Source: a virus (taxonomy: Duplodnaviria; Heunggongvirae; Uroviricota; Caudoviricetes). From it: a stretch of 64,000 bases of DNA. Positions 1 to 64,000 of the stretch are shown here, piece after piece (within the stretch, counting starts at the first letter, position 1; each line of letters begins with the position of its first letter). The DNA is taken from IMG/VR virus record IMGVR_UViG_3300012346_000561, positions 78,358-142,357 of that record, one strand, 5' to 3'. The translations under genes were made by a program, and so were the position numbers. The notes beneath the pieces were generated by a model. It saw nothing but the letters and a program-made list of their open reading frames with translations. It was not told the DNA's origin and did no database searches.

Positions 1-438
1 TCATAAAAAATCTTTTCTAAAATATCTTCCTTCTATATTATCGTTTATGTAGTTGGAATCTGGTTCTATTACTCCTTTTATAAATAGGAATTTGTTTTCA
101 TAGTATGTATGGAGTTTTTTGTTTGCAGTAAAGGTAAGAATTTCTCTTGAAAATTCCGACTGTTTACCTTCTTTTATTAACCCTTTTATTTCTGAGTGGG
201 AACCATAATAGGTTTTCCAATCAGATTCTTTCTTTACTATCTTATACGTCTTAGCTCTCTTATCTGTTAATAGAGCTAATTCCTTTTTACCTAAAGGTTT
301 TTTTGTAACAGAAATTAACTGCTTCTTTCCTAAGTACTTTCTACCGGTTGGTATATGTGTTACTTCATAAATAAACCCGAAGATGTCTTCGGGCATATCT
401 GTTAGTTCTTTGATTTCTTTATTTTGATATAACCACAT
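1..438 (-). CDS. GIY-YIG homing endonuclease (C-terminus runs off window edge)
   Basis: ATG at 436-438; N-terminal GIY-YIG module FGFIYEV..(10)..GRKYLGKK; ORF continues past coordinate 1. Confidence 0.55.
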   Translation of the reverse strand: MWLYQNKEIKELTDMPEDIFGFIYEVTHIPTGRKYLGKKQLISVTKKPLGKKELALLTDKRAKTYKIVKKESDWKTYYGSHSEIKGLIKEGKQSEFSREILTFTANKKLHTYYENKFLFIKGVIEPDSNYINDNIEGRYFRKDFL

Positions 439-449
439 TTTTTATTGTT

Positions 450-743
450 TTAGATGACTGCTTGTATGTTTGCTAGTTGCTGAGATGTTAGTGCTTGTGT
501 GAACCAAGTTTTGTTTAACATTATTTGTAAATGCTGTACATTTCTTGCAATAGCATCTTGCTGTTCCTGTGTAGGAGTTTGTTCGTTTTGCAGCCTAGTT
601 AATAGTGCTACACAATCCAACGCTCCTACAACTGCAGCAGCTATTTGCTGTTCTGTAAAATCTTCTGTAGGTTGTTGTGGCTGTTGTATTTGTGGTGATA
701 CTAACAACTGTTCGTTTACTTGTATGTCTATTGTTGGTTCCAT
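450..743 (-). CDS. hypothetical Gln-rich protein
   Basis: 97-aa ORF, tight spacing with neighbours, same strand as all genes. Confidence 0.35.
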   Translation of the reverse strand: MEPTIDIQVNEQLLVSPQIQQPQQPTEDFTEQQIAAAVVGALDCVALLTRLQNEQTPTQEQQDAIARNVQHLQIMLNKTWFTQALTSQQLANIQAVI

Positions 744-753
744 GTCTTATATA

Positions 754-2457
754 TTAATTACCTAATGGTTTCCATGCACTGTTTAAGTAGCAGTATATTT
801 GTTGATCTGCTCCCGATCCTGATACTATTATCATTCCGTTAGCTGGGGATGCAGGTGTTGTTGATCTTGGGGTTATTTGTAATATGTCATCTATAGTAAC
901 GTATCCTTCAGCAAAGTCTCCTGTTATAAGGGTTCCTGCTCCTGTTGCTATATATAGTTTATTATCCTCTTCTGTGTTTGAGCTTGGTCCTGCTCCAAAT
1001 CCTACGTATACGTTGTTTGTAGAATCTCCTGTCGCATACTTACCTGCCTCAAACCCTATAGCTGTATTTGTTGTACCTGTAGTAACGTTTACTAACGCTT
1101 CAACCCCTATTGCTGTGTTCTTAACTCCTGATATTGTTTGCTGTAAACTGCCTTGTCCTACTGCTGTGTTAAAATATCCTGTTGTGTTGGATTGCAGTGC
1201 ATAATCTCCTACTGCTGTATTGTACCCTGCTGTGTTTGCATATAGTGCCAAATATCCTACTGCTGTATTTCTGCTTCCTGATACGTTGTATCGTAATGTT
1301 TCATTTCCTACAGCTGTATTTCTTGCTCCATCCACTGTGTTGAGCATCGATAAGTATCCTACAGCAACTGTATTGCTTACACCACTTCCCGAGACTAATG
1401 TTTGTGCTCCTATAGCTACGTTAAAGTTACCTAATCCTCTAACTGCAGCATAGTTTCCTACAGCAACATTTTCATTTCCTATAATCATTGGATTGGATAC
1501 ACTTCCACTTCCTAATGTATAAAATCCTATAGATATATTTCCACTTCCCGAAGCTGCATACATGCTAAGTCCTCCTATTGCTATGTTTGTATCTCCTCCT
1601 GTATTTGCTAGAAGTGCTCCGTGTCCTATTGATGTATTATAGTTTCCTGATTGTAGTTTACTTTGCGATTCAAGTCCTACTGCTACATTGTATCCTCCTG
1701 TATTCAGTGTTGGGTTTGTTGATCCTGCTAAAGCATTGTATCCCACTGCAACACTTCCAAAGGTTGAAGTTCTTCGATACATCATACTTGCAAACCCTAC
1801 TGCTGTATTACTGTTATTGGATGTTGATAATGCTGAGCTTCCTGAACCTATTATGGAGTATAGTGAGTAGTGTCCTATTGCTAAGTTTCTGTAGCTATCT
1901 ACATTTTGTTGTAGGGCTGAGTTCCCTATTGCTAAGTTGTCGTATCCGTTTACATTACTCTGTAGAGTACTTACACCTACTGCTAAGTTTCCATATCCTA
2001 TAGTATTGGATAGCAGTGCATTAATACCTACTCCTACGTTTTGGTAACCTGTTGTAGTGCTATTTAACACAGATTGTCCAAATCCTGTATTGTAGTTGGA
2101 TGTTAAATCGTCATTGATTCCAGTACCTGTTCCAAAGTATGTACTAAATCCTAAACTTGGTTGAGATACTCGTCCTAATACCACTAGAGGATATAAACTT
2201 CCTGATAGTGTTAGTGATCCTGTAATATCAACGTTACTTGCTCTTCTAATTGCTCCTCCTGATACATCTGTCCACTTTGATCCTGATGGAAGTGGTATGT
2301 TAACTGGATTCGGTGATGGATCAAAATCTGATGCTGTATAAAATAATGCTAGGTTGTTATCTGTGTATGATGCAGAATAGAAAAGAGATGAGAAATTCTC
2401 ATCTGCTTCTTGATATGTTAATGCTGTACCTTTTACGGTTCTTAAAATAATTGCCAT
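754..2457 (-). CDS. tail fibre protein with ~17-aa NTAVG/NLAIG/NVAVG repeats (YadA-head-like beta repeats)
   Basis: 567 aa; >15 tandem copies of N-[TL]-A-[VI]-G-x-x-[AS]-L-x-x-N-T-x-G motif; repeated at DNA level (cctactgctgtatt...). Confidence 0.6.
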   Translation of the reverse strand: MAIILRTVKGTALTYQEADENFSSLFYSASYTDNNLALFYTASDFDPSPNPVNIPLPSGSKWTDVSGGAIRRASNVDITGSLTLSGSLYPLVVLGRVSQPSLGFSTYFGTGTGINDDLTSNYNTGFGQSVLNSTTTGYQNVGVGINALLSNTIGYGNLAVGVSTLQSNVNGYDNLAIGNSALQQNVDSYRNLAIGHYSLYSIIGSGSSALSTSNNSNTAVGFASMMYRRTSTFGSVAVGYNALAGSTNPTLNTGGYNVAVGLESQSKLQSGNYNTSIGHGALLANTGGDTNIAIGGLSMYAASGSGNISIGFYTLGSGSVSNPMIIGNENVAVGNYAAVRGLGNFNVAIGAQTLVSGSGVSNTVAVGYLSMLNTVDGARNTAVGNETLRYNVSGSRNTAVGYLALYANTAGYNTAVGDYALQSNTTGYFNTAVGQGSLQQTISGVKNTAIGVEALVNVTTGTTNTAIGFEAGKYATGDSTNNVYVGFGAGPSSNTEEDNKLYIATGAGTLITGDFAEGYVTIDDILQITPRSTTPASPANGMIIVSGSGADQQIYCYLNSAWKPLGN

Positions 2458-2461
2458 AGTG

Positions 2462-3361
2462 TTATATGTCTATTTTTATTACAAATGTCATTTCTGTATT
2501 TGCTGATTTTGGAATTGGTTGTCCTACTTTACCTACTGCTATTAATTCGTTTGCATCATTGTAAAGTCCAACTGTTGTTATGTATGGATTAAAATCGCTT
2601 CCTGTTATATTAGCATTTACTTGTCCATTTGTAAATTTTAGGGATGAATTATATACATCTCCTCCGTTGTAGTACCCTTCTTTGTATGAACTTGAAAGAG
2701 CACTTGGGTTGTGTGTAAAGTTAAATTCTGACTCTCTTAATTTACAGTGAACGTTATAGGTATAAATAGGATGACTTGATTCGAAGTACAAGTTTGTAAT
2801 TTGTGTATCGTTGAAGATTTGAATATACTCCTGGTCGGTTATTACTACCATTCCATGTGGGTATATTATATCTCCTACATATCGTCTAGGTGAACTTCCT
2901 GATTGGTATAAGTTACCCTCTCCATCGTCGAATAAGTTGAACTCATTTCCTAGTGATAGGATAAACGTATCATCAGTATAATCGGTAGCCCAGTACGATG
3001 TACTAACGTACAATTCCTCTTGTACACCTACTACCCTTGCATCAAGTTGTGCTCCTGGATTAATGTGGGTTCCGTAAAGATCTCTTGGAATTGATATAAT
3101 GTATGAACCTGTTGTAAGGGCTCTTGATTGTGAAAAGTTTAGTGTTGTCTGATTGTAGTAATCAAAGGAGTGTGAAACTATTTGATCTGATTGCTTGTCT
3201 GGATAGTATAGTTGTTTTAAGCTGTTGAAGTAACTTCCTGTTGCTTTAAAAGTTTCTATTCCATAGGTACTGAAATCACTCCCTGATACTGCCCATGGTT
3301 TGTGGGCAGTATAGGTAGTTAAAAATATATCTTGTTTGTTTAATTTTTTGAACGTACTCAT
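2462..3361 (-). CDS. tail fibre / receptor-binding protein, paralog A
   Basis: 299 aa; shares N-terminus (MS(T)FK-L--QDI) and C-terminal GLYNDxNELxAVGK motif with next gene. Confidence 0.5.
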   Translation of the reverse strand: MSTFKKLNKQDIFLTTYTAHKPWAVSGSDFSTYGIETFKATGSYFNSLKQLYYPDKQSDQIVSHSFDYYNQTTLNFSQSRALTTGSYIISIPRDLYGTHINPGAQLDARVVGVQEELYVSTSYWATDYTDDTFILSLGNEFNLFDDGEGNLYQSGSSPRRYVGDIIYPHGMVVITDQEYIQIFNDTQITNLYFESSHPIYTYNVHCKLRESEFNFTHNPSALSSSYKEGYYNGGDVYNSSLKFTNGQVNANITGSDFNPYITTVGLYNDANELIAVGKVGQPIPKSANTEMTFVIKIDI

Positions 3362-3364
3362 TCA

Positions 3365-4372
3365 TTAATAGTCAAGCTTGATTCTTAGTAGGATTTCTTT
3401 TGTAAAATCTTTTAGTAAAGGTCTTGATAGTTTAGCAACTCCTAAAAGTTCATTGTTATCGTTGTAAAGTCCTAATGTTGTTGGGTATGCTTGTGGAGAG
3501 TTCACCATTATATCATGACGTAATTCTCCTGATCCTGTAATGTTTGAAGGATTTGTAGAATAGTTGAATTCACTGTTTCTAACTCGAACAAATACATAGT
3601 TTGATGAAATGGTTTCTTCTGATCGTAGGGAAAGTGAACCTCCTGCTTTTAACATTTCATACATCAATCCAATGTTACTAGGTGTTGCTGTATCATCAAC
3701 TTCATTTAATATAGCTGATACTCCTCCTCCTGCTGGTGATGCTTTTAAAGCTTCTCCGTTCAATATTACGATACCTACATCTGGTAAAAATTTACCATAA
3801 CTTCCACTTGCTACTGTAAGCCCTGTTCCTCCGTTATAAGACACTCCATCAGATCCACTGATGATGTCATAAACTCTTCCTGAGTCTACATATGATACCG
3901 TTGTGCTTGCTGCACTATTATCTGTCAGTTTTATTGTATTACTTCCACTAGTTAAAGTTAAGTTGAAACTTCCTGGTTTTAGTTTTTCTTTGTATCTTGA
4001 TCTGTTAACTGCTAATACAAATATTGAATTTGGAGTTGTACTTCCAAAAGTAAAGTCAGTATCCTCATCTCCATTTATAAGAGTTCTATATTGTCCGTAT
4101 GTAATTGCAGACGCAGAACTTCCACTAATGTTGCTTATGTTTTCTGATCCTGATCCGTATCTATGTCCATATGCTACTGCAAACTGTACTGCGGCTCCTG
4201 CTGCATTTGAAGCTGTTTGGTATACGTTGTAGTAATACTTTCCTGTAGCTGTTACTTGATCTGATGAGGTAAAGAACGAAGTTAGTCGAGTAACTTGTCC
4301 TGACCAAGCAGGTGCTACTACTGACTCCGCACTTATTGTAATATCTTCTGGGTCTAATCTTTTGAATGACAT
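3365..4372 (-). CDS. tail fibre / receptor-binding protein, paralog B
   Basis: 335 aa; N- and C-terminal similarity to 2462..3361 (…TTLGLYNDNNELLGVAKL…). Confidence 0.5.
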   Translation of the reverse strand: MSFKRLDPEDITISAESVVAPAWSGQVTRLTSFFTSSDQVTATGKYYYNVYQTASNAAGAAVQFAVAYGHRYGSGSENISNISGSSASAITYGQYRTLINGDEDTDFTFGSTTPNSIFVLAVNRSRYKEKLKPGSFNLTLTSGSNTIKLTDNSAASTTVSYVDSGRVYDIISGSDGVSYNGGTGLTVASGSYGKFLPDVGIVILNGEALKASPAGGGVSAILNEVDDTATPSNIGLMYEMLKAGGSLSLRSEETISSNYVFVRVRNSEFNYSTNPSNITGSGELRHDIMVNSPQAYPTTLGLYNDNNELLGVAKLSRPLLKDFTKEILLRIKLDY

Positions 4373-4378
4373 ACGTTA

Positions 4379-5038
4379 TTATTGATTTACTTTTATAATA
4401 GTTACTGGGATTGTAAGTCTTGCTCCTGAATCTCTTCCTATTACAGTTATTGTTGTTTGTAATGTTTCTGTTGTTCCAAACAATGTATTAATTGTTGTTG
4501 CTGTCAAATTGATTGAAGTTCCAATTACAGTTTTAGAAACGTTTGTTCCTAAAGTAGTTGTTGAGTTTAATCTCTCTGCTTCTGTTGTGTTAATCCCTAC
4601 TCCATTGAAAGTATTTAGAACTCTAGCATCTGCGATAGTTGCTGTATATCCTCCTGCTTCAAATGCTTGAGAAGATCCTAAATAGTTTAATGTTTGAGGA
4701 GTAATGGCAAGAGATGCTCCTTGCTTCAATCTAATTGCTGAGAATCCTAAATCTAGAATTGGTAACTTAGCTGTACCTCTTGGTAAAGTTGTAAGTTTAT
4801 ACTTCATGATTTGAGTTTCATCAGGGAATGCTTCCAATAATGGCATAGCCTCAATAGCTTCTCCGAAAAACGCAGATCCAGATGGATGATCAGGATTGTA
4901 TAATGTATAATCAATCTCATCATCTGCTAATGCAAATTGTGTAATTTTAAAAGATCCATCCCCTCTTGCAAGAAGTTCTCTACCTTTTTTTGTTAAAATC
5001 GCATCTACTGTTACGACTGTATTATTTAAGTATCCCAT
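4379..5038 (-). CDS. tail structural protein (hypothetical)
   Basis: 219 aa ORF inside tail module; Thr/Gly-rich. Confidence 0.4.
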   Translation of the reverse strand: MGYLNNTVVTVDAILTKKGRELLARGDGSFKITQFALADDEIDYTLYNPDHPSGSAFFGEAIEAMPLLEAFPDETQIMKYKLTTLPRGTAKLPILDLGFSAIRLKQGASLAITPQTLNYLGSSQAFEAGGYTATIADARVLNTFNGVGINTTEAERLNSTTTLGTNVSKTVIGTSINLTATTINTLFGTTETLQTTITVIGRDSGARLTIPVTIIKVNQ

Positions 5039-5088
5039 TTTAAAATGCTTTTATTAATAAATATATGTTTTTTACTTTTCTAATGCAA

Positions 5089-6198
5089 CTATACTGTTGG
5101 TGGCACACTACCTGATATAATATATCCCGATCTGTCTAAGTGTACAATGTATCCTGTATCCTTTATACGGATCTTACCTCTCTTAACTGGGGATGGCTTG
5201 TTCCCTTCTAACTCGTACAATCTAACTGTTCGTACTCTTGTTAACTCTTTATTGTCAGTTAAAGTTGCAGGTGTAGTGTTATTCCATCCTCTTATTACAG
5301 TTATTATGTAATCTTCTGCTGCAGAATATCTTACCATTGACTGTACTTTTAATATCTCAGAACTATCTTGCACTAGTAATACATCTCCTGGTTTGTATAA
5401 CTTAAATGGTTTATTATTTCCTGTTATAGGCTCTGTTAGTATTGTAGTTGATAATAGGTCTGTTTGTGTTCCTTTTATTGTAAATAGTGTTGGTACATCT
5501 AACGAATATGTAGGATAGGTTGCTAGATCGGTATGAAAATACTCCAAATAAGATCTTTCTGAAATTTCTGTGTTTGTAATTTCCGAGTCCTTTATTGTAA
5601 TTGGATAATATGTTCCTTCAAAACTTGATCCTATAATTGCAGAGTCTATACTTGCGTAATTATCCCTATTTGTTACTGTTCCTGTATATCTACCATTTGT
5701 CCATCCTGTGTCTGAGTATAAACTGTCTTGTATTTGTGCGTATGTAGTAGACGTCGATATTGTTAGGTAGTCTGATTGTCTGTTTTCTTGTGCATTATTT
5801 AGTAGTACGTTGTACTCACTTGTAAAGAAACTTCCATTTCGTAGGTTTGGTAGTAGGACTACTTGTCCATTCTGCATTACCTCATTTGCATTAGGGTCTA
5901 CATAATCATCAGCATCTAATGGTTGCACAGTAAAGAAGTAGTAACTATTCGGAGAAGTTCCTAATAATACTCTGGTTATTATCGATAATTGTATGGACGC
6001 TGCTGTGTCATTATCTATTGGAATTATAAGTGTCTGTACTTGTTGCAACGTGTTTGCTACACTTATCCCATCACTATCAATTAGCGGAACAGTTACTCCC
6101 AGTACTGTCACTGGTGTGTCCTCTGTACACCATACGTTTAAGTTATATGGGTATATATCTGCTATTGCTAAAAATTCTTGCTGTGTTAAATTTGCCAT
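5089..6198 (-). CDS. tail structural protein (hypothetical)
   Basis: 369 aa ORF inside tail module. Confidence 0.4.
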   Translation of the reverse strand: MANLTQQEFLAIADIYPYNLNVWCTEDTPVTVLGVTVPLIDSDGISVANTLQQVQTLIIPIDNDTAASIQLSIITRVLLGTSPNSYYFFTVQPLDADDYVDPNANEVMQNGQVVLLPNLRNGSFFTSEYNVLLNNAQENRQSDYLTISTSTTYAQIQDSLYSDTGWTNGRYTGTVTNRDNYASIDSAIIGSSFEGTYYPITIKDSEITNTEISERSYLEYFHTDLATYPTYSLDVPTLFTIKGTQTDLLSTTILTEPITGNNKPFKLYKPGDVLLVQDSSEILKVQSMVRYSAAEDYIITVIRGWNNTTPATLTDNKELTRVRTVRLYELEGNKPSPVKRGKIRIKDTGYIVHLDRSGYIISGSVPPTV

Positions 6199-6214
6199 TT
6201 TTTATTTTGATATG

Positions 6215-9200
6215 TTATGGTGTCCCATATATACATTGCTCTTGGTAGTTTAATTCTTCTTTGTTGTGTACTAATATTCCATTTGCATAATAAGTATAAT
6301 GCTCTTTTAATTTAAAGTTGTAAACTTTTTCATAAGCTCTATTACCGTCTAACTCCATGTCTACAATTTCTACCTGTAATCCTTCTTGTGTCAACAAGAT
6401 ATCTCCTTTTTCAAGTTTAGAAACTTCTATTGCATGATCCTTCTCTGTAGCAGTTGGTGAGTATGAACTCCATCCTTTATTTACCTCCCAGAATGGATGC
6501 TCTGTTGTAGCTTCTACCACTGTTCCATCACTTAGGGTATATTTTACAATATCGTTTTTAGTAGGAGAAGTTATTGCCAGTACTTCACTAATAATCTCTT
6601 CATTTGTTTTTTCATTATAAGAAAGTACTCTATCTCCAACTTTTATTGCATCTATACGTATTGTTGTTGAGTCCGCAAGAGTGACCAAAGTATCTCCTGT
6701 AAAACAACATACACCTATATTTTCAAAGTCATCTATTATTTCAACTAGTGTAGGCTTCACTGTATATGAAGGTTCACAATCTGGTGATGATTCCAAAGCT
6801 GTTATTTTTATGAATAAGTTTTCTGCCACTATTACCGGATCACCTGTTCCTACATACGGTGTGTTAGCTTCAATTTTGAATAACGCTGTGTTTCCTGTTA
6901 AATTTGCACTTATGCCTGGCTGTGGTACATAGCTGTATGTGTACTTGTACAGATCAGGTCCTGCAAAGTATGGGTAGAATGTACCTGTTACTTGTGTGTC
7001 TCCTGGGTTTATTTCAGGGATGATTAATGGTGTAGCATCAAATTCACTTATTTCTATCCTGTAAGATAGGGTGTCTGGATCTACTCCTTCAAAGTATCTT
7101 GCTAGTCCATAGTTGTATATACTTATTGGTGAAAATAGTAGATTGTTTTCTGTTCCTAGATTCGTCTCCAATGTCCATCTTACAAGTTTTAAATTTTCGA
7201 TTGTTCGTGGTACTACATTACATATTCCTAAACTGATAGCGTAATTAAATATACATGAAATAGGGATCGCAGTGTCTTTTATCGTTATTGTAAAAGTGTC
7301 TCCTAGATTTCCAGTAAAAGTAACGGCTGTTGCACCTGAGATATTTCCATCGTAGATTGCAGGTGTAGGACTGCTGTCATTTACTATTGTTATTTGTACA
7401 TTAGCTAAATCATTCTCAGGTCCTATGGTAAACCACTGAGATATGTTGTACGACTCTCCTGCTTTTATGCTTGTTCTAAAGTTTGTTGAGTTTTGATCTA
7501 AATCACAAATTGCTACTTGTATAACGAACGATGATGTACACTCTTGCGATACTACAGAATCATTTGAAGCTGTGAAGTAGTGCATTGAGTAGTTGTCGTA
7601 GTTGTTTGTTTCAAATGGAAATAGGAAACTACTTGTGCCTTCATTACTACTTGTAATCTCATACGACATATTTGGAGATAATCCTGAGAATAAGTTAGAT
7701 GCAGTCCAGCTTCCTGAGTCTAGGTAAAATGCACCTGCTTGGTAAACTACTCCTTGTTGTTGGTTAGTTGTAATTGGTGCTAAAATACAAACTCCTGAAT
7801 TTGTTAACCATCTGTTAACTACAAATGTGTTAGTAGCAAATGTTGGTGATTTAAAAAAGTTTAAACTGTTTAGATCCTTTAGTGAAACTGTTATACTACT
7901 ATTTTGAAGTTCTCCATCAAAAGTTGCTTGTTGGTGACTGTGATTGTCTACTACTGCTAGTCCTGATGGTATCTGTACTTGCTGTTTGTATGATGCATTT
8001 AAGTCTCCTGCTATTGATTGTGGGTTAGTAGTTACAAACGCTCCTGCATTAGATGCTGATATGAATGCTGTATCTATTGATCCTGTATGTAAAAGCTCTT
8101 CTGCTTCAACTTCAACACTCTTTGCTTTATTTCTTTGTAGGATGTGAGGTTTTACTATTATACCTGTGTCTACAGTAGATCTTGCAGGTATAAAATCTTT
8201 TACCATTTTAAATATGATATTATCAAAAAATTTGATTAATCTCACATAATCCTTAACGTTATAGCTATCTGCCCCACTCATTATTGTACTTAACAATTGT
8301 TGTAGGTCTGAAGTTGTTTCTCCTTGAGAGTTTAAACTGTAGTACTCATCTAAGTATAGATTTCTAGGATCTCCTAGGTAGTCGTCAATATTAAAGGTAG
8401 CTAATGCTGGCGTTGATAGTGATTTAGATATAATGTACTTATCTACGTCGTTGGTTGGTGAAAATCCTACCTCAAGCAAATGCAAGTCATCCGTGTACTT
8501 GTATTCTCTTTTTACTATAGATGTATGCTGAGATAGCGTGTCTCCTGCAACAATGCTTCCTGTGTTATCTATACGAACTTTACTTAATGAGCTTGTATAG
8601 TATTGGTAGTCTCCATAAAAAGGAACTTCATCAATTGAACGTCCTCCATATGTCTTTATTGTTAATATATCTGCAGGGATTCCAAAGCAATTTATCAAAG
8701 CTCTTAATCCTCTTTCAGTTCCTTTTGATTTTAATAATAGAGGAAGATTGTGGTACAATCTCTTGTATACCTCCTTGTTGTATGTATCGAAACTTAACTT
8801 ATCTGCAGGTAGGTTTGTATCGGCTACTGATGCTGTTACGTATGTAGAGATTTCCTCACTGCCTGAGTCATATCCTTGTCCTATAAATGATGCAAATAAT
8901 CCTTCAATTGAATTATTTGTTGTGTACAACTTAACTCCAAAGTTCTTTAATGCTTCTGCAACCAAGTCTTTAGAGATCCCTTTTGTTAGTCTATTATCAG
9001 CATCGTACTTATCTGTTACTGCTTTTGCATATATCCATAGGTTATCAAAATGCTGCCCTACCATGTGGATGAATGTCAAATAATTATCATTATTTGCATC
9101 ATCTCTTAGATATGTTGGTATTGTATTTACTAAAATACTTCCATTCGACACATCGTAACTAGTTGCAATTGATACTTGATTTGCGTACCAATTTATCGCT

Positions 9201-10363
9201 TGAGTAGTTGTGCTACCATAGTTTGTGTATGGTTGTGTTGCATTTGATTTCGGCCATGAGTTACTTCCCGATTCGTAGTATAGGAATCTTTCGTAGTGGT
9301 CAAAATTATTTACCACTCCTAGTATTAAGTTTTCGAAATAACTAATACTTCCAGTTGTACCTGTTGATTGTGCTGTTGCTGATTGAATTGCTGTTAGATC
9401 GTCGTTATAACTTTCTATTAGTTGTAATTTGTATCTGAAATTTGCTAATCTCTCATATGCTGATGATAGGTGTACAAAGTTTGCGTAATCTGTATGATCA
9501 ATGCTTAGTTCAACTCCTTTTTCACTTACTAGTGAATGTAGTTGGCTTGTTGCATTGTTGATTGGATAGCTAAATAACTCATCGTAGTTTAAATATTGTG
9601 TTGGAACAATACTATCATCTACTACATCTATGTTAAAGTTTGCTGAGCGTAGATATCTTTTAGGTTCCTCTGTTTCTTGTATTTCTGTATCTACTTCAAA
9701 TGCTACAGAGTCTGCTACTACCTCAACAATTGATGTTGTTGATTTTAAATCGTACTTCTGTGGTAAAGGTTCATACAACTTAACAACAACAGTGCTACCT
9801 CCTGGTGTCTCTAATGTGTTTAGGTTGATACCTATCAGTAAATCGTTGTTCCCAAAATTTAACCTAAATTCACCTAGATATGGTTGGCTCGTTTGGTTTT
9901 GCAGAATACCTGCAGTAAATTCCAGTAGTTGCTCATCAGTGATTGATAAGTTCTGTAACTGTAGTTCGGTCCTATCAGGTGATATTGCTGAGATAAAGAA
10001 ACTAGTTGTTGTACCATCTTGTGTATATAGGTCATTCAGGAAGTGATATAATAATTTTACTCCTCCATTTGTATATCCATAAGTGTTGGTATCTTCTATT
10101 GGATCGATTGTTAGTACCGATGCTCCTGTCTTACCTGCAGATTGTGCGTTTCCTAGTAATTTATAGTTCTTATAATTAGGTACACTCTCTAGTATATCTC
10201 CTGTTAAATCTGTAATGTGAAGTTCACATATATGCTTGTTTGCATCAAATAGGTTATTTATTTGATACTCATTAATTAGATTCAAATCTGATTGTGAAAT
10301 ACTTTCAAAACCAGGTATGTTACTAGGATTATCTTGATTAACTATGTAAGTTATATTTGCCAT
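6215..10363 (-). CDS. large (1382 aa) tail/baseplate structural protein with C-terminal Hint (intein/BIL-like) domain
   Basis: single uninterrupted ORF; last 163 aa carry intein blocks A (CFTGDTLV), B (ATTEHPFW) and G (NGILVHN). Confidence 0.6.
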   Translation of the reverse strand: MANITYIVNQDNPSNIPGFESISQSDLNLINEYQINNLFDANKHICELHITDLTGDILESVPNYKNYKLLGNAQSAGKTGASVLTIDPIEDTNTYGYTNGGVKLLYHFLNDLYTQDGTTTSFFISAISPDRTELQLQNLSITDEQLLEFTAGILQNQTSQPYLGEFRLNFGNNDLLIGINLNTLETPGGSTVVVKLYEPLPQKYDLKSTTSIVEVVADSVAFEVDTEIQETEEPKRYLRSANFNIDVVDDSIVPTQYLNYDELFSYPINNATSQLHSLVSEKGVELSIDHTDYANFVHLSSAYERLANFRYKLQLIESYNDDLTAIQSATAQSTGTTGSISYFENLILGVVNNFDHYERFLYYESGSNSWPKSNATQPYTNYGSTTTQAINWYANQVSIATSYDVSNGSILVNTIPTYLRDDANNDNYLTFIHMVGQHFDNLWIYAKAVTDKYDADNRLTKGISKDLVAEALKNFGVKLYTTNNSIEGLFASFIGQGYDSGSEEISTYVTASVADTNLPADKLSFDTYNKEVYKRLYHNLPLLLKSKGTERGLRALINCFGIPADILTIKTYGGRSIDEVPFYGDYQYYTSSLSKVRIDNTGSIVAGDTLSQHTSIVKREYKYTDDLHLLEVGFSPTNDVDKYIISKSLSTPALATFNIDDYLGDPRNLYLDEYYSLNSQGETTSDLQQLLSTIMSGADSYNVKDYVRLIKFFDNIIFKMVKDFIPARSTVDTGIIVKPHILQRNKAKSVEVEAEELLHTGSIDTAFISASNAGAFVTTNPQSIAGDLNASYKQQVQIPSGLAVVDNHSHQQATFDGELQNSSITVSLKDLNSLNFFKSPTFATNTFVVNRWLTNSGVCILAPITTNQQQGVVYQAGAFYLDSGSWTASNLFSGLSPNMSYEITSSNEGTSSFLFPFETNNYDNYSMHYFTASNDSVVSQECTSSFVIQVAICDLDQNSTNFRTSIKAGESYNISQWFTIGPENDLANVQITIVNDSSPTPAIYDGNISGATAVTFTGNLGDTFTITIKDTAIPISCIFNYAISLGICNVVPRTIENLKLVRWTLETNLGTENNLLFSPISIYNYGLARYFEGVDPDTLSYRIEISEFDATPLIIPEINPGDTQVTGTFYPYFAGPDLYKYTYSYVPQPGISANLTGNTALFKIEANTPYVGTGDPVIVAENLFIKITALESSPDCEPSYTVKPTLVEIIDDFENIGVCCFTGDTLVTLADSTTIRIDAIKVGDRVLSYNEKTNEEIISEVLAITSPTKNDIVKYTLSDGTVVEATTEHPFWEVNKGWSSYSPTATEKDHAIEVSKLEKGDILLTQEGLQVEIVDMELDGNRAYEKVYNFKLKEHYTYYANGILVHNKEELNYQEQCIYGTP
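6263..6706 (-). other. Hint / intein-like autoprocessing domain (C-terminal 148 aa of the 1382-aa protein)
   Basis: Cys codon of CFTGD at 6704-6706, Asn of VHN at 6263-6265, followed by Lys (not Cys/Ser/Thr) and a 15-aa tail. Confidence 0.55.
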
Positions 10364-10698
10364 TATTTTATAGCTGTTTCTAAATCTAAAATTTGTTGAT
10401 TTGCTGATAGTAGTTGCTGTCTTAGTTGAGCTATCTCGTCAAGTAGAGGTTGGATCTCTTCTGTGTTTGTTTCGAAATTTAACAACTCAGAACTCTTTGT
10501 TACCAAATACTCATGTGAGTTTGTTTCCCCTTCAACATCAATTACTAGGTATAATTTTTCATATAATCGGAAAAGCTCTTCTACAGTGTCTAAATCCTCT
10601 TCTTGTATAGGCTGAGTAAACGTTGTGAAGGATCTGTCAACTACCTTGCCAAACTCCGTTGCATTGTATACTGTTTTTTGTATTTTGATATCACTCAT
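10363..10698 (-). CDS. coiled-coil protein (tail assembly?)
   Basis: 111 aa, heptad-rich, stop overlaps start of next gene. Confidence 0.4.
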   Translation of the reverse strand: MSDIKIQKTVYNATEFGKVVDRSFTTFTQPIQEEDLDTVEELFRLYEKLYLVIDVEGETNSHEYLVTKSSELLNFETNTEEIQPLLDEIAQLRQQLLSANQQILDLETAIK

Positions 10699-10700
10699 CG

Positions 10701-11816
10701 TTATCCGTTTCTAACTACTTTAAAAACATTTGCATCATCAACTACAACTGTACTTCCTTGTAAAGTACTTTTTATTAAAATACGATAATATCTTTCTGGT
10801 TGCAACCCGTCCATGTAAACATCGAAGAAAGGTCCTGTTGGATCACAACTAATCTTAGTATGTTTGCTATCAAAATCTACTACCATTTCTTCTGTGTACT
10901 CATCTTTAATTGCCCAATACGATGCTGATGGTAGTGCGTAGTTTGTTAGGTATACTGAAGATGTTGAGAATGTTCTTGTTGGGTATTTTGGTTTTGCTGC
11001 TAATCTAAATCTCTGTGTTCCTTGATCTATGTACTTTCCTTTGTTATTCAAAACTTTTACAGTACAAGTATCCTCTGCTAGTATACTCAAGCTTCCTGTT
11101 TGGTATACAGAATCATCCCACTTAAATTCTAAATGTGGTGGATATATTGTATTTGTATCTACGCCAAAGTATTTTAATCTAATTGACGATGTAGTATCAA
11201 ACTCAAGATCTGTTGGTAGTTTAAGTATAAACCCCTCATTTACTATTGTATCAGAGTTAAACAACTGCACTGCACGTGTTACATCTATGTTTAAATCTAA
11301 GTTTGATTGTTGTGAGTAGCTTTGTGAAAATGCCAAGTTAGTTGCTCCTGATGCTGTATACCAGTTTCCTCCTCCTACATTGCCTACTGGATATGATCCT
11401 GTTACGTAGGTTGGGAATGTTACAGTAGTCCAAGGGTTTGCTTCTCCTGCTTGTCTGTTTCTCCAACTTACTCCTGTTTTATTCGCAGGAAGATCTCCAT
11501 ATTTTCCAGTTCCATTATCCCAACCAGTTTGTGTGTAGATTGGATATGCTTGAATTGAAAAATCTATAGGAATCTCATAAGCATCTGCTAAGTACATCTT
11601 TAAACTTGCTGTATAAGGCAGTGCTGCAATCTTCTGTGAGATTACTTGTTTTATTTCATCAGTACTGTACTTTACAAGTACTCTACTAGTTTGACCTGTA
11701 CCTGATAAATCTGGGTATGATGCTATTTCCAGTACTTCGTCCTTACCTGCATTTGCAAGAGGTACATCACTGAAAATAAATGTGTCTTTTTGTGGAAATA
11801 GTTTATATACTGCCAT
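10701..11816 (-). CDS. baseplate/tail protein (hypothetical)
   Basis: 371 aa ORF immediately downstream of J-like gene. Confidence 0.4.
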   Translation of the reverse strand: MAVYKLFPQKDTFIFSDVPLANAGKDEVLEIASYPDLSGTGQTSRVLVKYSTDEIKQVISQKIAALPYTASLKMYLADAYEIPIDFSIQAYPIYTQTGWDNGTGKYGDLPANKTGVSWRNRQAGEANPWTTVTFPTYVTGSYPVGNVGGGNWYTASGATNLAFSQSYSQQSNLDLNIDVTRAVQLFNSDTIVNEGFILKLPTDLEFDTTSSIRLKYFGVDTNTIYPPHLEFKWDDSVYQTGSLSILAEDTCTVKVLNNKGKYIDQGTQRFRLAAKPKYPTRTFSTSSVYLTNYALPSASYWAIKDEYTEEMVVDFDSKHTKISCDPTGPFFDVYMDGLQPERYYRILIKSTLQGSTVVVDDANVFKVVRNG

Positions 11817-11817
11817 A

Positions 11818-13632
11818 TTATAGTGTTGTTATTCTTCCTTTAATATCTGTTGTTGGAAATTTTACTTCAAAGATCATAGGGTCATAAGAAGGGTATACTA
11901 TGTTGCTTCTTGTAGCTCCTTTTACATCATAACCATACTCCGAATAAGTACCTCCTTGTAGGTTTACTACTTCTACTTTTTGAACTGTTTGTACTCCTTG
12001 TACTTGATCAAGTAGAGTGTATAACACTGACAAGTCTATAGGTTGGTTTATGTTCCATTTACGTATATCAAAATGTGCTCTAAGAGCTTCTGTACACTGT
12101 AATAGTACATCTCTTCCCATGTAATTTGGTCTAACAACTATATCAAAATTGATACCCACATTAACAACAAAAGCATCTTTAATATTTACTGCATCAGTAA
12201 GCATCATATAGTGGGCTAGATAATTTTTTAAATTATTTTTAAGTCCTTGTGTTGCTGTTTTTAGGTTTCTACTGTTATCGTAAGCTAGTGTATAAAGCGA
12301 TAATGATAGTGGATTACTGTCTATAATCGAATCTGTACTAGAGTTTGGATTAGTTAACTGGTCTTGTGTTATATAAACTTTTCCTATAGATCCATATTTC
12401 GAAGGTAATGAAAGTGCTCTTACTGTATAATCTTGTAGAGTTACTGCTCTTCCTTGTTCGTTAAATGCTCTAAGTGAGTTCTGTCTGATCTCTTCAACAG
12501 TATCTCCATCTCTACCTCCAGTTGCTGCTTGTGGATTTGTAAAAGCTAATCCTGTTCCTGTACCTGAAGTTGATACTGCTAGTTTGTTTATTATTGTGTT
12601 TGCCGGTACATTTGCTGAGATTCCTCCTCCTACTAGGTACTTTATCTGTATGGTTCCTAATGGTGCTTGTCCATATGCTTGTGAATACATAAAGTTTGAT
12701 GGATCATAGGCATGATCTATTCTTGAAACTCCTTGCGATGTTCCGATCCCTACGTTGGTTGGGTCTGGTGTTAGTACGTCATCGTCCTGTCCTGTAATAC
12801 CTGCTCCAAATTGTATTTGTAGTTGTCCTGTTGAGGTAAATCGAGTAGTAAACCTTCTTGGCACTCTCTGTAGATTCAACATGTATTTTACTTGATTTGA
12901 ATCGCTAGGATCTGTATTTGTTGTGTCTACGAATATTGTATCCTGCCCTAAGAATGGAACCTCATACCAAGTGTTTCCTGCTCCACTATTGTCAATTACA
13001 GATAGTACTCCAATTATATTAGAATCCTCTATTGTAATTGTTTTGTATTTTTCTACAGTTGGAATACTTTGTGTTACTGTCTTTACTTCTCCTGAAAATG
13101 CTTTTACTCTTTTTATTAATCTAAATTGAGCTGGCTCTCCGTTGATATCTAAGCTGTCTACTACTACATCGGTTGGATCGTAGGAACTTGAAAAAGAAAA
13201 ATCAATAGGTTTGTCTATGTAGAATTTTGCTTGTCCCGTAGCATTTGCTCCTACCTGTGCTCCTGCTGTTATTTGCAGTGTTTGACTCCAGTCAGGTAAT
13301 CCTGCTAATGTAGCATCAACCAGGTGTGATACTTCAAGTTCAACCTCAGCTACGGTAGTTGTTTTAGGTCTATAACCCATCATATATGCCAAGTTGTATA
13401 GGTTTGCAGGATTCTTTGCATACTGTATATACGTTTCCTGTAGTTGCATATCTTGGTAGAAAGATAATACATCTCCCACATACGCAGCCATTTCCATAAA
13501 CATCATACCTGGTGATGTTGGAGTGAAGTCGTTGTAGGTGTTTGGGAAGTAGTTTTTAGTGTACTCTATTAACTGTGTTCTAAAATCTGTGAAGTCCCTG
13601 TTTATGTACTTTATTTCTCTATCTTGGGCCAT
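11818..13632 (-). CDS. baseplate wedge protein, gp6 / GpJ-like
   Basis: 604 aa; immediately follows gp25/W-like gene with ATGA overlap, the conserved W-J order of myovirus baseplates. Confidence 0.45.
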   Translation of the reverse strand: MAQDREIKYINRDFTDFRTQLIEYTKNYFPNTYNDFTPTSPGMMFMEMAAYVGDVLSFYQDMQLQETYIQYAKNPANLYNLAYMMGYRPKTTTVAEVELEVSHLVDATLAGLPDWSQTLQITAGAQVGANATGQAKFYIDKPIDFSFSSSYDPTDVVVDSLDINGEPAQFRLIKRVKAFSGEVKTVTQSIPTVEKYKTITIEDSNIIGVLSVIDNSGAGNTWYEVPFLGQDTIFVDTTNTDPSDSNQVKYMLNLQRVPRRFTTRFTSTGQLQIQFGAGITGQDDDVLTPDPTNVGIGTSQGVSRIDHAYDPSNFMYSQAYGQAPLGTIQIKYLVGGGISANVPANTIINKLAVSTSGTGTGLAFTNPQAATGGRDGDTVEEIRQNSLRAFNEQGRAVTLQDYTVRALSLPSKYGSIGKVYITQDQLTNPNSSTDSIIDSNPLSLSLYTLAYDNSRNLKTATQGLKNNLKNYLAHYMMLTDAVNIKDAFVVNVGINFDIVVRPNYMGRDVLLQCTEALRAHFDIRKWNINQPIDLSVLYTLLDQVQGVQTVQKVEVVNLQGGTYSEYGYDVKGATRSNIVYPSYDPMIFEVKFPTTDIKGRITTL

Positions 13633-14042
13633 TATTGTTCAAAATTTATTAGCAATTCATCTTGTATATTTGTATTAAGTATACTATATCGTAAGAAAAT
13701 TGTATAGGTGTTAGTATCTGGTGATGCTTGTGTTTTTATTTCTAGTACTTGTACATTTTGAAACCAGGTTGATAATCCTGAACGAATTACTGCTTGTACT
13801 TGCTCTGTAACATCTTGTGTCATTTGATCAAACAATAGTGCTCTCAGTCCTATTCCGAAATTTGGATTCATAAACCTTTCTGATCTACCTGTTAGCAAAA
13901 AGTTTATTAAATTTGCTTTTATTGCTTCTTGGGTTGTGTAGGTCGTATTAAATACTTGATCTGAAGAGAAGGGTAATCCTACTCCCACTCCTACACTTGG
14001 TTGTAGATCTAAAGGGTTTATTTGTTGAATGTCAAATGCCAT
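13632..14042 (-). CDS. baseplate wedge protein gp25 / GpW family
   Basis: 136 aa; motif GRSERFMNPNFGIGLRALLFDQ matches gp25 E-R-x-x-N-P-x-F-G...LLFE signature. Confidence 0.7.
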   Translation of the reverse strand: MAFDIQQINPLDLQPSVGVGVGLPFSSDQVFNTTYTTQEAIKANLINFLLTGRSERFMNPNFGIGLRALLFDQMTQDVTEQVQAVIRSGLSTWFQNVQVLEIKTQASPDTNTYTIFLRYSILNTNIQDELLINFEQ

Positions 14043-14473
14043 TATGCTCCGAATCTTGCTTTATCTTTTTCTACTGATGCTTTGTAAACTGCTCCTGCAT
14101 TTTTAACGAAGCTTAAGGTACTTAGGTCTAGTCCTGGTTGAGGTCCTGGTCGAAAGCTTTCTATAGGATTCATTCCCATACCCGGTGCTTGCACCATATC
14201 AGAAGTTGCACTCATAAGATCTCTATACGATTCCTGAGTCATTGAAGCTCTTGTTTCGTTTAAGATATCCATAATTGGATCTCCTGTTCTAGGCTTAGCT
14301 ACGTGTGGTTTAAACTCTTCGTACTTTGTAATATGGTTTACCACACCTTTTCCACCAACTCCTACGTCCACTGGTCTAGGTTTTACGTCTTCAGAAAGAA
14401 TTATCTCCAACTCTTCTCGAACTGCCTCTTTTACTGCTTCTTTTATTAATTTTTTAAAAACATCTAACTTCAT
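14042..14473 (-). CDS. hypothetical baseplate-associated protein
   Basis: 143 aa ORF, overlapping start/stop with neighbours. Confidence 0.4.
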   Translation of the reverse strand: MKLDVFKKLIKEAVKEAVREELEIILSEDVKPRPVDVGVGGKGVVNHITKYEEFKPHVAKPRTGDPIMDILNETRASMTQESYRDLMSATSDMVQAPGMGMNPIESFRPGPQPGLDLSTLSFVKNAGAVYKASVEKDKARFGA

Positions 14474-14490
14474 ATTAATAAATAGTTATG

Positions 14491-15474
14491 TTATGGTAAT
14501 TGATTATCTATTCTAAATTTGATTTCATCTAATAATACATCTGTTGATGAGCTGAAGGATGGTTGTCCTTTCAGCATTACAATACCTCTCTTATCCCTTG
14601 CTACTGCATATCTTCTCGGTGCAATTTTTGGTGAATTTGGATCTTGTATGATTTCCAACTTATACCCTTTATATCCAAATCTAGGATCTGCTTCGCCTCC
14701 TGTACTGTTAGAAGAGCTTCCTATTGGTTGTGATGTATTAAGTAAATCTTGTAGCTCTTGAGAAGAATTGTTTGCTAAACATCCTTCAATTGCTAGATCT
14801 ATTGATTGTAATTTTAATTTTAAATTAGTAAGTACTGGTGATATTCTGTTTACTGTTGATGTTATTGCTGCTGCCTCATTTGCAAACTGATCTAGTTGCT
14901 TATTTAACTTAACAAGCCTATCACTATACTTAGTTAATACATTTACAGGAATACCTAATCCTCCTGCTTGAGGAGGTATAATTGCTGTAGGAATAGGGAT
15001 TTGTTTTATAATTTGAATTGCAAGCTGCAGTGTTGTTACAATTGTATTAAGTTGGTTGGCCGTAGCTGCAAATTTTGAAACTCTGCTTTCTACTGCTGTA
15101 ATTTGCTTAAGTAGGTTGTTTCGTAACTGCATTATCCTTTGCATTTCCTTTACATTAGGACACTCGTTTACAAATTTATTTAAAGCTTCAAACGCTCTCT
15201 GTTGTACATATGCTATAAGTTTTCCCCTCATAGCACCTACCTGACTTGCTACTACTGCTGCTAATCCTCCTCTTACTCCTCCTGCTTTATAAGCATTCTT
15301 TATTTTCTCAAAATCTTTTTTTAGCTTGTCGGCTTTCTTTTTAGCATCTTCAGCCTTTTTCTTGGCTGCAGCTATCCTATCATTGAGTTTTTTAGCATCT
15401 TCTTGTGCTTTTTTAGCTGCTGCTACTGCTTTATCTGCACTTTGTTGTGCACTGCTTGCTCCTTGTGTTGCCAT
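14491..15474 (-). CDS. Ala/Lys-rich coiled-coil protein (tail assembly/scaffold?)
   Basis: 327 aa; AAKKAQEDAKKLNDRIAAAKKKAEDAKKKADKLKK N-terminal coiled coil. Confidence 0.4.
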   Translation of the reverse strand: MATQGASSAQQSADKAVAAAKKAQEDAKKLNDRIAAAKKKAEDAKKKADKLKKDFEKIKNAYKAGGVRGGLAAVVASQVGAMRGKLIAYVQQRAFEALNKFVNECPNVKEMQRIMQLRNNLLKQITAVESRVSKFAATANQLNTIVTTLQLAIQIIKQIPIPTAIIPPQAGGLGIPVNVLTKYSDRLVKLNKQLDQFANEAAAITSTVNRISPVLTNLKLKLQSIDLAIEGCLANNSSQELQDLLNTSQPIGSSSNSTGGEADPRFGYKGYKLEIIQDPNSPKIAPRRYAVARDKRGIVMLKGQPSFSSSTDVLLDEIKFRIDNQLP

Positions 15475-16610
15475 TATTCTACGTACACTTTATTTGATAA
15501 AATAGAGTTAAGATTGGATCTTAGAACTGTTATAGATGCTCTAAATGCTGCTCCCTCTTCTATTAATGATGTTACAGGTCCTCCACTTACTGCTGATGCT
15601 TGTACCATTGCATCACTTACACTTTGTAGTGCATCTAGTAATTCATGTGCCCAGTTTTGCATTACCAACCCCTTTATTACAGGTTGTTTAGCCGTTGCTG
15701 GTGATGTTCTAGCCTTCTCTCCTAACAGAATTGTTTTTCCATCGATACACACATAATCGGTAGCATCAAAGTTTAAAGTTTTTGCATTCATTCCTATTGA
15801 ATCTTTTGCAGAAACTAAAATACTATCCTCTTTTGCGTTAATAACCACTCTTCCTGCATTAAGTACTACCTGGTTTCCTACATACTTATTAGGCTCTACT
15901 GGCGGAGCATCATAACTACGTCTTTTTGTATTTGCAGGTGTTAAGTTTACAATGTGGTCTGATACAAAGTATAGTGAGTTTGCATCCTTGTCTATATCTT
16001 CATATAGTAGGTCTATTCCATTATCCGTCTCTATTTGCCCATTACTAATTAAGATATAAGGTGAAACTCCACTGCTTTGTGCAGCAGGGTTTGTTCCATA
16101 CCCTCCTAAACGAATAGTCTGACCCAATCTACCTTCTAGTACCGAGTCTCCAGGGTTGCAAGCTAACGCATTTATTGTGCTAGAACCTTCCTGTCCTCCT
16201 AATAGATTTGCTTCCCAGTCTTGCTGTTTTGTATCAGGAAGAGCAGAGTGGTGAGGGTGATTCCAAATATTTACTATACTATTCCAGTAAGTTCTTTGAG
16301 TTCCTGGCTTAGTTAAACTCTCTGCTGAAGGTGCTTTTATTAATGTTACAATTTCTCCTGGTAGAGGTATTTTACTAAACCCTGTAAGGTTTGCATAAGC
16401 AAAGTTTAGGGTATTTGCAATCGATTCATCACCTGGTAGCTTTATATCTCTATAAAATACTCCATTGATCATCAGAGGATTCTCACAGTCGGGATCGCTA
16501 AGTGATGTTATAACTTTAGCTACTCTCCCTACTCTGGTTTTACCTCCTCCACCTCCTCGGCTCGATCCTCCCTTACCTGGTTTTCCTGTATAGAAATTGT
16601 GGTTTAACAT
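15474..16610 (-). CDS. putative baseplate hub/spike protein
   Basis: 378 aa; Gly-rich N-terminus, beta-rich C-terminal half; position upstream of W/J genes. Confidence 0.35.
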   Translation of the reverse strand: MLNHNFYTGKPGKGGSSRGGGGGKTRVGRVAKVITSLSDPDCENPLMINGVFYRDIKLPGDESIANTLNFAYANLTGFSKIPLPGEIVTLIKAPSAESLTKPGTQRTYWNSIVNIWNHPHHSALPDTKQQDWEANLLGGQEGSSTINALACNPGDSVLEGRLGQTIRLGGYGTNPAAQSSGVSPYILISNGQIETDNGIDLLYEDIDKDANSLYFVSDHIVNLTPANTKRRSYDAPPVEPNKYVGNQVVLNAGRVVINAKEDSILVSAKDSIGMNAKTLNFDATDYVCIDGKTILLGEKARTSPATAKQPVIKGLVMQNWAHELLDALQSVSDAMVQASAVSGGPVTSLIEEGAAFRASITVLRSNLNSILSNKVYVE

Positions 16611-16957
16611 TACTCTTCTTCTTTTTTAATGTCTTTTCCTAATTCTGCACTTTGCTCCATTAGTTTAGCAAGTTCTTCTGGATCAAAGAAGTCGGATGCA
16701 TCTTTTGCTCCTCCTGATTCTAATCTTTGTACCAGTGCTACCATTTTAATAAGGTGCTCATCATTCTTTACTCCTACCTCTAAATACTCTTTAATCATAG
16801 GTACTACTAACGTTGCATCTCCTATGTTTTCTACAAGAGGTTTTAGTTCTCCTATAAGGGCATTGATTTGCTTCTCCTTATTTTTAGAGTTATCGTAAAT
16901 TTCCTTTAAAACATCGGAAACTGTCTTTTTTCCAAAAATTGTTGTATCTAATCCCAT
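16610..16957 (-). CDS. hypothetical protein
   Basis: 115 aa acidic ORF. Confidence 0.4.
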   Translation of the reverse strand: MGLDTTIFGKKTVSDVLKEIYDNSKNKEKQINALIGELKPLVENIGDATLVVPMIKEYLEVGVKNDEHLIKMVALVQRLESGGAKDASDFFDPEELAKLMEQSAELGKDIKKEEE

Positions 16958-16987
16958 GCTATATTTATTTTATAAATATCTAAGGTA

Positions 16988-17713
16988 TTAATATTGTACA
17001 TTGTACCCTGCTTGTTGATACTTATCGTACACTGCATAAAACTCATCCTTAAGCCTACTTACCACCTTTGTTAGTGTAGGAGTTTCACAATCTGTCATCT
17101 CTCTTATATAGATGTATAGAGCTTTCTTTTTAAAAATTCCTAGATCATGTCTAGTTTTAAACAAAGTAAGTACTGCGTCTGCTACCTCTAGCTCTTGTTG
17201 CTTAGAAAACATTGTATCAAGCTTCTCATAGCAATCTTCAACAAAATGCTCAACTACAGTTGATATTGTTGCTGTTCTGGTGCTAGTATCTGATAGTTCT
17301 GGTTCGTAACTTTCCTCTACATCGCTAAAACTTCCTACTTGTTTTAATTTTTTGTAGTTCTTATTGTTGTAGTTAATAAGCCACCTCTTTACTATTGTCT
17401 GGAAGTATGAAAAGGCTTTTGCTCCATTTGTGGGATCAAATCTGTGTAGTTTTTCCTCTACTAACATGCATACTACATCTAGTTTTAAATCTTCTACTGA
17501 TTCAGTATCCATGTAGTAAAACTTAAACGTATGTATTATGTTTTCTGAAAGTTTGTATAAAGCGTGATAGATTTTTGCTTTAAATATACGATCTCTGAAC
17601 ACAGGATCAGAGGAAGCGTTGTATAGTACAATTGCATCCTCTGTTTCTTGTGTAAAATAATAATTGTCTTTATTCTTTGGTTTTGCCATAATCTTCTGGG
17701 AGACGGTAGGCAT
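16988..17713 (-). CDS. phage-encoded RNA polymerase sigma factor (sigma-70 region 2/4-like)
   Basis: AFSYFQTIVKRWLINY resembles sigma region 2.2; C-terminal HTH-like LTKVVSRLKDEF; 241 aa. Confidence 0.5.
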   Translation of the reverse strand: MPTVSQKIMAKPKNKDNYYFTQETEDAIVLYNASSDPVFRDRIFKAKIYHALYKLSENIIHTFKFYYMDTESVEDLKLDVVCMLVEEKLHRFDPTNGAKAFSYFQTIVKRWLINYNNKNYKKLKQVGSFSDVEESYEPELSDTSTRTATISTVVEHFVEDCYEKLDTMFSKQQELEVADAVLTLFKTRHDLGIFKKKALYIYIREMTDCETPTLTKVVSRLKDEFYAVYDKYQQAGYNVQY

Positions 17714-17963
17714 TTATAGTTTCTTGTATTTCTTTCATAAAATTAAAAAACTCTCCGACTTCATCGTCAGATCGAAACGTGCCTTTCTCGTCTAATTGTT
17801 CAACATAAATTTTTGATTCATTAATAAGATACGCAACATTTCTTAAGTATGCTACTTGGGATTCAATGATGTCCTCCTGCCTAGCTACTTTCCTATGCAA
17901 GTTCCAGGTTGTATATCCTAGAAGCAATGCAAGTATTATTACTATAATTAAAATTATTTCCAT
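17670..17963 (-). CDS. small membrane protein
   Basis: 97 aa; N-terminal TM MEIILIIVIILALLLGY. Confidence 0.35.
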   Translation of the reverse strand: MEIILIIVIILALLLGYTTWNLHRKVARQEDIIESQVAYLRNVAYLINESKIYVEQLDEKGTFRSDDEVGEFFNFMKEIQETINAYRLPEDYGKTKE

Positions 17964-17964
17964 T

Positions 17965-18702
17965 TTAAATGTTTTTTACTAAACTCATTAATCCTGCTGA
18001 GGCATTAACTGTTTTACCTGTAGAAGACTTTGTTTTTTCTACTTTAGGTTCCTGAACTTGTCCTGTAGCTTTCCAGGCATCATATTCAATCTTAGATGCT
18101 AAGAAATCTGCCTGATGTAAAATGTATACTATATTAGTTCTTAATTTAGAATCTGGATTGAATGAAATGTAGTAAGGTTTATTTACGTCATCATATAATC
18201 CATCATGTAATTTAATTGCTAAGAATTCATTCTCTGAAACTGGTATTTGATTTTGCTGAAGTGTAAATAGAGAACGGTCCTGTATCAGCATAAAGGACAA
18301 ATCCCTATTATGTGTATAAACTTCTCCTAACTTATCTTGTCTCCATTTATCAGTTTGAGGAAGGTAGTAAGGTTGATCACCTGCTCCTATTTTCCCTAAG
18401 TCGTGATTAAGGGCAGCAAACACCAATTCTTCATCAGTAAAATCAATAGTAGATCCCATCTCTTCCCACAATGCTTTAGTTTTCAAAGCACAATGTACTA
18501 CACGATTAACATGGTCGACATACCCTCCAGGAAATGCATTATGGTAGGAAGGTTTACCGGAAGCAGGAGCCATAACCATAGTATCAGCAAGGCTAACATA
18601 AAGAGCTTTTAGTTTCTCTTTACGTTCTCCTGTTATAAAAGTATCTACAATTTTGAGATGCTTATCCCAATTTTTTTGTATTTGCTCTGCTGTTAAATTC
18701 AT
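17965..18702 (-). CDS. HD-domain phosphohydrolase
   Basis: H..HD motif (ALNHDLGKIGAGD) and downstream KLHDGLYDD; 245 aa. Confidence 0.6.
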   Translation of the reverse strand: MNLTAEQIQKNWDKHLKIVDTFITGERKEKLKALYVSLADTMVMAPASGKPSYHNAFPGGYVDHVNRVVHCALKTKALWEEMGSTIDFTDEELVFAALNHDLGKIGAGDQPYYLPQTDKWRQDKLGEVYTHNRDLSFMLIQDRSLFTLQQNQIPVSENEFLAIKLHDGLYDDVNKPYYISFNPDSKLRTNIVYILHQADFLASKIEYDAWKATGQVQEPKVEKTKSSTGKTVNASAGLMSLVKNI

Positions 18703-18875
18703 TAGTCTTGGCTTTCGGTATTAAGTAAGGTTCTAAGATCACCTATTTTCTCTAACAATTCTTCCACTTTAGTATACGCTTCGTCTCTTTCATTTTTATG
18801 AATATGGTACCCCATTTTCTTAACTTCGGACTCAAAACGTTCTAACTTTACTACAAATAAATCTTTGTTTCTCAT
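18702..18875 (-). CDS. small hypothetical protein (57 aa, not in ORF track)
   Basis: ATG at 18873-18875; stop TAA overlaps ATG of HD gene (TAATG). Confidence 0.3.
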   Translation of the reverse strand: MRNKDLFVVKLERFESEVKKMGYHIHKNERDEAYTKVEELLEKIGDLRTLLNTESQD

Positions 18876-18982
18876 TTTTTTATTTTTATTAATTATTATT
18901 TTTATATTTCTTTTATCTTTATTTCTTTTTTATAAAAGGTTATAGGAAGAAGTTACCACTTTTTTTTTAAAGAAACAACAGT

Positions 18983-19636
18983 CTAATTCTCGAACACTAC
19001 TTTTAACTGAATACTTACCGGATTAGGTTGATCACTGAAGTATACATTCACATAAATTGTAGCAGTTTGCCCTATAAAGTCTGGGAAGAATGTCATACTT
19101 TGTTGAGGAGTGTAGGTGTATCTCGATTTGGTACTAAAGTATGTTTGTAATACTGATTGATTTCCGTACCAATCTAGGTGAGGTTCTATCGAATATCCTG
19201 CTAAGTTAATGATAGTACTCTGATTTGATAGTTGAGGAAATGTATAACTCTGCGTTCCAACAGGTATAGGAGTGTTCATTTGATTGCTCGACCAAAGCCC
19301 TAAGTACGAGTAAACAGGGTAAGTCCACACAATATTACCTGGAAGGTAGAAAAAGTTCGAATCAAAACAAGTTACAACATCAGGTACGTGGTTGATTTCT
19401 CTTGAAGGATCTAAAGGAGTTAGTTGTCCTTTCACAGTAAAATAGTTCAATCCTGCATGTTTAATATGCCAAACCCCTTGAGCATCTTGATAAGTTCCAG
19501 GATGTCCTTGAGTATCGATCCAGAAGGTACCATTACAATCTCCAGTCGTACAGATAGGTGTTGCATCTTCAGGAGTAGAACAGCTAAAAATGAATAAAGA
19601 AAGTAGTAGTAAAAGTAAAAACTTAAAATTTTTCAT
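18983..19636 (-). CDS. lipoprotein (hypothetical)
   Basis: signal peptide MKNFKFLLLLLLSLFIFSC with lipobox-like FSC; 217 aa. Confidence 0.5.
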   Translation of the reverse strand: MKNFKFLLLLLLSLFIFSCSTPEDATPICTTGDCNGTFWIDTQGHPGTYQDAQGVWHIKHAGLNYFTVKGQLTPLDPSREINHVPDVVTCFDSNFFYLPGNIVWTYPVYSYLGLWSSNQMNTPIPVGTQSYTFPQLSNQSTIINLAGYSIEPHLDWYGNQSVLQTYFSTKSRYTYTPQQSMTFFPDFIGQTATIYVNVYFSDQPNPVSIQLKVVFEN

Positions 19637-19728
19637 AACTTATTTTTTTTGATTGTGAGGAAAGGTACGCAAAAAAATCGTGTAAGGCAACTAAATTATC
19701 AATTATTTTTACGAACCGCGCAAGTTTT

Positions 19729-20361
19729 CTAATATATAATAGGATCACCTACCGCAAATATAGCCCCTACCTCGCGAATTTTATCGAATGCAGTTAATGG
19801 ATTAACAGTGAAGAACTCCCTAGAACCTCCCTTATCCGACGATACCCTATGTTTGGCAAATGCTTTATGAACTGCTTGTTCCACTTTCAACGCATTACCC
19901 TTACTAACAGGAAGCGCAAATTTTGCCTGCCATTCATCTACCGTGGCTGTAGCATTGATCCCATCAACCCTTGCACTAACATCTCGAACAGTCATCCCTA
20001 TCTTAACTAAAGAGGGATACCCAGGATTAGTAAGTACATATACGTACTCGGTATTATCTGTATCTCTGGCTTTAATACTACTATTTGGAATACCATGTAC
20101 ATACCTCCAAGTAATTGTGTTAGTCTCAGTATCAGTAACTCCTTCACAGATTTCTATCGTGTATTTAGCATTAAGAAAAGATAGCAGATTATTAATGGGA
20201 ACATGGCGGTGTTTTTTCTGGAGTAATACAAGATTAGTTCTCCATTGCACCCCTTGGTCCCCATAAGGTGCGATAGACTCGGGTGAACAGTCGACAATAG
20301 TTATATCGCCTTTGCTTTGCATTTGCAATGCTTGGTCTAGTGTAATTGTATCGGTAAACAT
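19729..20361 (-). CDS. T5orf172 / GIY-YIG-like domain protein
   Basis: C-terminal EYVYVLTN...LVKIGMT....REFF pattern typical of T5orf172 (MUG113) GIY-YIG-like domain. Confidence 0.5.
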   Translation of the reverse strand: MFTDTITLDQALQMQSKGDITIVDCSPESIAPYGDQGVQWRTNLVLLQKKHRHVPINNLLSFLNAKYTIEICEGVTDTETNTITWRYVHGIPNSSIKARDTDNTEYVYVLTNPGYPSLVKIGMTVRDVSARVDGINATATVDEWQAKFALPVSKGNALKVEQAVHKAFAKHRVSSDKGGSREFFTVNPLTAFDKIREVGAIFAVGDPIIY

Positions 20362-20376
20362 AACTTATTTGGTTTT

Positions 20377-20577
20377 TTATTGATTAAAGTGATCCGAGAT
20401 ATAAGCATGCATGATTGTCCCCAAGATAATAGGCCAAGCAACAATTGCTCCTAAGATTTCCATAAACGTAAAGGGTTCGGTAGACTTTGTTACTCGAATA
20501 ATCAAATCAACCCCTGCTGCACAAATTAATCCTATAGATGCGTACTGTAGGATAATGTTTAAAATTAAGATTTCCAT
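20377..20577 (-). CDS. small two-TM membrane protein
   Basis: 66 aa hydrophobic; preceded by promoter cassette. Confidence 0.4.
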   Translation of the reverse strand: MEILILNIILQYASIGLICAAGVDLIIRVTKSTEPFTFMEILGAIVAWPIILGTIMHAYISDHFNQ

Positions 20578-20640
20578 AACCGTTTTGTTTTATTATTAAT
20601 ATACATAAATATAAGGCTTTATTGTTATGTATGCAACTAT
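20578..20640 (-). promoter_or_regulatory. promoter (AGTTGCATAC -33 type)
   Basis: ATAGTTGCATACATAACAATAAAGCCTTATATTTATGTATATTAATAATAAAACAAAACGGTT-ATG; near-identical to 37228 copy. Confidence 0.45.
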
Positions 20641-21125
20641 TTTGTTGAAAATATTTCAATAAATTTGTTAATTTTACTGCATTTTTCATAATGCTCGTGT
20701 ATAATAAATACCTGTAGCATTTTATCAAGTATATCTCGTACATGCGATGTACCAAACTCTGCTGCAACCATATCTGCACTATACCTGTCTATATCATCGA
20801 TTCTATCGAGCATTTTCATTGCTTGCGAAAAATACCTTAGTTGTATCTTATCGAAAACCTCATCATAATGTATACCGTATCTGTGGCGTTGAATTTTATC
20901 GAGTAGGTAGAAATTCTCTATACTCTTAATAACTGAACCTAATACGATGAAATCGTTACTATAAACATCCTGTAGGTCATCTTGCTCGTATACAACATCA
21001 TCGTAGTTGTCGAATATCGTAAAGATGTTGTCTATGTGTATTTTTTTCATTATATTACTTTTATATAAATATATACTGCATATAGTAAAAAAACTACCGA
21101 AATTTTTTATTACGGTTTTTTGCAA
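20637..21125 (-). CDS. hypothetical protein
   Basis: 162 aa ORF. Confidence 0.4.
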   Translation of the reverse strand: MQKTVIKNFGSFFTICSIYLYKSNIMKKIHIDNIFTIFDNYDDVVYEQDDLQDVYSNDFIVLGSVIKSIENFYLLDKIQRHRYGIHYDEVFDKIQLRYFSQAMKMLDRIDDIDRYSADMVAAEFGTSHVRDILDKMLQVFIIHEHYEKCSKINKFIEIFSTK

Positions 21126-21508
21126 AATGTATCGAAAACCTTAGTTGCAAAAACGTGTATATGTTTTGTATATTAATAACAGATACAGGCAGTTCAACAT
21201 ATAACGAGTTATTTGACATATTGAATTATTGACTATTGGGATATAGGTGGTGACCGTGCTAGGGTTTAGCAGCTGGGTAGGTAGGAGGACACCTTGGGGA
21301 AATTACCCTTAGAAGAATTTTTGAGGAAGGAAAGTAACCATAACTACATCTTATTTATTTAGTTATATAAATATATATCCCTTTAGTTCAATTTCTATCA
21401 GAAAAATACAAATAGATGTAGCTCGAAAAAACCGATTAAAAAACCGTTTGATGTAAATTAACTATCAACTTTATTTCAACATGCTCTCACAGTGACGTCA
21501 CCTTGACC

Positions 21509-21540
21509 TCGGTACAAAAAGAGAAGGCCTAAGCCTCCTC
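21509..21540 (-). terminator. weak terminator-like hairpin after gene 21529..21807
   Basis: GAGAAGGC-ctaa-GCCTCCTC with T-run on minus strand (A5 at 21509-21513). Confidence 0.3.
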
Positions 21541-21807
21541 GTGTTTAAATTCCACTAAGTCTGCAAACCTATGTTTGACAACTACTTTCTTACCCATTAT
21601 GAAAGTAACCCCTTCAAAACCTACTCTACCGATCTTACTTACGTTACATTCGTAATCATCCAGTATTACCTTTTGATCTATTGCAGATCTTATTTGTCTT
21701 GAGATGTGACCTGTGTTTGCACTTCCATCATAGGAGTAAGTTGAATCTCCTCTTCTAGTTGTTCCGATTGTAAATTGTACTCCAGATAAAAATTGTTCTT
21801 TAGTCAT
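21529..21807 (-). CDS. early hypothetical protein
   Basis: 92 aa; conserved promoter cassette immediately upstream. Confidence 0.45.
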   Translation of the reverse strand: MTKEQFLSGVQFTIGTTRRGDSTYSYDGSANTGHISRQIRSAIDQKVILDDYECNVSKIGRVGFEGVTFIMGKKVVVKHRFADLVEFKHEEA

Positions 21808-21872
21808 AATGTTATTTGTTTTAATTATTGATACCTAAAGATACTGAAATTAATTTACTTATGCAACTATCT
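21808..21872 (-). promoter_or_regulatory. class-1 conserved early promoter cassette
   Basis: minus-sense AGTTGCATAAG(-33)-20nt-TATCTTTAGGTATCAATAATTAAAACA-ATG. Confidence 0.5.
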
Positions 21873-22089
21873 TGAGAGATTTTTTATCTACTGATACTAA
21901 TTTACTTTCTCTTGTCTTGAGTACTGCTTCATCGTTCTCGTAGAATATTTGTACTAGCACTCCTTCTACTTCCTTACCAAAGAATTTGTCTACCCCTCGA
22001 TACACTACTCCTATTATTGGAGTGGAGGTCTTGGGAATATTCTTAGAAGCCCTCAACTTCCACTTACCTCTTAAATCTTGTTCTGCCAT
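21859..22089 (-). CDS. early hypothetical protein
   Basis: 76 aa; ATGA overlap with upstream gene. Confidence 0.4.
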   Translation of the reverse strand: MAEQDLRGKWKLRASKNIPKTSTPIIGVVYRGVDKFFGKEVEGVLVQIFYENDEAVLKTRESKLVSVDKKSLKIVA

Positions 22090-22298
22090 TACACCATCTC
22101 CTTATCAACTTGTTCTTGAAAATTCTCTAATGCCAATCTGTAACCAAAGTTCATTGCCATTTGCATTAACAATAAATCCATCGATCCGTGATTGGCTTTT
22201 GCAAATGATTCTAGATCTTCTCTAGTGTTTGGAGTTGCAACTATTCCTCTACTTAACATGTTAAACTCTCCTACTAAATACTCTTGTAAATTTTCCAT
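22089..22298 (-). CDS. early hypothetical protein
   Basis: 69 aa; promoter cassette upstream. Confidence 0.4.
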   Translation of the reverse strand: MENLQEYLVGEFNMLSRGIVATPNTREDLESFAKANHGSMDLLLMQMAMNFGYRLALENFQEQVDKEMV

Positions 22299-22375
22299 GA
22301 TGTTATTTGTTTTAATTATTAATGAGATAAAGATAAGAAATTATATAATGCGAGACAACTTTTATTCGTCGTCTC
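22299..22375 (-). promoter_or_regulatory. class-1 promoter cassette (variant)
   Basis: AAAGTTGTCTCGCATTATATAATTTCTTATCTTTATCTCATTAATAATTAAAACA. Confidence 0.45.
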
Positions 22376-22730
22376 TTTCTTCATCAACTCTTTCTAATTC
22401 AACAACATCTTGTTCAACTTCTGCTTCTCCAAAATCCATGAAGTTATTTTCTAATGCCTCTCTGATCTCTTCAAAGTTAATTTGAACACTAGTACATGCA
22501 ATTTTATTTCCCCATTCAATTTCAAACTCAGCATTCTCTAAATCCAATATGTCTCTTTCATTGTTTTCAATCCAATCAATTGTTCGATCGATCGCTCTCT
22601 GAATATCAGTAGTAGTAATTTCTCTACTTGAACCTACTTCAATTGAATTGATAATGTTGATAACATCTTCTGTACTGAAGATTGAACTTACTGAATTCTG
22701 AACTGCTTGTACTGCTTCTAATTTTGTCAT
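22362..22730 (-). CDS. early hypothetical acidic protein
   Basis: 122 aa; promoter cassette upstream. Confidence 0.45.
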   Translation of the reverse strand: MTKLEAVQAVQNSVSSIFSTEDVINIINSIEVGSSREITTTDIQRAIDRTIDWIENNERDILDLENAEFEIEWGNKIACTSVQINFEEIREALENNFMDFGEAEVEQDVVELERVDEERDDE

Positions 22731-22795
22731 AACTTTTATTGTTTTAATTATTGATACCTAAAGATACTCTTTTTCTACTTACGAAGCAACTTTTT
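22731..22795 (-). promoter_or_regulatory. class-1 promoter cassette
   Basis: AAAAAGTTGCTTCG...TATCTTTAGGTATCAATAATTAAAAC. Confidence 0.5.
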
Positions 22796-23006
22796 ATTCA
22801 ATTACTTTACTTTGTAGAAACTTAATAAACTTTTTAAGTTCTTGTTGATTAAGAAACAAATGTTCACTACCCCCAATCTTACTATCGCATTCAATTTCAA
22901 CATCTCCATCAGAATGACTTGAAATATTCCAAGTAGACCATTTTTGTTCAATAGTCATACTATTCCATTGTGGGTTATTTTCGAAGGTTGTAATTTCTAT
23001 AGACAT
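22794..23006 (-). CDS. early hypothetical protein
   Basis: 70 aa; promoter cassette upstream. Confidence 0.45.
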   Translation of the reverse strand: MSIEITTFENNPQWNSMTIEQKWSTWNISSHSDGDVEIECDSKIGGSEHLFLNQQELKKFIKFLQSKVIE

Positions 23007-23073
23007 AACTTATATTGTTTTAATTATTGATACCTAAAGATAGTAAATTATTTAATGCGAGACAACATTTTTG
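23007..23073 (-). promoter_or_regulatory. class-1 promoter cassette
   Basis: AAATGTTGTCTCGCATTA...TATCTTTAGGTATCAATAATTAAAACA. Confidence 0.5.
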
Positions 23074-23367
23074 TTAATTAATATAAATTTTTTCTCCATC
23101 CCATTCCTCTCCATTCAAATACGTTTGACCTTTCTTAACATTAACTCTAACATCATCTAAACCATTCAATCTTTCGAATGTAGTTCTAGTAGGCCATCCT
23201 GCATCTGTAATCCAAACTCCCATACGATCCATTCCTGCAATTGTATTACCATGAAGTTTTAATAATGGATACCCATCATCCTCAATCTGAACTGACATGT
23301 TTGACTTGTTGAACTTTACTCTGTTGTAGAAATTCTGAACTGACTCTTGTGTGATTTTTCTTGACAT
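23074..23367 (-). CDS. early hypothetical protein
   Basis: 97 aa; promoter cassette upstream. Confidence 0.45.
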   Translation of the reverse strand: MSRKITQESVQNFYNRVKFNKSNMSVQIEDDGYPLLKLHGNTIAGMDRMGVWITDAGWPTRTTFERLNGLDDVRVNVKKGQTYLNGEEWDGEKIYIN

Positions 23368-23436
23368 AACTTTTATTGTTTTAATTATTGATACCTAAAG
23401 ATAGTGAATAATATAATACGAGACAACAGTCTCACT
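23368..23436 (-). promoter_or_regulatory. class-1 promoter cassette
   Basis: same core, CTGTTGTCTCGTATTATATT...TATCTTTAGGTATCAATAATTAAAACA. Confidence 0.5.
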
Positions 23437-23620
23437 GATTTATTTTATAAAGGGATGTAATATGAAACATCCCCTATTCTAATGAACTGATCTTTGTTGA
23501 AGTTCTTTTTTGCATTTTTCAAATATGTAGCAGTACCATATGTTACTCCGTTCAACTTGATTGTATTCTTTGTAGTTTTGATTTTATTTGACATGATTGT
23601 AAGTTTAATGTTAGTTAATA

Positions 23621-23890
23621 TTATTTTCTGTAGAAACAAAACCTTGTACCAGGAACACTGTGATACCCGTATTTTGATTGATTGTACTTTGTGTAAGCAA
23701 GTTTGAAACCTTTGTTCGACATATCTTCGACAATCTGATCGATGATAGGCTGAGAGTACTGAGTGAAGCAAACTTTTACACCTACAGCGAGACCTTTTTT
23801 TCTAGTATCAGAGTATACTAATTGTTGGAATACGTGACCTGTAACTTTAGTAATACTTTTTTTCAATTCTGAAGTAATTGAATTTTTCAT
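23621..23890 (-). CDS. early hypothetical protein
   Basis: 89 aa; promoter cassette upstream; the overlapping ORF 23445..23771 judged mostly spurious (possible 49-aa gene 23445..23594). Confidence 0.45.
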   Translation of the reverse strand: MKNSITSELKKSITKVTGHVFQQLVYSDTRKKGLAVGVKVCFTQYSQPIIDQIVEDMSNKGFKLAYTKYNQSKYGYHSVPGTRFCFYRK

Positions 23891-23958
23891 AGTTTTATAT
23901 TGTTTTAATTATTGATACCTAAAGATAGTCTTTTAAATAATGCGAGACAACTTTTTTT
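23891..23958 (-). promoter_or_regulatory. class-1 promoter cassette
   Basis: AAAAAGTTGTCTCGCATTATTTAAAAGACTATCTTTAGGTATCAATAATTAAAACA. Confidence 0.5.
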
Positions 23959-24034
23959 ACAATTATTTTCAATTTATTTTATAACCCAAAAGAGCCACCC
24001 TAAGGTAGCTCTCTCTTCGATCAATAATTAAAAA

Positions 24035-24823
24035 CTATTCAGCTAAAGTGCGCTGAACAATACTTTCTCGTAGCCAGTAGACCTGGTCCACAATGCTCTC
24101 TACGTTGCAATTTTCTTCTCTACTTGTATGATCTCCGTGAGCGAAGTTAAATACAACAGTACCTTTCTTACCACTCTTACTTGGATCAGTCAACCTGATC
24201 GACTTGATAGTTGGAGTGTAGTTATATTTTAATTGAATACCCCTTCCTTTATCGAAAGTTATTCCTTCATCTTTCAAATCAAATTCAATCTTTTCTTTTA
24301 TCAAGAAAGTGATCATTCTCTCTACTCCATTAATCTCTATTCCCAATTCATGCAATTCTCTGTACACTACCTCAAATTCTGCCCTGAAAGGAATTACAGC
24401 ACTATTAACAGCATCCAACATTTTATCCTGATCCTTCAGAACAATCTCTGCTAAATCTCCTAACATTCTCAATCTTCTTAATTCCCAAGCATCAACTCCT
24501 TTTGTAGAGGTTGTATAGTAAGACAAGTCCACTCCTGTAAAAGACTTGCTATTCTTCCCTCCATCAAGATTATAATTCTCCCTTAAGTACAAACTAAATA
24601 ATTCTTTTTTGTAAGAGTAATCTGGATGATCTGCTTTAAAGTAAACAGACCCTCTAGTTACTTCAATATATGTATATGGACTAAATCCTGTGAAGAAAGG
24701 AAGTAAAGCATCTGAGATTGCTTGTTGCTCTCTTGTATAGATGTCATCACTCTTCTTCTGTAATTCTAATTTGCTTGCTGTAAGGACTGCCTTTTGATCC
24801 TCTAATAAACTTAATCTTGTCAT
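24035..24823 (-). CDS. early hypothetical protein
   Basis: 262 aa; promoter cassette upstream. Confidence 0.5.
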   Translation of the reverse strand: MTRLSLLEDQKAVLTASKLELQKKSDDIYTREQQAISDALLPFFTGFSPYTYIEVTRGSVYFKADHPDYSYKKELFSLYLRENYNLDGGKNSKSFTGVDLSYYTTSTKGVDAWELRRLRMLGDLAEIVLKDQDKMLDAVNSAVIPFRAEFEVVYRELHELGIEINGVERMITFLIKEKIEFDLKDEGITFDKGRGIQLKYNYTPTIKSIRLTDPSKSGKKGTVVFNFAHGDHTSREENCNVESIVDQVYWLRESIVQRTLAE

Positions 24824-24892
24824 AATGTTATATGTTTTAATTATTGATACCTAAAGATAGTCCTTTTAACAACACGAAGCAACTTTTTTTTA
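24824..24892 (-). promoter_or_regulatory. class-1 promoter cassette
   Basis: AAAAAAGTTGCTTCGTGTTGTTAAAAGGACTATCTTTAGGTATCAATAATTAAAACA. Confidence 0.5.
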
Positions 24893-25444
24893 AAGTTTTT
24901 CCAAAACTTTTTTAATAAAATTTTGATCGTAATCCGTAGTGCTGAAGTATTCTGTAAGAAATTCTTTTGCGTCTTGTCTGTTAAACTCAACTTCAAATTC
25001 ATTCTCCCAAGTATCATCACCATTAATAACCATTAGTAAAATACTATCGATCAGAAATTTATCATTATACAACCCAGTAACTTCATCTGCAGTTAAAGTT
25101 AAACGACCTAATGCTCTTGGAATTACAATAGTGTCTTGTTTAGTAGTTTCAACCACTTCAACTTTCTCAACTACTGGAGATGCAATATTATAAACAAATC
25201 GACTTTGATTTTTCTTTTTCTCAGTTCGACATACTAAACCCTTAGCGACAGCTCGTCTCAACAAGTCTGCGTATTTTTTATTTGATTCTAATTGTCTGGG
25301 AGCGTATCTGTAATAACCCCAAACACCCTCTTGGATTTCAGATTCTGTTTGATTTGGATTGTTAGTTAAGAATTCGACAATCTGCTTAACTGAATTTCTT
25401 GGCTGGTCAAAACCTTTGCCCATTAACATTGTTGAGTAACCCAT
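24890..25444 (-). CDS. early hypothetical protein
   Basis: 184 aa; promoter cassette upstream. Confidence 0.5.
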   Translation of the reverse strand: MGYSTMLMGKGFDQPRNSVKQIVEFLTNNPNQTESEIQEGVWGYYRYAPRQLESNKKYADLLRRAVAKGLVCRTEKKKNQSRFVYNIASPVVEKVEVVETTKQDTIVIPRALGRLTLTADEVTGLYNDKFLIDSILLMVINGDDTWENEFEVEFNRQDAKEFLTEYFSTTDYDQNFIKKVLEKL

Positions 25445-25512
25445 GATTTATATTGTTTTAATTATTGATACCTAAAGATAGTTAAAAATATAATACGAAG
25501 CAACTTTTTTTA
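25445..25512 (-). promoter_or_regulatory. class-1 promoter cassette
   Basis: AAAAAGTTGCTTCGTATTATATTTTTAACTATCTTTAGGTATCAATAATTAAAACA. Confidence 0.5.
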
Positions 25513-25645
25513 CAATTAATTTAAAGATAAATTTGCTTGGGCCATTTTAACAACTAATTCCTGAGGGTTGAAAGACATGTAAGAAACTCCTCCTAAATTT
25601 ACTTCGTAATAAGTAACTCCTAATAATACTACCTTTTTCATAACT

Positions 25646-26053
25646 CTATTGATTTAAAACTGAGAATTGATTCTCGTATGAATAATTCATAACAAATACT
25701 TTGTCAGCCCAAGTCTTAGCTCCTACTGCCTGGTATTGCTCCTGAGAGTATAGATTTGTGTTGTAGAACAATTGATTAACAGTACCTACTTCCAATTGCT
25801 CAGCAATCTCTTTATCCAATATACCTACTCTAGTACTCTTTCTAGCAAATACTGTTAACCAGTAGTTACATCCTTCAGGCTGGAATTGAATAGTCTGTAG
25901 AGCTCCTTTCTTCCATCTGTTTAGGGAAGGTAACTCAGATCCTATTTCATATGCCGTATAGAAACCTGCCTGTGTTTTAACAATAGCTTCATAAGTACCT
26001 TTTCTACCGTTAATGAAATCTACTACCTGTAATCCTTTAATTGTGTTGATCAT
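25646..26053 (-). CDS. early hypothetical protein
   Basis: 135 aa; promoter cassette variant upstream. Confidence 0.5.
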   Translation of the reverse strand: MINTIKGLQVVDFINGRKGTYEAIVKTQAGFYTAYEIGSELPSLNRWKKGALQTIQFQPEGCNYWLTVFARKSTRVGILDKEIAEQLEVGTVNQLFYNTNLYSQEQYQAVGAKTWADKVFVMNYSYENQFSVLNQ

Positions 26054-26118
26054 GATTTTTGTCGTTTTAATTATTGATGGGGTAAAGATACTGCTTTAGG
26101 GAATACGAGGCAACAGGT
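26054..26118 (-). promoter_or_regulatory. class-1 promoter cassette (diverged -7 flank)
   Basis: CTGTTGCCTCGTATTCCCTAAAGCAGTATCTTTACCCCATCAATAATTAAAACGACAAAAATC. Confidence 0.45.
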
Positions 26119-26294
26119 AAGGGTAATTTAGAATGAAAATAAATAACAAATTATTTTAGCCAAAGTGTTGCATATGAAGATCTTTAGGCGTATCTTTAGG
26201 TATTGAAAAAGCAAGGAGCTGTCAAGGGGCCTGGTTCGAGAGATCCGGAAGAGTAGACCGGACAGCGCTCCACACTCGTTACTTAAAGTAAAGC

Positions 26295-26360
26295 TTTAAC
26301 TGAAAGCAATACTTTCACTTCCATCAACACTTTAACTGAAAGCTTTAGTTTAACTGAAAG
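26295..26360. repeat. 3 direct copies of TTTAACTGAAAG
   Basis: copies at 26296-26307, 26330-26341, 26349-26360. Confidence 0.5.
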
Positions 26361-26379
26361 TAATGATTTAAGTAAAAAG

Positions 26380-26412
26380 AAAAAGGATCCTGTTTGGATC
26401 CTCTTTTTTTAT
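26380..26412. terminator. bidirectional rho-independent terminator
   Basis: AAAAAGGATCC-tgttt-GGATCCTCTTTTTTT: 7-bp stem flanked by A-run and T-run. Confidence 0.55.
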
Positions 26413-26510
26413 GTTTGTCTTTTCTGTCGTAAGTTTTTTTGCTCTTGTGCACCTTGTGCTGAGAAGCTGCCCACCTTTCCTGGAGGGTTACTTGAATTGT
26501 TTTCATAAGG

Positions 26511-26726
26511 CTAATAAAAATACATATTGTGAATGATTGTGTTGTCCAGGAGAATCTTCTGCCCTACGTGAGCATTGCTCCACTGAGCTCTACTATACAT
26601 AGTTGCAGTTACCTCTAAGGTGCTTTTAAATTTCCCTACTGAGATTAATTTAGCCTTTAGGGTAGGAGAGTAATTACACGAACAATCTTTCCCTATTACT
26701 GATTTTAATTCCTCGATACGTGTCAT
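26511..26726 (-). CDS. hypothetical protein (start revised to ATG at 26724-26726)
   Basis: promoter cassette at 26727-26790 lies inside the longer track ORF 26511..26825, so internal Met (MTRIEELK) is the likely start. Confidence 0.4.
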   Translation of the reverse strand: MTRIEELKSVIGKDCSCNYSPTLKAKLISVGKFKSTLEVTATMYSRAQWSNAHVGQKILLDNTIIHNMYFY

Positions 26727-26790
26727 ATGTTTGTCTTTAGTTCCTAAAGATACTGCTTTTTTTGTTACGAGACAACATTTTTTTACATTA
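26727..26790 (-). promoter_or_regulatory. class-1 promoter cassette (diverged downstream half)
   Basis: AAAAATGTTGTCTCGTAACAAAAAAAGCAGTATCTTTAGGAACTAAAGACAAACAT-ATG. Confidence 0.45.
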
Positions 26791-26853
26791 TTCGCAATAC
26801 TTTTAAGTTTTCCTATAAGGGACAATTATCACATTCTCAACAGTTCTGCAATT

Positions 26854-27025
26854 CGGTTGCGAATCCGTTAACCAAACGGTTCCTTAGACGGTTAGCCAAC
26901 TGGTTTCCAGGTCGGTTAGCCAAACGGTTCTGTAGACGGTTCACCAAACAGTTACCCAAACGGTTTCTTAGGCGGTTTCGTAGACGGTTTGCCAATCGGT
27001 TACCCAATCAGTTTTTTAATCGGTT
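26854..27025. repeat. 15 tandem 12-bp-phased CGGTT (CAGTT) iteron-like repeats
   Basis: CGGTT/CAGTT/TGGTT start at 26854, 26865, 26877, 26889, 26901, 26913, 26925, 26937, 26949, 26961, 26973, 26985, 26997, 27009, 27021; unit consensus nnCnAAnCGGTT. Confidence 0.7.
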
Positions 27026-27029
27026 AGGT

Positions 27030-27295
27030 AGGATAAAAACCACCTATATACAAATTTGTTAAGAGGAGGAGACACACGTGACATTTTTTACCTATATCTC
27101 CTACCCTTTACTTTACCATTTTCTACACATTATATAGCCAACCTAGTACTTTGTATAACCTATTACCTTGTATTTGATACATTTGGTTATATTTTTATAT
27201 ACTTTACAATCTATACATTACCATATGATTTACCTAGTGTTTCTAACGTATTTTCCCTTGTTATACCACGGGATCTTGTAAGGTACGATCGCTTT
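27030..27295. other. AT-rich tract between the two CGGTT arrays (candidate DNA-unwinding element)
   Basis: ~265 bp with no credible ORF, A+T visibly higher than flanks; plus-strand ORF 27056..27397 judged spurious. Confidence 0.4.
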
Positions 27296-27301
27296 GCTAA
27301 T

Positions 27302-27366
27302 CGGTTATGCAAACGGGTGCACAAACGGTTATCCAATCGGTTTTGTGATCGGTTTACTTATCAGTT
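27302..27366. repeat. second array, 6 copies of 12-bp-phased CGGTT repeat, same orientation
   Basis: CGGTT/CGGGT/CAGTT at 27302, 27314, 27326, 27338, 27350, 27362. Confidence 0.65.
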
Positions 27367-27704
27367 AATATGGTCATTGTGTTCTTATCAAACATAGATT
27401 TGTGTACGACCTTTTGTGTACCATCACTCATTAATAAGCTATAGTGTGAAGGTCTCTTTTGAATTATCCTTACCACAGTTACATTTGCATTACTATTAGT
27501 AGTATTATCTTTTTTATCTACAATAGTATTTGCTTTTACTATAGGGGTACTAGTAGTAGTGTCTGGAGTATTATCTATTGTACTCTCTACTATGTTATCT
27601 TTCTGATCTGTACTTTGATTTGAGATTTGATTAGTAATGTTTTGATCAACTGTTGTTGGTTCATTAGTTGTTTGTGTCTGTGTGCTTGCTGTTTGCTTTG
27701 CCAT
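27354..27704 (-). CDS. low-complexity Thr/Asn/Gln-rich protein with basic C-terminal domain
   Basis: 116 aa; 3' end overlaps second CGGTT repeat array. Confidence 0.4.
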   Translation of the reverse strand: MAKQTASTQTQTTNEPTTVDQNITNQISNQSTDQKDNIVESTIDNTPDTTTSTPIVKANTIVDKKDNTTNSNANVTVVRIIQKRPSHYSLLMSDGTQKVVHKSMFDKNTMTILTDK

Positions 27705-27845
27705 TTGTATTTGATTTTAATTTATAATTTTTGTTTTTAGATTGTTTTGTTTTAGGTCTTGGAGGCATTGGTATTCTTCTTCCTCCTCCTTTCAATCCAA
27801 CACTACCTGTCATTGCTAATACAAGTAGTAGCCAAATGAAGAACA

Positions 27846-28043
27846 TCATATCTCTTCCAATGTTAATATTGATATACAATGTGGAAAGTTATCATAGTCT
27901 CTGAGTATTACCAATCCTCCTTGTTCGTTTACTACCTGGACAGCTATTCCTTCTATAACCTTTCCTGCTCCTTTTCTAGAGTTAAAGGTTACTTTATTAC
28001 CTCTGTACTTCTTAAAGTATAATACTACGTCTTCAATCTTCAT
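27846..28043 (-). CDS. small hypothetical protein
   Basis: 65 aa ORF. Confidence 0.35.
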   Translation of the reverse strand: MKIEDVVLYFKKYRGNKVTFNSRKGAGKVIEGIAVQVVNEQGGLVILRDYDNFPHCISILTLEEI

Positions 28044-28174
28044 GTTGTATAACTAAATAAGGTTTATCTTTGTCTGTCTTTTTTATTGTACCGCTTTGTA
28101 TTAGTTCCTGAGTACCTTGAGGATCTTTCTGAGACATTATTAGGATTGTCTGCTCCATATAGATTACTTTCATA

Positions 28175-28681
28175 TTATCTATTTTTTGTTTGATTTAACC
28201 ACACTCCGTAATCATCTTCATTTACTTGATATCCCCAATGAAGAAGGCTTTGTTGAATTCTAGGACTTACATCCCAATCACCTGTACTATCAATCATTCC
28301 ATATATCCTTTGTCTCCATCTTCCATTAGGTCCGCAAAAGTCCAACCATCTCTGTATCTGTCTTTGATCATCTGAGTGTCTTCTGCCCATGTAGTATTTG
28401 CAATACCATTCAAACCATCCGTATGGATCATCTTCATGCATCCAATTACTATCTTTCCAAAATTGGTAGTCCTTACCACTTCTTACTCTAAACTTATTGT
28501 CCTTTGGCTGATACTTGTTAGATAAATATAAACTTGGATCTATATCTCCAAATGATTCGAACAATTCACTGTAATACATATCACCTTGTAGTTTCTGTAC
28601 TCCGAAGTAAGATCCCCCAAAGATGCCTTGTTTTAGCATTTGACTTGGAGTTAGGTTAGGTTTAAAGTTTGAATTGTCCAT
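28175..28681 (-). CDS. Trp/Tyr-rich hypothetical protein
   Basis: 168 aa; conserved 18-mer TTGTTAAAATTTGCGCGT lies 17-34 nt upstream of its ATG. Confidence 0.45.
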   Translation of the reverse strand: MDNSNFKPNLTPSQMLKQGIFGGSYFGVQKLQGDMYYSELFESFGDIDPSLYLSNKYQPKDNKFRVRSGKDYQFWKDSNWMHEDDPYGWFEWYCKYYMGRRHSDDQRQIQRWLDFCGPNGRWRQRIYGMIDSTGDWDVSPRIQQSLLHWGYQVNEDDYGVWLNQTKNR

Positions 28682-28696
28682 GTAATGTTTGTGTAC

Positions 28697-28714
28697 TTGT
28701 TAAAATTTGCGCGT
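28697..28714 (-). promoter_or_regulatory. conserved 18-mer TTGTTAAAATTTGCGCGT (copy 1)
   Basis: exact 18/18 match to 53260-53277; lies 17-34 nt upstream of ATG of 28175..28681. Confidence 0.4.
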
Positions 28715-28725
28715 CACGGCTTGAG

Positions 28726-28836
28726 TTAGCGCCCTCGTCGTTTCTTTGCTGCAGGCTCCAACAATAAGACTATTCCTATTACAAATCCTGCAACAACACA
28801 TCCCATTGCTATTGCTCCTACTATTGCATGTATCAT
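28726..28836 (-). CDS. 36-aa hydrophobic membrane peptide (not in ORF track)
   Basis: ATG..MIHAIVGAIAMGCVVAGFVIGIVLLLEPAAKKRRGR..TAA. Confidence 0.25.
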   Translation of the reverse strand: MIHAIVGAIAMGCVVAGFVIGIVLLLEPAAKKRRGR

Positions 28837-28932
28837 ATTGAATCTATTTGTTCTTGTGTTAAACTACTTCTCCACTCCTGAATGTACTTCTCCTCTTCGT
28901 CAAGTAATGCTTGTAACTCTTCTTCTGTCATA

Positions 28933-28968
28933 ACCTTTATCTTTTTAATTATACTTAAATATACAAAA
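28933..28968 (-). promoter_or_regulatory. class-2 promoter-like element
   Basis: TATATTTAAGTATAATTAAAAAGATAAAGGTT-ATG; precedes 33-aa ORF 28833..28932. Confidence 0.35.
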
Positions 28969-29577
28969 TTAATCCTTAGGCTCCAAACTTTTTGGGAAAT
29001 AAAGTAGTGTTGGATTTTTCTTTTGTATATCAATCTCTGGAAATCTATCGCTAAATGATTTAATATCAAACCTTTCTGTTATTAAGTGATATCCATTTTT
29101 AGTTGGAATTGTAGTTATAGTCTTATTTCCAACAGGCCTAAGGTTATCAATAAAATCTCCTACTTCAACTAAAGTCTTAAAGTCCTTAGTATCAATATCA
29201 ACAATCCATCTCTTCTCTTGAGTCTTTATTTGTCCTACAACTGAATCAAATAAACCTTTTTGATTGTTACTTCCATTCTGTATACGTTGTGCTAGTGCAG
29301 ACATCATACTCAGAGATACATCAAAGTGATTTTGTTTCTGTACATGAATATAAGCTCTTGCTTTAAACATCTCACATAGCTGGATAATCTCGTCATAACG
29401 TCTCTCTAAATGATCGATACTTTCTATACAGTAAGTCTTAATTGTTCTTACTGATTGATGATTATCTCTCTCTCCTTCCGGTTGATCTTTCTTACGCTTG
29501 AATACATACAGCATATAGAAGTCTCCTTTGTTCTCGTAATTAAGCAATGGCTTAATCAATTCTATATTATTTATCAT
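28969..29577 (-). CDS. hypothetical protein
   Basis: 202 aa ORF. Confidence 0.45.
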   Translation of the reverse strand: MINNIELIKPLLNYENKGDFYMLYVFKRKKDQPEGERDNHQSVRTIKTYCIESIDHLERRYDEIIQLCEMFKARAYIHVQKQNHFDVSLSMMSALAQRIQNGSNNQKGLFDSVVGQIKTQEKRWIVDIDTKDFKTLVEVGDFIDNLRPVGNKTITTIPTKNGYHLITERFDIKSFSDRFPEIDIQKKNPTLLYFPKSLEPKD

Positions 29578-29598
29578 TTTGATTTGTATCTTAATTAA

Positions 29599-29856
29599 TT
29601 ACTTTTCTCTACTATCTAACATTGCCTTAACTGATTCTAAGATAGCTTTAGCAGAGAAATCACCATCCTCGTATAGGGTTATTTCATTTCTAATACTATT
29701 TAACAGTTCATAAGCCTCTAAGTCACCAAATTGTTTACTTAATCCCTCAGCATGTGACTGTGCTTCTAATAGTGAACTAAAGGAAGAAATAAGCGTACCA
29801 TTTCTATAAACAGAAGTATCCTTGGTATAATATTGTTTCTTTGTATATGCTCTCAT
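29599..29856 (-). CDS. hypothetical protein
   Basis: 85 aa; promoter cassette (class 2) upstream. Confidence 0.45.
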   Translation of the reverse strand: MRAYTKKQYYTKDTSVYRNGTLISSFSSLLEAQSHAEGLSKQFGDLEAYELLNSIRNEITLYEDGDFSAKAILESVKAMLDSREK

Positions 29857-29915
29857 AACCTCTATTGTTTTTAATTATACCTAAATATAAGGAATTGCCT
29901 CCGAAGAGGCAACTT
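29857..29915 (-). promoter_or_regulatory. class-2 promoter cassette with hairpin over -33
   Basis: AAAAAAGTTGCCTCTTCGGAGGCAA..TATATTTAGGTATAATTAAAAACAATAGAGGTT-ATG. Confidence 0.5.
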
Positions 29916-29924
29916 TTTTACTAG

Positions 29925-30659
29925 TTATTTTTCAAATGTTGGCTTTAACCACATATCTTTTCCGAATACAACCTCCATAAATCTAGGCTCTATTTTATCT
30001 ATTTCATTGAATAGTCTTAGAGTCTTTACAGTGTCAGCTTGCATCATCTTAATAACTTCTTCTCTTATTCTCTCTCCACTTACCACTTCCTCTAGTTTAT
30101 TAATTAGAGTTGGAAAAAATATAGCTGACCATACTTTTGGTGCTATTACAAATCCTTTAGTAATAGAGAATCTAAGTGCTCTTAACATTCTCAATGGATC
30201 ATCTAGAAACGTCTGAGCTGGATCTAATGGTGTTAATAACATTCTATTCTCCAAAGCCCACATACCGTCAAACAAATCGATAAGATTTCCATCCTCATCC
30301 TCAGCCATAGCATTGACTGTAAAGTCTCTACGAACCAAATCATCCTCTAATGTTCCTAATTCTAGTATCGGACGTCTTGTTCCTTCTACATATCCTACTT
30401 CTTTTCTTGCCATTACAAAGTCAGCATCTAATTTAGCAAACTTATGATCACTTGGAAATTTAGCTCTGATTGTAAACATCTCTGGAACTGAAAGGAATAT
30501 TGTGAATCCTTGATCAATCATCCATTGTTCCATCTCTTTGAATCCTTCTTCAACTGTTTTGTTTAGATCATCTAATACAAATGTGAAGTCGATATCTTTT
30601 GTTTTTACTCCTAGGAGTCCATCTCTGACGCATCCTCCTACTTTAAATATTTTTGGCAT
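29925..30659 (-). CDS. nucleotidyltransferase of the CCA-adding / poly(A) polymerase head-domain family
   Basis: N-terminal GGCVRDGLLG...DIDFTF matches class II tRNA nucleotidyltransferase GGxVRDxLLG...DxD motif; 244 aa. Confidence 0.55.
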   Translation of the reverse strand: MPKIFKVGGCVRDGLLGVKTKDIDFTFVLDDLNKTVEEGFKEMEQWMIDQGFTIFLSVPEMFTIRAKFPSDHKFAKLDADFVMARKEVGYVEGTRRPILELGTLEDDLVRRDFTVNAMAEDEDGNLIDLFDGMWALENRMLLTPLDPAQTFLDDPLRMLRALRFSITKGFVIAPKVWSAIFFPTLINKLEEVVSGERIREEVIKMMQADTVKTLRLFNEIDKIEPRFMEVVFGKDMWLKPTFEK

Positions 30660-30669
30660 AACCTTTCTT

Positions 30670-31086
30670 TTAAATTAATTTAAGTGCTTCTTGTAATCCT
30701 ACTTCTAATGCTTCTTCGTAAGTATTAAAAAACTTACTCTTAAATTTAGACTTATGATGCATTCCAAACTTTATAACATTGGAATAGTACATTATTGGAC
30801 AATTATGAGGTAAACCAACATTAATTGTAATATGCAACCTATACTGCTCTCTTAACCATTTTTGAAGTAGTGATTGTGTTGGCGCTTCTATATTACCATA
30901 CTTAGCATCAACCTCTCTATTTTCTTTTTTACTTAAAATAAATTCCTTTATTTGCTCTAAACAGTCTCCATCTAATTCACCTTTATAGTTGTAATAATGG
31001 TTACCCCATAATTTAGTTATAGGTTTACTAAAATCTTTTTCTTTAGCTAATTTAGCTGTTTCAAATGTTACTACCTGTTCTTGCAT
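30670..31086 (-). CDS. hypothetical protein
   Basis: 138 aa. Confidence 0.4.
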   Translation of the reverse strand: MQEQVVTFETAKLAKEKDFSKPITKLWGNHYYNYKGELDGDCLEQIKEFILSKKENREVDAKYGNIEAPTQSLLQKWLREQYRLHITINVGLPHNCPIMYYSNVIKFGMHHKSKFKSKFFNTYEEALEVGLQEALKLI

Positions 31087-31091
31087 AACCT

Positions 31092-31475
31092 TTATTTTAA
31101 TGTTTCTCTTAATTTAACTAATACTTTCTTCAAGTGTCTTGTATTGTCGTAGTTGTTTATAAAGCTACCTGAGATTTCACTTGCTGTAAATAATGTCTTT
31201 GTAATATACCCTTCAAAGAATCTAGAACGACATTGCTCTAATATCTCAGGACATTTACTCTCACTTGTCATCAACCCACATACCCAAAAGCCATCTCTCT
31301 TCTCCAATAGAATGTATGGATGATTAAATATTGTATGCATGAAAACATCTCCTACCTTATGAAATTTAGGCTTTCTAGTAGCTGATGATCCTGGTAAGCA
31401 ACCTATCCATGACATTAATTGCTGATGGTTGTACTTACCTTCCTTTACTTTCTCTATTAATTGAAACTTATCCAT
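31092..31475 (-). CDS. hypothetical protein
   Basis: 127 aa; promoter cassette upstream. Confidence 0.4.
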   Translation of the reverse strand: MDKFQLIEKVKEGKYNHQQLMSWIGCLPGSSATRKPKFHKVGDVFMHTIFNHPYILLEKRDGFWVCGLMTSESKCPEILEQCRSRFFEGYITKTLFTASEISGSFINNYDNTRHLKKVLVKLRETLK

Positions 31476-31545
31476 AACCTTTATTTTTAATTTCTATACC
31501 TAAATATACGAAAAAAGGCCTACCGAAGCAAGCCTTTTGTCAATT
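31476..31545 (-). promoter_or_regulatory. class-2 promoter cassette
   Basis: AAAAGGCTTGCTTCGGTAGGCCTTTTTTCGTATATTTAGGTATAGAAATTAAAAATAAAGGTT-ATG. Confidence 0.5.
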
Positions 31546-31562
31546 ATTTTTAAAATATTTTA

Positions 31563-32399
31563 CTATTTTATATTCATCATAAAATTACCTCCACCACTTG
31601 TGATGTATTGTGGTACTTGTGATCCACCTCTTCTCCATGCTTCAATCCATTGTTGTTGCAATAACATTGGTGTTAATGTTCTTTGTTTTAAAGTATTTGC
31701 TTCAGCTTCAGCTCTTGCTCTTGTAAGTGTTGATTGAGCATCTCCTTCTGCTTCTGCTACTTTAATCTTAGCTTCTGCCTCAGCCTGCTTAACTCTATTC
31801 TCAGCCATTAAAGCTTTCTGTACTGCATTGTTTTTGGCATTAATAGCATTCTTGAATGATTTTGGATATTCTAAATTAGTTGTAAATTGATCCAATACAA
31901 ACCCTTCTGGCTCTAATTGCTTTCTTAATGTTAATTTTACTTTATTATCAAATGCCTCTCTACTTGAGATTAATTGATCAGCAGTATAACTATTTGTAAC
32001 AATTCTAAATGCTTCTGTTACAGCTGTCTTTAAGAATCCATTCTCAATACCATCTAAGTCTTTTCTGTATTTTGCAAAGATCTGTGTGGCCTTATCTGGA
32101 TTAATTCTATAGTTTACAATTGGACTAACATGGAACTCTGATCCATCTTTACTATTCACTACGAATGATCCTTCTTCTGTATATTCTTTATGACGAATAT
32201 TGATTGGAAATTCATAGATGTTTGTTGTGATTGGATTATAAAAGACTGTACCTGTACATTCTGTTACTCCACTTACCCCTCTTCCTGTACCAAACTTGTT
32301 TACTTTGATACCAATGTTACCTGAGTCAATGTTCTCACATGACATGGTTACTGCAAAAACTACTAGGATTAATCCTACTGCTACTAAAATTCTGTTCAT
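31563..32399 (-). CDS. SPFH / band-7 (prohibitin-stomatin-HflK/C) family membrane protein
   Basis: N-terminal TM/signal; C-terminal Ala/Glu coiled coil KQAEAEAKIKVAEAEGDAQSTLTRARAEAEA typical of SPFH domain. Confidence 0.6.
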   Translation of the reverse strand: MNRILVAVGLILVVFAVTMSCENIDSGNIGIKVNKFGTGRGVSGVTECTGTVFYNPITTNIYEFPINIRHKEYTEEGSFVVNSKDGSEFHVSPIVNYRINPDKATQIFAKYRKDLDGIENGFLKTAVTEAFRIVTNSYTADQLISSREAFDNKVKLTLRKQLEPEGFVLDQFTTNLEYPKSFKNAINAKNNAVQKALMAENRVKQAEAEAKIKVAEAEGDAQSTLTRARAEAEANTLKQRTLTPMLLQQQWIEAWRRGGSQVPQYITSGGGNFMMNIK

Positions 32400-32482
32400 A
32401 ACTTCTTTGTTTAAATTTGATTTATAATTAATTGTTTATTATTATACCTAAATATACGAAATATATTCTTAGGAGGCAACTA
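32400..32482 (-). promoter_or_regulatory. class-2 promoter cassette
   Basis: AGTTGCCTCCTAAG..TCGTATATTTAGGTATAATAATAAACAATTAATT. Confidence 0.45.
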
Positions 32483-32854
32483 ATCCAGCCCTAATTTTTT
32501 TCTTTTATTTGTCTTAAAGGTAGAATTTTCAATATCATCTTTAAATAACTTCTTAACTCTGCTATAAGATTTACTCCATATTGGAATTACTCCTACTTCT
32601 GGGATGTGATATGGAAATAGAATAGAGTACTGTGTTTCGTAGATTGAAGGATTGGGCCACCCTATTATATCTAATACAAACTTATCATTCCACCTTTTTG
32701 ATACCCCATTTATAAGATTTTTACTTTCGATCTTATCTAAATAATCTGAGATGTCTTTGTCTGAGATTGGTGAGCCTAATTCAAATAAAGCTATACTTTC
32801 AAGTACTCCTAAAACTACTAAACCTACAATTAATATTACTAATAATACTACCAT
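32480..32854 (-). CDS. membrane-anchored hypothetical protein
   Basis: 124 aa; N-terminal TM. Confidence 0.4.
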   Translation of the reverse strand: MVVLLVILIVGLVVLGVLESIALFELGSPISDKDISDYLDKIESKNLINGVSKRWNDKFVLDIIGWPNPSIYETQYSILFPYHIPEVGVIPIWSKSYSRVKKLFKDDIENSTFKTNKRKKLGLD

Positions 32855-32856
32855 AA

Positions 32857-33090
32857 CTATTGTTCTTTTTCTTGTTTAACTTCTTCTTTTACTTCTTCCT
32901 CAGGCTTGAGTACTTTCATTACATACAATCCTAGGAATCCAAATGCTACAAATACTATTAGAAGTATCAATACTCCTAAGTTGAATAGGTAACTGTCTGG
33001 TCTATTCATTAGATATAAACCTAAGTCTGTTAACTGGACTAACCCTAATCCTAAGAATAGTCCTGCTAGAAATTTAATAACTGCTTTCAT
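32857..33090 (-). CDS. small two-TM membrane protein
   Basis: 77 aa. Confidence 0.4.
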   Translation of the reverse strand: MKAVIKFLAGLFLGLGLVQLTDLGLYLMNRPDSYLFNLGVLILLIVFVAFGFLGLYVMKVLKPEEEVKEEVKQEKEQ

Positions 33091-33302
33091 TATTTACTTG
33101 AATTTGAATTTTTAAATAATATTCCGAATAAAAAACTAATTCCTAATGCTTGCCAGAATGTGATTGGATTGATTCCATCCACTGCTCCTACAAGAGAATA
33201 GTTCCACAATAACTGTACTGGCCATGCCAACACTACACATGCTACAAATAGTAGAGCCAATGCTCCCAATAATGCTCCTATCTTTTCCATACTATAGTTC
33301 AT
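33090..33302 (-). CDS. small two-TM membrane protein
   Basis: 70 aa, ATGA overlap. Confidence 0.35.
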   Translation of the reverse strand: MNYSMEKIGALLGALALLFVACVVLAWPVQLLWNYSLVGAVDGINPITFWQALGISFLFGILFKNSNSSK

Positions 33303-33528
33303 TTTCTGGTGTTCCTGTTAGTGAATCTACATCTACGTATTTAGCATTTACCTGCTCCTTCAATACTTCTCGTAGGTATTTTATGTTCTCAACTCCTACT
33401 GCTCTTACAGCTCTTTGTGGATCCTTAAATAACTTTTCATAAGTCTTGCCATTCTTTTTTATAACTTGAATATAATTTCCATCCAAGTCTGCCATCAATT
33501 CCTTTGGTGTTTTTACTTTGCCTTCCAT
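33292..33528 (-). CDS. hypothetical protein
   Basis: 78 aa. Confidence 0.4.
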   Translation of the reverse strand: MEGKVKTPKELMADLDGNYIQVIKKNGKTYEKLFKDPQRAVRAVGVENIKYLREVLKEQVNAKYVDVDSLTGTPENEL

Positions 33529-33530
33529 TT

Positions 33531-33767
33531 TTAATTTATGTATAATAAGTTTCCTTGTTCATCCTCTATCTTTGTTACTTCCATCTTCTTGTCTACACGC
33601 TCAAGTACCTGCTTTCCGTTAAACTGGAAGTACATGTTAAATGCCTGTGCAAATGTCTGAAAGTCATATGTTATGTAATCTCCCTTCTCTTGCAGATAGA
33701 ATTTATAAAACCAAGCCAGATCGTACTGGCCTGATTTTCTCATTTGTATGTACTGCTCTCTACTCAT
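33531..33767 (-). CDS. hypothetical protein
   Basis: 78 aa. Confidence 0.4.
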   Translation of the reverse strand: MSREQYIQMRKSGQYDLAWFYKFYLQEKGDYITYDFQTFAQAFNMYFQFNGKQVLERVDKKMEVTKIEDEQGNLLYIN

Positions 33768-34597
33768 TAGTTAACAAATGCTGTTGCAAGTTTGAAGAGC
33801 TTCTGATTAACTTCTAGATCTTTCTCGAATGATTTGATCTTCTTAACCTTTCTTACTTTAGCTCCTCTCAATGCTGCTGAGTATCCTCCGTTGATGACAG
33901 CCTCCTGTACTCTGTTGAATACTAGCCATAAACTGTCTCCTTCATCTTCTTTTCTTGTAGCCTTCAACACTTCTTCGATACTTGCATCAGTGTACTCAGC
34001 ATCAGGATTTGTAGTTCTCAAAGCCATAGCATCGATTGCTAACTGTCTTTGCTCTTGTGGAGTAAGCATTCTAACTTGCATTTTGTTTAGAACCTCAACC
34101 TTATTTGGAAGATCCGCAACTGCAGAAGCTACTACTGTTTGTAATTCTTCAAACGTATATCCTTTGTGTTTGATACTGAATGCTGAGAATTCTTCGTCAG
34201 CAACTACCAATCCATTAGAGCAAACCAATCTGTAGATCCCAACTCTGAACTGGAATGAACTTAATCCATCGTGAGAGTTTGTTACAATAATTCTTGGGAA
34301 AGCATCATCACCATTCTTACCTTTAATCATAAGATCAGGATTCTGAAATGATACTATGTGTTTAGATCTGATAGTAGGTGATCCATCCTTTCTTGGTTTA
34401 GTTCTTCTTTGTGCTGCACTTACTGGAAGCCATCCTAACTTTGCTAAGTCGTCGATAACTGTCTCAGTGTTAACATGTAGGTACTTATCGCTTACTCCTT
34501 TGTTGGTAGGTTCTGTAGCAAATACTACTGGTGCGATCTCTTTGATTTGATCTTTTGAAAGGTAAGAATCTAAACCTGTGTTGAATTTTGATAACAT
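33767..34597 (-). CDS. DUF932-like phage/plasmid protein
   Basis: 276 aa; IVTNSHDGLSSF resembles conserved NSHDGS motif of DUF932. Confidence 0.45.
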   Translation of the reverse strand: MLSKFNTGLDSYLSKDQIKEIAPVVFATEPTNKGVSDKYLHVNTETVIDDLAKLGWLPVSAAQRRTKPRKDGSPTIRSKHIVSFQNPDLMIKGKNGDDAFPRIIVTNSHDGLSSFQFRVGIYRLVCSNGLVVADEEFSAFSIKHKGYTFEELQTVVASAVADLPNKVEVLNKMQVRMLTPQEQRQLAIDAMALRTTNPDAEYTDASIEEVLKATRKEDEGDSLWLVFNRVQEAVINGGYSAALRGAKVRKVKKIKSFEKDLEVNQKLFKLATAFVN

Positions 34598-34665
34598 AAC
34601 TGATTGTTTAATTATTAATACTTTGTAAATATAGTAATTAATATAACGCGAGGCAACAGTCTAGT
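34598..34665 (-). promoter_or_regulatory. class-2 promoter cassette
   Basis: CTGTTGCCTCGCGTTATATTAATTACTATATTTACAAAGTATTAATAATTAAACAATCAGTT-ATG. Confidence 0.45.
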
Positions 34666-34680
34666 AAAATATTTTTAATA

Positions 34681-34932
34681 TTATTTTAGCAATCCCAAAG
34701 CTCTTGCTCTTGCATATGAAACTTCTTTACCTGTTGCAGGGTTCAAGTACAACCTCTTAGTCTTTGGCAAGTTGTCCATTCTCTTTTGCTCTTTTGCAAA
34801 CTGCTCCAAGTATCCTTTAGGATATTCGAACTCTGCTGTCTCTATACCACTAGTGATACTATGTGTGCGGTAAGTATACGTTGTAACTATTCCAGTATGC
34901 TCACACTTAAATACAGATACTAATTTTTTCAT
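34681..34932 (-). CDS. hypothetical protein
   Basis: 83 aa. Confidence 0.4.
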   Translation of the reverse strand: MKKLVSVFKCEHTGIVTTYTYRTHSITSGIETAEFEYPKGYLEQFAKEQKRMDNLPKTKRLYLNPATGKEVSYARARALGLLK

Positions 34933-35231
34933 AGCAACTTCTCTTTTATGTTCTTGATTAGTAAATATGTATCGATTGCTTCATCAGCCATCTCCCACTC
35001 CTGATAATGATTCAAACAATTGTCCAAGGCAGTAGTCCATTCTTTAATCGGAAGAGATATTTCAAAAGAATTCTCTAAACCTTCTATGTGTATTTCAAAT
35101 AGCATGGCTGTCTTTTTCTTATTATCGAAAGCTTCTTGAATACCTTCTCTGATATTATTTGTCATATCAACTGACTTCTCTCTGAAGATGGCTTCTAATT
35201 CCTGTAGGTCTTCTATTTGTAATTTTCTCAT
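34929..35231 (-). CDS. hypothetical protein
   Basis: 100 aa. Confidence 0.4.
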   Translation of the reverse strand: MRKLQIEDLQELEAIFREKSVDMTNNIREGIQEAFDNKKKTAMLFEIHIEGLENSFEISLPIKEWTTALDNCLNHYQEWEMADEAIDTYLLIKNIKEKLL

Positions 35232-35557
35232 ATACGATTGCTATTTACTAATGATTTTTGATTGACTGGCATCTCTGGATTGGTAACGATTGTTTCTGTA
35301 TCCATTCTGATTACTTCTACATTTGATTGTACAATGTACACTGGACCGTTATATTCGTATGTATGCATAGGAACATTGAACATACTATCTCCTAAGCCTG
35401 GTTGTTTAATAGGCTCAGTTATTCTTCTCTTTCCATCAAATGATCTGAATTCTCTAGCTGTAGTACGGTACCAATTACCTTTTATACAAACCTCACATAC
35501 TCCTGAAGTATTAAAATCATATACGAGCTTTGCGGTATTACCTGTCTTTTCTGCCAT
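35228..35557 (-). CDS. hypothetical protein
   Basis: 109 aa; promoter cassette upstream. Confidence 0.4.
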   Translation of the reverse strand: MAEKTGNTAKLVYDFNTSGVCEVCIKGNWYRTTAREFRSFDGKRRITEPIKQPGLGDSMFNVPMHTYEYNGPVYIVQSNVEVIRMDTETIVTNPEMPVNQKSLVNSNRI

Positions 35558-35625
35558 AACCTTTATCTTTTTATTTATACCTAAATATATGAATAAAATC
35601 CCTACTAGGCAACTTTTTATTGAAG
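35558..35625 (-). promoter_or_regulatory. class-2 promoter cassette
   Basis: AAAAAGTTGCCTAGTAGGG..TTCATATATTTAGGTATAAATAAAAAGATAAAGGTT-ATG. Confidence 0.5.
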
Positions 35626-35991
35626 AAGTTTAATTCTCGTATACCCGTCAATGTGTATCTGATTTTCACCTTTACCAGATGCTCCTTTAATGGGAATAAA
35701 TAAATGGTTATGCTCTATTCTTAGTCTACGTACAATATTCTCAAACAAATACTTTTGTACATGTCTGTTATCTACAGGAAAATCGTATGCAAAAATGTCG
35801 TCATTATAGTACCCTCTCATACTCTCTACTGTAGGTACTTTAAAGATCAGTACCTTATTTTTAAAGAGCTTCTGAATATAATAGTCAATTGCTCTTGTAG
35901 TATTTCCATACCTTCTAATATTTTCATACCCTATCTCCTTAGCTCTTCTCTTAATGAAGTCTTCTACGTCTGCATTTATTAAATATTCCAT
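35617..35991 (-). CDS. hypothetical protein
   Basis: 124 aa; promoter cassette upstream. Confidence 0.4.
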   Translation of the reverse strand: MEYLINADVEDFIKRRAKEIGYENIRRYGNTTRAIDYYIQKLFKNKVLIFKVPTVESMRGYYNDDIFAYDFPVDNRHVQKYLFENIVRRLRIEHNHLFIPIKGASGKGENQIHIDGYTRIKLLQ

Positions 35992-36055
35992 AACCTTTAT
36001 CTTTTTATTTACCTAAATATATGAATAAATAACTAATCTAGCAACTATTTTTCGA
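35992..36055 (-). promoter_or_regulatory. class-2 promoter cassette
   Basis: AAATAGTTGCTAGATTAG..TTCATATATTTAGGTAAATAAAAAGATAAAGGTT-ATG. Confidence 0.5.
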
Positions 36056-36159
36056 ATAATTTAAAAAAATTTGGGTTTATTGTTTTTTCTCTAAGTTTTT
36101 CATTCTTCTCGTGTTGCTTAACAAGTTGATTAGCAACAGCTTGCTGTCGAGTTGGCTTA

Positions 36160-36822
36160 CTACGTTTTTTTTGCATTACCTATATAATTTTGTGAGATGT
36201 AAATAGATCCATCCGTAGGGTCTGGAGTATCGTCCTTCCACAATCCTAGGGACTGTAAATGTTCCTTCATACTATCATCCACCTCCCAGTCAGGCTCTCC
36301 TCCTTGCTTATCGACATAGTCTTCCATTGCAAGGACTTGCTTATCTGTTATTGGTGATACTGAGTATAGGAAAGAACAATTGTAGCACATCAGCTCAATG
36401 TTATCTAATTCGTAGTTCTTTTTGTTCTTATCTTTGAAGTGTAGAATTAGAGGTACCTTTTGATCTACCAATCTGTGTTCACTGAATCCACAGCAGTTGC
36501 ATTGCTCTTTTAAATATCCCTCAAAGATTAATCTCTGTTTGATTTTAGCTGGTTCAAAACTCTCGATGGCAAGTCTTCCCTCTATAAGATCTTTAAGTGG
36601 AGCTTGCTTACCTTTGTTTGAAATAAATTTAGGGATACCTTTTCCTGAAGAATTCATATGGGCTTCCCATAGAGTGGCTCCTTGCTCGTTGGTATAGGTC
36701 TTAGCAAACTTCTTGTAATGGTTGAAGCTGCATCTTAAAAATCGTGCAGCTCCTCTATTACTTTTTGAATTTTGCATTGCCAATAAGCAATCATCTTTCG
36801 ATATGAATTTAGCTTTCGGCAT
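36160..36822 (-). CDS. HNH homing endonuclease
   Basis: CNCCGFSEH...N..LMCYNCSF = C-x2-C...H...N...C-x2-C HNH zinc-finger core; 220 aa. Confidence 0.6.
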   Translation of the reverse strand: MPKAKFISKDDCLLAMQNSKSNRGAARFLRCSFNHYKKFAKTYTNEQGATLWEAHMNSSGKGIPKFISNKGKQAPLKDLIEGRLAIESFEPAKIKQRLIFEGYLKEQCNCCGFSEHRLVDQKVPLILHFKDKNKKNYELDNIELMCYNCSFLYSVSPITDKQVLAMEDYVDKQGGEPDWEVDDSMKEHLQSLGLWKDDTPDPTDGSIYISQNYIGNAKKT

Positions 36823-37227
36823 CTATTCGTCGTCGTCTTCTAATTCTAAATCTTCAACATCTTCTAGATCTTCCACCTCATCTTCAACGATCTCCTCTTC
36901 CAACTCATCATCCAGAGCTTTGTCTACAACTGCTACAAGTGCCTTAGCATCATCTGCCAATTCATCTTCATCATAGTTTAAGATTTCTAATGGAACGTTT
37001 CTTACTCCTCTGGCAGTGTTCTCTAACTCCTGAAGTTTTCTAGCTGTATCCTGATCCAAGATGTCAAGTTCTGTTACTGTGTAATCTCCTTCTCCAATTA
37101 CTCTGATACGTCCTACTTTTGGTTTAACATCTGAGCAGTTAACACAGAAATCGTATCCGTAGTTATCTAATCGGAGTTTTGGCATATCGTTACCACATCT
37201 TGTACAAGCAATCATTTGTAAATTCAT
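36823..37227 (-). CDS. C4 zinc-ribbon protein with poly-acidic C-terminal tail
   Basis: CTRCG...CVNCS; last 45 aa >60% Asp/Glu. Confidence 0.45.
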   Translation of the reverse strand: MNLQMIACTRCGNDMPKLRLDNYGYDFCVNCSDVKPKVGRIRVIGEGDYTVTELDILDQDTARKLQELENTARGVRNVPLEILNYDEDELADDAKALVAVVDKALDDELEEEIVEDEVEDLEDVEDLELEDDDE

Positions 37228-37292
37228 AACCGTTTTGTTTAATAATTATACGTAAACATACTTATAAAAATATTAGTATGCAACTATTATTT
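37228..37292 (-). promoter_or_regulatory. promoter (AGTTGCATAC -33 type)
   Basis: TAGTTGCATACTAATATTTTTATAAGTATGTTTACGTATAATTATTAAACAAAACGGTT-ATG. Confidence 0.45.
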
Positions 37293-37694
37293 AATATTTT
37301 TTAAACTACTTATTACATTCCAAACTTGCTCTGGAGTTTCAAAGTCAACTGTGACCATATCCTTTCCGTCTGAAAGATCTATCTTACCATCCCAATTGTC
37401 TAGTGTAGGTACTTGGTAGATGTAATATTGTATTAAAGCAAATTGCTCTTTGTTGAAATGTACTTTAAATAAATTTTCTATTATTTGTAGGAACTTTTCT
37501 TCATAGATAGACATATCCATTCCAATCTCCTCCTCCATAAAGTCTCTTCGATCCTCTATCTCTCTCAAAAGAATAATGCTTTCAATGAATAGTTTCTTTT
37601 CAATCACATCTCTAGCCATATCCCTTTCTTTTATCCTAACATTACCCTTTAAGTAATTGTTTAGCGTTTTCCTTAATTCCTTCTTGAGCACCAT
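37287..37694 (-). CDS. hypothetical protein
   Basis: 135 aa. Confidence 0.4.
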   Translation of the reverse strand: MVLKKELRKTLNNYLKGNVRIKERDMARDVIEKKLFIESIILLREIEDRRDFMEEEIGMDMSIYEEKFLQIIENLFKVHFNKEQFALIQYYIYQVPTLDNWDGKIDLSDGKDMVTVDFETPEQVWNVISSLKNIK

Positions 37695-37854
37695 ATGTGT
37701 AGCTTTTTACTTCGAAAATTGTTAGAAAATCATTCATTGGCAACATCTTAGTCAGTGAGAAGAATTTGATTGCTTCCTCCTTGCTTAGTGCCTCTACCAC
37801 TCCTACTGGTTCTTGTGCAGGGTTACTTTTTAAATAAAAACAAAACTTTGCCAT
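37642..37854 (-). CDS. hypothetical protein
   Basis: 70 aa, overlaps downstream gene by 53 nt. Confidence 0.3.
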   Translation of the reverse strand: MAKFCFYLKSNPAQEPVGVVEALSKEEAIKFFSLTKMLPMNDFLTIFEVKSYTYGAQEGIKENAKQLLKG

Positions 37855-37861
37855 AATACTA

Positions 37862-38206
37862 CTATTGCTGTTTAGATGCTTGATTCAAAGCATTTATTAT
37901 AATTTTATTAAGATACTCAATATAAATGAAAAATCCTAATACTGTCTTATCTTTTAACTCTCTATCTCTCTCAACAGACAATCCTAGTGGAGTCAGTCCT
38001 TGATTAAGTTTTTGTTGCAACTCCATAGCAATTTCATCTTGTTGCTGTTTTGACATGCCTGTGAATGTGGTTGGAAGGAATTGTACCTTTACTCCTTTTT
38101 TGTTAGGATCTTCATTCACATCAATCTTAAGTACAAATTTATGTCCTTTAAAATTTACTTTAGTTACTTCTGAAAGTATTTGTTTTATTTCGTTTATTAA
38201 ACTCAT
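37862..38206 (-). CDS. hypothetical protein
   Basis: 114 aa. Confidence 0.4.
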   Translation of the reverse strand: MSLINEIKQILSEVTKVNFKGHKFVLKIDVNEDPNKKGVKVQFLPTTFTGMSKQQQDEIAMELQQKLNQGLTPLGLSVERDRELKDKTVLGFFIYIEYLNKIIINALNQASKQQ

Positions 38207-38227
38207 ATCTGTTTTTACTATAAATAG

Positions 38228-39382
38228 TTAATTTTTACATACTACCAAGTCATTCTGATACTCCTCAAGTGAGTTGATAGTTATTTTGAATATGTCTAGT
38301 TCAAATTCCCCTACCTCTCCACTCTGCTTTATTATTTCTGGCAACTGCTGTAAGATGCTGTATGACTGCTGTGTAAACTGCTTTGCATTAAACTCTACAA
38401 CAATATCATTCTCTCCTTTAGGATAATTGTACTCTAACGTATGCACTCGCTTTGACAAATCGTAGGAGGTCTTCTTCTGCTCAGTTTCGTAGTATGCTGC
38501 TTGCAGTACTCCCATTTCATCTTGAATGTAAATTCTATCACACCAAGGTTCGAGTGCAGAGAGTAGTTCAAGGTTACAGGCTTGTATCACAAATGCTATG
38601 TTATACTTTGGAATAATTATAGGGTACTGGTACTCATCGTTCTTAATCCAGCTTCCCCATTTACGTAAATAGTTTCTGGCTGCTTTCTGTGATACTTCTT
38701 TGTAGTAGTCGTCATCCTTACCTACTTGTTCATTCCATCTATGACCTCTACATGTTAAGTGGTACACAAAGGCATCTCTAGATTGTATCAATTCATATCC
38801 TGCCATTATCCATCTCTGAAAGATATCTGAGTCTTCGTATGGGAATGGAGCGAATAGTGGGTCATGTCCTCCTATTGCTTGGAAGTCTTCTTTATAGAGT
38901 ATCCAAGGTGCAAACATTCCTCTTGTAGTTTCTCCTTCAACTGCTTGTAAGTCTCTAACAAACTCTTCGAAGGAAGCTACATCTAAAGTATCGAAGTCCA
39001 TTCCAAAATCTCTAATGATCTTTTCTTTTCCTTCTGGATGAAGAGGTGGTTCAATTCTAGTTGCACATACAACTGTCTGTGGCTTTAGATGCTTAACTAA
39101 ATTTTTAATATAGTTAGGACCCAGTATCATATCTGCATGAAGAATTCCTACTATATCATTTGTAGCTAATTCAATTCCTTTATCATATAGAATTGTATGT
39201 CCTACTCTTTCCTCACTTCTAAATTTAATACAATCCTGTTGTTGTATCCACTCCCAGGTACCATCTGTCGATCCATCGTCAAGTAGTACAACCTCTGCAA
39301 GTGGTTCATGCTTCTGTATTGAAGCGTACACATTCTTTAAATGTTGTAAGTTATTATAACTTGGAATTACTATTGAAATCAT
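38228..39382 (-). CDS. family 2 glycosyltransferase (GT-A)
   Basis: ISIVIPSYNN...VVLLDDGSTDGT N-terminal GT2 signature. Confidence 0.6.
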   Translation of the reverse strand: MISIVIPSYNNLQHLKNVYASIQKHEPLAEVVLLDDGSTDGTWEWIQQQDCIKFRSEERVGHTILYDKGIELATNDIVGILHADMILGPNYIKNLVKHLKPQTVVCATRIEPPLHPEGKEKIIRDFGMDFDTLDVASFEEFVRDLQAVEGETTRGMFAPWILYKEDFQAIGGHDPLFAPFPYEDSDIFQRWIMAGYELIQSRDAFVYHLTCRGHRWNEQVGKDDDYYKEVSQKAARNYLRKWGSWIKNDEYQYPIIIPKYNIAFVIQACNLELLSALEPWCDRIYIQDEMGVLQAAYYETEQKKTSYDLSKRVHTLEYNYPKGENDIVVEFNAKQFTQQSYSILQQLPEIIKQSGEVGEFELDIFKITINSLEEYQNDLVVCKN

Positions 39383-40106
39383 ATTGTTCTGCTTTTTGTC
39401 GTTGTTCTACATATCTACCCCACAATCCTCTTTCCTGGAAGTATCCTATCATCTCCTGCTCTGCTAGAACATTGTACTTTGATATTATAGGGTCTTGTGA
39501 ATTATCTTTTACTGTTCCATTTCCAAAATGTATTACAGGTACCCAATCACATACTCCTATTTTCCATCCATTGTCCTCACAAACAATACCTGTCATGATA
39601 TCCTGTACCCATCCAAACTTAGAACCAAATCCTCCTACTTTCTCAACAAACTTTCTCTTAAGTAATGCGCATTGGTAATCTACCCATGGCACATATCGGA
39701 GACTAGTACTTCCCCAGTTATGGATTGCCTTCCAATGACATTGATTACGTTCAGGCTGTATCACACATCCCGATACTAATACTAAGTCCTCTTCCTTGAA
39801 TAGTTGTTCACGTAGTGCTTTTACAAAGTTGTAACCATGTACTATTAAATCTGAGTTGAGTAGTAGCATGGAATCGTACTGAGTATTCTCCAGGAAGTAG
39901 TTCATGGTAATGTCCAATCCTCCTCCGTAGTATGTATTCTCATCAACCCTCAGGGAAGTGTACTTAGATGTCTTCCCTTCATCAGATCCATTATCGATGA
40001 CCACTAAATCATAGTCATCTCTTTCGTAGGGCTTTAACATTTCGTATAAAGTATCTGTGTACTGTACGCTGTTGTAGTGTAATATTGCAACTAAACTTTT
40101 ACTCAT
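39354..40106 (-). CDS. family 2 glycosyltransferase
   Basis: VAILHYNS...LVVIDNGSDEG GT2 signature. Confidence 0.55.
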   Translation of the reverse strand: MSKSLVAILHYNSVQYTDTLYEMLKPYERDDYDLVVIDNGSDEGKTSKYTSLRVDENTYYGGGLDITMNYFLENTQYDSMLLLNSDLIVHGYNFVKALREQLFKEEDLVLVSGCVIQPERNQCHWKAIHNWGSTSLRYVPWVDYQCALLKRKFVEKVGGFGSKFGWVQDIMTGIVCEDNGWKIGVCDWVPVIHFGNGTVKDNSQDPIISKYNVLAEQEMIGYFQERGLWGRYVEQRQKAEQYDFNSNSKL

Positions 40107-41334
40107 ATATTTTTAATTCTGGTAGTAGTGTTATGAATTTTCCTTTGTATCCGTCTTGTCTCAAAGATTTAATTATATAATCAGTAAAGTTGTGTGCTAA
40201 GATTAGTACATAGTCTACTGGGTGTGATTGTAACTTGGTTCTATCTACAACCTCCACTCCTATTCCTGGTACGAATTTACCCTGCTTTAGTTGTGTGTCA
40301 TCCACTATGTAGTCGACATGATTGTGATCTATTCCTGCTGCATTCAAGTATACACATCCTTTTGCTGCTGCTCCAAAACCTGCGATACTTGCTCCTTGTT
40401 CTTTTAAAGATACAATAAATTCTTTACTTTTCAAAATGCGACTCTTTACTTCTTGACCCCATGCAACGTAATCATGTTGAGTTGATTGCTCTTCGTTGTA
40501 TACTTTTTGCAAACTGTAGTCATCCTGCTGCCAAGCCTTTCCTAATTCTCCTTTGTATGATATAAGAAGTCTCATTGTTCCTCCATGTATAGGATAGTTC
40601 ACCGCTTTTATAATATGCAGGTTATACTTGTCCAGTAGTTTAATTAGTGGTAACACCTCGTAGTAGTATATGTGCTCATGGTATACCTGATCAAACTGTC
40701 CAGTCTCCAAGCTAGTCTTCCAGTACGGAAACTCTAAACACCAGATGCCTCGACTTTCTAAACTTAAAGCAATTCCTTCTACAAAACTATCCAAGGGCTC
40801 TGTGTGTTGGAAGCAGTTGGTTGTTGTAATAAGTTTAAATTTCTGATTCAACTTCTTTGCCAAAGCACTCCCCCAGAAAGCATTTATTGAAGGTATTCCA
40901 GATTCAATAGCCTCCTTTGTAAGGTTTTCGGATGCATCAATATTAAGTACGTCTAGGTAAGGTTTCTTATCTAAAAAAGTCTTTAGCAATGTACCATCAT
41001 TTCCTCCTATATCCAATACCTTATCTCCTTCCTGCAGGTACAAGTACATATCTACAAACCAAAACATTTGTGCACAATGATCGATGTATGGTTGTGACAC
41101 TCCTGATTTGTATACATAATGTGAGTACAGTTCAGTAGGATCTATTTCCACAGTCAATGCAGACAGTCCACTTTCTTTGAACAATTGGACAGCTAACGGA
41201 TACTTGTCACAAGCTAAAGACTGTTCTTTAGTATCATTTAAGTTATTTACCAACGGCATCATTCCTAGGTCAAAGTATATCTCCCCGTCAGCCTTTCCTG
41301 TAATAGGACATTTGTTTATTGTTTTGTAACTCAT
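40099..41334 (-). CDS. SAM-dependent (sugar C-)methyltransferase with N-terminal Zn-ribbon
   Basis: N-term CPITG..; class I MTase motif I VLDIGGNDGTLL; ~410 aa architecture of TylCIII/TcaB9-like C-methyltransferases. Confidence 0.55.
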   Translation of the reverse strand: MSYKTINKCPITGKADGEIYFDLGMMPLVNNLNDTKEQSLACDKYPLAVQLFKESGLSALTVEIDPTELYSHYVYKSGVSQPYIDHCAQMFWFVDMYLYLQEGDKVLDIGGNDGTLLKTFLDKKPYLDVLNIDASENLTKEAIESGIPSINAFWGSALAKKLNQKFKLITTTNCFQHTEPLDSFVEGIALSLESRGIWCLEFPYWKTSLETGQFDQVYHEHIYYYEVLPLIKLLDKYNLHIIKAVNYPIHGGTMRLLISYKGELGKAWQQDDYSLQKVYNEEQSTQHDYVAWGQEVKSRILKSKEFIVSLKEQGASIAGFGAAAKGCVYLNAAGIDHNHVDYIVDDTQLKQGKFVPGIGVEVVDRTKLQSHPVDYVLILAHNFTDYIIKSLRQDGYKGKFITLLPELKIYE

Positions 41335-42047
41335 AGTAGTTGTTTTATATCTATGTTTGTTGGATTAACTGCAAAGTTAATATACTTCTCAGGTAAGTGT
41401 CTACATTCCGCTTTCTCTAAGTCGTAGGGATATACTTTGGTGTAAAACATATATGGGACTGATGCTACACTTTCTAATTGATCACAGTTGCCATATTGGA
41501 ATCCATACTGTCTGAAGGTGGTCTCCCATACATTTGCTTTGATCATATTTTCAATGTCTTGCTTGCTGAATAGCCAGTTTCCACTGTGTAGGTTCCATGG
41601 CTCCCATACTTGATGCTCTTCCCACTTCTGCTTAACTGTTCCATAACCTCCTCTATGTACAGCATGTACGGGATTCATATCAAAGTACCTCTTAGTGTCA
41701 TCTCTTTTATCATATTCGTATCTAACAAATCCTGGTATGAATGTGTCAGGTAATGATTGGTACAGGTCTACTACATTGTTGAAAACTTCTTGTGTGATTA
41801 GAATATCATCCTCATTGTATAAAATATAGTCCCAATCTTGTGAAAGATTATCCACTACCCACTGTTTAGGTTTATACACTAACTCCCTTTCTACTGATTT
41901 AGGAAAGTGTATGGTTTGGCTTACTGGTAGTGTGTGTTCCTCTGTTGTGAATAGTACCACTGAGGAGAACTTGTTAAGCTCTTCAACAACCTGTGGTACG
42001 TATTCATTATTAGGATTGTAACTTGGAACTAGTGATACTACTTTCAT
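41331..42047 (-). CDS. hypothetical protein (possible GT-A-like)
   Basis: 238 aa; YNEDDILI acidic motif. Confidence 0.35.
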   Translation of the reverse strand: MKVVSLVPSYNPNNEYVPQVVEELNKFSSVVLFTTEEHTLPVSQTIHFPKSVERELVYKPKQWVVDNLSQDWDYILYNEDDILITQEVFNNVVDLYQSLPDTFIPGFVRYEYDKRDDTKRYFDMNPVHAVHRGGYGTVKQKWEEHQVWEPWNLHSGNWLFSKQDIENMIKANVWETTFRQYGFQYGNCDQLESVASVPYMFYTKVYPYDLEKAECRHLPEKYINFAVNPTNIDIKQLL

Positions 42048-42679
42048 TTTATGTATTTAATTCCTATTCCCATTTCATTAGTAAAAGCAATCTCCTCATC
42101 TAGTTGTATTCCTGAATCTGTTATTGCTCTATACACTCCACAGTTACCAGAATCTTCAATAGGTCTGATGTCGTGAAAAAGTAGTAAGTCTTTAGCCAAA
42201 GGAGCAAACTTATCAATGTCATTTTTAATTTCATGATACTTATGTCCTGCATCTATGAACACTATGTCATACATGGATCCATGCTCAAGTACTGCTGGTA
42301 GTGCCTCTGGGCTTAGTGTGTTTATGTCGATCAGCTCTGCTTCAAATCCTTGATCTTTTATGTACGTGATTACGTTAGGTAAGAACTTATTAGCTTCGTG
42401 GTCATGATTGATCAGAGTAATTGTTACGTACTTACCTTTTATGTTATGTAGTTTACAAAACTCAGCAAATGCTAATCCCCACAATCCTTTCCAAGCTCCT
42501 ACTTCTAGGAAGGTAAGTTCTTTTACTTTATTTTTTTTATAATATTCACTAATTGAATCCCATGCTGTAAAGAATTCGATACCTCTTTGAGAACCTTCAA
42601 AAGAGATACTCTCATCTCTGCTTGCATGTACTGGTACGTGTACTTTTGAGTACGCTTCTACGATTTTGCTATCTAACAT
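42044..42679 (-). CDS. class I SAM-dependent methyltransferase
   Basis: LEVGAWKGLWG glycine-rich motif I, acidic motif II FIDAGH. Confidence 0.5.
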   Translation of the reverse strand: MLDSKIVEAYSKVHVPVHASRDESISFEGSQRGIEFFTAWDSISEYYKKNKVKELTFLEVGAWKGLWGLAFAEFCKLHNIKGKYVTITLINHDHEANKFLPNVITYIKDQGFEAELIDINTLSPEALPAVLEHGSMYDIVFIDAGHKYHEIKNDIDKFAPLAKDLLLFHDIRPIEDSGNCGVYRAITDSGIQLDEEIAFTNEMGIGIKYIK

Positions 42680-42708
42680 ATTATTGGTTTGTTTAAAATT
42701 GATTTAGT

Positions 42709-43326
42709 TTATATACCGCATAGTGTGCGATACTTGTCTAACAGTGTCTCGAGTATCGTATCGTCTATACCATTACGAGAAAGCCCCACTGCATTTTGCT
42801 TAAGGTACTTTGCAGGAGAGCCTACATACACTCCTCCTGGTTCAATATTAGAAGTCTTTGTTACCACACTTCCCATACCTACCATACTGTAAGCTCCTAT
42901 CTTACTAAACTGATGGCATATGCTTCCTAGTCCGAAGTTTACTCCCTTCATTATATAAGAGTGTCCTCCTATTAATACGTTGCACGATAATGTAACTCTA
43001 TCCTCTACAACACTGTCATGTCCTACGTGACTTGCTCTTAACATTGTAATGTCACTACCAAGTACGGTGGTATGTTCTGTTCCTGCATTTACTGTCACGA
43101 ACTCTCTAAAGGTGTTGTTATTTTGTATCACTGTCTTGCCTACTTCTGATAAGAAGTAGTCTCGGTGTTCTGCTGGAGTTCCTATGGAGCAGTATGCTTC
43201 AAATCTATTATTGTTTCCTATCTTAGTATCTCCTGTTATGTAACAAAAAGGTCCTATATAGTTGCCTTCTCCTAATTCTACTGTGCTCTCTACAAGAGCT
43301 GTTGGATGAATGTAATTTGCCTTCAT
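42709..43326 (-). CDS. hexapeptide-repeat (left-handed beta-helix) acyl/acetyltransferase, LpxA/PglD-like
   Basis: tandem [LIV]-G-x-x-x-x hexapeptides (IHPTALV..VELGEGNYIGPFCYITGDTKIGNNN). Confidence 0.6.
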   Translation of the reverse strand: MKANYIHPTALVESTVELGEGNYIGPFCYITGDTKIGNNNRFEAYCSIGTPAEHRDYFLSEVGKTVIQNNNTFREFVTVNAGTEHTTVLGSDITMLRASHVGHDSVVEDRVTLSCNVLIGGHSYIMKGVNFGLGSICHQFSKIGAYSMVGMGSVVTKTSNIEPGGVYVGSPAKYLKQNAVGLSRNGIDDTILETLLDKYRTLCGI

Positions 43327-43329
43327 AAG

Positions 43330-44133
43330 TTAAAATCTTAGTGGAGCATTCCAATTGGACTGCATTGTAATTCCTAAGTAATTTTGTGATAATATTTGTT
43401 CTGTTATTCCTAAATCTTTAGCATGGGAATACTGCCAAGGATAGTGAAATGTTTTAAATAGAGGTCCGCAAGGGTAGTACTGCTTTCCCGAAAACAGCAT
43501 ATACTCTCCGTACCAATTGTTCTCCGAAGCACTAAAGTTTAGCAAGTCTAAGAACGTTAGTTCGTTTGGTACACAGTAATTGTCATACAGCTCTTGAAAT
43601 ACTGAGGAGATGTATAATATTGCAGAGCCTGAATAGTCGTAGTGTCTTCCTTCTCTTCCAAATACTTGCATGATCTTATCCCTCTCTCCTGCAAACCATT
43701 CTCTCAATCTACCATCTCCAGTTATAACCTCTGAGTACTCTAGTAAGTCTTTGCATTCGTGTATTGTAAAGTACGGAACTCCTTCTTTGGTAATGAAGTC
43801 TGTTGCATGAAAGTCTCTAATGAAGTACATGTCTGAATCCATTGTGAAGTAGTTGCTGGCTATTCCTGTCTTGTAAAACTCCATCTTGAATAGCTGCTGG
43901 GTGAAGTGAGACTGTGTGTTTGTATCTGTTGTAAGATCTTCATCAAACACTATCTGGTAGGTACCTTCGCCTAGCACCTCTTGGAAGATACTCAAATCTT
44001 TTTTAGGTATACAGAGGTAGAACGGTATACCATCCTTATTATACTGAGTGATGCTTTCTAGAAGTACTTTTACTCGATGTACATCTTTGTAATATGACTT
44101 GCAAAATAGTATTAGATCGTGTGTGTATTCCAT
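43330..44133 (-). CDS. hypothetical protein in glycosylation island
   Basis: 267 aa. Confidence 0.4.
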   Translation of the reverse strand: MEYTHDLILFCKSYYKDVHRVKVLLESITQYNKDGIPFYLCIPKKDLSIFQEVLGEGTYQIVFDEDLTTDTNTQSHFTQQLFKMEFYKTGIASNYFTMDSDMYFIRDFHATDFITKEGVPYFTIHECKDLLEYSEVITGDGRLREWFAGERDKIMQVFGREGRHYDYSGSAILYISSVFQELYDNYCVPNELTFLDLLNFSASENNWYGEYMLFSGKQYYPCGPLFKTFHYPWQYSHAKDLGITEQILSQNYLGITMQSNWNAPLRF

Positions 44134-44136
44134 ATT

Positions 44137-44988
44137 CTAAAATTGTTTTATCATTCCGTATTGATCAAAGATAGGCATTTTTCCCCACTTCTCCAACCAC
44201 TTGTTCATATTTTTTTGCTCTGCTTGTCTCTGTCTTTGTGATGACTGTCCATTGTTTTCTTCCAACCTATGTGAGCCTCTTGCTCCGAAATGCCAAACAA
44301 TAGAACTAAAAGGTAGTACAAATCTCACTCCGTGTTGTAACATTCTAAGAAACAAATCCATATCATCCCAAGAAGTTGGTGCAAATCTAGGATCGTTACC
44401 TCCCACTTCATCCCATACTTCTTTCTTGACTAATCCCGATACTCCTTCTCCTTTTGGAATTTCAAAGTATTCGTTAAGCTCTTTAAATTCTTGTACAAAT
44501 TGTTCAAAGCTTTTTGGATGGAATGTATCGTAATACGCTCCAAAGGACTCAGGATCTACCAATAGTGTTCCATGTCTTTGTGGTGAGTTAAACATATTTG
44601 GTTCAATTCTAAAAGAGTTGACCCACAACTTATCATTGGGATATTTTTGATGAATTCTTAATAAATCCAAATCCCAATCCTCAGTAACATAGAAGTCTGA
44701 GTGTAGAAAGTTAATGTATTGTGTTTGTACTTTTTCAGCACAGAAGTTCATTCCACCTCCTATACCTTTTGGTGAATTGCTATGCACATCAATATAGTGT
44801 GTAAGGTTGTACCTCTCAGCATTTTCCACCAACCATTCATTTGTACCATCCGTACAATTCTCAGCATGTATAATAAAAGGAGCATCCTTGTAATAGGAAT
44901 TACTTCTTACCGACTGTACTGCCAATTTAAGGTAAGGCAGATTATTGTATGTGGATATACAATGTGTTAGCGGACTAGAGTGTATCAT
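44137..44988 (-). CDS. family 2 glycosyltransferase
   Basis: CISTYNNLPYL...HAENCTDGT GT2-like N-terminus. Confidence 0.5.
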   Translation of the reverse strand: MIHSSPLTHCISTYNNLPYLKLAVQSVRSNSYYKDAPFIIHAENCTDGTNEWLVENAERYNLTHYIDVHSNSPKGIGGGMNFCAEKVQTQYINFLHSDFYVTEDWDLDLLRIHQKYPNDKLWVNSFRIEPNMFNSPQRHGTLLVDPESFGAYYDTFHPKSFEQFVQEFKELNEYFEIPKGEGVSGLVKKEVWDEVGGNDPRFAPTSWDDMDLFLRMLQHGVRFVLPFSSIVWHFGARGSHRLEENNGQSSQRQRQAEQKNMNKWLEKWGKMPIFDQYGMIKQF

Positions 44989-45592
44989 AGAAGTTATTCT
45001 GTCTTTCTTGTCTGTCGATTGTCTTTGGATGGTATAAGGCCCATTCCTCTTCTACTGGAAGCATGCCATGGATCTTGAATCCTTCTAGTACTTCATGTAC
45101 TTTGTTAACCCATTTGATGTGAGGAACATTCTTGTATATTCTCATTTGCCAATCAGCCCAATTCACCCATCCTTTTTCATTTACATTCCATCCCCACTTC
45201 TGAATATGTTCTTGAGTTAAACCCTCTACAGTATTTACTCTAGGGACTCTAATCATATCAACATCGTTAGTCTCTAACATTGCAGGTAAGTTTTCAATTA
45301 AATTGATATGAGGAATCTCATCAGCATCTATTTGAAAGATATAATCTCCTGAGCATATTTTAAAGAATTTATTCTTCCAGTCGGCAAAGTGTCCTTGGAA
45401 TTTATCCTTTAATACAAATACATTTACTATTTCATCTACGGTAGCTACGTAATCGTAGACTTCTACACTACCGTTAGTGTCGTATAGGATTACTATCTCA
45501 TCTTCTGTACGTTTGTTAGAAAGGAGGAAGTTGACTAGTCTTTTCACTTCCTCCAATTCGTTACAAACTGTTATTGCATAACTTATTTTCAT
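44975..45592 (-). CDS. putative GT-A fold glycosyltransferase
   Basis: ISYAITVCNE...IVILYDTNGS. Confidence 0.4.
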   Translation of the reverse strand: MKISYAITVCNELEEVKRLVNFLLSNKRTEDEIVILYDTNGSVEVYDYVATVDEIVNVFVLKDKFQGHFADWKNKFFKICSGDYIFQIDADEIPHINLIENLPAMLETNDVDMIRVPRVNTVEGLTQEHIQKWGWNVNEKGWVNWADWQMRIYKNVPHIKWVNKVHEVLEGFKIHGMLPVEEEWALYHPKTIDRQERQNNFYDTL

Positions 45593-45610
45593 ACTAGTAA
45601 TATAGGACTT

Positions 45611-46072
45611 TTACTGCTCGTCTGCAACTTCTAGTTCAAAAAATCCTATCACTTCTAAAGCATCCATGAAGTCTCTTTGTTCAAACATTTGTGCACTTCT
45701 CATGTCCATCTTATGTGTTTGTCCTTCAGGGAATGTACCCTTCTCTTCTTCGGAAATTTCTACAGCTTTTACTGCTGCCCACTTCCAATTGTCTGCATTT
45801 GTACCGTCAACAAATACCATTCCTTTACCTGGAAGAGTTATTGTTGATGGGAACCATACGTGACCTTCACTGTCAGTATACGTAATGTCTTTGTATAGTT
45901 CTGGAGCAGATTCAATTGCTTGTAGTACTGGACTGCTTCCTTCTTTCATTGTTGTTGAAGAACTTTTTCCACATCCAAAGCAAAGCCATGTTGTGATGTC
46001 TTCATTTAGTTTTTGTTCGTAGCATGCATTGCTACCTCCACAAGGACAATCTTTTAATTGATCTTTTTCCAT
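45611..46072 (-). CDS. Cys-rich (zinc-ribbon) hypothetical protein
   Basis: CPCGG...CFGCGK. Confidence 0.4.
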   Translation of the reverse strand: MEKDQLKDCPCGGSNACYEQKLNEDITTWLCFGCGKSSSTTMKEGSSPVLQAIESAPELYKDITYTDSEGHVWFPSTITLPGKGMVFVDGTNADNWKWAAVKAVEISEEEKGTFPEGQTHKMDMRSAQMFEQRDFMDALEVIGFFELEVADEQ

Positions 46073-47367
46073 TATTCAATCTTTTTTAATTTTGGTAATT
46101 CTACTTTCTTTAGTTGTGGCAGCTTCAACTGTACTTGCTTAGGAAACTCAGGAATGTACTGTGACATAAGTGAATCTAGCGTTTCTACCATCTTTTCGTA
46201 AGAGAACTGTGTTCTGCTTCGGTGACCTTGTCTCTTGGCTAAGTCCTTGTACTTGTTGTAGTTTGCATAAACATCTTTCAATGCTTGACCTACTTGAATT
46301 GGATCTGCAGAGAACCATTGACTTTCTGTTAGTAACATATTCTTTATTGCAGCTGAAGGGTGTACATTTGTTAGATTTCCTCCTATGTACTTTACAAATT
46401 CATTATCCAAGAAATCAACATGACCTGACCAGAACGATGCTATGATTGGTTTGTTTACTAAACTGAACTCTAGTAATGGTCTTCCAAATCCTTCTCCTTT
46501 TGTTAGAGAGATCATTGCTTTTACTTTACCGTGATTGTATAATTCGTTTACCTCAGCATCAGTCATGTCACCATGAAGTAGGTAAATGTTTGGTAAGTCT
46601 CCTTTTACAGTGTTTCTTATTGCATCGATCTTATCCAACACAGCTTCTCTGTCCATGATAGATGTTCCTGATCCTGCTTGCACTTTTAGTATAAGTGCTG
46701 GTCTTTTTCCTTTAGGTTTATTTTTAAATGTTTCTAAGAAAGATTTAATAGTATATCCTATATTCTTTCTATCCTCTCCTAGATCTCCTGGCAGCCAGTG
46801 TCCTACTACTAAATAACAAAACATCTCATCTATTTCATCCAGTTGTAATTTTGTAGGCCAAGCTAATGGACCATACTTATTTACATCCACTCCTTCAAAT
46901 AAAACCTCTACTTTTGTCTGTAATTCAACTACACCTGTAACTTGTCCTGTTCTACTATCTTGCATGTTGAATTTAGAATCTTCAAACACTTTCTTAGCAT
47001 GTTGTGAAGATACTAACACCAAGTCCATATTGTTACATCCTTGAATCCAAGAAGGATCACAGATTGTAGTTTCAATTCCTGCCGTTACTCCAATGTTGTA
47101 CTTACCTACTTTTTGAAACTCATTAGGTACTGTAATCTGAATCCAGATGTCTGGTTGTTGAGTTATTTGTGTTGTAATTTTAGATGCCAATACTTCGTTA
47201 TTGTGATCTGCTAAGTATCCAAATCTAGTCCCTCCCCATCTTTGTGAAAGTATTTGGACATCATACTTATCTGTATCAATAATTGATTGCACAAAGTCTC
47301 TTGATCTTGCTCCGTATCCTGAGTAAGTGTCTATTGGACAGCTTACTACTACTGTTGGTTTGCTCAT
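46072..47367 (-). CDS. GT-B fold glycosyltransferase (GT4-like)
   Basis: EGFGRPLLEFSLVNKPIIAS = E-x7-E GT4 motif. Confidence 0.55.
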   Translation of the reverse strand: MSKPTVVVSCPIDTYSGYGARSRDFVQSIIDTDKYDVQILSQRWGGTRFGYLADHNNEVLASKITTQITQQPDIWIQITVPNEFQKVGKYNIGVTAGIETTICDPSWIQGCNNMDLVLVSSQHAKKVFEDSKFNMQDSRTGQVTGVVELQTKVEVLFEGVDVNKYGPLAWPTKLQLDEIDEMFCYLVVGHWLPGDLGEDRKNIGYTIKSFLETFKNKPKGKRPALILKVQAGSGTSIMDREAVLDKIDAIRNTVKGDLPNIYLLHGDMTDAEVNELYNHGKVKAMISLTKGEGFGRPLLEFSLVNKPIIASFWSGHVDFLDNEFVKYIGGNLTNVHPSAAIKNMLLTESQWFSADPIQVGQALKDVYANYNKYKDLAKRQGHRSRTQFSYEKMVETLDSLMSQYIPEFPKQVQLKLPQLKKVELPKLKKIE

Positions 47368-47369
47368 AA

Positions 47370-48818
47370 CTAATATGATAATTTATGTGTAATATATTTT
47401 CTAGGTCTGTCTGTAATTTTGTGTACTTCAAATCTTGCTCTAGGTTTGAATTTCTCAAATGTTAAGTCTATTGAACTAATAACATTTTCACACATCATTC
47501 TTGCTGACATTCCTGACTCATTAGACGTTACCCACTCTCTTGCTTTCATTCCTTTAGCATCTCTCTCTTCTTTACTCATGTAGTATGCTTTAGATAAAGC
47601 GTACGCTGCATCCTCTGGTCTACATCTGTCGTCAAAGATGTAAGGAGTTGGAACTGATCCTACTAATGAAATGTTTGATGGATAGATTGGAATAGCCCAC
47701 TCTCCATGGTTTGAGTATGTCCTTCTGTGGTTTGATGGGAAGTCTGAGGTGAAGTCGATCCACTTATCCTCTGTATCGTATGTAAATCTCATCTGATCTT
47801 GCATACCTCCTGTTACATTTGCAATGATCATTCTACCTGCCATCATAGCTTCTGTTAGAGATAATCCCCATCCTTCGTTCGATGATAGTAACATGTTAAC
47901 ATCTGAGATGTTGTAAAGAAGATTCATTTGAGGAGTATCCAATCTTTCTTGTGAGAAAAATACATTTACATACTCAGGGTCACATAGGGCTTCTCTTACA
48001 GCATATAGATCTGTACCATTCTCATCCACTGCTTGAGTATGCATCACAAGAGCACATCTCTTTGCCTTCTCAGGACCAATAACATCACAGAAGTATCTGT
48101 ACGCTAATACAACGTCTCCTGGAGACTTTCTTCTAATGTTTCTTGAATTGAATAGTACTACGAAGTCGATCTCTTTGTCTTTGAACATTGCTTTTTTGAA
48201 ATCTTGTAGTAGTGCAAAGTTCTCATGTCCCTCTCTAATTGGGAAGAAGTGTTCTTCATTTATTCCATGAGGAACATATGTAAGTACTTTGTCCTTTGCA
48301 GCTTCTCCTAATACAATCTCATTAATGTTCTTAGTCTGTTTTGAAATAGACATTAACAAGTCACAAGATTCGTAGTATGCTTTATTGTAAAGTGGAGTAG
48401 GATAGTCATCCCAAATGTTTAGGTATAGTAGAGGAATCTTATTTCTAACCTCTCTTTCAATTTCAAACAACCAAGTCCAATATCTTGGATCTGTAAAGAT
48501 AAAGATTGCATCTGGCTTTTCTTGAGCGATTAGTCCTCTGATCTGCATGGCATCTCCATAACCGTTGTTAGGTAAAACTCTTACCCAAGCATCTTCAATA
48601 CCTGCAAATTTGTTTACCTCTTGCGAGATATCAAATCCTTTTCCTGCTTCAGGGTGATTGATTGCTGCTCCTACATTGAGCCAATTGAAGTGGTGTGCTG
48701 TTCCTGTGACAATCTCTCTTGCCATAGTAGCGATACCGGAATGCATCCTAATATCATCGCATAACAGTAAGATCTTCTTACGATCTTCCTTTTTTACATA
48801 ACGAAATTTTTCTTTCAT
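47370..48818 (-). CDS. GT-B fold glycosyltransferase (GT4-like)
   Basis: NEGWGLSLTEAMMAGRMIIAN = EX7E motif. Confidence 0.6.
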   Translation of the reverse strand: MKEKFRYVKKEDRKKILLLCDDIRMHSGIATMAREIVTGTAHHFNWLNVGAAINHPEAGKGFDISQEVNKFAGIEDAWVRVLPNNGYGDAMQIRGLIAQEKPDAIFIFTDPRYWTWLFEIEREVRNKIPLLYLNIWDDYPTPLYNKAYYESCDLLMSISKQTKNINEIVLGEAAKDKVLTYVPHGINEEHFFPIREGHENFALLQDFKKAMFKDKEIDFVVLFNSRNIRRKSPGDVVLAYRYFCDVIGPEKAKRCALVMHTQAVDENGTDLYAVREALCDPEYVNVFFSQERLDTPQMNLLYNISDVNMLLSSNEGWGLSLTEAMMAGRMIIANVTGGMQDQMRFTYDTEDKWIDFTSDFPSNHRRTYSNHGEWAIPIYPSNISLVGSVPTPYIFDDRCRPEDAAYALSKAYYMSKEERDAKGMKAREWVTSNESGMSARMMCENVISSIDLTFEKFKPRARFEVHKITDRPRKYITHKLSY

Positions 48819-48822
48819 GTAA

Positions 48823-49005
48823 CTATTTTAATTTAATGTTTGTTTGTGTATGCAGCTTTTGCTTGAAGCTCTCTTCTGTAAGATACAAATAAATTGCTCT
48901 GTCTACAAGTTTTTGTAGAGAAAATTTATGTCGTACGCATTGTTCTTTAAATTCCTGTAGAAGATCCTCTTCTACTTTAACCGATGTTAGTTTTTTTGTA
49001 TTCAT
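48823..49005 (-). CDS. small hypothetical protein
   Basis: 60 aa. Confidence 0.3.
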   Translation of the reverse strand: MNTKKLTSVKVEEDLLQEFKEQCVRHKFSLQKLVDRAIYLYLTEESFKQKLHTQTNIKLK

Positions 49006-49045
49006 TGTTTATATAATTATATGTATATATAAATATACCTATATA

Positions 49046-49981
49046 TTAAAAAGTTGCAGTACAATGCTCTGTATCTTTGTATTCACAGAACATACAGTTT
49101 GACTTTGAAGGTTTCTTTTCATACTCCTTATCAATGTACTGTCCTTGCTTATCAAAGGCATCATCAATGAATTTAGAAAGTGCTGTTGTTGCTTGTCCTC
49201 TTTTAATCTTTCCTGAAGGAGGTACGAACTCTTGAACTCTCCTACCCATTGCTGGATACTCTGGATCAGCAGGAACCTTTCTCTTAACGATGAAGTACTT
49301 TACGTCTACCTTTTCTACATCGATGCTAAATTGTCTTGCCAGGAATTCTTTATAAAGAAGTAGCTGTGCTAGCTTTTTATCATCTTTCTTTGCATAAGCA
49401 CTCCATCCTGAGGTTGATGTTTTAATGTCAAAGATGATGTACTTATCATCCTGCTCATCATATAGTACGATGTCAATGTATCCTTTGAAGAAAACATTCT
49501 CAGCTATCTTATGAACTAATGGAATTTCTACTCCAACTAGCTTGTAATACTTGGTACCGAAGTAAATAGAACGTTTCTTACGAACGTACTCTAGAATTTC
49601 AATACCATCATTATGAAACTCAGAAAGCTCTTGAGATGTGGAGAAATGTTTTACGTATTTTTCTTTCTCTTGAGCATAGATTGTTTGAATCTTGTCGAAT
49701 AGGAGTGCATTTGAATCTATTTCATTTGAGTTCTTTACTGTTCCTTCATACAATTCTGTTAACCATTCCTGCATCACTTCGTGTACGGCTGTACCAAACA
49801 CTGTGTGAATAGAAGGTTTGTATTCTTGCAATCCTTTAACATACTTCAATGCCCATTGATGTGGACAGGTATTGTATGCCAAGGTTTGACTGTACGATAT
49901 TGATTTGCTGATGTTGTAGTCTATAACTGGATTGCAGAAGTCTCTTATCAGGCTTACCTGTTTAAGAACTTTTTTTGCCAT
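49046..49981 (-). CDS. PD-(D/E)XK nuclease, Cas4/RecB-like exonuclease
   Basis: GYIDIVLYDEQDDKYIIFDIKTS (D..E.K core); C-terminal Cys cluster CMFCEYKDTEHC suggesting Fe-S. Confidence 0.55.
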   Translation of the reverse strand: MAKKVLKQVSLIRDFCNPVIDYNISKSISYSQTLAYNTCPHQWALKYVKGLQEYKPSIHTVFGTAVHEVMQEWLTELYEGTVKNSNEIDSNALLFDKIQTIYAQEKEKYVKHFSTSQELSEFHNDGIEILEYVRKKRSIYFGTKYYKLVGVEIPLVHKIAENVFFKGYIDIVLYDEQDDKYIIFDIKTSTSGWSAYAKKDDKKLAQLLLYKEFLARQFSIDVEKVDVKYFIVKRKVPADPEYPAMGRRVQEFVPPSGKIKRGQATTALSKFIDDAFDKQGQYIDKEYEKKPSKSNCMFCEYKDTEHCTATF

Positions 49982-50231
49982 CTTTTAAGTTTTTGATTTC
50001 TCTTTCTAAGTACCACAAAGCTTTTTCAAGCTCCTGTACTGTAGCATCTTTCTTTCCAGCTCTAGCGATATACTTAATAGTATTGCCTAAACAGAATCCT
50101 AAGTTCCAGGCTTCAATAACTTTTATGGCTTCGTATGGATTATTCTTTCCTCCGTAGTGTTGAGGATGATTGACTAGTTCTTTCTTTGAACTTGGCTCGT
50201 CAATAGTAAAGATTGCTTCTCTATCATTCAT
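49962..50231 (-). CDS. hypothetical protein
   Basis: 89 aa. Confidence 0.35.
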   Translation of the reverse strand: MNDREAIFTIDEPSSKKELVNHPQHYGGKNNPYEAIKVIEAWNLGFCLGNTIKYIARAGKKDATVQELEKALWYLEREIKNLKDGKKSS

Positions 50232-50285
50232 AATAACATTTTTATATAACTATAATATAAGAAAAAAGACTTGAAAAAACAAGCC

Positions 50286-50687
50286 TTATTTTATAAGTAA
50301 TACTAATGAAGTTGCTATTCCTAGCATGGTACCTGCCTTCCAGCCAAAGTTGGACAGCCTGTAACTCTTTATTTCTTTTTGCAATTTACCAGATAACTCT
50401 TTTGATAACTCTAATTGATCTTTTTGAGTACCTATGATGAATTGATTGTTCTTATCTTTATCCTCTAAAAGTTTAATGATGGTATCTTTTTGAGTTTCTC
50501 TTGCTTCCAGTTTAATAACTTTTTCTTGAGTAAGTTTCAACTCTTCAGCACATCCATCCCCTTTAAGGATATCTTTTATAACAAGCTTTGCTACAGGTAC
50601 TTTAATTTGAACTTTTGTCGTATCTGTTTGCGAAAAACTGCTCAAGCTCGTTAGCAGTAAAACTGTCAACACTATTAACTTTTTCAT
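50286..50687 (-). CDS. secreted/lipoprotein, outer-spanin-like candidate
   Basis: signal MKKLIVLTVLLLTSLSSFSQ; overlaps upstream ORF in alternative frame. Confidence 0.4.
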   Translation of the reverse strand: MKKLIVLTVLLLTSLSSFSQTDTTKVQIKVPVAKLVIKDILKGDGCAEELKLTQEKVIKLEARETQKDTIIKLLEDKDKNNQFIIGTQKDQLELSKELSGKLQKEIKSYRLSNFGWKAGTMLGIATSLVLLIK

Positions 50688-50949
50688 TTGTTTGTTGTTT
50701 AATTATAGATATGTTATTATCTATGTGGTGAATTTCTTTTGTGATATTTACTACGTTCTCTTTTACAGAGTCAATTTTAGTATCAATATGGTTATTAACT
50801 ATTTGAGCTGAGTCTACTTTAGTCTGTAGAGAGTCAATTTTAGTTTCATAACTTTTTATATCAGTCTTAAGTCCGTTTGTAGTGAAGATATTATAACCTA
50901 CTAATACAAGAACAATTAATATAAGAATATTTTGTTTATTCTGCAACAT
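50602..50949 (-). CDS. N-terminal TM + coiled-coil protein, inner-spanin-like candidate
   Basis: TM ILILIVLVLVGYNIF then coiled coil; adjacent to holin/endolysin. Confidence 0.4.
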   Translation of the reverse strand: MLQNKQNILILIVLVLVGYNIFTTNGLKTDIKSYETKIDSLQTKVDSAQIVNNHIDTKIDSVKENVVNITKEIHHIDNNISIIKQQTNEKVNSVDSFTANELEQFFANRYDKSSN

Positions 50950-51361
50950 CTCTTTCTCCTTTATGTTTATCTAATCTATCTAAGATTTGAGTAAGTAATT
51001 CGTTTTTTACTATACCTACCATTGAGGCATTTTTTAAAATAGAGATTAACTGGAACACTAGGAAGGGAGCCATGATAGTCTCACTTAACCAACTTGTTCC
51101 AGTAAATCCTTTTTCTATTGTTAGGATTGCTGATAGCATTACTATCCAAAATCCAAACGTCTTTAGTACTTTAATAGCTTTGTTTGTGATAAATCCTTCT
51201 CTCTTAATTCCAGCCCATACGCCAAAGAACCCGTCAGCAAATATTACAAATGCTACTGAGAGGTACTGTTCGATGTTTTCTGCTGTTAGATTCATAAAGT
51301 ATGAACCTATAAATGCGCATGCTGTTGTCAATGATAATGTAATTAAAAGTGAAGTCTTCAT
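50936..51361 (-). CDS. holin-like membrane protein
   Basis: 141 aa, 3-4 predicted TM helices, immediately downstream of endolysin. Confidence 0.45.
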   Translation of the reverse strand: MKTSLLITLSLTTACAFIGSYFMNLTAENIEQYLSVAFVIFADGFFGVWAGIKREGFITNKAIKVLKTFGFWIVMLSAILTIEKGFTGTSWLSETIMAPFLVFQLISILKNASMVGIVKNELLTQILDRLDKHKGERDVAE

Positions 51362-51372
51362 CTTATAGTTTA

Positions 51373-51984
51373 CTATTTAACGTATTCGTAGTACTTTTTA
51401 GTTTTTTGGTTTCTATCCTCTAATCCGTGAGTACCACCGTTAATTCTTTTCGTAAGAGCTAAGATAGCTGCATCATTAATTCCTTGATCACAAATTGACC
51501 ACAATTTGTTTTTGTCAAAGAAGAACATTGCTGATTCAAAAGAATAAGTTGTTGCTACTAGGTCAGGGTTTGTCATGATTTCTGGTTTGTTTAAGTACTT
51601 AGCAAATGCTGCGTAGTTTTCTTTACCAGTTAATTGAAGAGCTCCTCTTCCTCTAAATTTGAAACCATCTCCTGATTTTTCGTCTCCGTTACCCATTCTT
51701 GATGCGTAAACTCTATTAGCAATTTTTTCAGGGTTTCTAGCGTAAGACTCTTCTAAGTTACCTGGGAAGTATTTTCCAAAGATCCCTTGAAGTCCTTGTG
51801 CTGAATAGTTTAAGTTTTCTGAGAATGCTTTAAATCCTCCTGTTTCGTGTGACGTTTGTGCAAAGAAGTGAGCCGCTCTAACTGGTGTTAGTTTGTAAAA
51901 CTCCATTGCTTTTTTCATTGTTCCAGGACCAAAAGCACCATCTGCTGCTACTCCGATCTTTTCTTGTAAACTTTTTAAGCTCAT
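51373..51984 (-). CDS. endolysin, GH19 (chitinase-like) lysozyme with N-terminal peptidoglycan-binding domain
   Basis: AHFFAQTSHETGGF is the GH19 catalytic signature; N-terminal LQEKIGVAADGAFGPGT PG-binding-like. Confidence 0.65.
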   Translation of the reverse strand: MSLKSLQEKIGVAADGAFGPGTMKKAMEFYKLTPVRAAHFFAQTSHETGGFKAFSENLNYSAQGLQGIFGKYFPGNLEESYARNPEKIANRVYASRMGNGDEKSGDGFKFRGRGALQLTGKENYAAFAKYLNKPEIMTNPDLVATTYSFESAMFFFDKNKLWSICDQGINDAAILALTKRINGGTHGLEDRNQKTKKYYEYVK

Positions 51985-51994
51985 AATCTAATTT

Positions 51995-52246
51995 TTATTC
52001 TTCGTTGTTTGATTTGTTTCCGCTCTTCATTGCTGCAAACTTCTCTAATACGTCTGGAAGGAATGAACCTAATGTGATGTACATGAATGCATCAAAGATG
52101 TACTCGTTTAATTCTAATGCTTTACCCATGTACCCTGTGATAAGGTCTACTGCAATTGCAATAACCATTACCATGAACGACATGAATCCAATTACAACTT
52201 TTTCGTTATAATCATTTGATTTTTTAAAAATGCTGAAAAATCCCAT
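51995..52246 (-). CDS. small membrane protein (start revised to internal ATG)
   Basis: track ORF to 52336 starts at TTG inside terminator A-run; ATG at 52244-52246 (MGFFSIFKK) preceded by AGTTGCACAT -33-like element. Confidence 0.4.
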   Translation of the reverse strand: MGFFSIFKKSNDYNEKVVIGFMSFMVMVIAIAVDLITGYMGKALELNEYIFDAFMYITLGSFLPDVLEKFAAMKSGNKSNNEE

Positions 52247-52333
52247 AAAATATTTTTTTAAGTTAATTAATGTGCAACTAATTGACAATAACATCTTTTT
52301 ATAATAACTTATTTGATTTATAATAAATAGGCA

Positions 52334-52360
52334 CAAAAAAAGAGGCCGAATGGCCTCTTA
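52334..52360 (-). terminator. rho-independent terminator (minus strand)
   Basis: 7-bp stem AGAGGCC-gaat-GGCCTCT (52342-52359) followed on the minus strand by a 7-U run (A-run 52335-52341). Confidence 0.6.
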
Positions 52361-52385
52361 CAATTTTTAATCAAAGTCTAGCAGA

Positions 52386-52616
52386 TTACTCCTTATTAAG
52401 GGTTTTCAACTCCTTAGGCAAGAACTCAGTGTTAACATGGCCGCAGGCCTTGCACGCAAATACTGGTATTGGCATGTATGTTGTTTGTCCTGTTCCTGTC
52501 AAAAGGCCCGATGCCTTTCTAATGTGTACTGCTTCTTCGAAGAACGTGTGGTTGCACTTCTCACATTCCACCGGAAGTGTTTGATCAATCGATAGATTCA
52601 TTCTTGGTTGTTCCAT
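52386..52616 (-). CDS. zinc-ribbon hypothetical protein
   Basis: 76 aa; CEKC...CKAC. Confidence 0.4.
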   Translation of the reverse strand: MEQPRMNLSIDQTLPVECEKCNHTFFEEAVHIRKASGLLTGTGQTTYMPIPVFACKACGHVNTEFLPKELKTLNKE

Positions 52617-52618
52617 GT

Positions 52619-52885
52619 TTATTTAATTTTATTACAAAGTTCGTCTACCTTAACAACATCTGCTGCTATTTGAAATACGGCGCTTGGAGTTAAGTTTGGT
52701 CCTTGTTTTGAAATCTCAAGCACCTTGTTGAGTAATTCTTGCACCAAGTCTGCTGTAGTAGCGGCTTGCATTATCTCGCAAATAACTTGTGTACTTGCTT
52801 GATTTGCATAAATGGTGTTAAGTCGGTCATTACTTATACGCCCTTGCTCTACTAAGTCATGGTATTTTGCTACTGAATCTGACAT
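52619..52885 (-). CDS. hypothetical protein
   Basis: 88 aa. Confidence 0.4.
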   Translation of the reverse strand: MSDSVAKYHDLVEQGRISNDRLNTIYANQASTQVICEIMQAATTADLVQELLNKVLEISKQGPNLTPSAVFQIAADVVKVDELCNKIK

Positions 52886-52888
52886 GTG

Positions 52889-53218
52889 TTATTTTTTCTT
52901 AGGGTAGTACTTTCTTTTTTTCTTTGGCTTGTCAATAGGAAACTCTGACTTTGTTTCTTTTTTAACTTCCTCTACTGCTTTAGTAGGTTCCGACACTACT
53001 TGCTTTGGTTGTTTAGGTGCTTTCTTTGCTACAACTGGACGTAGGTCTTTGTTGTACAATTCTTGTGCTAGTTCTACTACTTCTTGTGCTTGTTCGTTGT
53101 CGTAGTAGTCTTTGGTCATCTCCTCTAACGTAGGATGATTTTTTGTCATGTAGTACCCAATTGCTGCTGCTCCTGCTACTATAACGACAATTAGGATGAT
53201 AACTTCAATTCCTGTCAT
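52889..53218 (-). CDS. membrane-anchored Lys/Pro-rich protein
   Basis: N-terminal TM VIILIVVIVAGAAAIGYY; conserved 18-mer ~45 nt upstream. Confidence 0.4.
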   Translation of the reverse strand: MTGIEVIILIVVIVAGAAAIGYYMTKNHPTLEEMTKDYYDNEQAQEVVELAQELYNKDLRPVVAKKAPKQPKQVVSEPTKAVEEVKKETKSEFPIDKPKKKRKYYPKKK

Positions 53219-53259
53219 GATAATTTGTTGTTAGGCCCACTCCGCAGGGGGTGGGATGG

Positions 53260-53277
53260 TTGTTAAAATTTGCGCGT
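53260..53277 (-). promoter_or_regulatory. conserved 18-mer TTGTTAAAATTTGCGCGT (copy 2)
   Basis: exact copy; upstream of 52889..53218, between two GC-rich hairpins (53236-53255 CCCACTCC-gcag-GGGGTGGG; 53291-53328 GAGGGAGGAG..CTCCTCCTCTC). Confidence 0.4.
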
Positions 53278-53332
53278 GCCAACTTCGTTGAGGGAGGAGA
53301 CGCCACGCCACGCTCCTCCTCTCGACCAAGTC

Positions 53333-53506
53333 TTACTTCTGCTTTGATTCGTCTGTCGAAGCTTTTCTATACTCTGTGATTAATTTCTTAACCTCTCCAA
53401 TTGCCTTACGGGCATTGGCTTGTGACTTTTTAGTCGTACCGTTGTGCTGTGCTACAAATTCTTGATACAACCCGTCAATCTTTTCGAATAACTCTTGTTT
53501 GTTCAT
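53333..53506 (-). CDS. histone H1-like (Hc1-type) small basic DNA-binding protein, 57 aa (not in ORF track)
   Basis: MNKQELFEKIDGLYQEFVAQHNGTTKKSQANARKAIGEVKKLITEYRKASTDESKQK; KSxANARKA...KKL..EYRKAS pattern typical of Bacteroidetes histone-H1-like proteins. Confidence 0.45.
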   Translation of the reverse strand: MNKQELFEKIDGLYQEFVAQHNGTTKKSQANARKAIGEVKKLITEYRKASTDESKQK

Positions 53507-53528
53507 TTCGTTTGATTTTAAATTAATA

Positions 53529-55471
<1,943 letters not shown>

Positions 55472-55545
55472 AAAACTAATTTACTTTTTTGATTATTATT
55501 TAATATAGTAAGAAAAAATTAAAGATGCAACTCTAGGGCAGAGTA

Positions 55546-55947
55546 TTATTTTATCTTAATTGTTTTAGGTTTAGCTTCTTCCGATATTGGTATAAAGATT
55601 TCTAATAATCCATTCTCCAATTTAGCTTCTACTTTACGTAGATTAAATTTAGATGAAATTTTGTAACCTAGATTGAAAGATCTCTTTGCTAATCCTCTGT
55701 GAATTGTTCCTGGGTGAATTTCTTCTGGTTCTTTTTCGTAACTAATTTTTAAAACATCTTCTTCGATGTTTACATTTACATCTTCCTTTGTAAGACCTGT
55801 ACAAGCTACTTCGAAGAATAGTCCTGTCTCGTCATGAAAAATGTTTAAAGGGTGTGGTTGTTTTGCCTGAACAGCTGATAAGAATCCGCTGGTTGGTTGA
55901 AAGAAATTGTGGAATAGAATATCCCATTCGTTGAATTGTGTACTCAT
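55546..55947 (-). CDS. small heat-shock protein, Hsp20/alpha-crystallin family
   Basis: 133 aa; alpha-crystallin domain (…FEVACTGLTKEDVNVNIEEDVLKISYEKE…GLLEIFIP). Confidence 0.75.
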   Translation of the reverse strand: MSTQFNEWDILFHNFFQPTSGFLSAVQAKQPHPLNIFHDETGLFFEVACTGLTKEDVNVNIEEDVLKISYEKEPEEIHPGTIHRGLAKRSFNLGYKISSKFNLRKVEAKLENGLLEIFIPISEEAKPKTIKIK

Positions 55948-56045
55948 TTGATTTACGTTTTGTGAGTGCCTAAGCTACTCAATTAATAAATAATTTTAAA
56001 TATAACTAACTCGCCCTAGAGTCGATCTTTATGTTGTAATTGTTA

Positions 56046-56279
56046 TTACTGGTATGCTACAAACGATCCAGTTGCTTTAATTGCTGAGAATTTTACTGGG
56101 ATGTTTGTTCCTGCTGCTATTGTCATTTTAGGACTTAGTGTTGTCATTCCACTACCACTTACTCCCCACGCAATTGCATCTACTGTTGTAGTTTGTGTTG
56201 CTATAAGACCTCTATAGTCTGTTCCTAATACTGTTGTGCTTCCTGAGTAAAATACTGCAGTGTTATTTGATGGTACCAT
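56046..56279 (-). CDS. hypothetical protein
   Basis: 77 aa. Confidence 0.35.
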   Translation of the reverse strand: MVPSNNTAVFYSGSTTVLGTDYRGLIATQTTTVDAIAWGVSGSGMTTLSPKMTIAAGTNIPVKFSAIKATGSFVAYQ

Positions 56280-56322
56280 ATTGTTATTATTGTGCTTTTA
56301 TATAAATAGGGCAGATGGACAA

Positions 56323-58656
56323 TTAATGTCCATCTCTCCAGTTTAATGATATTTCTGGTGGTGCTTTTAGTGTTACTCCTTCCAGTTGTGTTGTTACTTC
56401 CATTATGTGCTGAATGATCGGAGCTAGTTCTTGTGCTCTGTCCTCAGGTACATTTATGATTAACTGGTCATGTACTTGTGCCTGCACTCTTCCGTCTACT
56501 CCTAACTCTCTTAACTTTCTATTAATTTGAACAGCAGCTCTGTTCACAACCGCTGCAGCTAGTGATTGCAGTTGGTAATTTAGACAGTTGTTTAATCCAT
56601 TTCGATAATCTCTATACATTTGAGTCACTGCCTCTTTTCCATATCTAGATTCTAAATCTTTTCTGAATCTCCAATCCATCAGCTGATCTCCATACTTTGA
56701 GAATACTTGTTTAACTTTTGGTAAGTGACGAATACGTCCTACTTTATTCTTAATGTATCCATTCTGCTTTACTTGATCTCTGGATTTTATTCTCCACTCT
56801 TTTAGTTGTGGGAATCCGTTAAGATATCCATCCACAAGTACTTCAGCTTCTTTCTGTGTAATGTTTAGAGTCTTTGCTAATGCGTAGGCTTCCATTCCGT
56901 ATGCAATTCCTAACGAGTAAGGCTTTGCTCTGTTACGTGCAGGTGCATCTAATTTCTTTAAATAATTAGGTGCTTTCTTATCTGATGATACTCCATCAGG
57001 GAATCTCACTTTGTCTTGTTCTAGCTTTTCTGTTTTGATTGCAACTGTAGAATAAAAATCCCAACCCTTGTTAAAGATCTCTTGTAGTGCAACGTCTCCT
57101 GTTACAGATGCGAAGCAGTGAGGTTCTAGTGATTCGTAATCGGCATCGATAATCTTTCTTCCAGGACCTGATGTAAGAAATGCTCGTACTAAGTTATTGT
57201 AGTGTACTACGATAGGTGCATCCTCTCCATCCTCTTTAGGTTTTGGTAATTGTTGAGCATCTGATCCGTATCGTCCTGATACTGTTCCATTCTGTTTGAA
57301 GTAGAAGTAGTACTTACCATCTTCCTCCCCATCAATGAACCTATCAACGTATGTTGATTTGATCTTAACAAGTTTATTGTAAATACGAAGATTCTCAGCC
57401 CACTCATATGTTTTTGAAAGCTCTTCCAACATGTCCATATCAAATTGATCTTGACCTTTGCTTGTTTGTGTTAGAGCTTTTATTCCCATATACTTGAATG
57501 CGATTTCTCCTAAGTGCTTCTTTGATTGAATGTTGAGATACTCTCCGTCATTCTCTTCTTTCCACATTGTCATAGAAATCTTAACAACTTCCATTTCGTC
57601 TAATAGAGAAAGTTCATTCGTTAATAGAAATTGCTTAACGTTGCTCTCTTCCAATGCTTCTACATCTTTTTTAGTCAGAGAATACTTACCTGTCTTTTCA
57701 CTTCGTGGTAATGGTAGTGAATGTAACATTACTAAGTTCTGAGCCCAGTTACCTTTGTTTGATGGTGGATAGTTGTACAATGCTGTATCGACTGCCCACT
57801 CTCTTGCTTCTGGAATTGCTAGGATACTTTTTACTACAATCTGTTTGTTTTTCTCTAGGTCATTTATAATATCCTCTCTGGTCTTGTTTAGTAAGTCCAT
57901 GTCAAGATCTACTCCTAGTTCTTCCATAGGAACAGTTACTTCTTTATAAAGAGGCATTACTTCTTCTTCAAAGAAGAATTGCTCCAACTCCTCCTCTTTA
58001 AGTTTCTGTAAGAAGTGGTAACATACTCTCAATGTTAAGTCGGTATCGGCAGATGCATACTTGGATAGAATGTCCATGTCTGCTTTGTAAATCTCAAAGT
58101 TATCCTTTGTAATTGATCCTCCATTTCTCTTTATGGATTCTTTCAGCTCAACCTGCTCTTTGTTGGCTGCTTCTTCTACATTCAATCCTATGTGTTGTTG
58201 AATTGAGATTGCCAAAGGCTTCAATCCAAACACTCCCATGCCAGCTCCTTCTTCTTGCACTGTATGAACAAGGAGAGCTGTATCTACCCAAAGATCTTCT
58301 AATAAAGATACTCCGTAATAGTTCTTGGTAAAACGGCAGTCGAAAGAAGCATTGTGCATTACTAGTTTCTTACCCTTAAGCAGCGGGAGTAACTTTTTAG
58401 TAATGTCATGTGCTCCTTTGCCGCCAATGATGCATTCTTCTAGTTGATTAGTCTGTGCGTTCCATTTCTGAGTTGGAAGATAAAATCCCATTCCTGTGTC
58501 TCCTGACACTGACCATCCTACTATTGTTCCTTTTCTTGGATTAAGACTGTCTGTCTCAGTATCGTATGCAATGACCTGTGACTGGTTGATATGTTCAATT
58601 AATAGATTTACAGTCTCTATATTGTCAACGTGGTAGTACTTTTTTTCTATTTGCAT
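56323..58656 (-). CDS. family A DNA polymerase (Pol I-like) with 3'-5' exonuclease domain
   Basis: Exo I VIAYDTETDSL; motif A DADYESLEPHCF; motif B RNRAKPYSLGIAYGM; motif C QVHDQLII. Confidence 0.85.
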   Translation of the reverse strand: MQIEKKYYHVDNIETVNLLIEHINQSQVIAYDTETDSLNPRKGTIVGWSVSGDTGMGFYLPTQKWNAQTNQLEECIIGGKGAHDITKKLLPLLKGKKLVMHNASFDCRFTKNYYGVSLLEDLWVDTALLVHTVQEEGAGMGVFGLKPLAISIQQHIGLNVEEAANKEQVELKESIKRNGGSITKDNFEIYKADMDILSKYASADTDLTLRVCYHFLQKLKEEELEQFFFEEEVMPLYKEVTVPMEELGVDLDMDLLNKTREDIINDLEKNKQIVVKSILAIPEAREWAVDTALYNYPPSNKGNWAQNLVMLHSLPLPRSEKTGKYSLTKKDVEALEESNVKQFLLTNELSLLDEMEVVKISMTMWKEENDGEYLNIQSKKHLGEIAFKYMGIKALTQTSKGQDQFDMDMLEELSKTYEWAENLRIYNKLVKIKSTYVDRFIDGEEDGKYYFYFKQNGTVSGRYGSDAQQLPKPKEDGEDAPIVVHYNNLVRAFLTSGPGRKIIDADYESLEPHCFASVTGDVALQEIFNKGWDFYSTVAIKTEKLEQDKVRFPDGVSSDKKAPNYLKKLDAPARNRAKPYSLGIAYGMEAYALAKTLNITQKEAEVLVDGYLNGFPQLKEWRIKSRDQVKQNGYIKNKVGRIRHLPKVKQVFSKYGDQLMDWRFRKDLESRYGKEAVTQMYRDYRNGLNNCLNYQLQSLAAAVVNRAAVQINRKLRELGVDGRVQAQVHDQLIINVPEDRAQELAPIIQHIMEVTTQLEGVTLKAPPEISLNWRDGH

Positions 58657-59156
58657 GAAATGTATTTTTTACTAAATTTATACTGAGCTAATTCTTCAAA
58701 GGAGTTTAGCTCTACTCCCCATTCTCCGTTTGTAAATTTACTCCTTTTGAAAGTAGGGTCTGCTGAAAACTCTACTACTTGGTTACCATTCCTGTACCAT
58801 TCCCAGAACACAAAGTATCTAACTGTGTCTCTTTGTGGATCGTAAGTTATAACTCTAAGAGTATGTTTGTTCTTTATTCCTCTCACTACAATTCTCCCTT
58901 TAGGTCCTTGGGATACTCTGTAGTTTACTGTTGTACTCTTTGCATCACTGAAGTCTGTGAAGTCCCAATTGTCCTGACTATCCATTTCATATAATCCATT
59001 AGAGTTTCTAGCCATTGCTAGTTCTACTAAACGATCTCTTTGGTACATTCCATCTTCAATCATTTCATCACAGAAAGTGTAGGTGGTAGGAAGATAGGGA
59101 CTAATGTGGTGTAAAATTTTCTTATCAAACTTTACCGTGTGATCTGTTGTTGCCAT
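58647..59156 (-). CDS. hypothetical protein
   Basis: 169 aa; promoter cassette upstream. Confidence 0.4.
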   Translation of the reverse strand: MATTDHTVKFDKKILHHISPYLPTTYTFCDEMIEDGMYQRDRLVELAMARNSNGLYEMDSQDNWDFTDFSDAKSTTVNYRVSQGPKGRIVVRGIKNKHTLRVITYDPQRDTVRYFVFWEWYRNGNQVVEFSADPTFKRSKFTNGEWGVELNSFEELAQYKFSKKYISCK

Positions 59157-59215
59157 AACCTTTATTTGTTTTTATGAAGATACAAAAAGAGTCACAGCTA
59201 TGCAACTCTTTTCAT
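59157..59215 (-). promoter_or_regulatory. promoter (AGTTGCATAG -33 type)
   Basis: GAGTTGCATAGCTGTGACTCTTTTTGTATCTTCATAAAAACAAATAAAGGTT-ATG. Confidence 0.4.
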
Positions 59216-59233
59216 ACTTTTATTTTATTTTTT

Positions 59234-59407
59234 TTAATCTTGCTGGTCAAGTGCATCGAAGAGATTTCTCTGTAAACCTTCTACCGTGTCAAGTATGTTG
59301 ATCGTTGCAACCTCTTGTACAGCTGTTAATGCTAAGTGTAGTGGTACCATTTGTACCCCATCAATGTCCTGTGCAGCTGATTGTAATTCTTTTACTATTT
59401 CTTCCAT
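59234..59407 (-). CDS. small hypothetical acidic protein, 57 aa (not in ORF track)
   Basis: ATG 59405-59407 ... TAA 59234-59236; MEEIVKELQSAAQDIDGVQMVPLHLALTAVQEVATINILDTVEGLQRNLFDALDQQD. Confidence 0.3.
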   Translation of the reverse strand: MEEIVKELQSAAQDIDGVQMVPLHLALTAVQEVATINILDTVEGLQRNLFDALDQQD

Positions 59408-59415
59408 GCTGTTGT

Positions 59416-60192
59416 TTAGTGTGCTTGGTTAGTTAAGAACTTTACATTACTTTCTACAAGATTCATATTGACATTTGACATATCGAACGTCTCTAAGAAG
59501 TTATGTGGAGTTGGAGTACGTGTTGTATGGTCTACTGCAAAATCCTGTCCTAGAGATGCTGCAAATACTGGATACACTGAATCTGTACTTCTCATCATTG
59601 GATGGTCGTAATATGCAAACTCTGTTGGATCTCCTTGCCCTAAACAGTGAATAGGTTTAACCAAAAATCCTTGCTCTTTCAAGTAGTCGTAAGCCATGTG
59701 ACGTGCTTCTTTAATTCCCTGATCGTCTTTGAAGTCTTCTAGGAATGCATTTGGTACTGCTATCTTAGAAAATCCTATAACGTCAATCCAAGATTGATTT
59801 ATTGCCCAGTTGTATGCATTTAGCCATGCTTCTTTGGTTTCTCCTTGTGGACAGAAAAAGATATCAATCGTTCCCAATAATCCTTCTTCTTCCATACGAT
59901 CTCTAAACATTCTTGCATTGTAGATTGTTTCCTCTTTGTTGAATAAAACATCTGGTGCAATTACTTCGTCAGGCATTAACTCTCTACAGATCTCAATTAA
60001 GATATCCTCTGTTACTAATGCTCTTTCAGCTGCTGAGTTGTCGAGTGTTATGAATTTACCTTGCTCTTTTTGATCTAAGATAAACGCTCTGTACTCAGGA
60101 AACTGAACCCATAAGTGAGCCAATGCGAAGATACGATCTCCCAACTTCATTGGCTCTAAGTTACTTACTGGTGATATTACGTAGATGTCCAT
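59416..60192 (-). CDS. candidate DpdA-like (tRNA-guanine-transglycosylase-fold) DNA 7-deazaguanine transglycosylase - uncertain
   Basis: 258 aa; placed directly downstream of folE in a deazapurine-type module; no zinc motif recognised; assignment by context only. Confidence 0.3.
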   Translation of the reverse strand: MDIYVISPVSNLEPMKLGDRIFALAHLWVQFPEYRAFILDQKEQGKFITLDNSAAERALVTEDILIEICRELMPDEVIAPDVLFNKEETIYNARMFRDRMEEEGLLGTIDIFFCPQGETKEAWLNAYNWAINQSWIDVIGFSKIAVPNAFLEDFKDDQGIKEARHMAYDYLKEQGFLVKPIHCLGQGDPTEFAYYDHPMMRSTDSVYPVFAASLGQDFAVDHTTRTPTPHNFLETFDMSNVNMNLVESNVKFLTNQAH

Positions 60193-60193
60193 C

Positions 60194-60835
60194 TTAGTAA
60201 CGGCTTTGATCGATTAAGTTAAAGAACTCAGCTCTTGTACCAATTTCATTTGTATGGAAGTATCCTGACATTTGTGATGTCTTCATAACTGAGTCATGTT
60301 TAACTCCTCTACATTTTACACAATTGTGTTGAGATTCAATTACAACTGCTACTCCTCTATTTCCTATACAAAGTCTGTCGATGTGATCATGAATCTGTTT
60401 AGTCAAACTTTCTTGAATGTTTGGTCTACGAGAATAGAAATCTACAATACGATTCAACTTACTTAAACCAACAACCAAGTCAGTCTTCTCTTTACCTGCA
60501 ATGTATGCTACGTGAGCTACTCCTGAGAAGGTTAAGTTGTGATGTGCACACATACTCATTACTGGTATACGTGTTTGGCAGATTAATCCTGTGTATCCTT
60601 CATCATTTGGAAATGCTGTTACTTCTGGCTCTGGACTGATTGATCCTGCGATCAAGTCATTAACCCATGCTTTCGCTACACGATGTGGTGTACGATCACT
60701 ATGTGGATCTGCTTTCCAATCAAATCCTAATGCTGTTAAGAACTCACCGTAATACTTTGCAGCTTGTTCGATCATTTGTTGTTTCTCCTCAGACGTACGA
60801 GGTAAATTGCCATTGGCTTTTTTAAGTAATTCCAT
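60194..60835 (-). CDS. folE: GTP cyclohydrolase I (FolE)
   Basis: TPHRVAKAW..., catalytic C-x-H-H block (SMCAHHNLTF), ~213 aa. Confidence 0.75.
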   Translation of the reverse strand: MELLKKANGNLPRTSEEKQQMIEQAAKYYGEFLTALGFDWKADPHSDRTPHRVAKAWVNDLIAGSISPEPEVTAFPNDEGYTGLICQTRIPVMSMCAHHNLTFSGVAHVAYIAGKEKTDLVVGLSKLNRIVDFYSRRPNIQESLTKQIHDHIDRLCIGNRGVAVVIESQHNCVKCRGVKHDSVMKTSQMSGYFHTNEIGTRAEFFNLIDQSRY

Positions 60836-60839
60836 ATAA

Positions 60840-61310
60840 TTATATTTTCTTTTGTTCTTTTAATATACTAAATAATTCTGATAATCCCAACATATTATCT
60901 CTTTTTTCTGCCTCTTCGAATGTTAAAGTATCTTTAGGATCTTTACGAGCTTCAAATCTTCTTTTACGTTCATCTCTGTCAACCTCTAGCCACAGGTACT
61001 CTACTTGAATGTTTGGGTTTGTTGTAGCTATCCACTGCTCTATTTGAGCAAGTATTGAGTGTTGTCTTATTCCATCAACAACAACGTATTGTGGAAGTAT
61101 GTCTAAGAAGTTCTGCATGTTGTCGATCTCCTCAATAATTTCATCTGCAATTACTTTGTCTAAGTGCTTTGAATTCTGAAGCACCTCTCTGTCTTCTGAT
61201 TGCATTAATCTCTTTACCACATTTGATACTGTGATCTTAATTGTCTGCTGTCCTAGATCAAGTGTACTCTTGCCTGAACATATCTCTCCAAATAAAAATA
61301 GTACTTTCAT
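60840..61310 (-). CDS. P-loop nucleotide/deoxynucleotide kinase
   Basis: Walker A GEICSGKST; 156 aa, T4 gp1-like size. Confidence 0.5.
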   Translation of the reverse strand: MKVLFLFGEICSGKSTLDLGQQTIKITVSNVVKRLMQSEDREVLQNSKHLDKVIADEIIEEIDNMQNFLDILPQYVVVDGIRQHSILAQIEQWIATTNPNIQVEYLWLEVDRDERKRRFEARKDPKDTLTFEEAEKRDNMLGLSELFSILKEQKKI

Positions 61311-61666
61311 TATAACCTCTCTACTCTAGCTCCGTTTTCCATATCTTCCCAAACTTCAACCCATTCAGCATCGAATCTCTCTAATACCTCTCTTCCAAGC
61401 ATTTCACATGATCTTGAACCAAATTCACAAGTTCTTGTAGATTCTGCGTAGTAATTGTCTTGTAAGTATGCAAGTACATCTCTCTTCAGCATGATGAATT
61501 CTTTATCCCTATCATCATGGTGAACCTCACATGCTACTGTGAAGTGGAACATATGTCTGTGTCTGTCAGCTAGAAAGTCTACTTCTGGAAATAAGTCTGC
61601 TGCTTTAGGAAAGTTGTGACAACCATCCACTGCTAATTTTACTATAACCGTTGTTTTTGTTTTCAT
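61310..61666 (-). CDS. QueD-like 6-carboxytetrahydropterin synthase (tentative)
   Basis: 118 aa; C-x4..R-H-R-H-x-F-H-F resembles QueD C...H-G-H-x-F zinc motif; context next to folE. Confidence 0.35.
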   Translation of the reverse strand: MKTKTTVIVKLAVDGCHNFPKAADLFPEVDFLADRHRHMFHFTVACEVHHDDRDKEFIMLKRDVLAYLQDNYYAESTRTCEFGSRSCEMLGREVLERFDAEWVEVWEDMENGARVERL

Positions 61667-61667
61667 A

Positions 61668-62147
61668 TTACTTTACGTCTTTAGTTCCTTGCCACTGACC
61701 ATCATACAACTCTGCTTCATTATTATCGAAGATAATAATCTGAGCCACTCTTGCTCCCTTCTCAATAGTGATTGGTTGTGTTGCAATTAATACTCCACCC
61801 ATCTCATCTACTTCAAATCCTGGATCATATACTCCTGATGTGATAATTGCTCCACATCTTAATATGCTTGATCTGTGTCTAATGAAAGCTGTTTTGTTAC
61901 TTGGAAGTTTTACTCCTTGCTCAAATGTTAAGCTGTAGCTTCCTGGTTCTAATCTGAAACGTGTCTTGCCTTCGAGTTCATAGGAAGGTACTTCGTTGTA
62001 CGAGTCCACTATAGTTTTATCACATAAAACTGATCCTCCATTGATTGTTTTAACTTCTTTAAGAGTTAAATCATAACCCACTTGAGCCTTTGCTCCTTTG
62101 TCATTTGTTGTAAGTAATTGTAGTACTTGATCTGCGTTGTTTAACAT
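61668..62147 (-). CDS. dCTP deaminase / dUTPase-superfamily enzyme
   Basis: GYDL motif (QVGYDLTL) and IRHRSSILRCG matching dCTP deaminase R-S-S-x-x-R-x-G motif. Confidence 0.6.
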   Translation of the reverse strand: MLNNADQVLQLLTTNDKGAKAQVGYDLTLKEVKTINGGSVLCDKTIVDSYNEVPSYELEGKTRFRLEPGSYSLTFEQGVKLPSNKTAFIRHRSSILRCGAIITSGVYDPGFEVDEMGGVLIATQPITIEKGARVAQIIIFDNNEAELYDGQWQGTKDVK

Positions 62148-62202
62148 ATAACTTTATTTTTTATTAATATACAAAGAAGCCTCCGAAGAGGCAACTTTTT
62201 AT
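62148..62202 (-). promoter_or_regulatory. class-2 promoter cassette with GCCTCCGAAGAGGC hairpin
   Basis: AAAAAGTTGCCTCTTCGGAGGCTTCTTTGTATATTAATAAAAAATAAAGTT-ATATG. Confidence 0.45.
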
Positions 62203-62399
62203 TCAATTATTTTTATAATCTTTGTTTGAGCTACTCTGATTACCTCAAAGTTAGACTCTCCTTCAAACTCTTTATAGATTTTTGCTTCTGCTTCTGTTGC
62301 TGAAACTGCATCTACTATGTACTGCTCGTTTACTCGTTGTACTTTACCTTTGTCCGTTTCATGTTGTAACTGTACTGTTACTTGCCAATAGTTGTTCAT
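62199..62399 (-). CDS. hypothetical protein
   Basis: 66 aa. Confidence 0.4.
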   Translation of the reverse strand: MNNYWQVTVQLQHETDKGKVQRVNEQYIVDAVSATEAEAKIYKEFEGESNFEVIRVAQTKIIKIIE

Positions 62400-62419
62400 A
62401 TTAATTCTGTTTTTGTGTT

Positions 62420-62815
62420 TTACTTTTTTAAATAATCTTGAATACTTTCTGAGTCATTTCTTTCCCAAGGATATACAAGCCACTCTGTTCCTACCTCTTT
62501 TGAGTAGAAGTCAGGAGTAAATACTGCTGTTGGCTTGTAGTGAAGCGTTGCAGTATACATTCCTATAGTATTTTTTAATGTCTCTCCTGTATCACAAATG
62601 TCATCTACAACAAGAGTGTCTTTGTTTATTCTGCTTACATATGGGATGTGCAGCTTGTGAGAGATCATTACTGCTGGGATTAGCCCTCCTCTTTGGATAC
62701 CTGTTATCGATTTGATTTGCACTCCTGATGAAACTATTGTGTGACATAAATCCTCTACTAAGATGTTAATGTCATCCCAACTTAAATAAACTTTATTTCC
62801 TATTTTTAGTGCCAT
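62420..62815 (-). CDS. purine phosphoribosyltransferase, xanthine-guanine PRT (Gpt)-like
   Basis: PRPP-binding VVDDICDTGET; IQRGGLIPAVMIS and WLVYPWE match Gpt blocks. Confidence 0.65.
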   Translation of the reverse strand: MALKIGNKVYLSWDDINILVEDLCHTIVSSGVQIKSITGIQRGGLIPAVMISHKLHIPYVSRINKDTLVVDDICDTGETLKNTIGMYTATLHYKPTAVFTPDFYSKEVGTEWLVYPWERNDSESIQDYLKK

Positions 62816-62817
62816 AA

Positions 62818-63402
62818 TTAGTTAAGTTTTACTTGATAATCTACAAACGTTGCTTTCTTTGGTGCTTCGTTTAGGAAATAGAAAGCAAGTGTTTTATTTT
62901 TAGTTTTGATAATTTTATAGAAAGCTGTAGGGATAGCTGCACCTCCAGGTACTCTTTTAGGAGTCTTATCAAATACTATTCTTATTTCTACATTAACTGG
63001 TCCTTCTGAAAAGGCTAAAAGTCTTTCATAGTCTTCTAATAGTCTCCAATGAACTCTATTTAGTCTTTCATGTTGAAGAGTGCAGTTTAAATACGAGAAT
63101 GTTTTAAGTAACATTTCTCTAGTACAGTTAAAGTCTGCTGCTGGTGCGCAGTGACCTTTGTCGTATACATTACTTACATAATCCTTTGCGTCTGAGGTGT
63201 GGATTGTTTTATCTACGTAAAAGTCCATTCCTGTTCTAGATGCTCCTGCTCCTGTGCATGCTACTTGGTACTTTACCCATAGTGGCTGCTCCAGTGTCTC
63301 TGAATACATTACCTCGTATATGTCTGTCTTTACGTATACACTATCTCTTAATTGTCCGAAAGATAGTAATGGTAATAAAAGTAGTAATAAAAACTTTTTC
63401 AT
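62818..63402 (-). CDS. secreted DNA/RNA non-specific endonuclease (Serratia NucA family)
   Basis: signal peptide MKKFLLLLLLPLLSFGQ; active-site block DKGHCAPAADF (D-R/K-G-H motif). Confidence 0.65.
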   Translation of the reverse strand: MKKFLLLLLLPLLSFGQLRDSVYVKTDIYEVMYSETLEQPLWVKYQVACTGAGASRTGMDFYVDKTIHTSDAKDYVSNVYDKGHCAPAADFNCTREMLLKTFSYLNCTLQHERLNRVHWRLLEDYERLLAFSEGPVNVEIRIVFDKTPKRVPGGAAIPTAFYKIIKTKNKTLAFYFLNEAPKKATFVDYQVKLN

Positions 63403-63403
63403 A

Positions 63404-63697
63404 TTAGATTCTTGCGATTGTGATTCCTTCCACGTCTACAATTTCTAACTCTGCAAAAATTTGACCTGCCGGTGCTTCTGGATCTGTTGACTCCAGTACG
63501 TAGTTTACTAATTCTTCGACAGATACTTTATCTTTGAATCCTGTCTTACCTGAGTCACTTGGTATTAGTACTAGCTCCAAATTAAGGTCTTGATTGAATT
63601 GTAACTTGTAATCCCAAATGTAAAGTCCATCTGCTTTTGGATATGATTTCGATAACTCTCTGTCTCCTGCTAAATCGATTAGATCTTTCAATGTCAT
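63404..63697 (-). CDS. hypothetical protein
   Basis: 97 aa. Confidence 0.4.
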   Translation of the reverse strand: MTLKDLIDLAGDRELSKSYPKADGLYIWDYKLQFNQDLNLELVLIPSDSGKTGFKDKVSVEELVNYVLESTDPEAPAGQIFAELEIVDVEGITIARI

Positions 63698-63708
63698 AAC
63701 TTTGTTTT

Positions 63709-63897
63709 TTATTTAATTGTATATTTAATTTTTCCGTCTGGTGTTTGTGCTGTGATTTCTCCATTTGTTAGTACTGTTAGTGCTAAGTCGTAGTTCTCGT
63801 TTAGCATATTTATAACCTGTACTGTATCAATATCTTTACTTTTCCACAGTGTGTGAAGAACTCTCAGTGTCTCAAATTCTGTTGCTTTACCTACCAT
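63709..63897 (-). CDS. hypothetical protein
   Basis: 62 aa. Confidence 0.4.
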   Translation of the reverse strand: MVGKATEFETLRVLHTLWKSKDIDTVQVINMLNENYDLALTVLTNGEITAQTPDGKIKYTIK

Positions 63898-64000
63898 TAG
63901 ACCTCTCTTTGATCTTCAAATGCAATGATGTGAGGTCTCCAAGTTAATCTATAACCATTATCTCTAACCCAATCAAACATTTTAGGATATGATTTGAACA
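63897..64000 (-). CDS. 3' end of a gene whose start lies beyond the window
   Basis: open frame ...MFDWVRDNGYRLTWRPHIIAFEDQREV-stop, TAATG overlap with next gene. Confidence 0.3.
   Translation of the reverse strand, partial: FKSYPKMFDWVRDNGYRLTWRPHIIAFEDQREV

Follow-up and report, generated by a model that had tools for sequence, protein, structure and literature searches.

A glycosylation island with a conserved core and a hypervariable cassette in a relative of Flavobacterium phage immuto, and its candidate acceptors

Gene content of the island

Within the window (the whole 64,000-nucleotide stretch of phage DNA analysed here), a co-directional minus-strand run fills positions 38228-48818, from the start of its first ORF at 48818 to the stop of its last at 38228. 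The initial annotation counted eleven genes; we find 12 ORFs of at least 150 aa, the additional one encoding a 153-aa Zn-ribbon protein. Junctions between ORFs range from -29 to +29 nt, with overlaps at 6 of 11, giving the run an operon-like appearance. The genes and their flanks are as follows:

48823-49005, (-): conserved 60-aa gene directly upstream of the island; possible ribbon-helix-helix regulator on weak evidence (sole family hint RHH_4, E 0.15)
47370-48818, (-): core gene 1, 482-aa GT4-type glycosyltransferase (GT-B, retaining family); EX7E motif EGWGLSLTE at residue 315; Pfam Glycos_transf_1 1.1e-7, 32 bits, over the cut-off
46072-47367, (-): core gene 2, 431-aa divergent GT4-like glycosyltransferase; EX7E motif EGFGRPLLE at residue 292; Glycos_transf_1 18.7 bits, sub-threshold
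45611-46072, (-): core gene 3, 153-aa Zn-ribbon protein (CxC...CxxC)
44975-45592, (-): core gene 4, a minimal GT2 (GT-A) glycosyltransferase of 205 aa, after which conservation gives way to the cassette; Pfam Glycos_transf_2 7e-12
~39212-44980, (-): hypervariable cassette (ORFs 2-8), in whose place close relatives carry unrelated genes; its seven genes follow
44137-44988, (-): 283-aa GT2 glycosyltransferase; Glycos_transf_2 4e-14; motif ENCTDGT
43330-44133, (-): 267-aa DUF6492 protein, candidate sugar or sugar-phosphate transferase; Pfam DUF6492 4.6e-9, weak Stealth_CR2 0.004
42709-43326, (-): 205-aa left-handed beta-helix acyl/acetyltransferase, short and LpxA-like; Pfam Hexapep 5.6e-14
42044-42679, (-): 211-aa class I SAM methyltransferase, candidate sugar O-methyltransferase; Pfam Methyltransf_24 5.8e-10; LEVGAWKG at residue 58
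41331-42047, (-): 238-aa familyless protein with an invariant YNEDDI motif
40099-41334, (-): 411-aa nucleotide-sugar 3-C-methyltransferase with an N-terminal Zn-binding domain; Pfam Methyltransf_14 2.8e-29; motif VLDIGGNDG
39354-40106, (-): 250-aa borderline GT2-like protein; Glycos_transf_2 1.3e-4, 22.3 bits against a cut-off of 23.3; motif IDNGSDEG
38228-39382, (-): conserved terminal 384-aa GT2 glycosyltransferase that closes the island; Glycos_transf_2 4e-21; motif DDGSTDGT; C-terminal extension of ~170 aa
37862-38206: conserved 114-aa gene, the downstream flank, always next after the terminal GT2

Every motif quoted in the initial annotation is present in the ORF implied. Its count of about six GT-A enzymes is too high: we find three firm GT2 enzymes, one borderline GT2 and one GT-A-like transferase (DUF6492/Stealth-like), and 41331-42047 belongs to no family. 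Its two GT-B enzymes hold, core gene 2 being a paralogue of core gene 1 (E 5e-5). The remaining genes encode the NDP-sugar 3-C-methyltransferase, the Methyltransf_24 enzyme, the LpxA-like hexapeptide acyltransferase, all three within the enzyme classes originally proposed, and two proteins without a family.

Several assignments can be refined further. The 3-C-methyltransferase matches the D-mycarose 3-C-methyltransferase MtfC over its full length (4RV9, 1.8e-44), as well as TcaB9, KijD1 and Methyltransf_23, with Methyltransf_13 sub-threshold (23.7 bits against 31.3). The acyltransferase matches NCBIfam LpxA (3.7e-43; 147 bits, below the cut-off of 226), NeuD/PglB/VioB (5.7e-27), PDB 8E62 (1.3e-33) and LpxA structures (1e-26). 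The GT2 at 44137-44988 is a paralogue of the terminal GT2 (27% identical, E 7e-24), and the borderline GT2 also matches a PHROG glycosyltransferase (6e-6). The familyless protein has no Pfam match even at E 5 and no match in a PDB profile search, and just 58 homologue clusters, none annotated, among 5.8 billion proteins. Profile-profile comparison (hhalign) with the island's GT2 families was negative too.

None of the 12 island proteins contains a hydrophobic stretch or membrane segment, and the holin is the sole polytopic membrane protein across the window, in line with the original statement that no flippase, polymerase or Gtr-like genes accompany the island. The window is syntenic over 64 kb with Flavobacterium phage immuto, a virulent 160-kb myovirus, which supports the earlier view of a lytic phage. 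The island is surrounded by replication, nuclease and lysis genes, with a PD-(D/E)XK nuclease gene adjoining it, and the window also encodes FolE and a distant DpdA. Mycobacteriophage glycosyltransferases, by contrast, lie in the structural module.

Conserved ends and an exchangeable middle

Comparison with approximately 90 related loci shows conserved ends. The core genes keep a fixed order: PD-(D/E)XK nuclease, 60-aa gene (located here in almost every locus), GT4, GT4, Zn-ribbon protein and GT2. Core gene 1 is found in 77 of 81 loci at 58-85% identity, core gene 2 in 71 and core gene 4 in 51, a count limited by contig ends. The terminal GT2 is present wherever contigs extend far enough (ten loci). 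Sequence and fold comparisons both give chlorovirus NY-2A B736L (3OY2) as the best solved relative of core gene 1, ahead of BshA-type GT4 enzymes; the AlphaFold model of core gene 1 is poor (pLDDT 55). B736L is the best solved relative of both core GT4 enzymes.

The middle of the island behaves differently. Nucleotide homology to relatives stops sharply at 44981-44994 and resumes at ~39185-39211, as defined by blastn breakpoints. Among the 46 loci with at least four cassette genes there are 38 distinct cassette types, and that of the window is unique (best Jaccard 0.17). A related cassette occurs on a 157-kb phage contig, L093, and is otherwise similar save for the missing 3-C-methyltransferase; another locus (L091) carries a minimal island, in which the terminal GT2 directly follows the core. 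Individual cassette genes recur in other settings: relatives of the cassette GT2 at 44137-44988 occupy varying positions in 10 loci (for example L008 and L036), those of the borderline GT2 occur in three, and orthologues of the DUF6492 protein, absent from the first 80 loci, lie within the same cassette family in L093, L094, L095 and L096. The two homologues of the familyless protein whose context was read, in four loci, sit inside such phage islands, with a ~240-aa gene and then the terminal GT2 after them.

Cassettes of related loci encode rare-sugar pathways. In six of them, NeuB and a CMP-sugar synthetase occur together with a PF01973 protein (6/6 members match, best 8.7e-10), a member of the Maf family; the window's own cassette has neither NeuB nor a Maf-like gene. 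We saw no polytopic protein among the 347 encoded by the cassettes of 61 loci, nor any Wzx, Wzy, initiating phosphoglycosyltransferase, ABC exporter or ligase.

This two-part anatomy, conserved ends with a hypervariable middle, is clear, and was overlooked in the initial annotation. We know of no phage description of a core-plus-cassette architecture with such cassette diversity. A middle that is swapped almost freely between conserved ends resembles a bacterial O-antigen locus.

The core appears to belong to phages. Core GT4 sequences are very abundant in metagenomes, forming at least 8000 clusters at 90% identity; among 185,579 species genomes they occur on 7 MAG contigs and nowhere else; the 4 long contigs examined are immuto-like phage DNA. 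In these searches the core GT4 was found only on phage-like contigs. Together with its presence in 77 of 81 loci, this distribution indicates a core gene set of the lineage rather than a moron, agreeing with the initial view that the island is not a Gtr-type seroconversion moron, and speaks against a recently captured fragment of a host LPS operon.

Candidate acceptors of the glycan

The best-fitting reading, leading but unproven, is that the glycan is placed on virion proteins. We infer its acceptor, reaction sequence and function as follows. The two GT4 enzymes, the Zn-ribbon protein and the small GT2 would lay an invariant inner glycan on an acceptor common to these phages. The likeliest such acceptor is one or several structural proteins of the virion, glycosylated in the cytoplasm ahead of assembly or while it proceeds. 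The exchangeable cassette would supply tailored sugars and further transferases for a strain-specific outer part, which in this phage may include a 3-C-methyl branched sugar, O-methylation and acylation, and the terminal GT2 would complete the glycan. Recombination in the conserved flanks would exchange cassettes, such that related phages would carry differing "glycan serotypes". We assign a probability of about 45% to this proposal of a phage-autonomous cytoplasmic pathway building a glycan of conserved core and variable tip on an acceptor that the phage itself encodes, probably a virion protein.

Several observations favor virion glycosylation. A set of soluble proteins without export or ligation machinery matches cytoplasmic protein-glycosylation islands, such as those acting on flagellin, and the NeuB, CMP-sugar synthetase and PF01973 genes of six related cassettes likewise count for cytoplasmic protein glycosylation. 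Conserved ends around a variable middle mirror both hypervariable flagellar glycosylation regions (PMC13317340) and chlorovirus capsid glycans; the kinship of the core GT4 enzymes to B736L is a weak lead in the same direction. On the other hand, the position of the island among replication, nuclease and lysis genes, away from the structural module, counts against a virion acceptor, and the large proteins of the window showed neither an acceptor motif nor a Ser/Thr-rich segment.

A serious rival is remodelling of the host envelope. Here the soluble phage enzymes would work from the cytoplasmic side of the inner membrane, taking lipid-linked intermediates of the host (undecaprenyl-PP-sugars or lipid A-core) as substrates, and host flippases, ABC exporters and ligases would display the altered glycan. 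LPS cores and ABC-transporter-type O-polysaccharides, too, are made on the cytoplasmic side by soluble enzymes of the GT4 and GT2 families that rely on host primers and exporters, so missing membrane proteins are still compatible with a host lipid acceptor. The content of these islands (GT4, GT2, aminotransferase, dehydratase, NeuB, methyltransferase) is typical of O-antigen and capsule loci, the gene names in the immuto annotation follow WcaA, RfaG, WecE and WcaG, the PHROG matches belong to "moron/AMG, GtrB-like" classes, and hypervariability could follow host O-antigen diversity. Similar glycosyltransferase-rich clusters of large marine cyanomyoviruses have been read, putatively, as host cell-surface modification (PMC12801897), which counts against a virion acceptor.

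Against this, an initiating transferase, flippase, polymerase, exporter or ligase occurs in 0 of 61 cassettes. In ABC-type O-polysaccharide export the exporter may recognise a specific terminal residue, and such a host exporter is unlikely to take phage-specific termini. The core is confined to phage-like contigs and conserved among phages whose recorded hosts belong to different phyla, cassette genes move within the phage gene pool (both examined homologues of the familyless protein lie in phage islands), and cassette base composition is near the phage's own (GC 0.372; window mean 0.351, sd 0.014). Finally, a virulent phage has little time for surface glycan replacement. We consider envelope remodelling unlikely on balance; if true, the altered surface of the infected cell would block superinfection, keep progeny from being lost on debris or alter grazing.

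Less probable still is a target other than virion protein, host envelope or DNA, such as a non-structural phage or host protein (for example, a defence or translation factor), RNA, a small molecule or a free or secreted oligosaccharide. All of the enzymes are soluble, the island is positioned among early/middle-type genes, and the Zn-ribbon protein of the core could be an adaptor or acceptor. However, this protein is missing from the island of Microcystis phage Mel-JY01, a multi-sugar hypervariable glycan on such targets is without precedent in phages, and a surface-exposed product explains hypervariability most easily.

A sugar-based DNA hypermodification, raised in the initial annotation, is very improbable and, for a sibling phage, already largely refuted. 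Transferases would here build an oligosaccharide on a modified base (a hydroxymethyl-pyrimidine or 7-deazaguanine derivative) to evade restriction, as in phage clusters whose LPS- or teichoic-acid-like transferases put mono- to trisaccharides on 5hmC (bioRxiv 10.1101/2023.12.21.572611); the adjoining nuclease, nearby DNA-metabolism genes, FolE and DpdA would fit. Yet immuto_2-6A, which has the window's core at ~80% identity, carries canonical dA, dC and dT in its virion DNA by LC-UV-MS/MS, with fdPreQ1 (formyl-preQ1) fully replacing dG as the one extra nucleoside and no other nucleoside peaks (PMC10516641), which argues against DNA glycosylation. Chemically, fdPreQ1 has no hydroxyl for glycosylation; no hmC- or hmU-generating enzyme (cytosine methyltransferase, TET-like dioxygenase, dCMP/dUMP hydroxymethylase) turned up in the scanned parts of the window (36.1-50.7 kb and 55.5-63.7 kb) or among immuto product names; and seven or eight transferases plus rare-sugar pathways far exceed any known DNA glycan.

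Comparison with known systems

Among the nearest known systems is the island of immuto, which matches that of the window in genomic position and in both flanks (PD-(D/E)XK nuclease and 60-aa gene upstream, 114-aa gene downstream). Its four core genes are 56-81% identical to the window's and its terminal GT2 54%, whereas its middle is unrelated: two DegT/WecE aminotransferases, an SDR epimerase/dehydratase, a PglB-like acetyltransferase, a GT4-like "mannosyltransferase" and a methyltransferase, in place of the 3-C-methyltransferase, LpxA-like acyltransferase, DUF6492 protein and extra GT2 enzymes seen here. The immuto record has automatic product names only, and we found no paper discussing its island. 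Mel-JY01, a PolB-type phage with a cyanobacterial host according to one GenBank record, shares the nuclease, both GT4 enzymes (~42% identity; 42% for core gene 2 and its adjacent-gene counterpart), the GT2 (37%) and the terminal GT2. This common architecture favors an acceptor carried along by the phage over a host-specific lipid-linked glycan.

O-antigen and capsule loci and the "cell wall synthesis and modification" clusters of cyanomyoviruses P-SSM2, S-SCSM1 and S-SCSM2R (PMC12801897) use the same enzyme families (GT2, GT4, GT10, GT11, SDR epimerases, Kdo/NulO synthases) and display extreme between-strain variation within conserved flanks. Unlike O-antigen loci, the phage islands lack an initiating transferase, Wzx/Wzy, ABC exporter and ligase, and no close homologue of the core GT4 was found in these three cyanophages (tblastn, E 1e-5). 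Phage DNA glycosylation clusters (T4 alpha/beta-GT; the 5hmC-glycan BGCs of Pyle et al.) similarly recruit lytic-phage transferases from LPS-like families but require a 5hmC/5hmU-generating step, none being seen in the window regions scanned.

Flagellar glycosylation regions are likewise hypervariable and cytoplasmic, with sugar-pathway, methyltransferase and transferase genes clustered between conserved neighbours, no flippase, and Mafs that put nonulosonic acids directly onto flagellin (PMC13317340). Related phage cassettes pair nonulosonic-acid pathways with Maf-family (PF01973) transferases. The phage has no flagellin, however, and the GT4-GT4-Zn protein-GT2 core is without counterpart there.

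Chloroviruses and mimiviruses carry virus-encoded capsid or fibril glycosylation clusters, and chlorovirus capsid glycans have a conserved core and a variable tip. Virion glycosylation has reportedly also been described in actinobacteriophages, by Freeman and colleagues (2023, Cell Host Microbe). Our island differs from these three systems in that its glycan is a predicted one, its hosts are Gram-negative Bacteroidota and it lies away from the structural genes. It shares with them virus-encoded soluble glycosyltransferases, methyltransferases and rare-sugar pathways without host export machinery, a gene content that differs by clade, and a core GT4 whose best solved relative is chloroviral.

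Gene content of the island

The interval 38228-48818 is exactly one minus-strand run of 12 ORFs (listed below). Gene junctions range from -29 to +29 nt, with overlaps at 6 of 11, and a scan that does not model Bacteroidota promoters found no enrichment of promoter- or terminator-like sites within the island. Together, these features fit a single transcription unit.

Genes of the island and the adjoining small gene, with the evidence for each assignment
48823-49005, minus strand: conserved 60-aa gene, separating nuclease gene from island at almost every locus
47370-48818, minus strand: GT4-type GT-B glycosyltransferase, 482 aa (Glycos_transf_1 at 32 bits, above cut-off)
46072-47367, minus strand: divergent paralogue of the 482-aa GT4, 431 aa (Pfam sub-threshold, EX7E present)
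45611-46072, minus strand: Zn-ribbon protein, 153 aa (no family)
44975-45592, minus strand: GT2, 205 aa (profile search)
44137-44988, minus strand: GT2, 283 aa (profile search)
43330-44133, minus strand: DUF6492 protein, 267 aa (weak Stealth CR2 match)
42709-43326, minus strand: hexapeptide acyltransferase, 205 aa (closest to LpxA; PDB 8E62 at 1.3e-33)
42044-42679, minus strand: Methyltransf_24 protein, 211 aa (profile search)
41331-42047, minus strand: protein without family, 238 aa
40099-41334, minus strand: NDP-sugar 3-C-methyltransferase, 411 aa (full-length match, 4RV9 at 1.8e-44)
39354-40106, minus strand: GT2-like protein, 250 aa (just below cut-off)
38228-39382, minus strand: terminal GT2 with a ~170-aa extension, 384 aa (profile search)

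Each of the five sequence motifs quoted in the initial annotation, as well as the EX7E motifs, was found in the ORF implied, and profile searches of the ORFs matched glycosyltransferase, methyltransferase, hexapeptide or DUF6492 families, in two cases below cut-off, leaving only the Zn-ribbon protein and 41331-42047 without one. The kinds of enzyme listed there thus stand; the gene number does not (12 rather than 11), and the approximately six GT-A enzymes become three firm, one borderline and one GT-A-like. The 60-aa gene may encode a small regulator, its only family hint being a very weak match to ribbon-helix-helix (E 0.15).

An AlphaFold model of the 482-aa GT4 was poor (pLDDT 55, from a 34-sequence alignment at 79-86% identity); a fold search with it confirmed a GT4-type GT-B fold and returned nothing on the acceptor. 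The Zn-ribbon protein folds well in prediction, and the fold search found no structural neighbour that would point to a function. A GT-A fold for 41331-42047, suspected from its YNEDDI motif, was not supported: relaxed Pfam searches, a PDB profile search and hhalign comparison with the island's two GT2 families were all negative.

The window, about 40% of the genome with capsid and tail-tube genes lying outside it, is collinear with Flavobacterium phage vB_FspM_immuto (immuto), a 160-kb virulent myovirus of the genus Immutovirus from the Baltic Sea. The two share genes for baseplate, fibre, GroEL/GroES, PolA, holin, endolysin, a PD-(D/E)XK nuclease and DUF3310. The nuclease and the lysis genes flank the island on one side, and a block of small genes flanks it on the other. 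At the same locus immuto carries an island of about equal size (gp169-gp181), of which only the two ends resemble those of the window's. A chaperone set also stands together in the window at 53529-55947 (minus strand). Its GroEL (544 aa) and GroES (101 aa) are named after the homologous genes annotated in immuto; its third member, an Hsp20/alpha-crystallin protein at 55546-55947, was scanned directly.

Conserved core and variable cassettes

The 482-aa GT4, used as a query, recovered more than 599 stretches in IMG/VR, and it forms at least 8000 clusters at 90% identity in a metagenome protein collection. Across 81 loci the gene order is fixed: PD-(D/E)XK nuclease, 60-aa gene, GT4, GT4, Zn-ribbon protein, GT2. 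These last four core genes are present in 77, 71, 61 and 51 of the loci, respectively, the falling counts being due to contig ends. On the 3′ side of the small GT2 follow 5-10 genes that are usually unrelated to those of the window and then, if the contig extends that far, the counterpart of the 384-aa GT2 with a conserved 114-aa gene behind it. DNA homology to relatives ends at 44981-44994 of the window and returns at ~39185-39211, in the 5′ part of the terminal GT2. These breakpoints divide the island into three parts: a conserved core (44975-48818), a variable cassette (~39212-44980) and the terminal GT2, again conserved.

The cassettes are highly diverse, with 355 proteins falling into 146 clusters (93 of them singletons) and 38 cassette types among the 46 loci with at least four cassette genes; the window's type is unique in this sample. 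In the related cassette of L093, a phage contig of 157 kb, the C-methyltransferase is missing and an SDR enzyme has been added, indicating that cassettes also change gene by gene, and the 283-aa GT2 occurs at differing positions in different cassettes. A form with no cassette exists as well: on the MAG contig CAYPEJ010000017.1 (L091:10001-16000), which belongs to a related phage, the GT4, GT4, Zn-ribbon and GT2 genes adjoin the terminal GT2, and the 114-aa gene comes next. At 0.372, the GC content of the window's cassette is among the highest values for segments of 5.8 kb (mean 0.351, sd 0.014) but is not foreign-looking.

From a Pfam census of cluster representatives, supplemented by targeted scans, cassettes are predicted to be complete rare-sugar pathways plus transferases. 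SDR epimerase/dehydratases occur in 32 loci, DegT aminotransferases in 26, GT4-like enzymes in 13, NeuB in 7, PF01973 proteins in 7 and CMP-sugar synthetases in 6. Further families include GT11 and GT10 fucosyltransferases, UDP-sugar dehydrogenases, hexapeptide transferases, nucleotidyltransferases, a TPP-dependent acetolactate-synthase-like enzyme and many types of methyltransferase (Methyltransf_24, Methyltransf_23, FkbM, TylF), and some cassette proteins are bifunctional (GT2 with GT10; GT2 with DUF5672). In six loci (L033, L035, L036, L042, L047 and L075), a ~100-aa gene, NeuB, a CMP-sugar synthetase and a PF01973 protein form a module that suggests phage-made sialic-acid-like sugars of the pseudaminic or legionaminic type. 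PF01973 is the Maf family; a PDB sequence search with this cluster gave no match, and the assignment is by Pfam. In the window's own island, a profile scan found neither Maf nor a CMP-nonulosonic-acid pathway. Three other loci encode a TPP-dependent acetolactate-synthase-like enzyme (L024:17282-19027), a split transketolase (L095:3974-5094) and an HMGL-like-cytidylyltransferase fusion (L044:16003-17700), which hint at branched-chain or higher-carbon sugars.

The core appears to be confined to phages. A scan with the core GT4 alignment of 185,579 species of bacteria and archaea, each represented by a single genome, relied on conserved peptide patterns that find fairly close relatives only; it gave 7 matches, all on MAG contigs, of which the four long ones show immuto-type phage synteny. 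The cassette gene 41331-42047 has only 58 homologue clusters among 5.8 billion proteins, and both that were examined sit in islands of this kind. The possibility that the region in relatives is a host-derived LPS operon fragment, raised in the initial annotation as a counter-case, was checked and is not what is seen: for the core we reject it, given a GT4 found only on MAG contigs, the long ones phage-like, and for the cassette such an origin is unlikely.

The same module is carried by the 190-kb Microcystis phage Mel-JY01, which has a family B polymerase and is not mentioned in the literature searched. Its identities to the window are 38% for the PD-(D/E)XK nuclease, 39-53% for the first GT4, 41% for the second and 37% for the small GT2, and a terminal GT2 again closes the module, after a short cassette that includes a methyltransferase; the Zn-ribbon protein is absent. 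The first GT4, homologous to the 482-aa enzyme, appears in the annotation as separate CDS of 190 and 302 aa (L085:11995-13486), a split that is either genuine or due to a frameshift or an error in sequencing. Weaker relatives extend to a 484-kb uncultured phage and Rhodothermus phage RM378.

Candidate acceptors of the proposed glycan

None of the 12 island proteins has a hydrophobic segment, and the sole polytopic membrane protein of the whole window is the holin. Among 347 cassette proteins from 61 loci none is polytopic, and 7 have one weak hydrophobic stretch. No initiating transferase, flippase, polymerase, exporter or ligase was found among the most frequent families of the Pfam census or the representatives scanned singly. 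These results bear out the earlier statement that flippase, polymerase and Gtr-like genes are lacking. They also agree with its view that the island is not a seroconversion moron, as there is no GtrA flippase, membrane-anchored GtrB or polytopic GtrC and the nearest cultured relative is virulent; PHROG 'GtrB-like' matches extend over the GT2 catalytic domain only.

The island product may be a glycan on a virion protein, a reading to which we assign a probability of roughly 0.45. In mechanism, the islands that glycosylate proteins in the cytoplasm, such as those for flagellin (below), come nearest to it. Enzymes encoded by the virus itself also glycosylate the particles of chloroviruses, mimiviruses and some actinobacteriophages. 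For both core GT4 enzymes the best solved relative, by sequence and by fold, is a chlorovirus glycosyltransferase, with weak scores and one of the models at low confidence. No Ser/Thr-rich acceptor-like segment was found in the large proteins of the window; the capsid and tail-tube genes lie outside it.

Several observations bear on whether these enzymes instead remodel the surface glycan of the host, which we consider less probable but a serious rival. Soluble GT4 and GT2 enzymes can use lipid-linked intermediates together with host export, and modification of the host surface is the usual reading of cyanophage glycosyltransferase clusters (PMC12801897). Four observations argue against it: export and ligation functions were not seen among the cassette families checked, phage-like contigs are the only ones on which the core turned up, Mel-JY01 carries the module although its recorded host belongs to another phylum, and the phage is virulent. 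Some other soluble acceptor, neither virion protein, envelope nor DNA, is less probable again.

Modification of the phage genome, with the transferases glycosylating a DNA base, is the least probable reading. By LC-UV-MS/MS, digested virion DNA of immuto_2-6A, a sibling of this phage, contained dA, dC, dT and one unknown peak, identified as 7-(formylamino)methyl-7-deazaguanine (fdPreQ1), which fully replaces dG (Cui et al., PMC10516641). Because the immuto core is ~80% identical to that of the window and this sibling's DNA carries no sugar, bulk sugar modification of DNA is not the role of the conserved core; modification at a low level and at specific sites is nevertheless conceivable. No dCMP/dUMP hydroxymethylase, nor a C5-methyltransferase with a TET-like dioxygenase, was found in the ORFs scanned (36.1-50.7 and 55.5-63.7 kb). 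Beyond the window this absence rests on immuto, whose whole-genome product names include no hmC- or hmU-generating enzyme, the nearest entry being a thymidylate synthase of 423 aa (gp224, L082:26884-28155), far above the usual ThyA length and perhaps a fusion or a hydroxymethylase-type enzyme, although dT and dC are normal in the published DNA analysis. The sugar-based hypermodification initially proposed therefore finds no support in the sibling's DNA or in the regions scanned. GT4 and GT2 enzymes glycosylate queuosine in eukaryotic tRNA; a glycosylated queuosine-like base was ruled out here, as immuto's G replacement is fdPreQ1 with no sugar.

The deazaguanine genes of the window, which adjoin the PolA region, are themselves divergent. 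FolE (60194-60835, minus strand) is 52% identical to immuto's, a 258-aa protein (59416-60192, minus strand) is only 26% identical to immuto DpdA (E 3e-11), and BLAST gave no match in the window for what immuto encodes at the corresponding place (QueF-like, thymidylate kinase and DpdN formyltransferase). The 7-deazaguanine modification of this phage may thus differ from fdPreQ1. Nearby on the minus strand are also genes for a dCTP deaminase/dUTPase-like protein (61668-62147), a phosphoribosyltransferase-like protein (62420-62815) and a non-specific DNA/RNA endonuclease (62818-63402).

Proposed assembly and comparison with known systems

In the model we favor, that of a virion glycan, the core GT4 enzymes and the small GT2 would build a conserved inner oligosaccharide on the acceptor, perhaps assisted by the Zn-ribbon protein. 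The 3-C-methyltransferase would turn a host-supplied NDP-4-keto-6-deoxyhexose into a branched 3-C-methyl sugar, with methyl and acyl groups added by the Methyltransf_24 enzyme and the LpxA-like acyltransferase. The 283-aa GT2, the DUF6492 protein, the 250-aa GT2-like protein and the terminal 384-aa GT2 would then extend and finish the glycan. The window's cassette contains no dehydratase and no 4-ketoreductase, so that 4-ketoreduction is a gap in this model; the L093 cassette has an SDR enzyme.

More tentatively, an abundant and widespread ~160-kb aquatic phage lineage (including immuto-like Bacteroidota phages; a Microcystis phage also carries a form of the island) might coat its virions with an O-antigen-like glycan. 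Its inner part would be set by the phage-specific core (GT4, GT4, a new-fold Zn-ribbon protein and GT2), and its outer part by a freely exchanged cassette for rare sugars (branched, methylated, amino, fucosyl and nonulosonic). If so, these phages would have 'glycan serotypes' under diversifying selection, and the glycan could shield the particle, or be a bait or ligand that engages the surface machinery with which polysaccharide-feeding hosts bind glycans. To our knowledge, virion glycosylation in tailed phages has been demonstrated only in actinobacteriophages, and such a system in phages that infect Gram-negative bacteria would be a first. With the glycan on the virion, cassette swapping would add a new dimension to phage diversity, with effects on host range and on the stability and stickiness of the particles, and rare-sugar enzymes could be drawn from the cassettes.

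The presence of such islands is not itself new, as glycosyltransferase-rich islands of large aquatic myoviruses are annotated in cyanophages and in the immuto GenBank record, and similar clusters in marine phages generally go under the label 'host surface modification'. The literature searched contains no account of a conserved core seen on phage-like contigs only, of a sharp-edged hypervariable cassette with dozens of types or of its cassette-less form, nor of lineage-wide missing export machinery or its combination with direct evidence against a DNA target. The lineage is environmentally very abundant. With a cultured phage and host (immuto on Flavobacterium sp. LMO8), a phage-specific core, DNA largely excluded and a library of dozens of cassette types, the role of LPS-like clusters in lytic aquatic phages is directly testable.

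Among known systems, the DNA-glycan clusters of Pyle et al. differ in having an hmC/hmU-generating enzyme, of which none was seen in the regions scanned here, and Gtr-type seroconversion modules in their typical temperate carrier and membrane proteins, neither of which is seen here. Wzx/Wzy- or ABC-dependent O-antigen and capsule loci similarly combine nucleotide-sugar pathway genes with several glycosyltransferases, hypervariable between strains inside conserved flanks; among the families checked in the phage islands, however, there is no initiating phosphoglycosyltransferase, no flippase or ABC exporter, no polymerase or chain terminator and no ligase. In flagellar glycosylation regions, hypervariable blocks with the enzyme classes of the phage cassettes lie between conserved genes, and Maf transferases attach nonulosonic acids to flagellin in the cytoplasm (PMC13317340). 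The window's cassette differs from these in its lack of Maf and a CMP-nonulosonic-acid pathway, whereas six related cassettes join NeuB and a CMP-sugar synthetase to a PF01973 protein. In actinobacteriophages the transferases of virion glycosylation adjoin structural genes, unlike the island between nuclease/lysis and small genes. At the level of genes, the island nonetheless resembles actinobacteriophage, chlorovirus and mimivirus virion glycosylation in joining soluble virus-encoded glycosyltransferases to tailoring enzymes with no export machinery.
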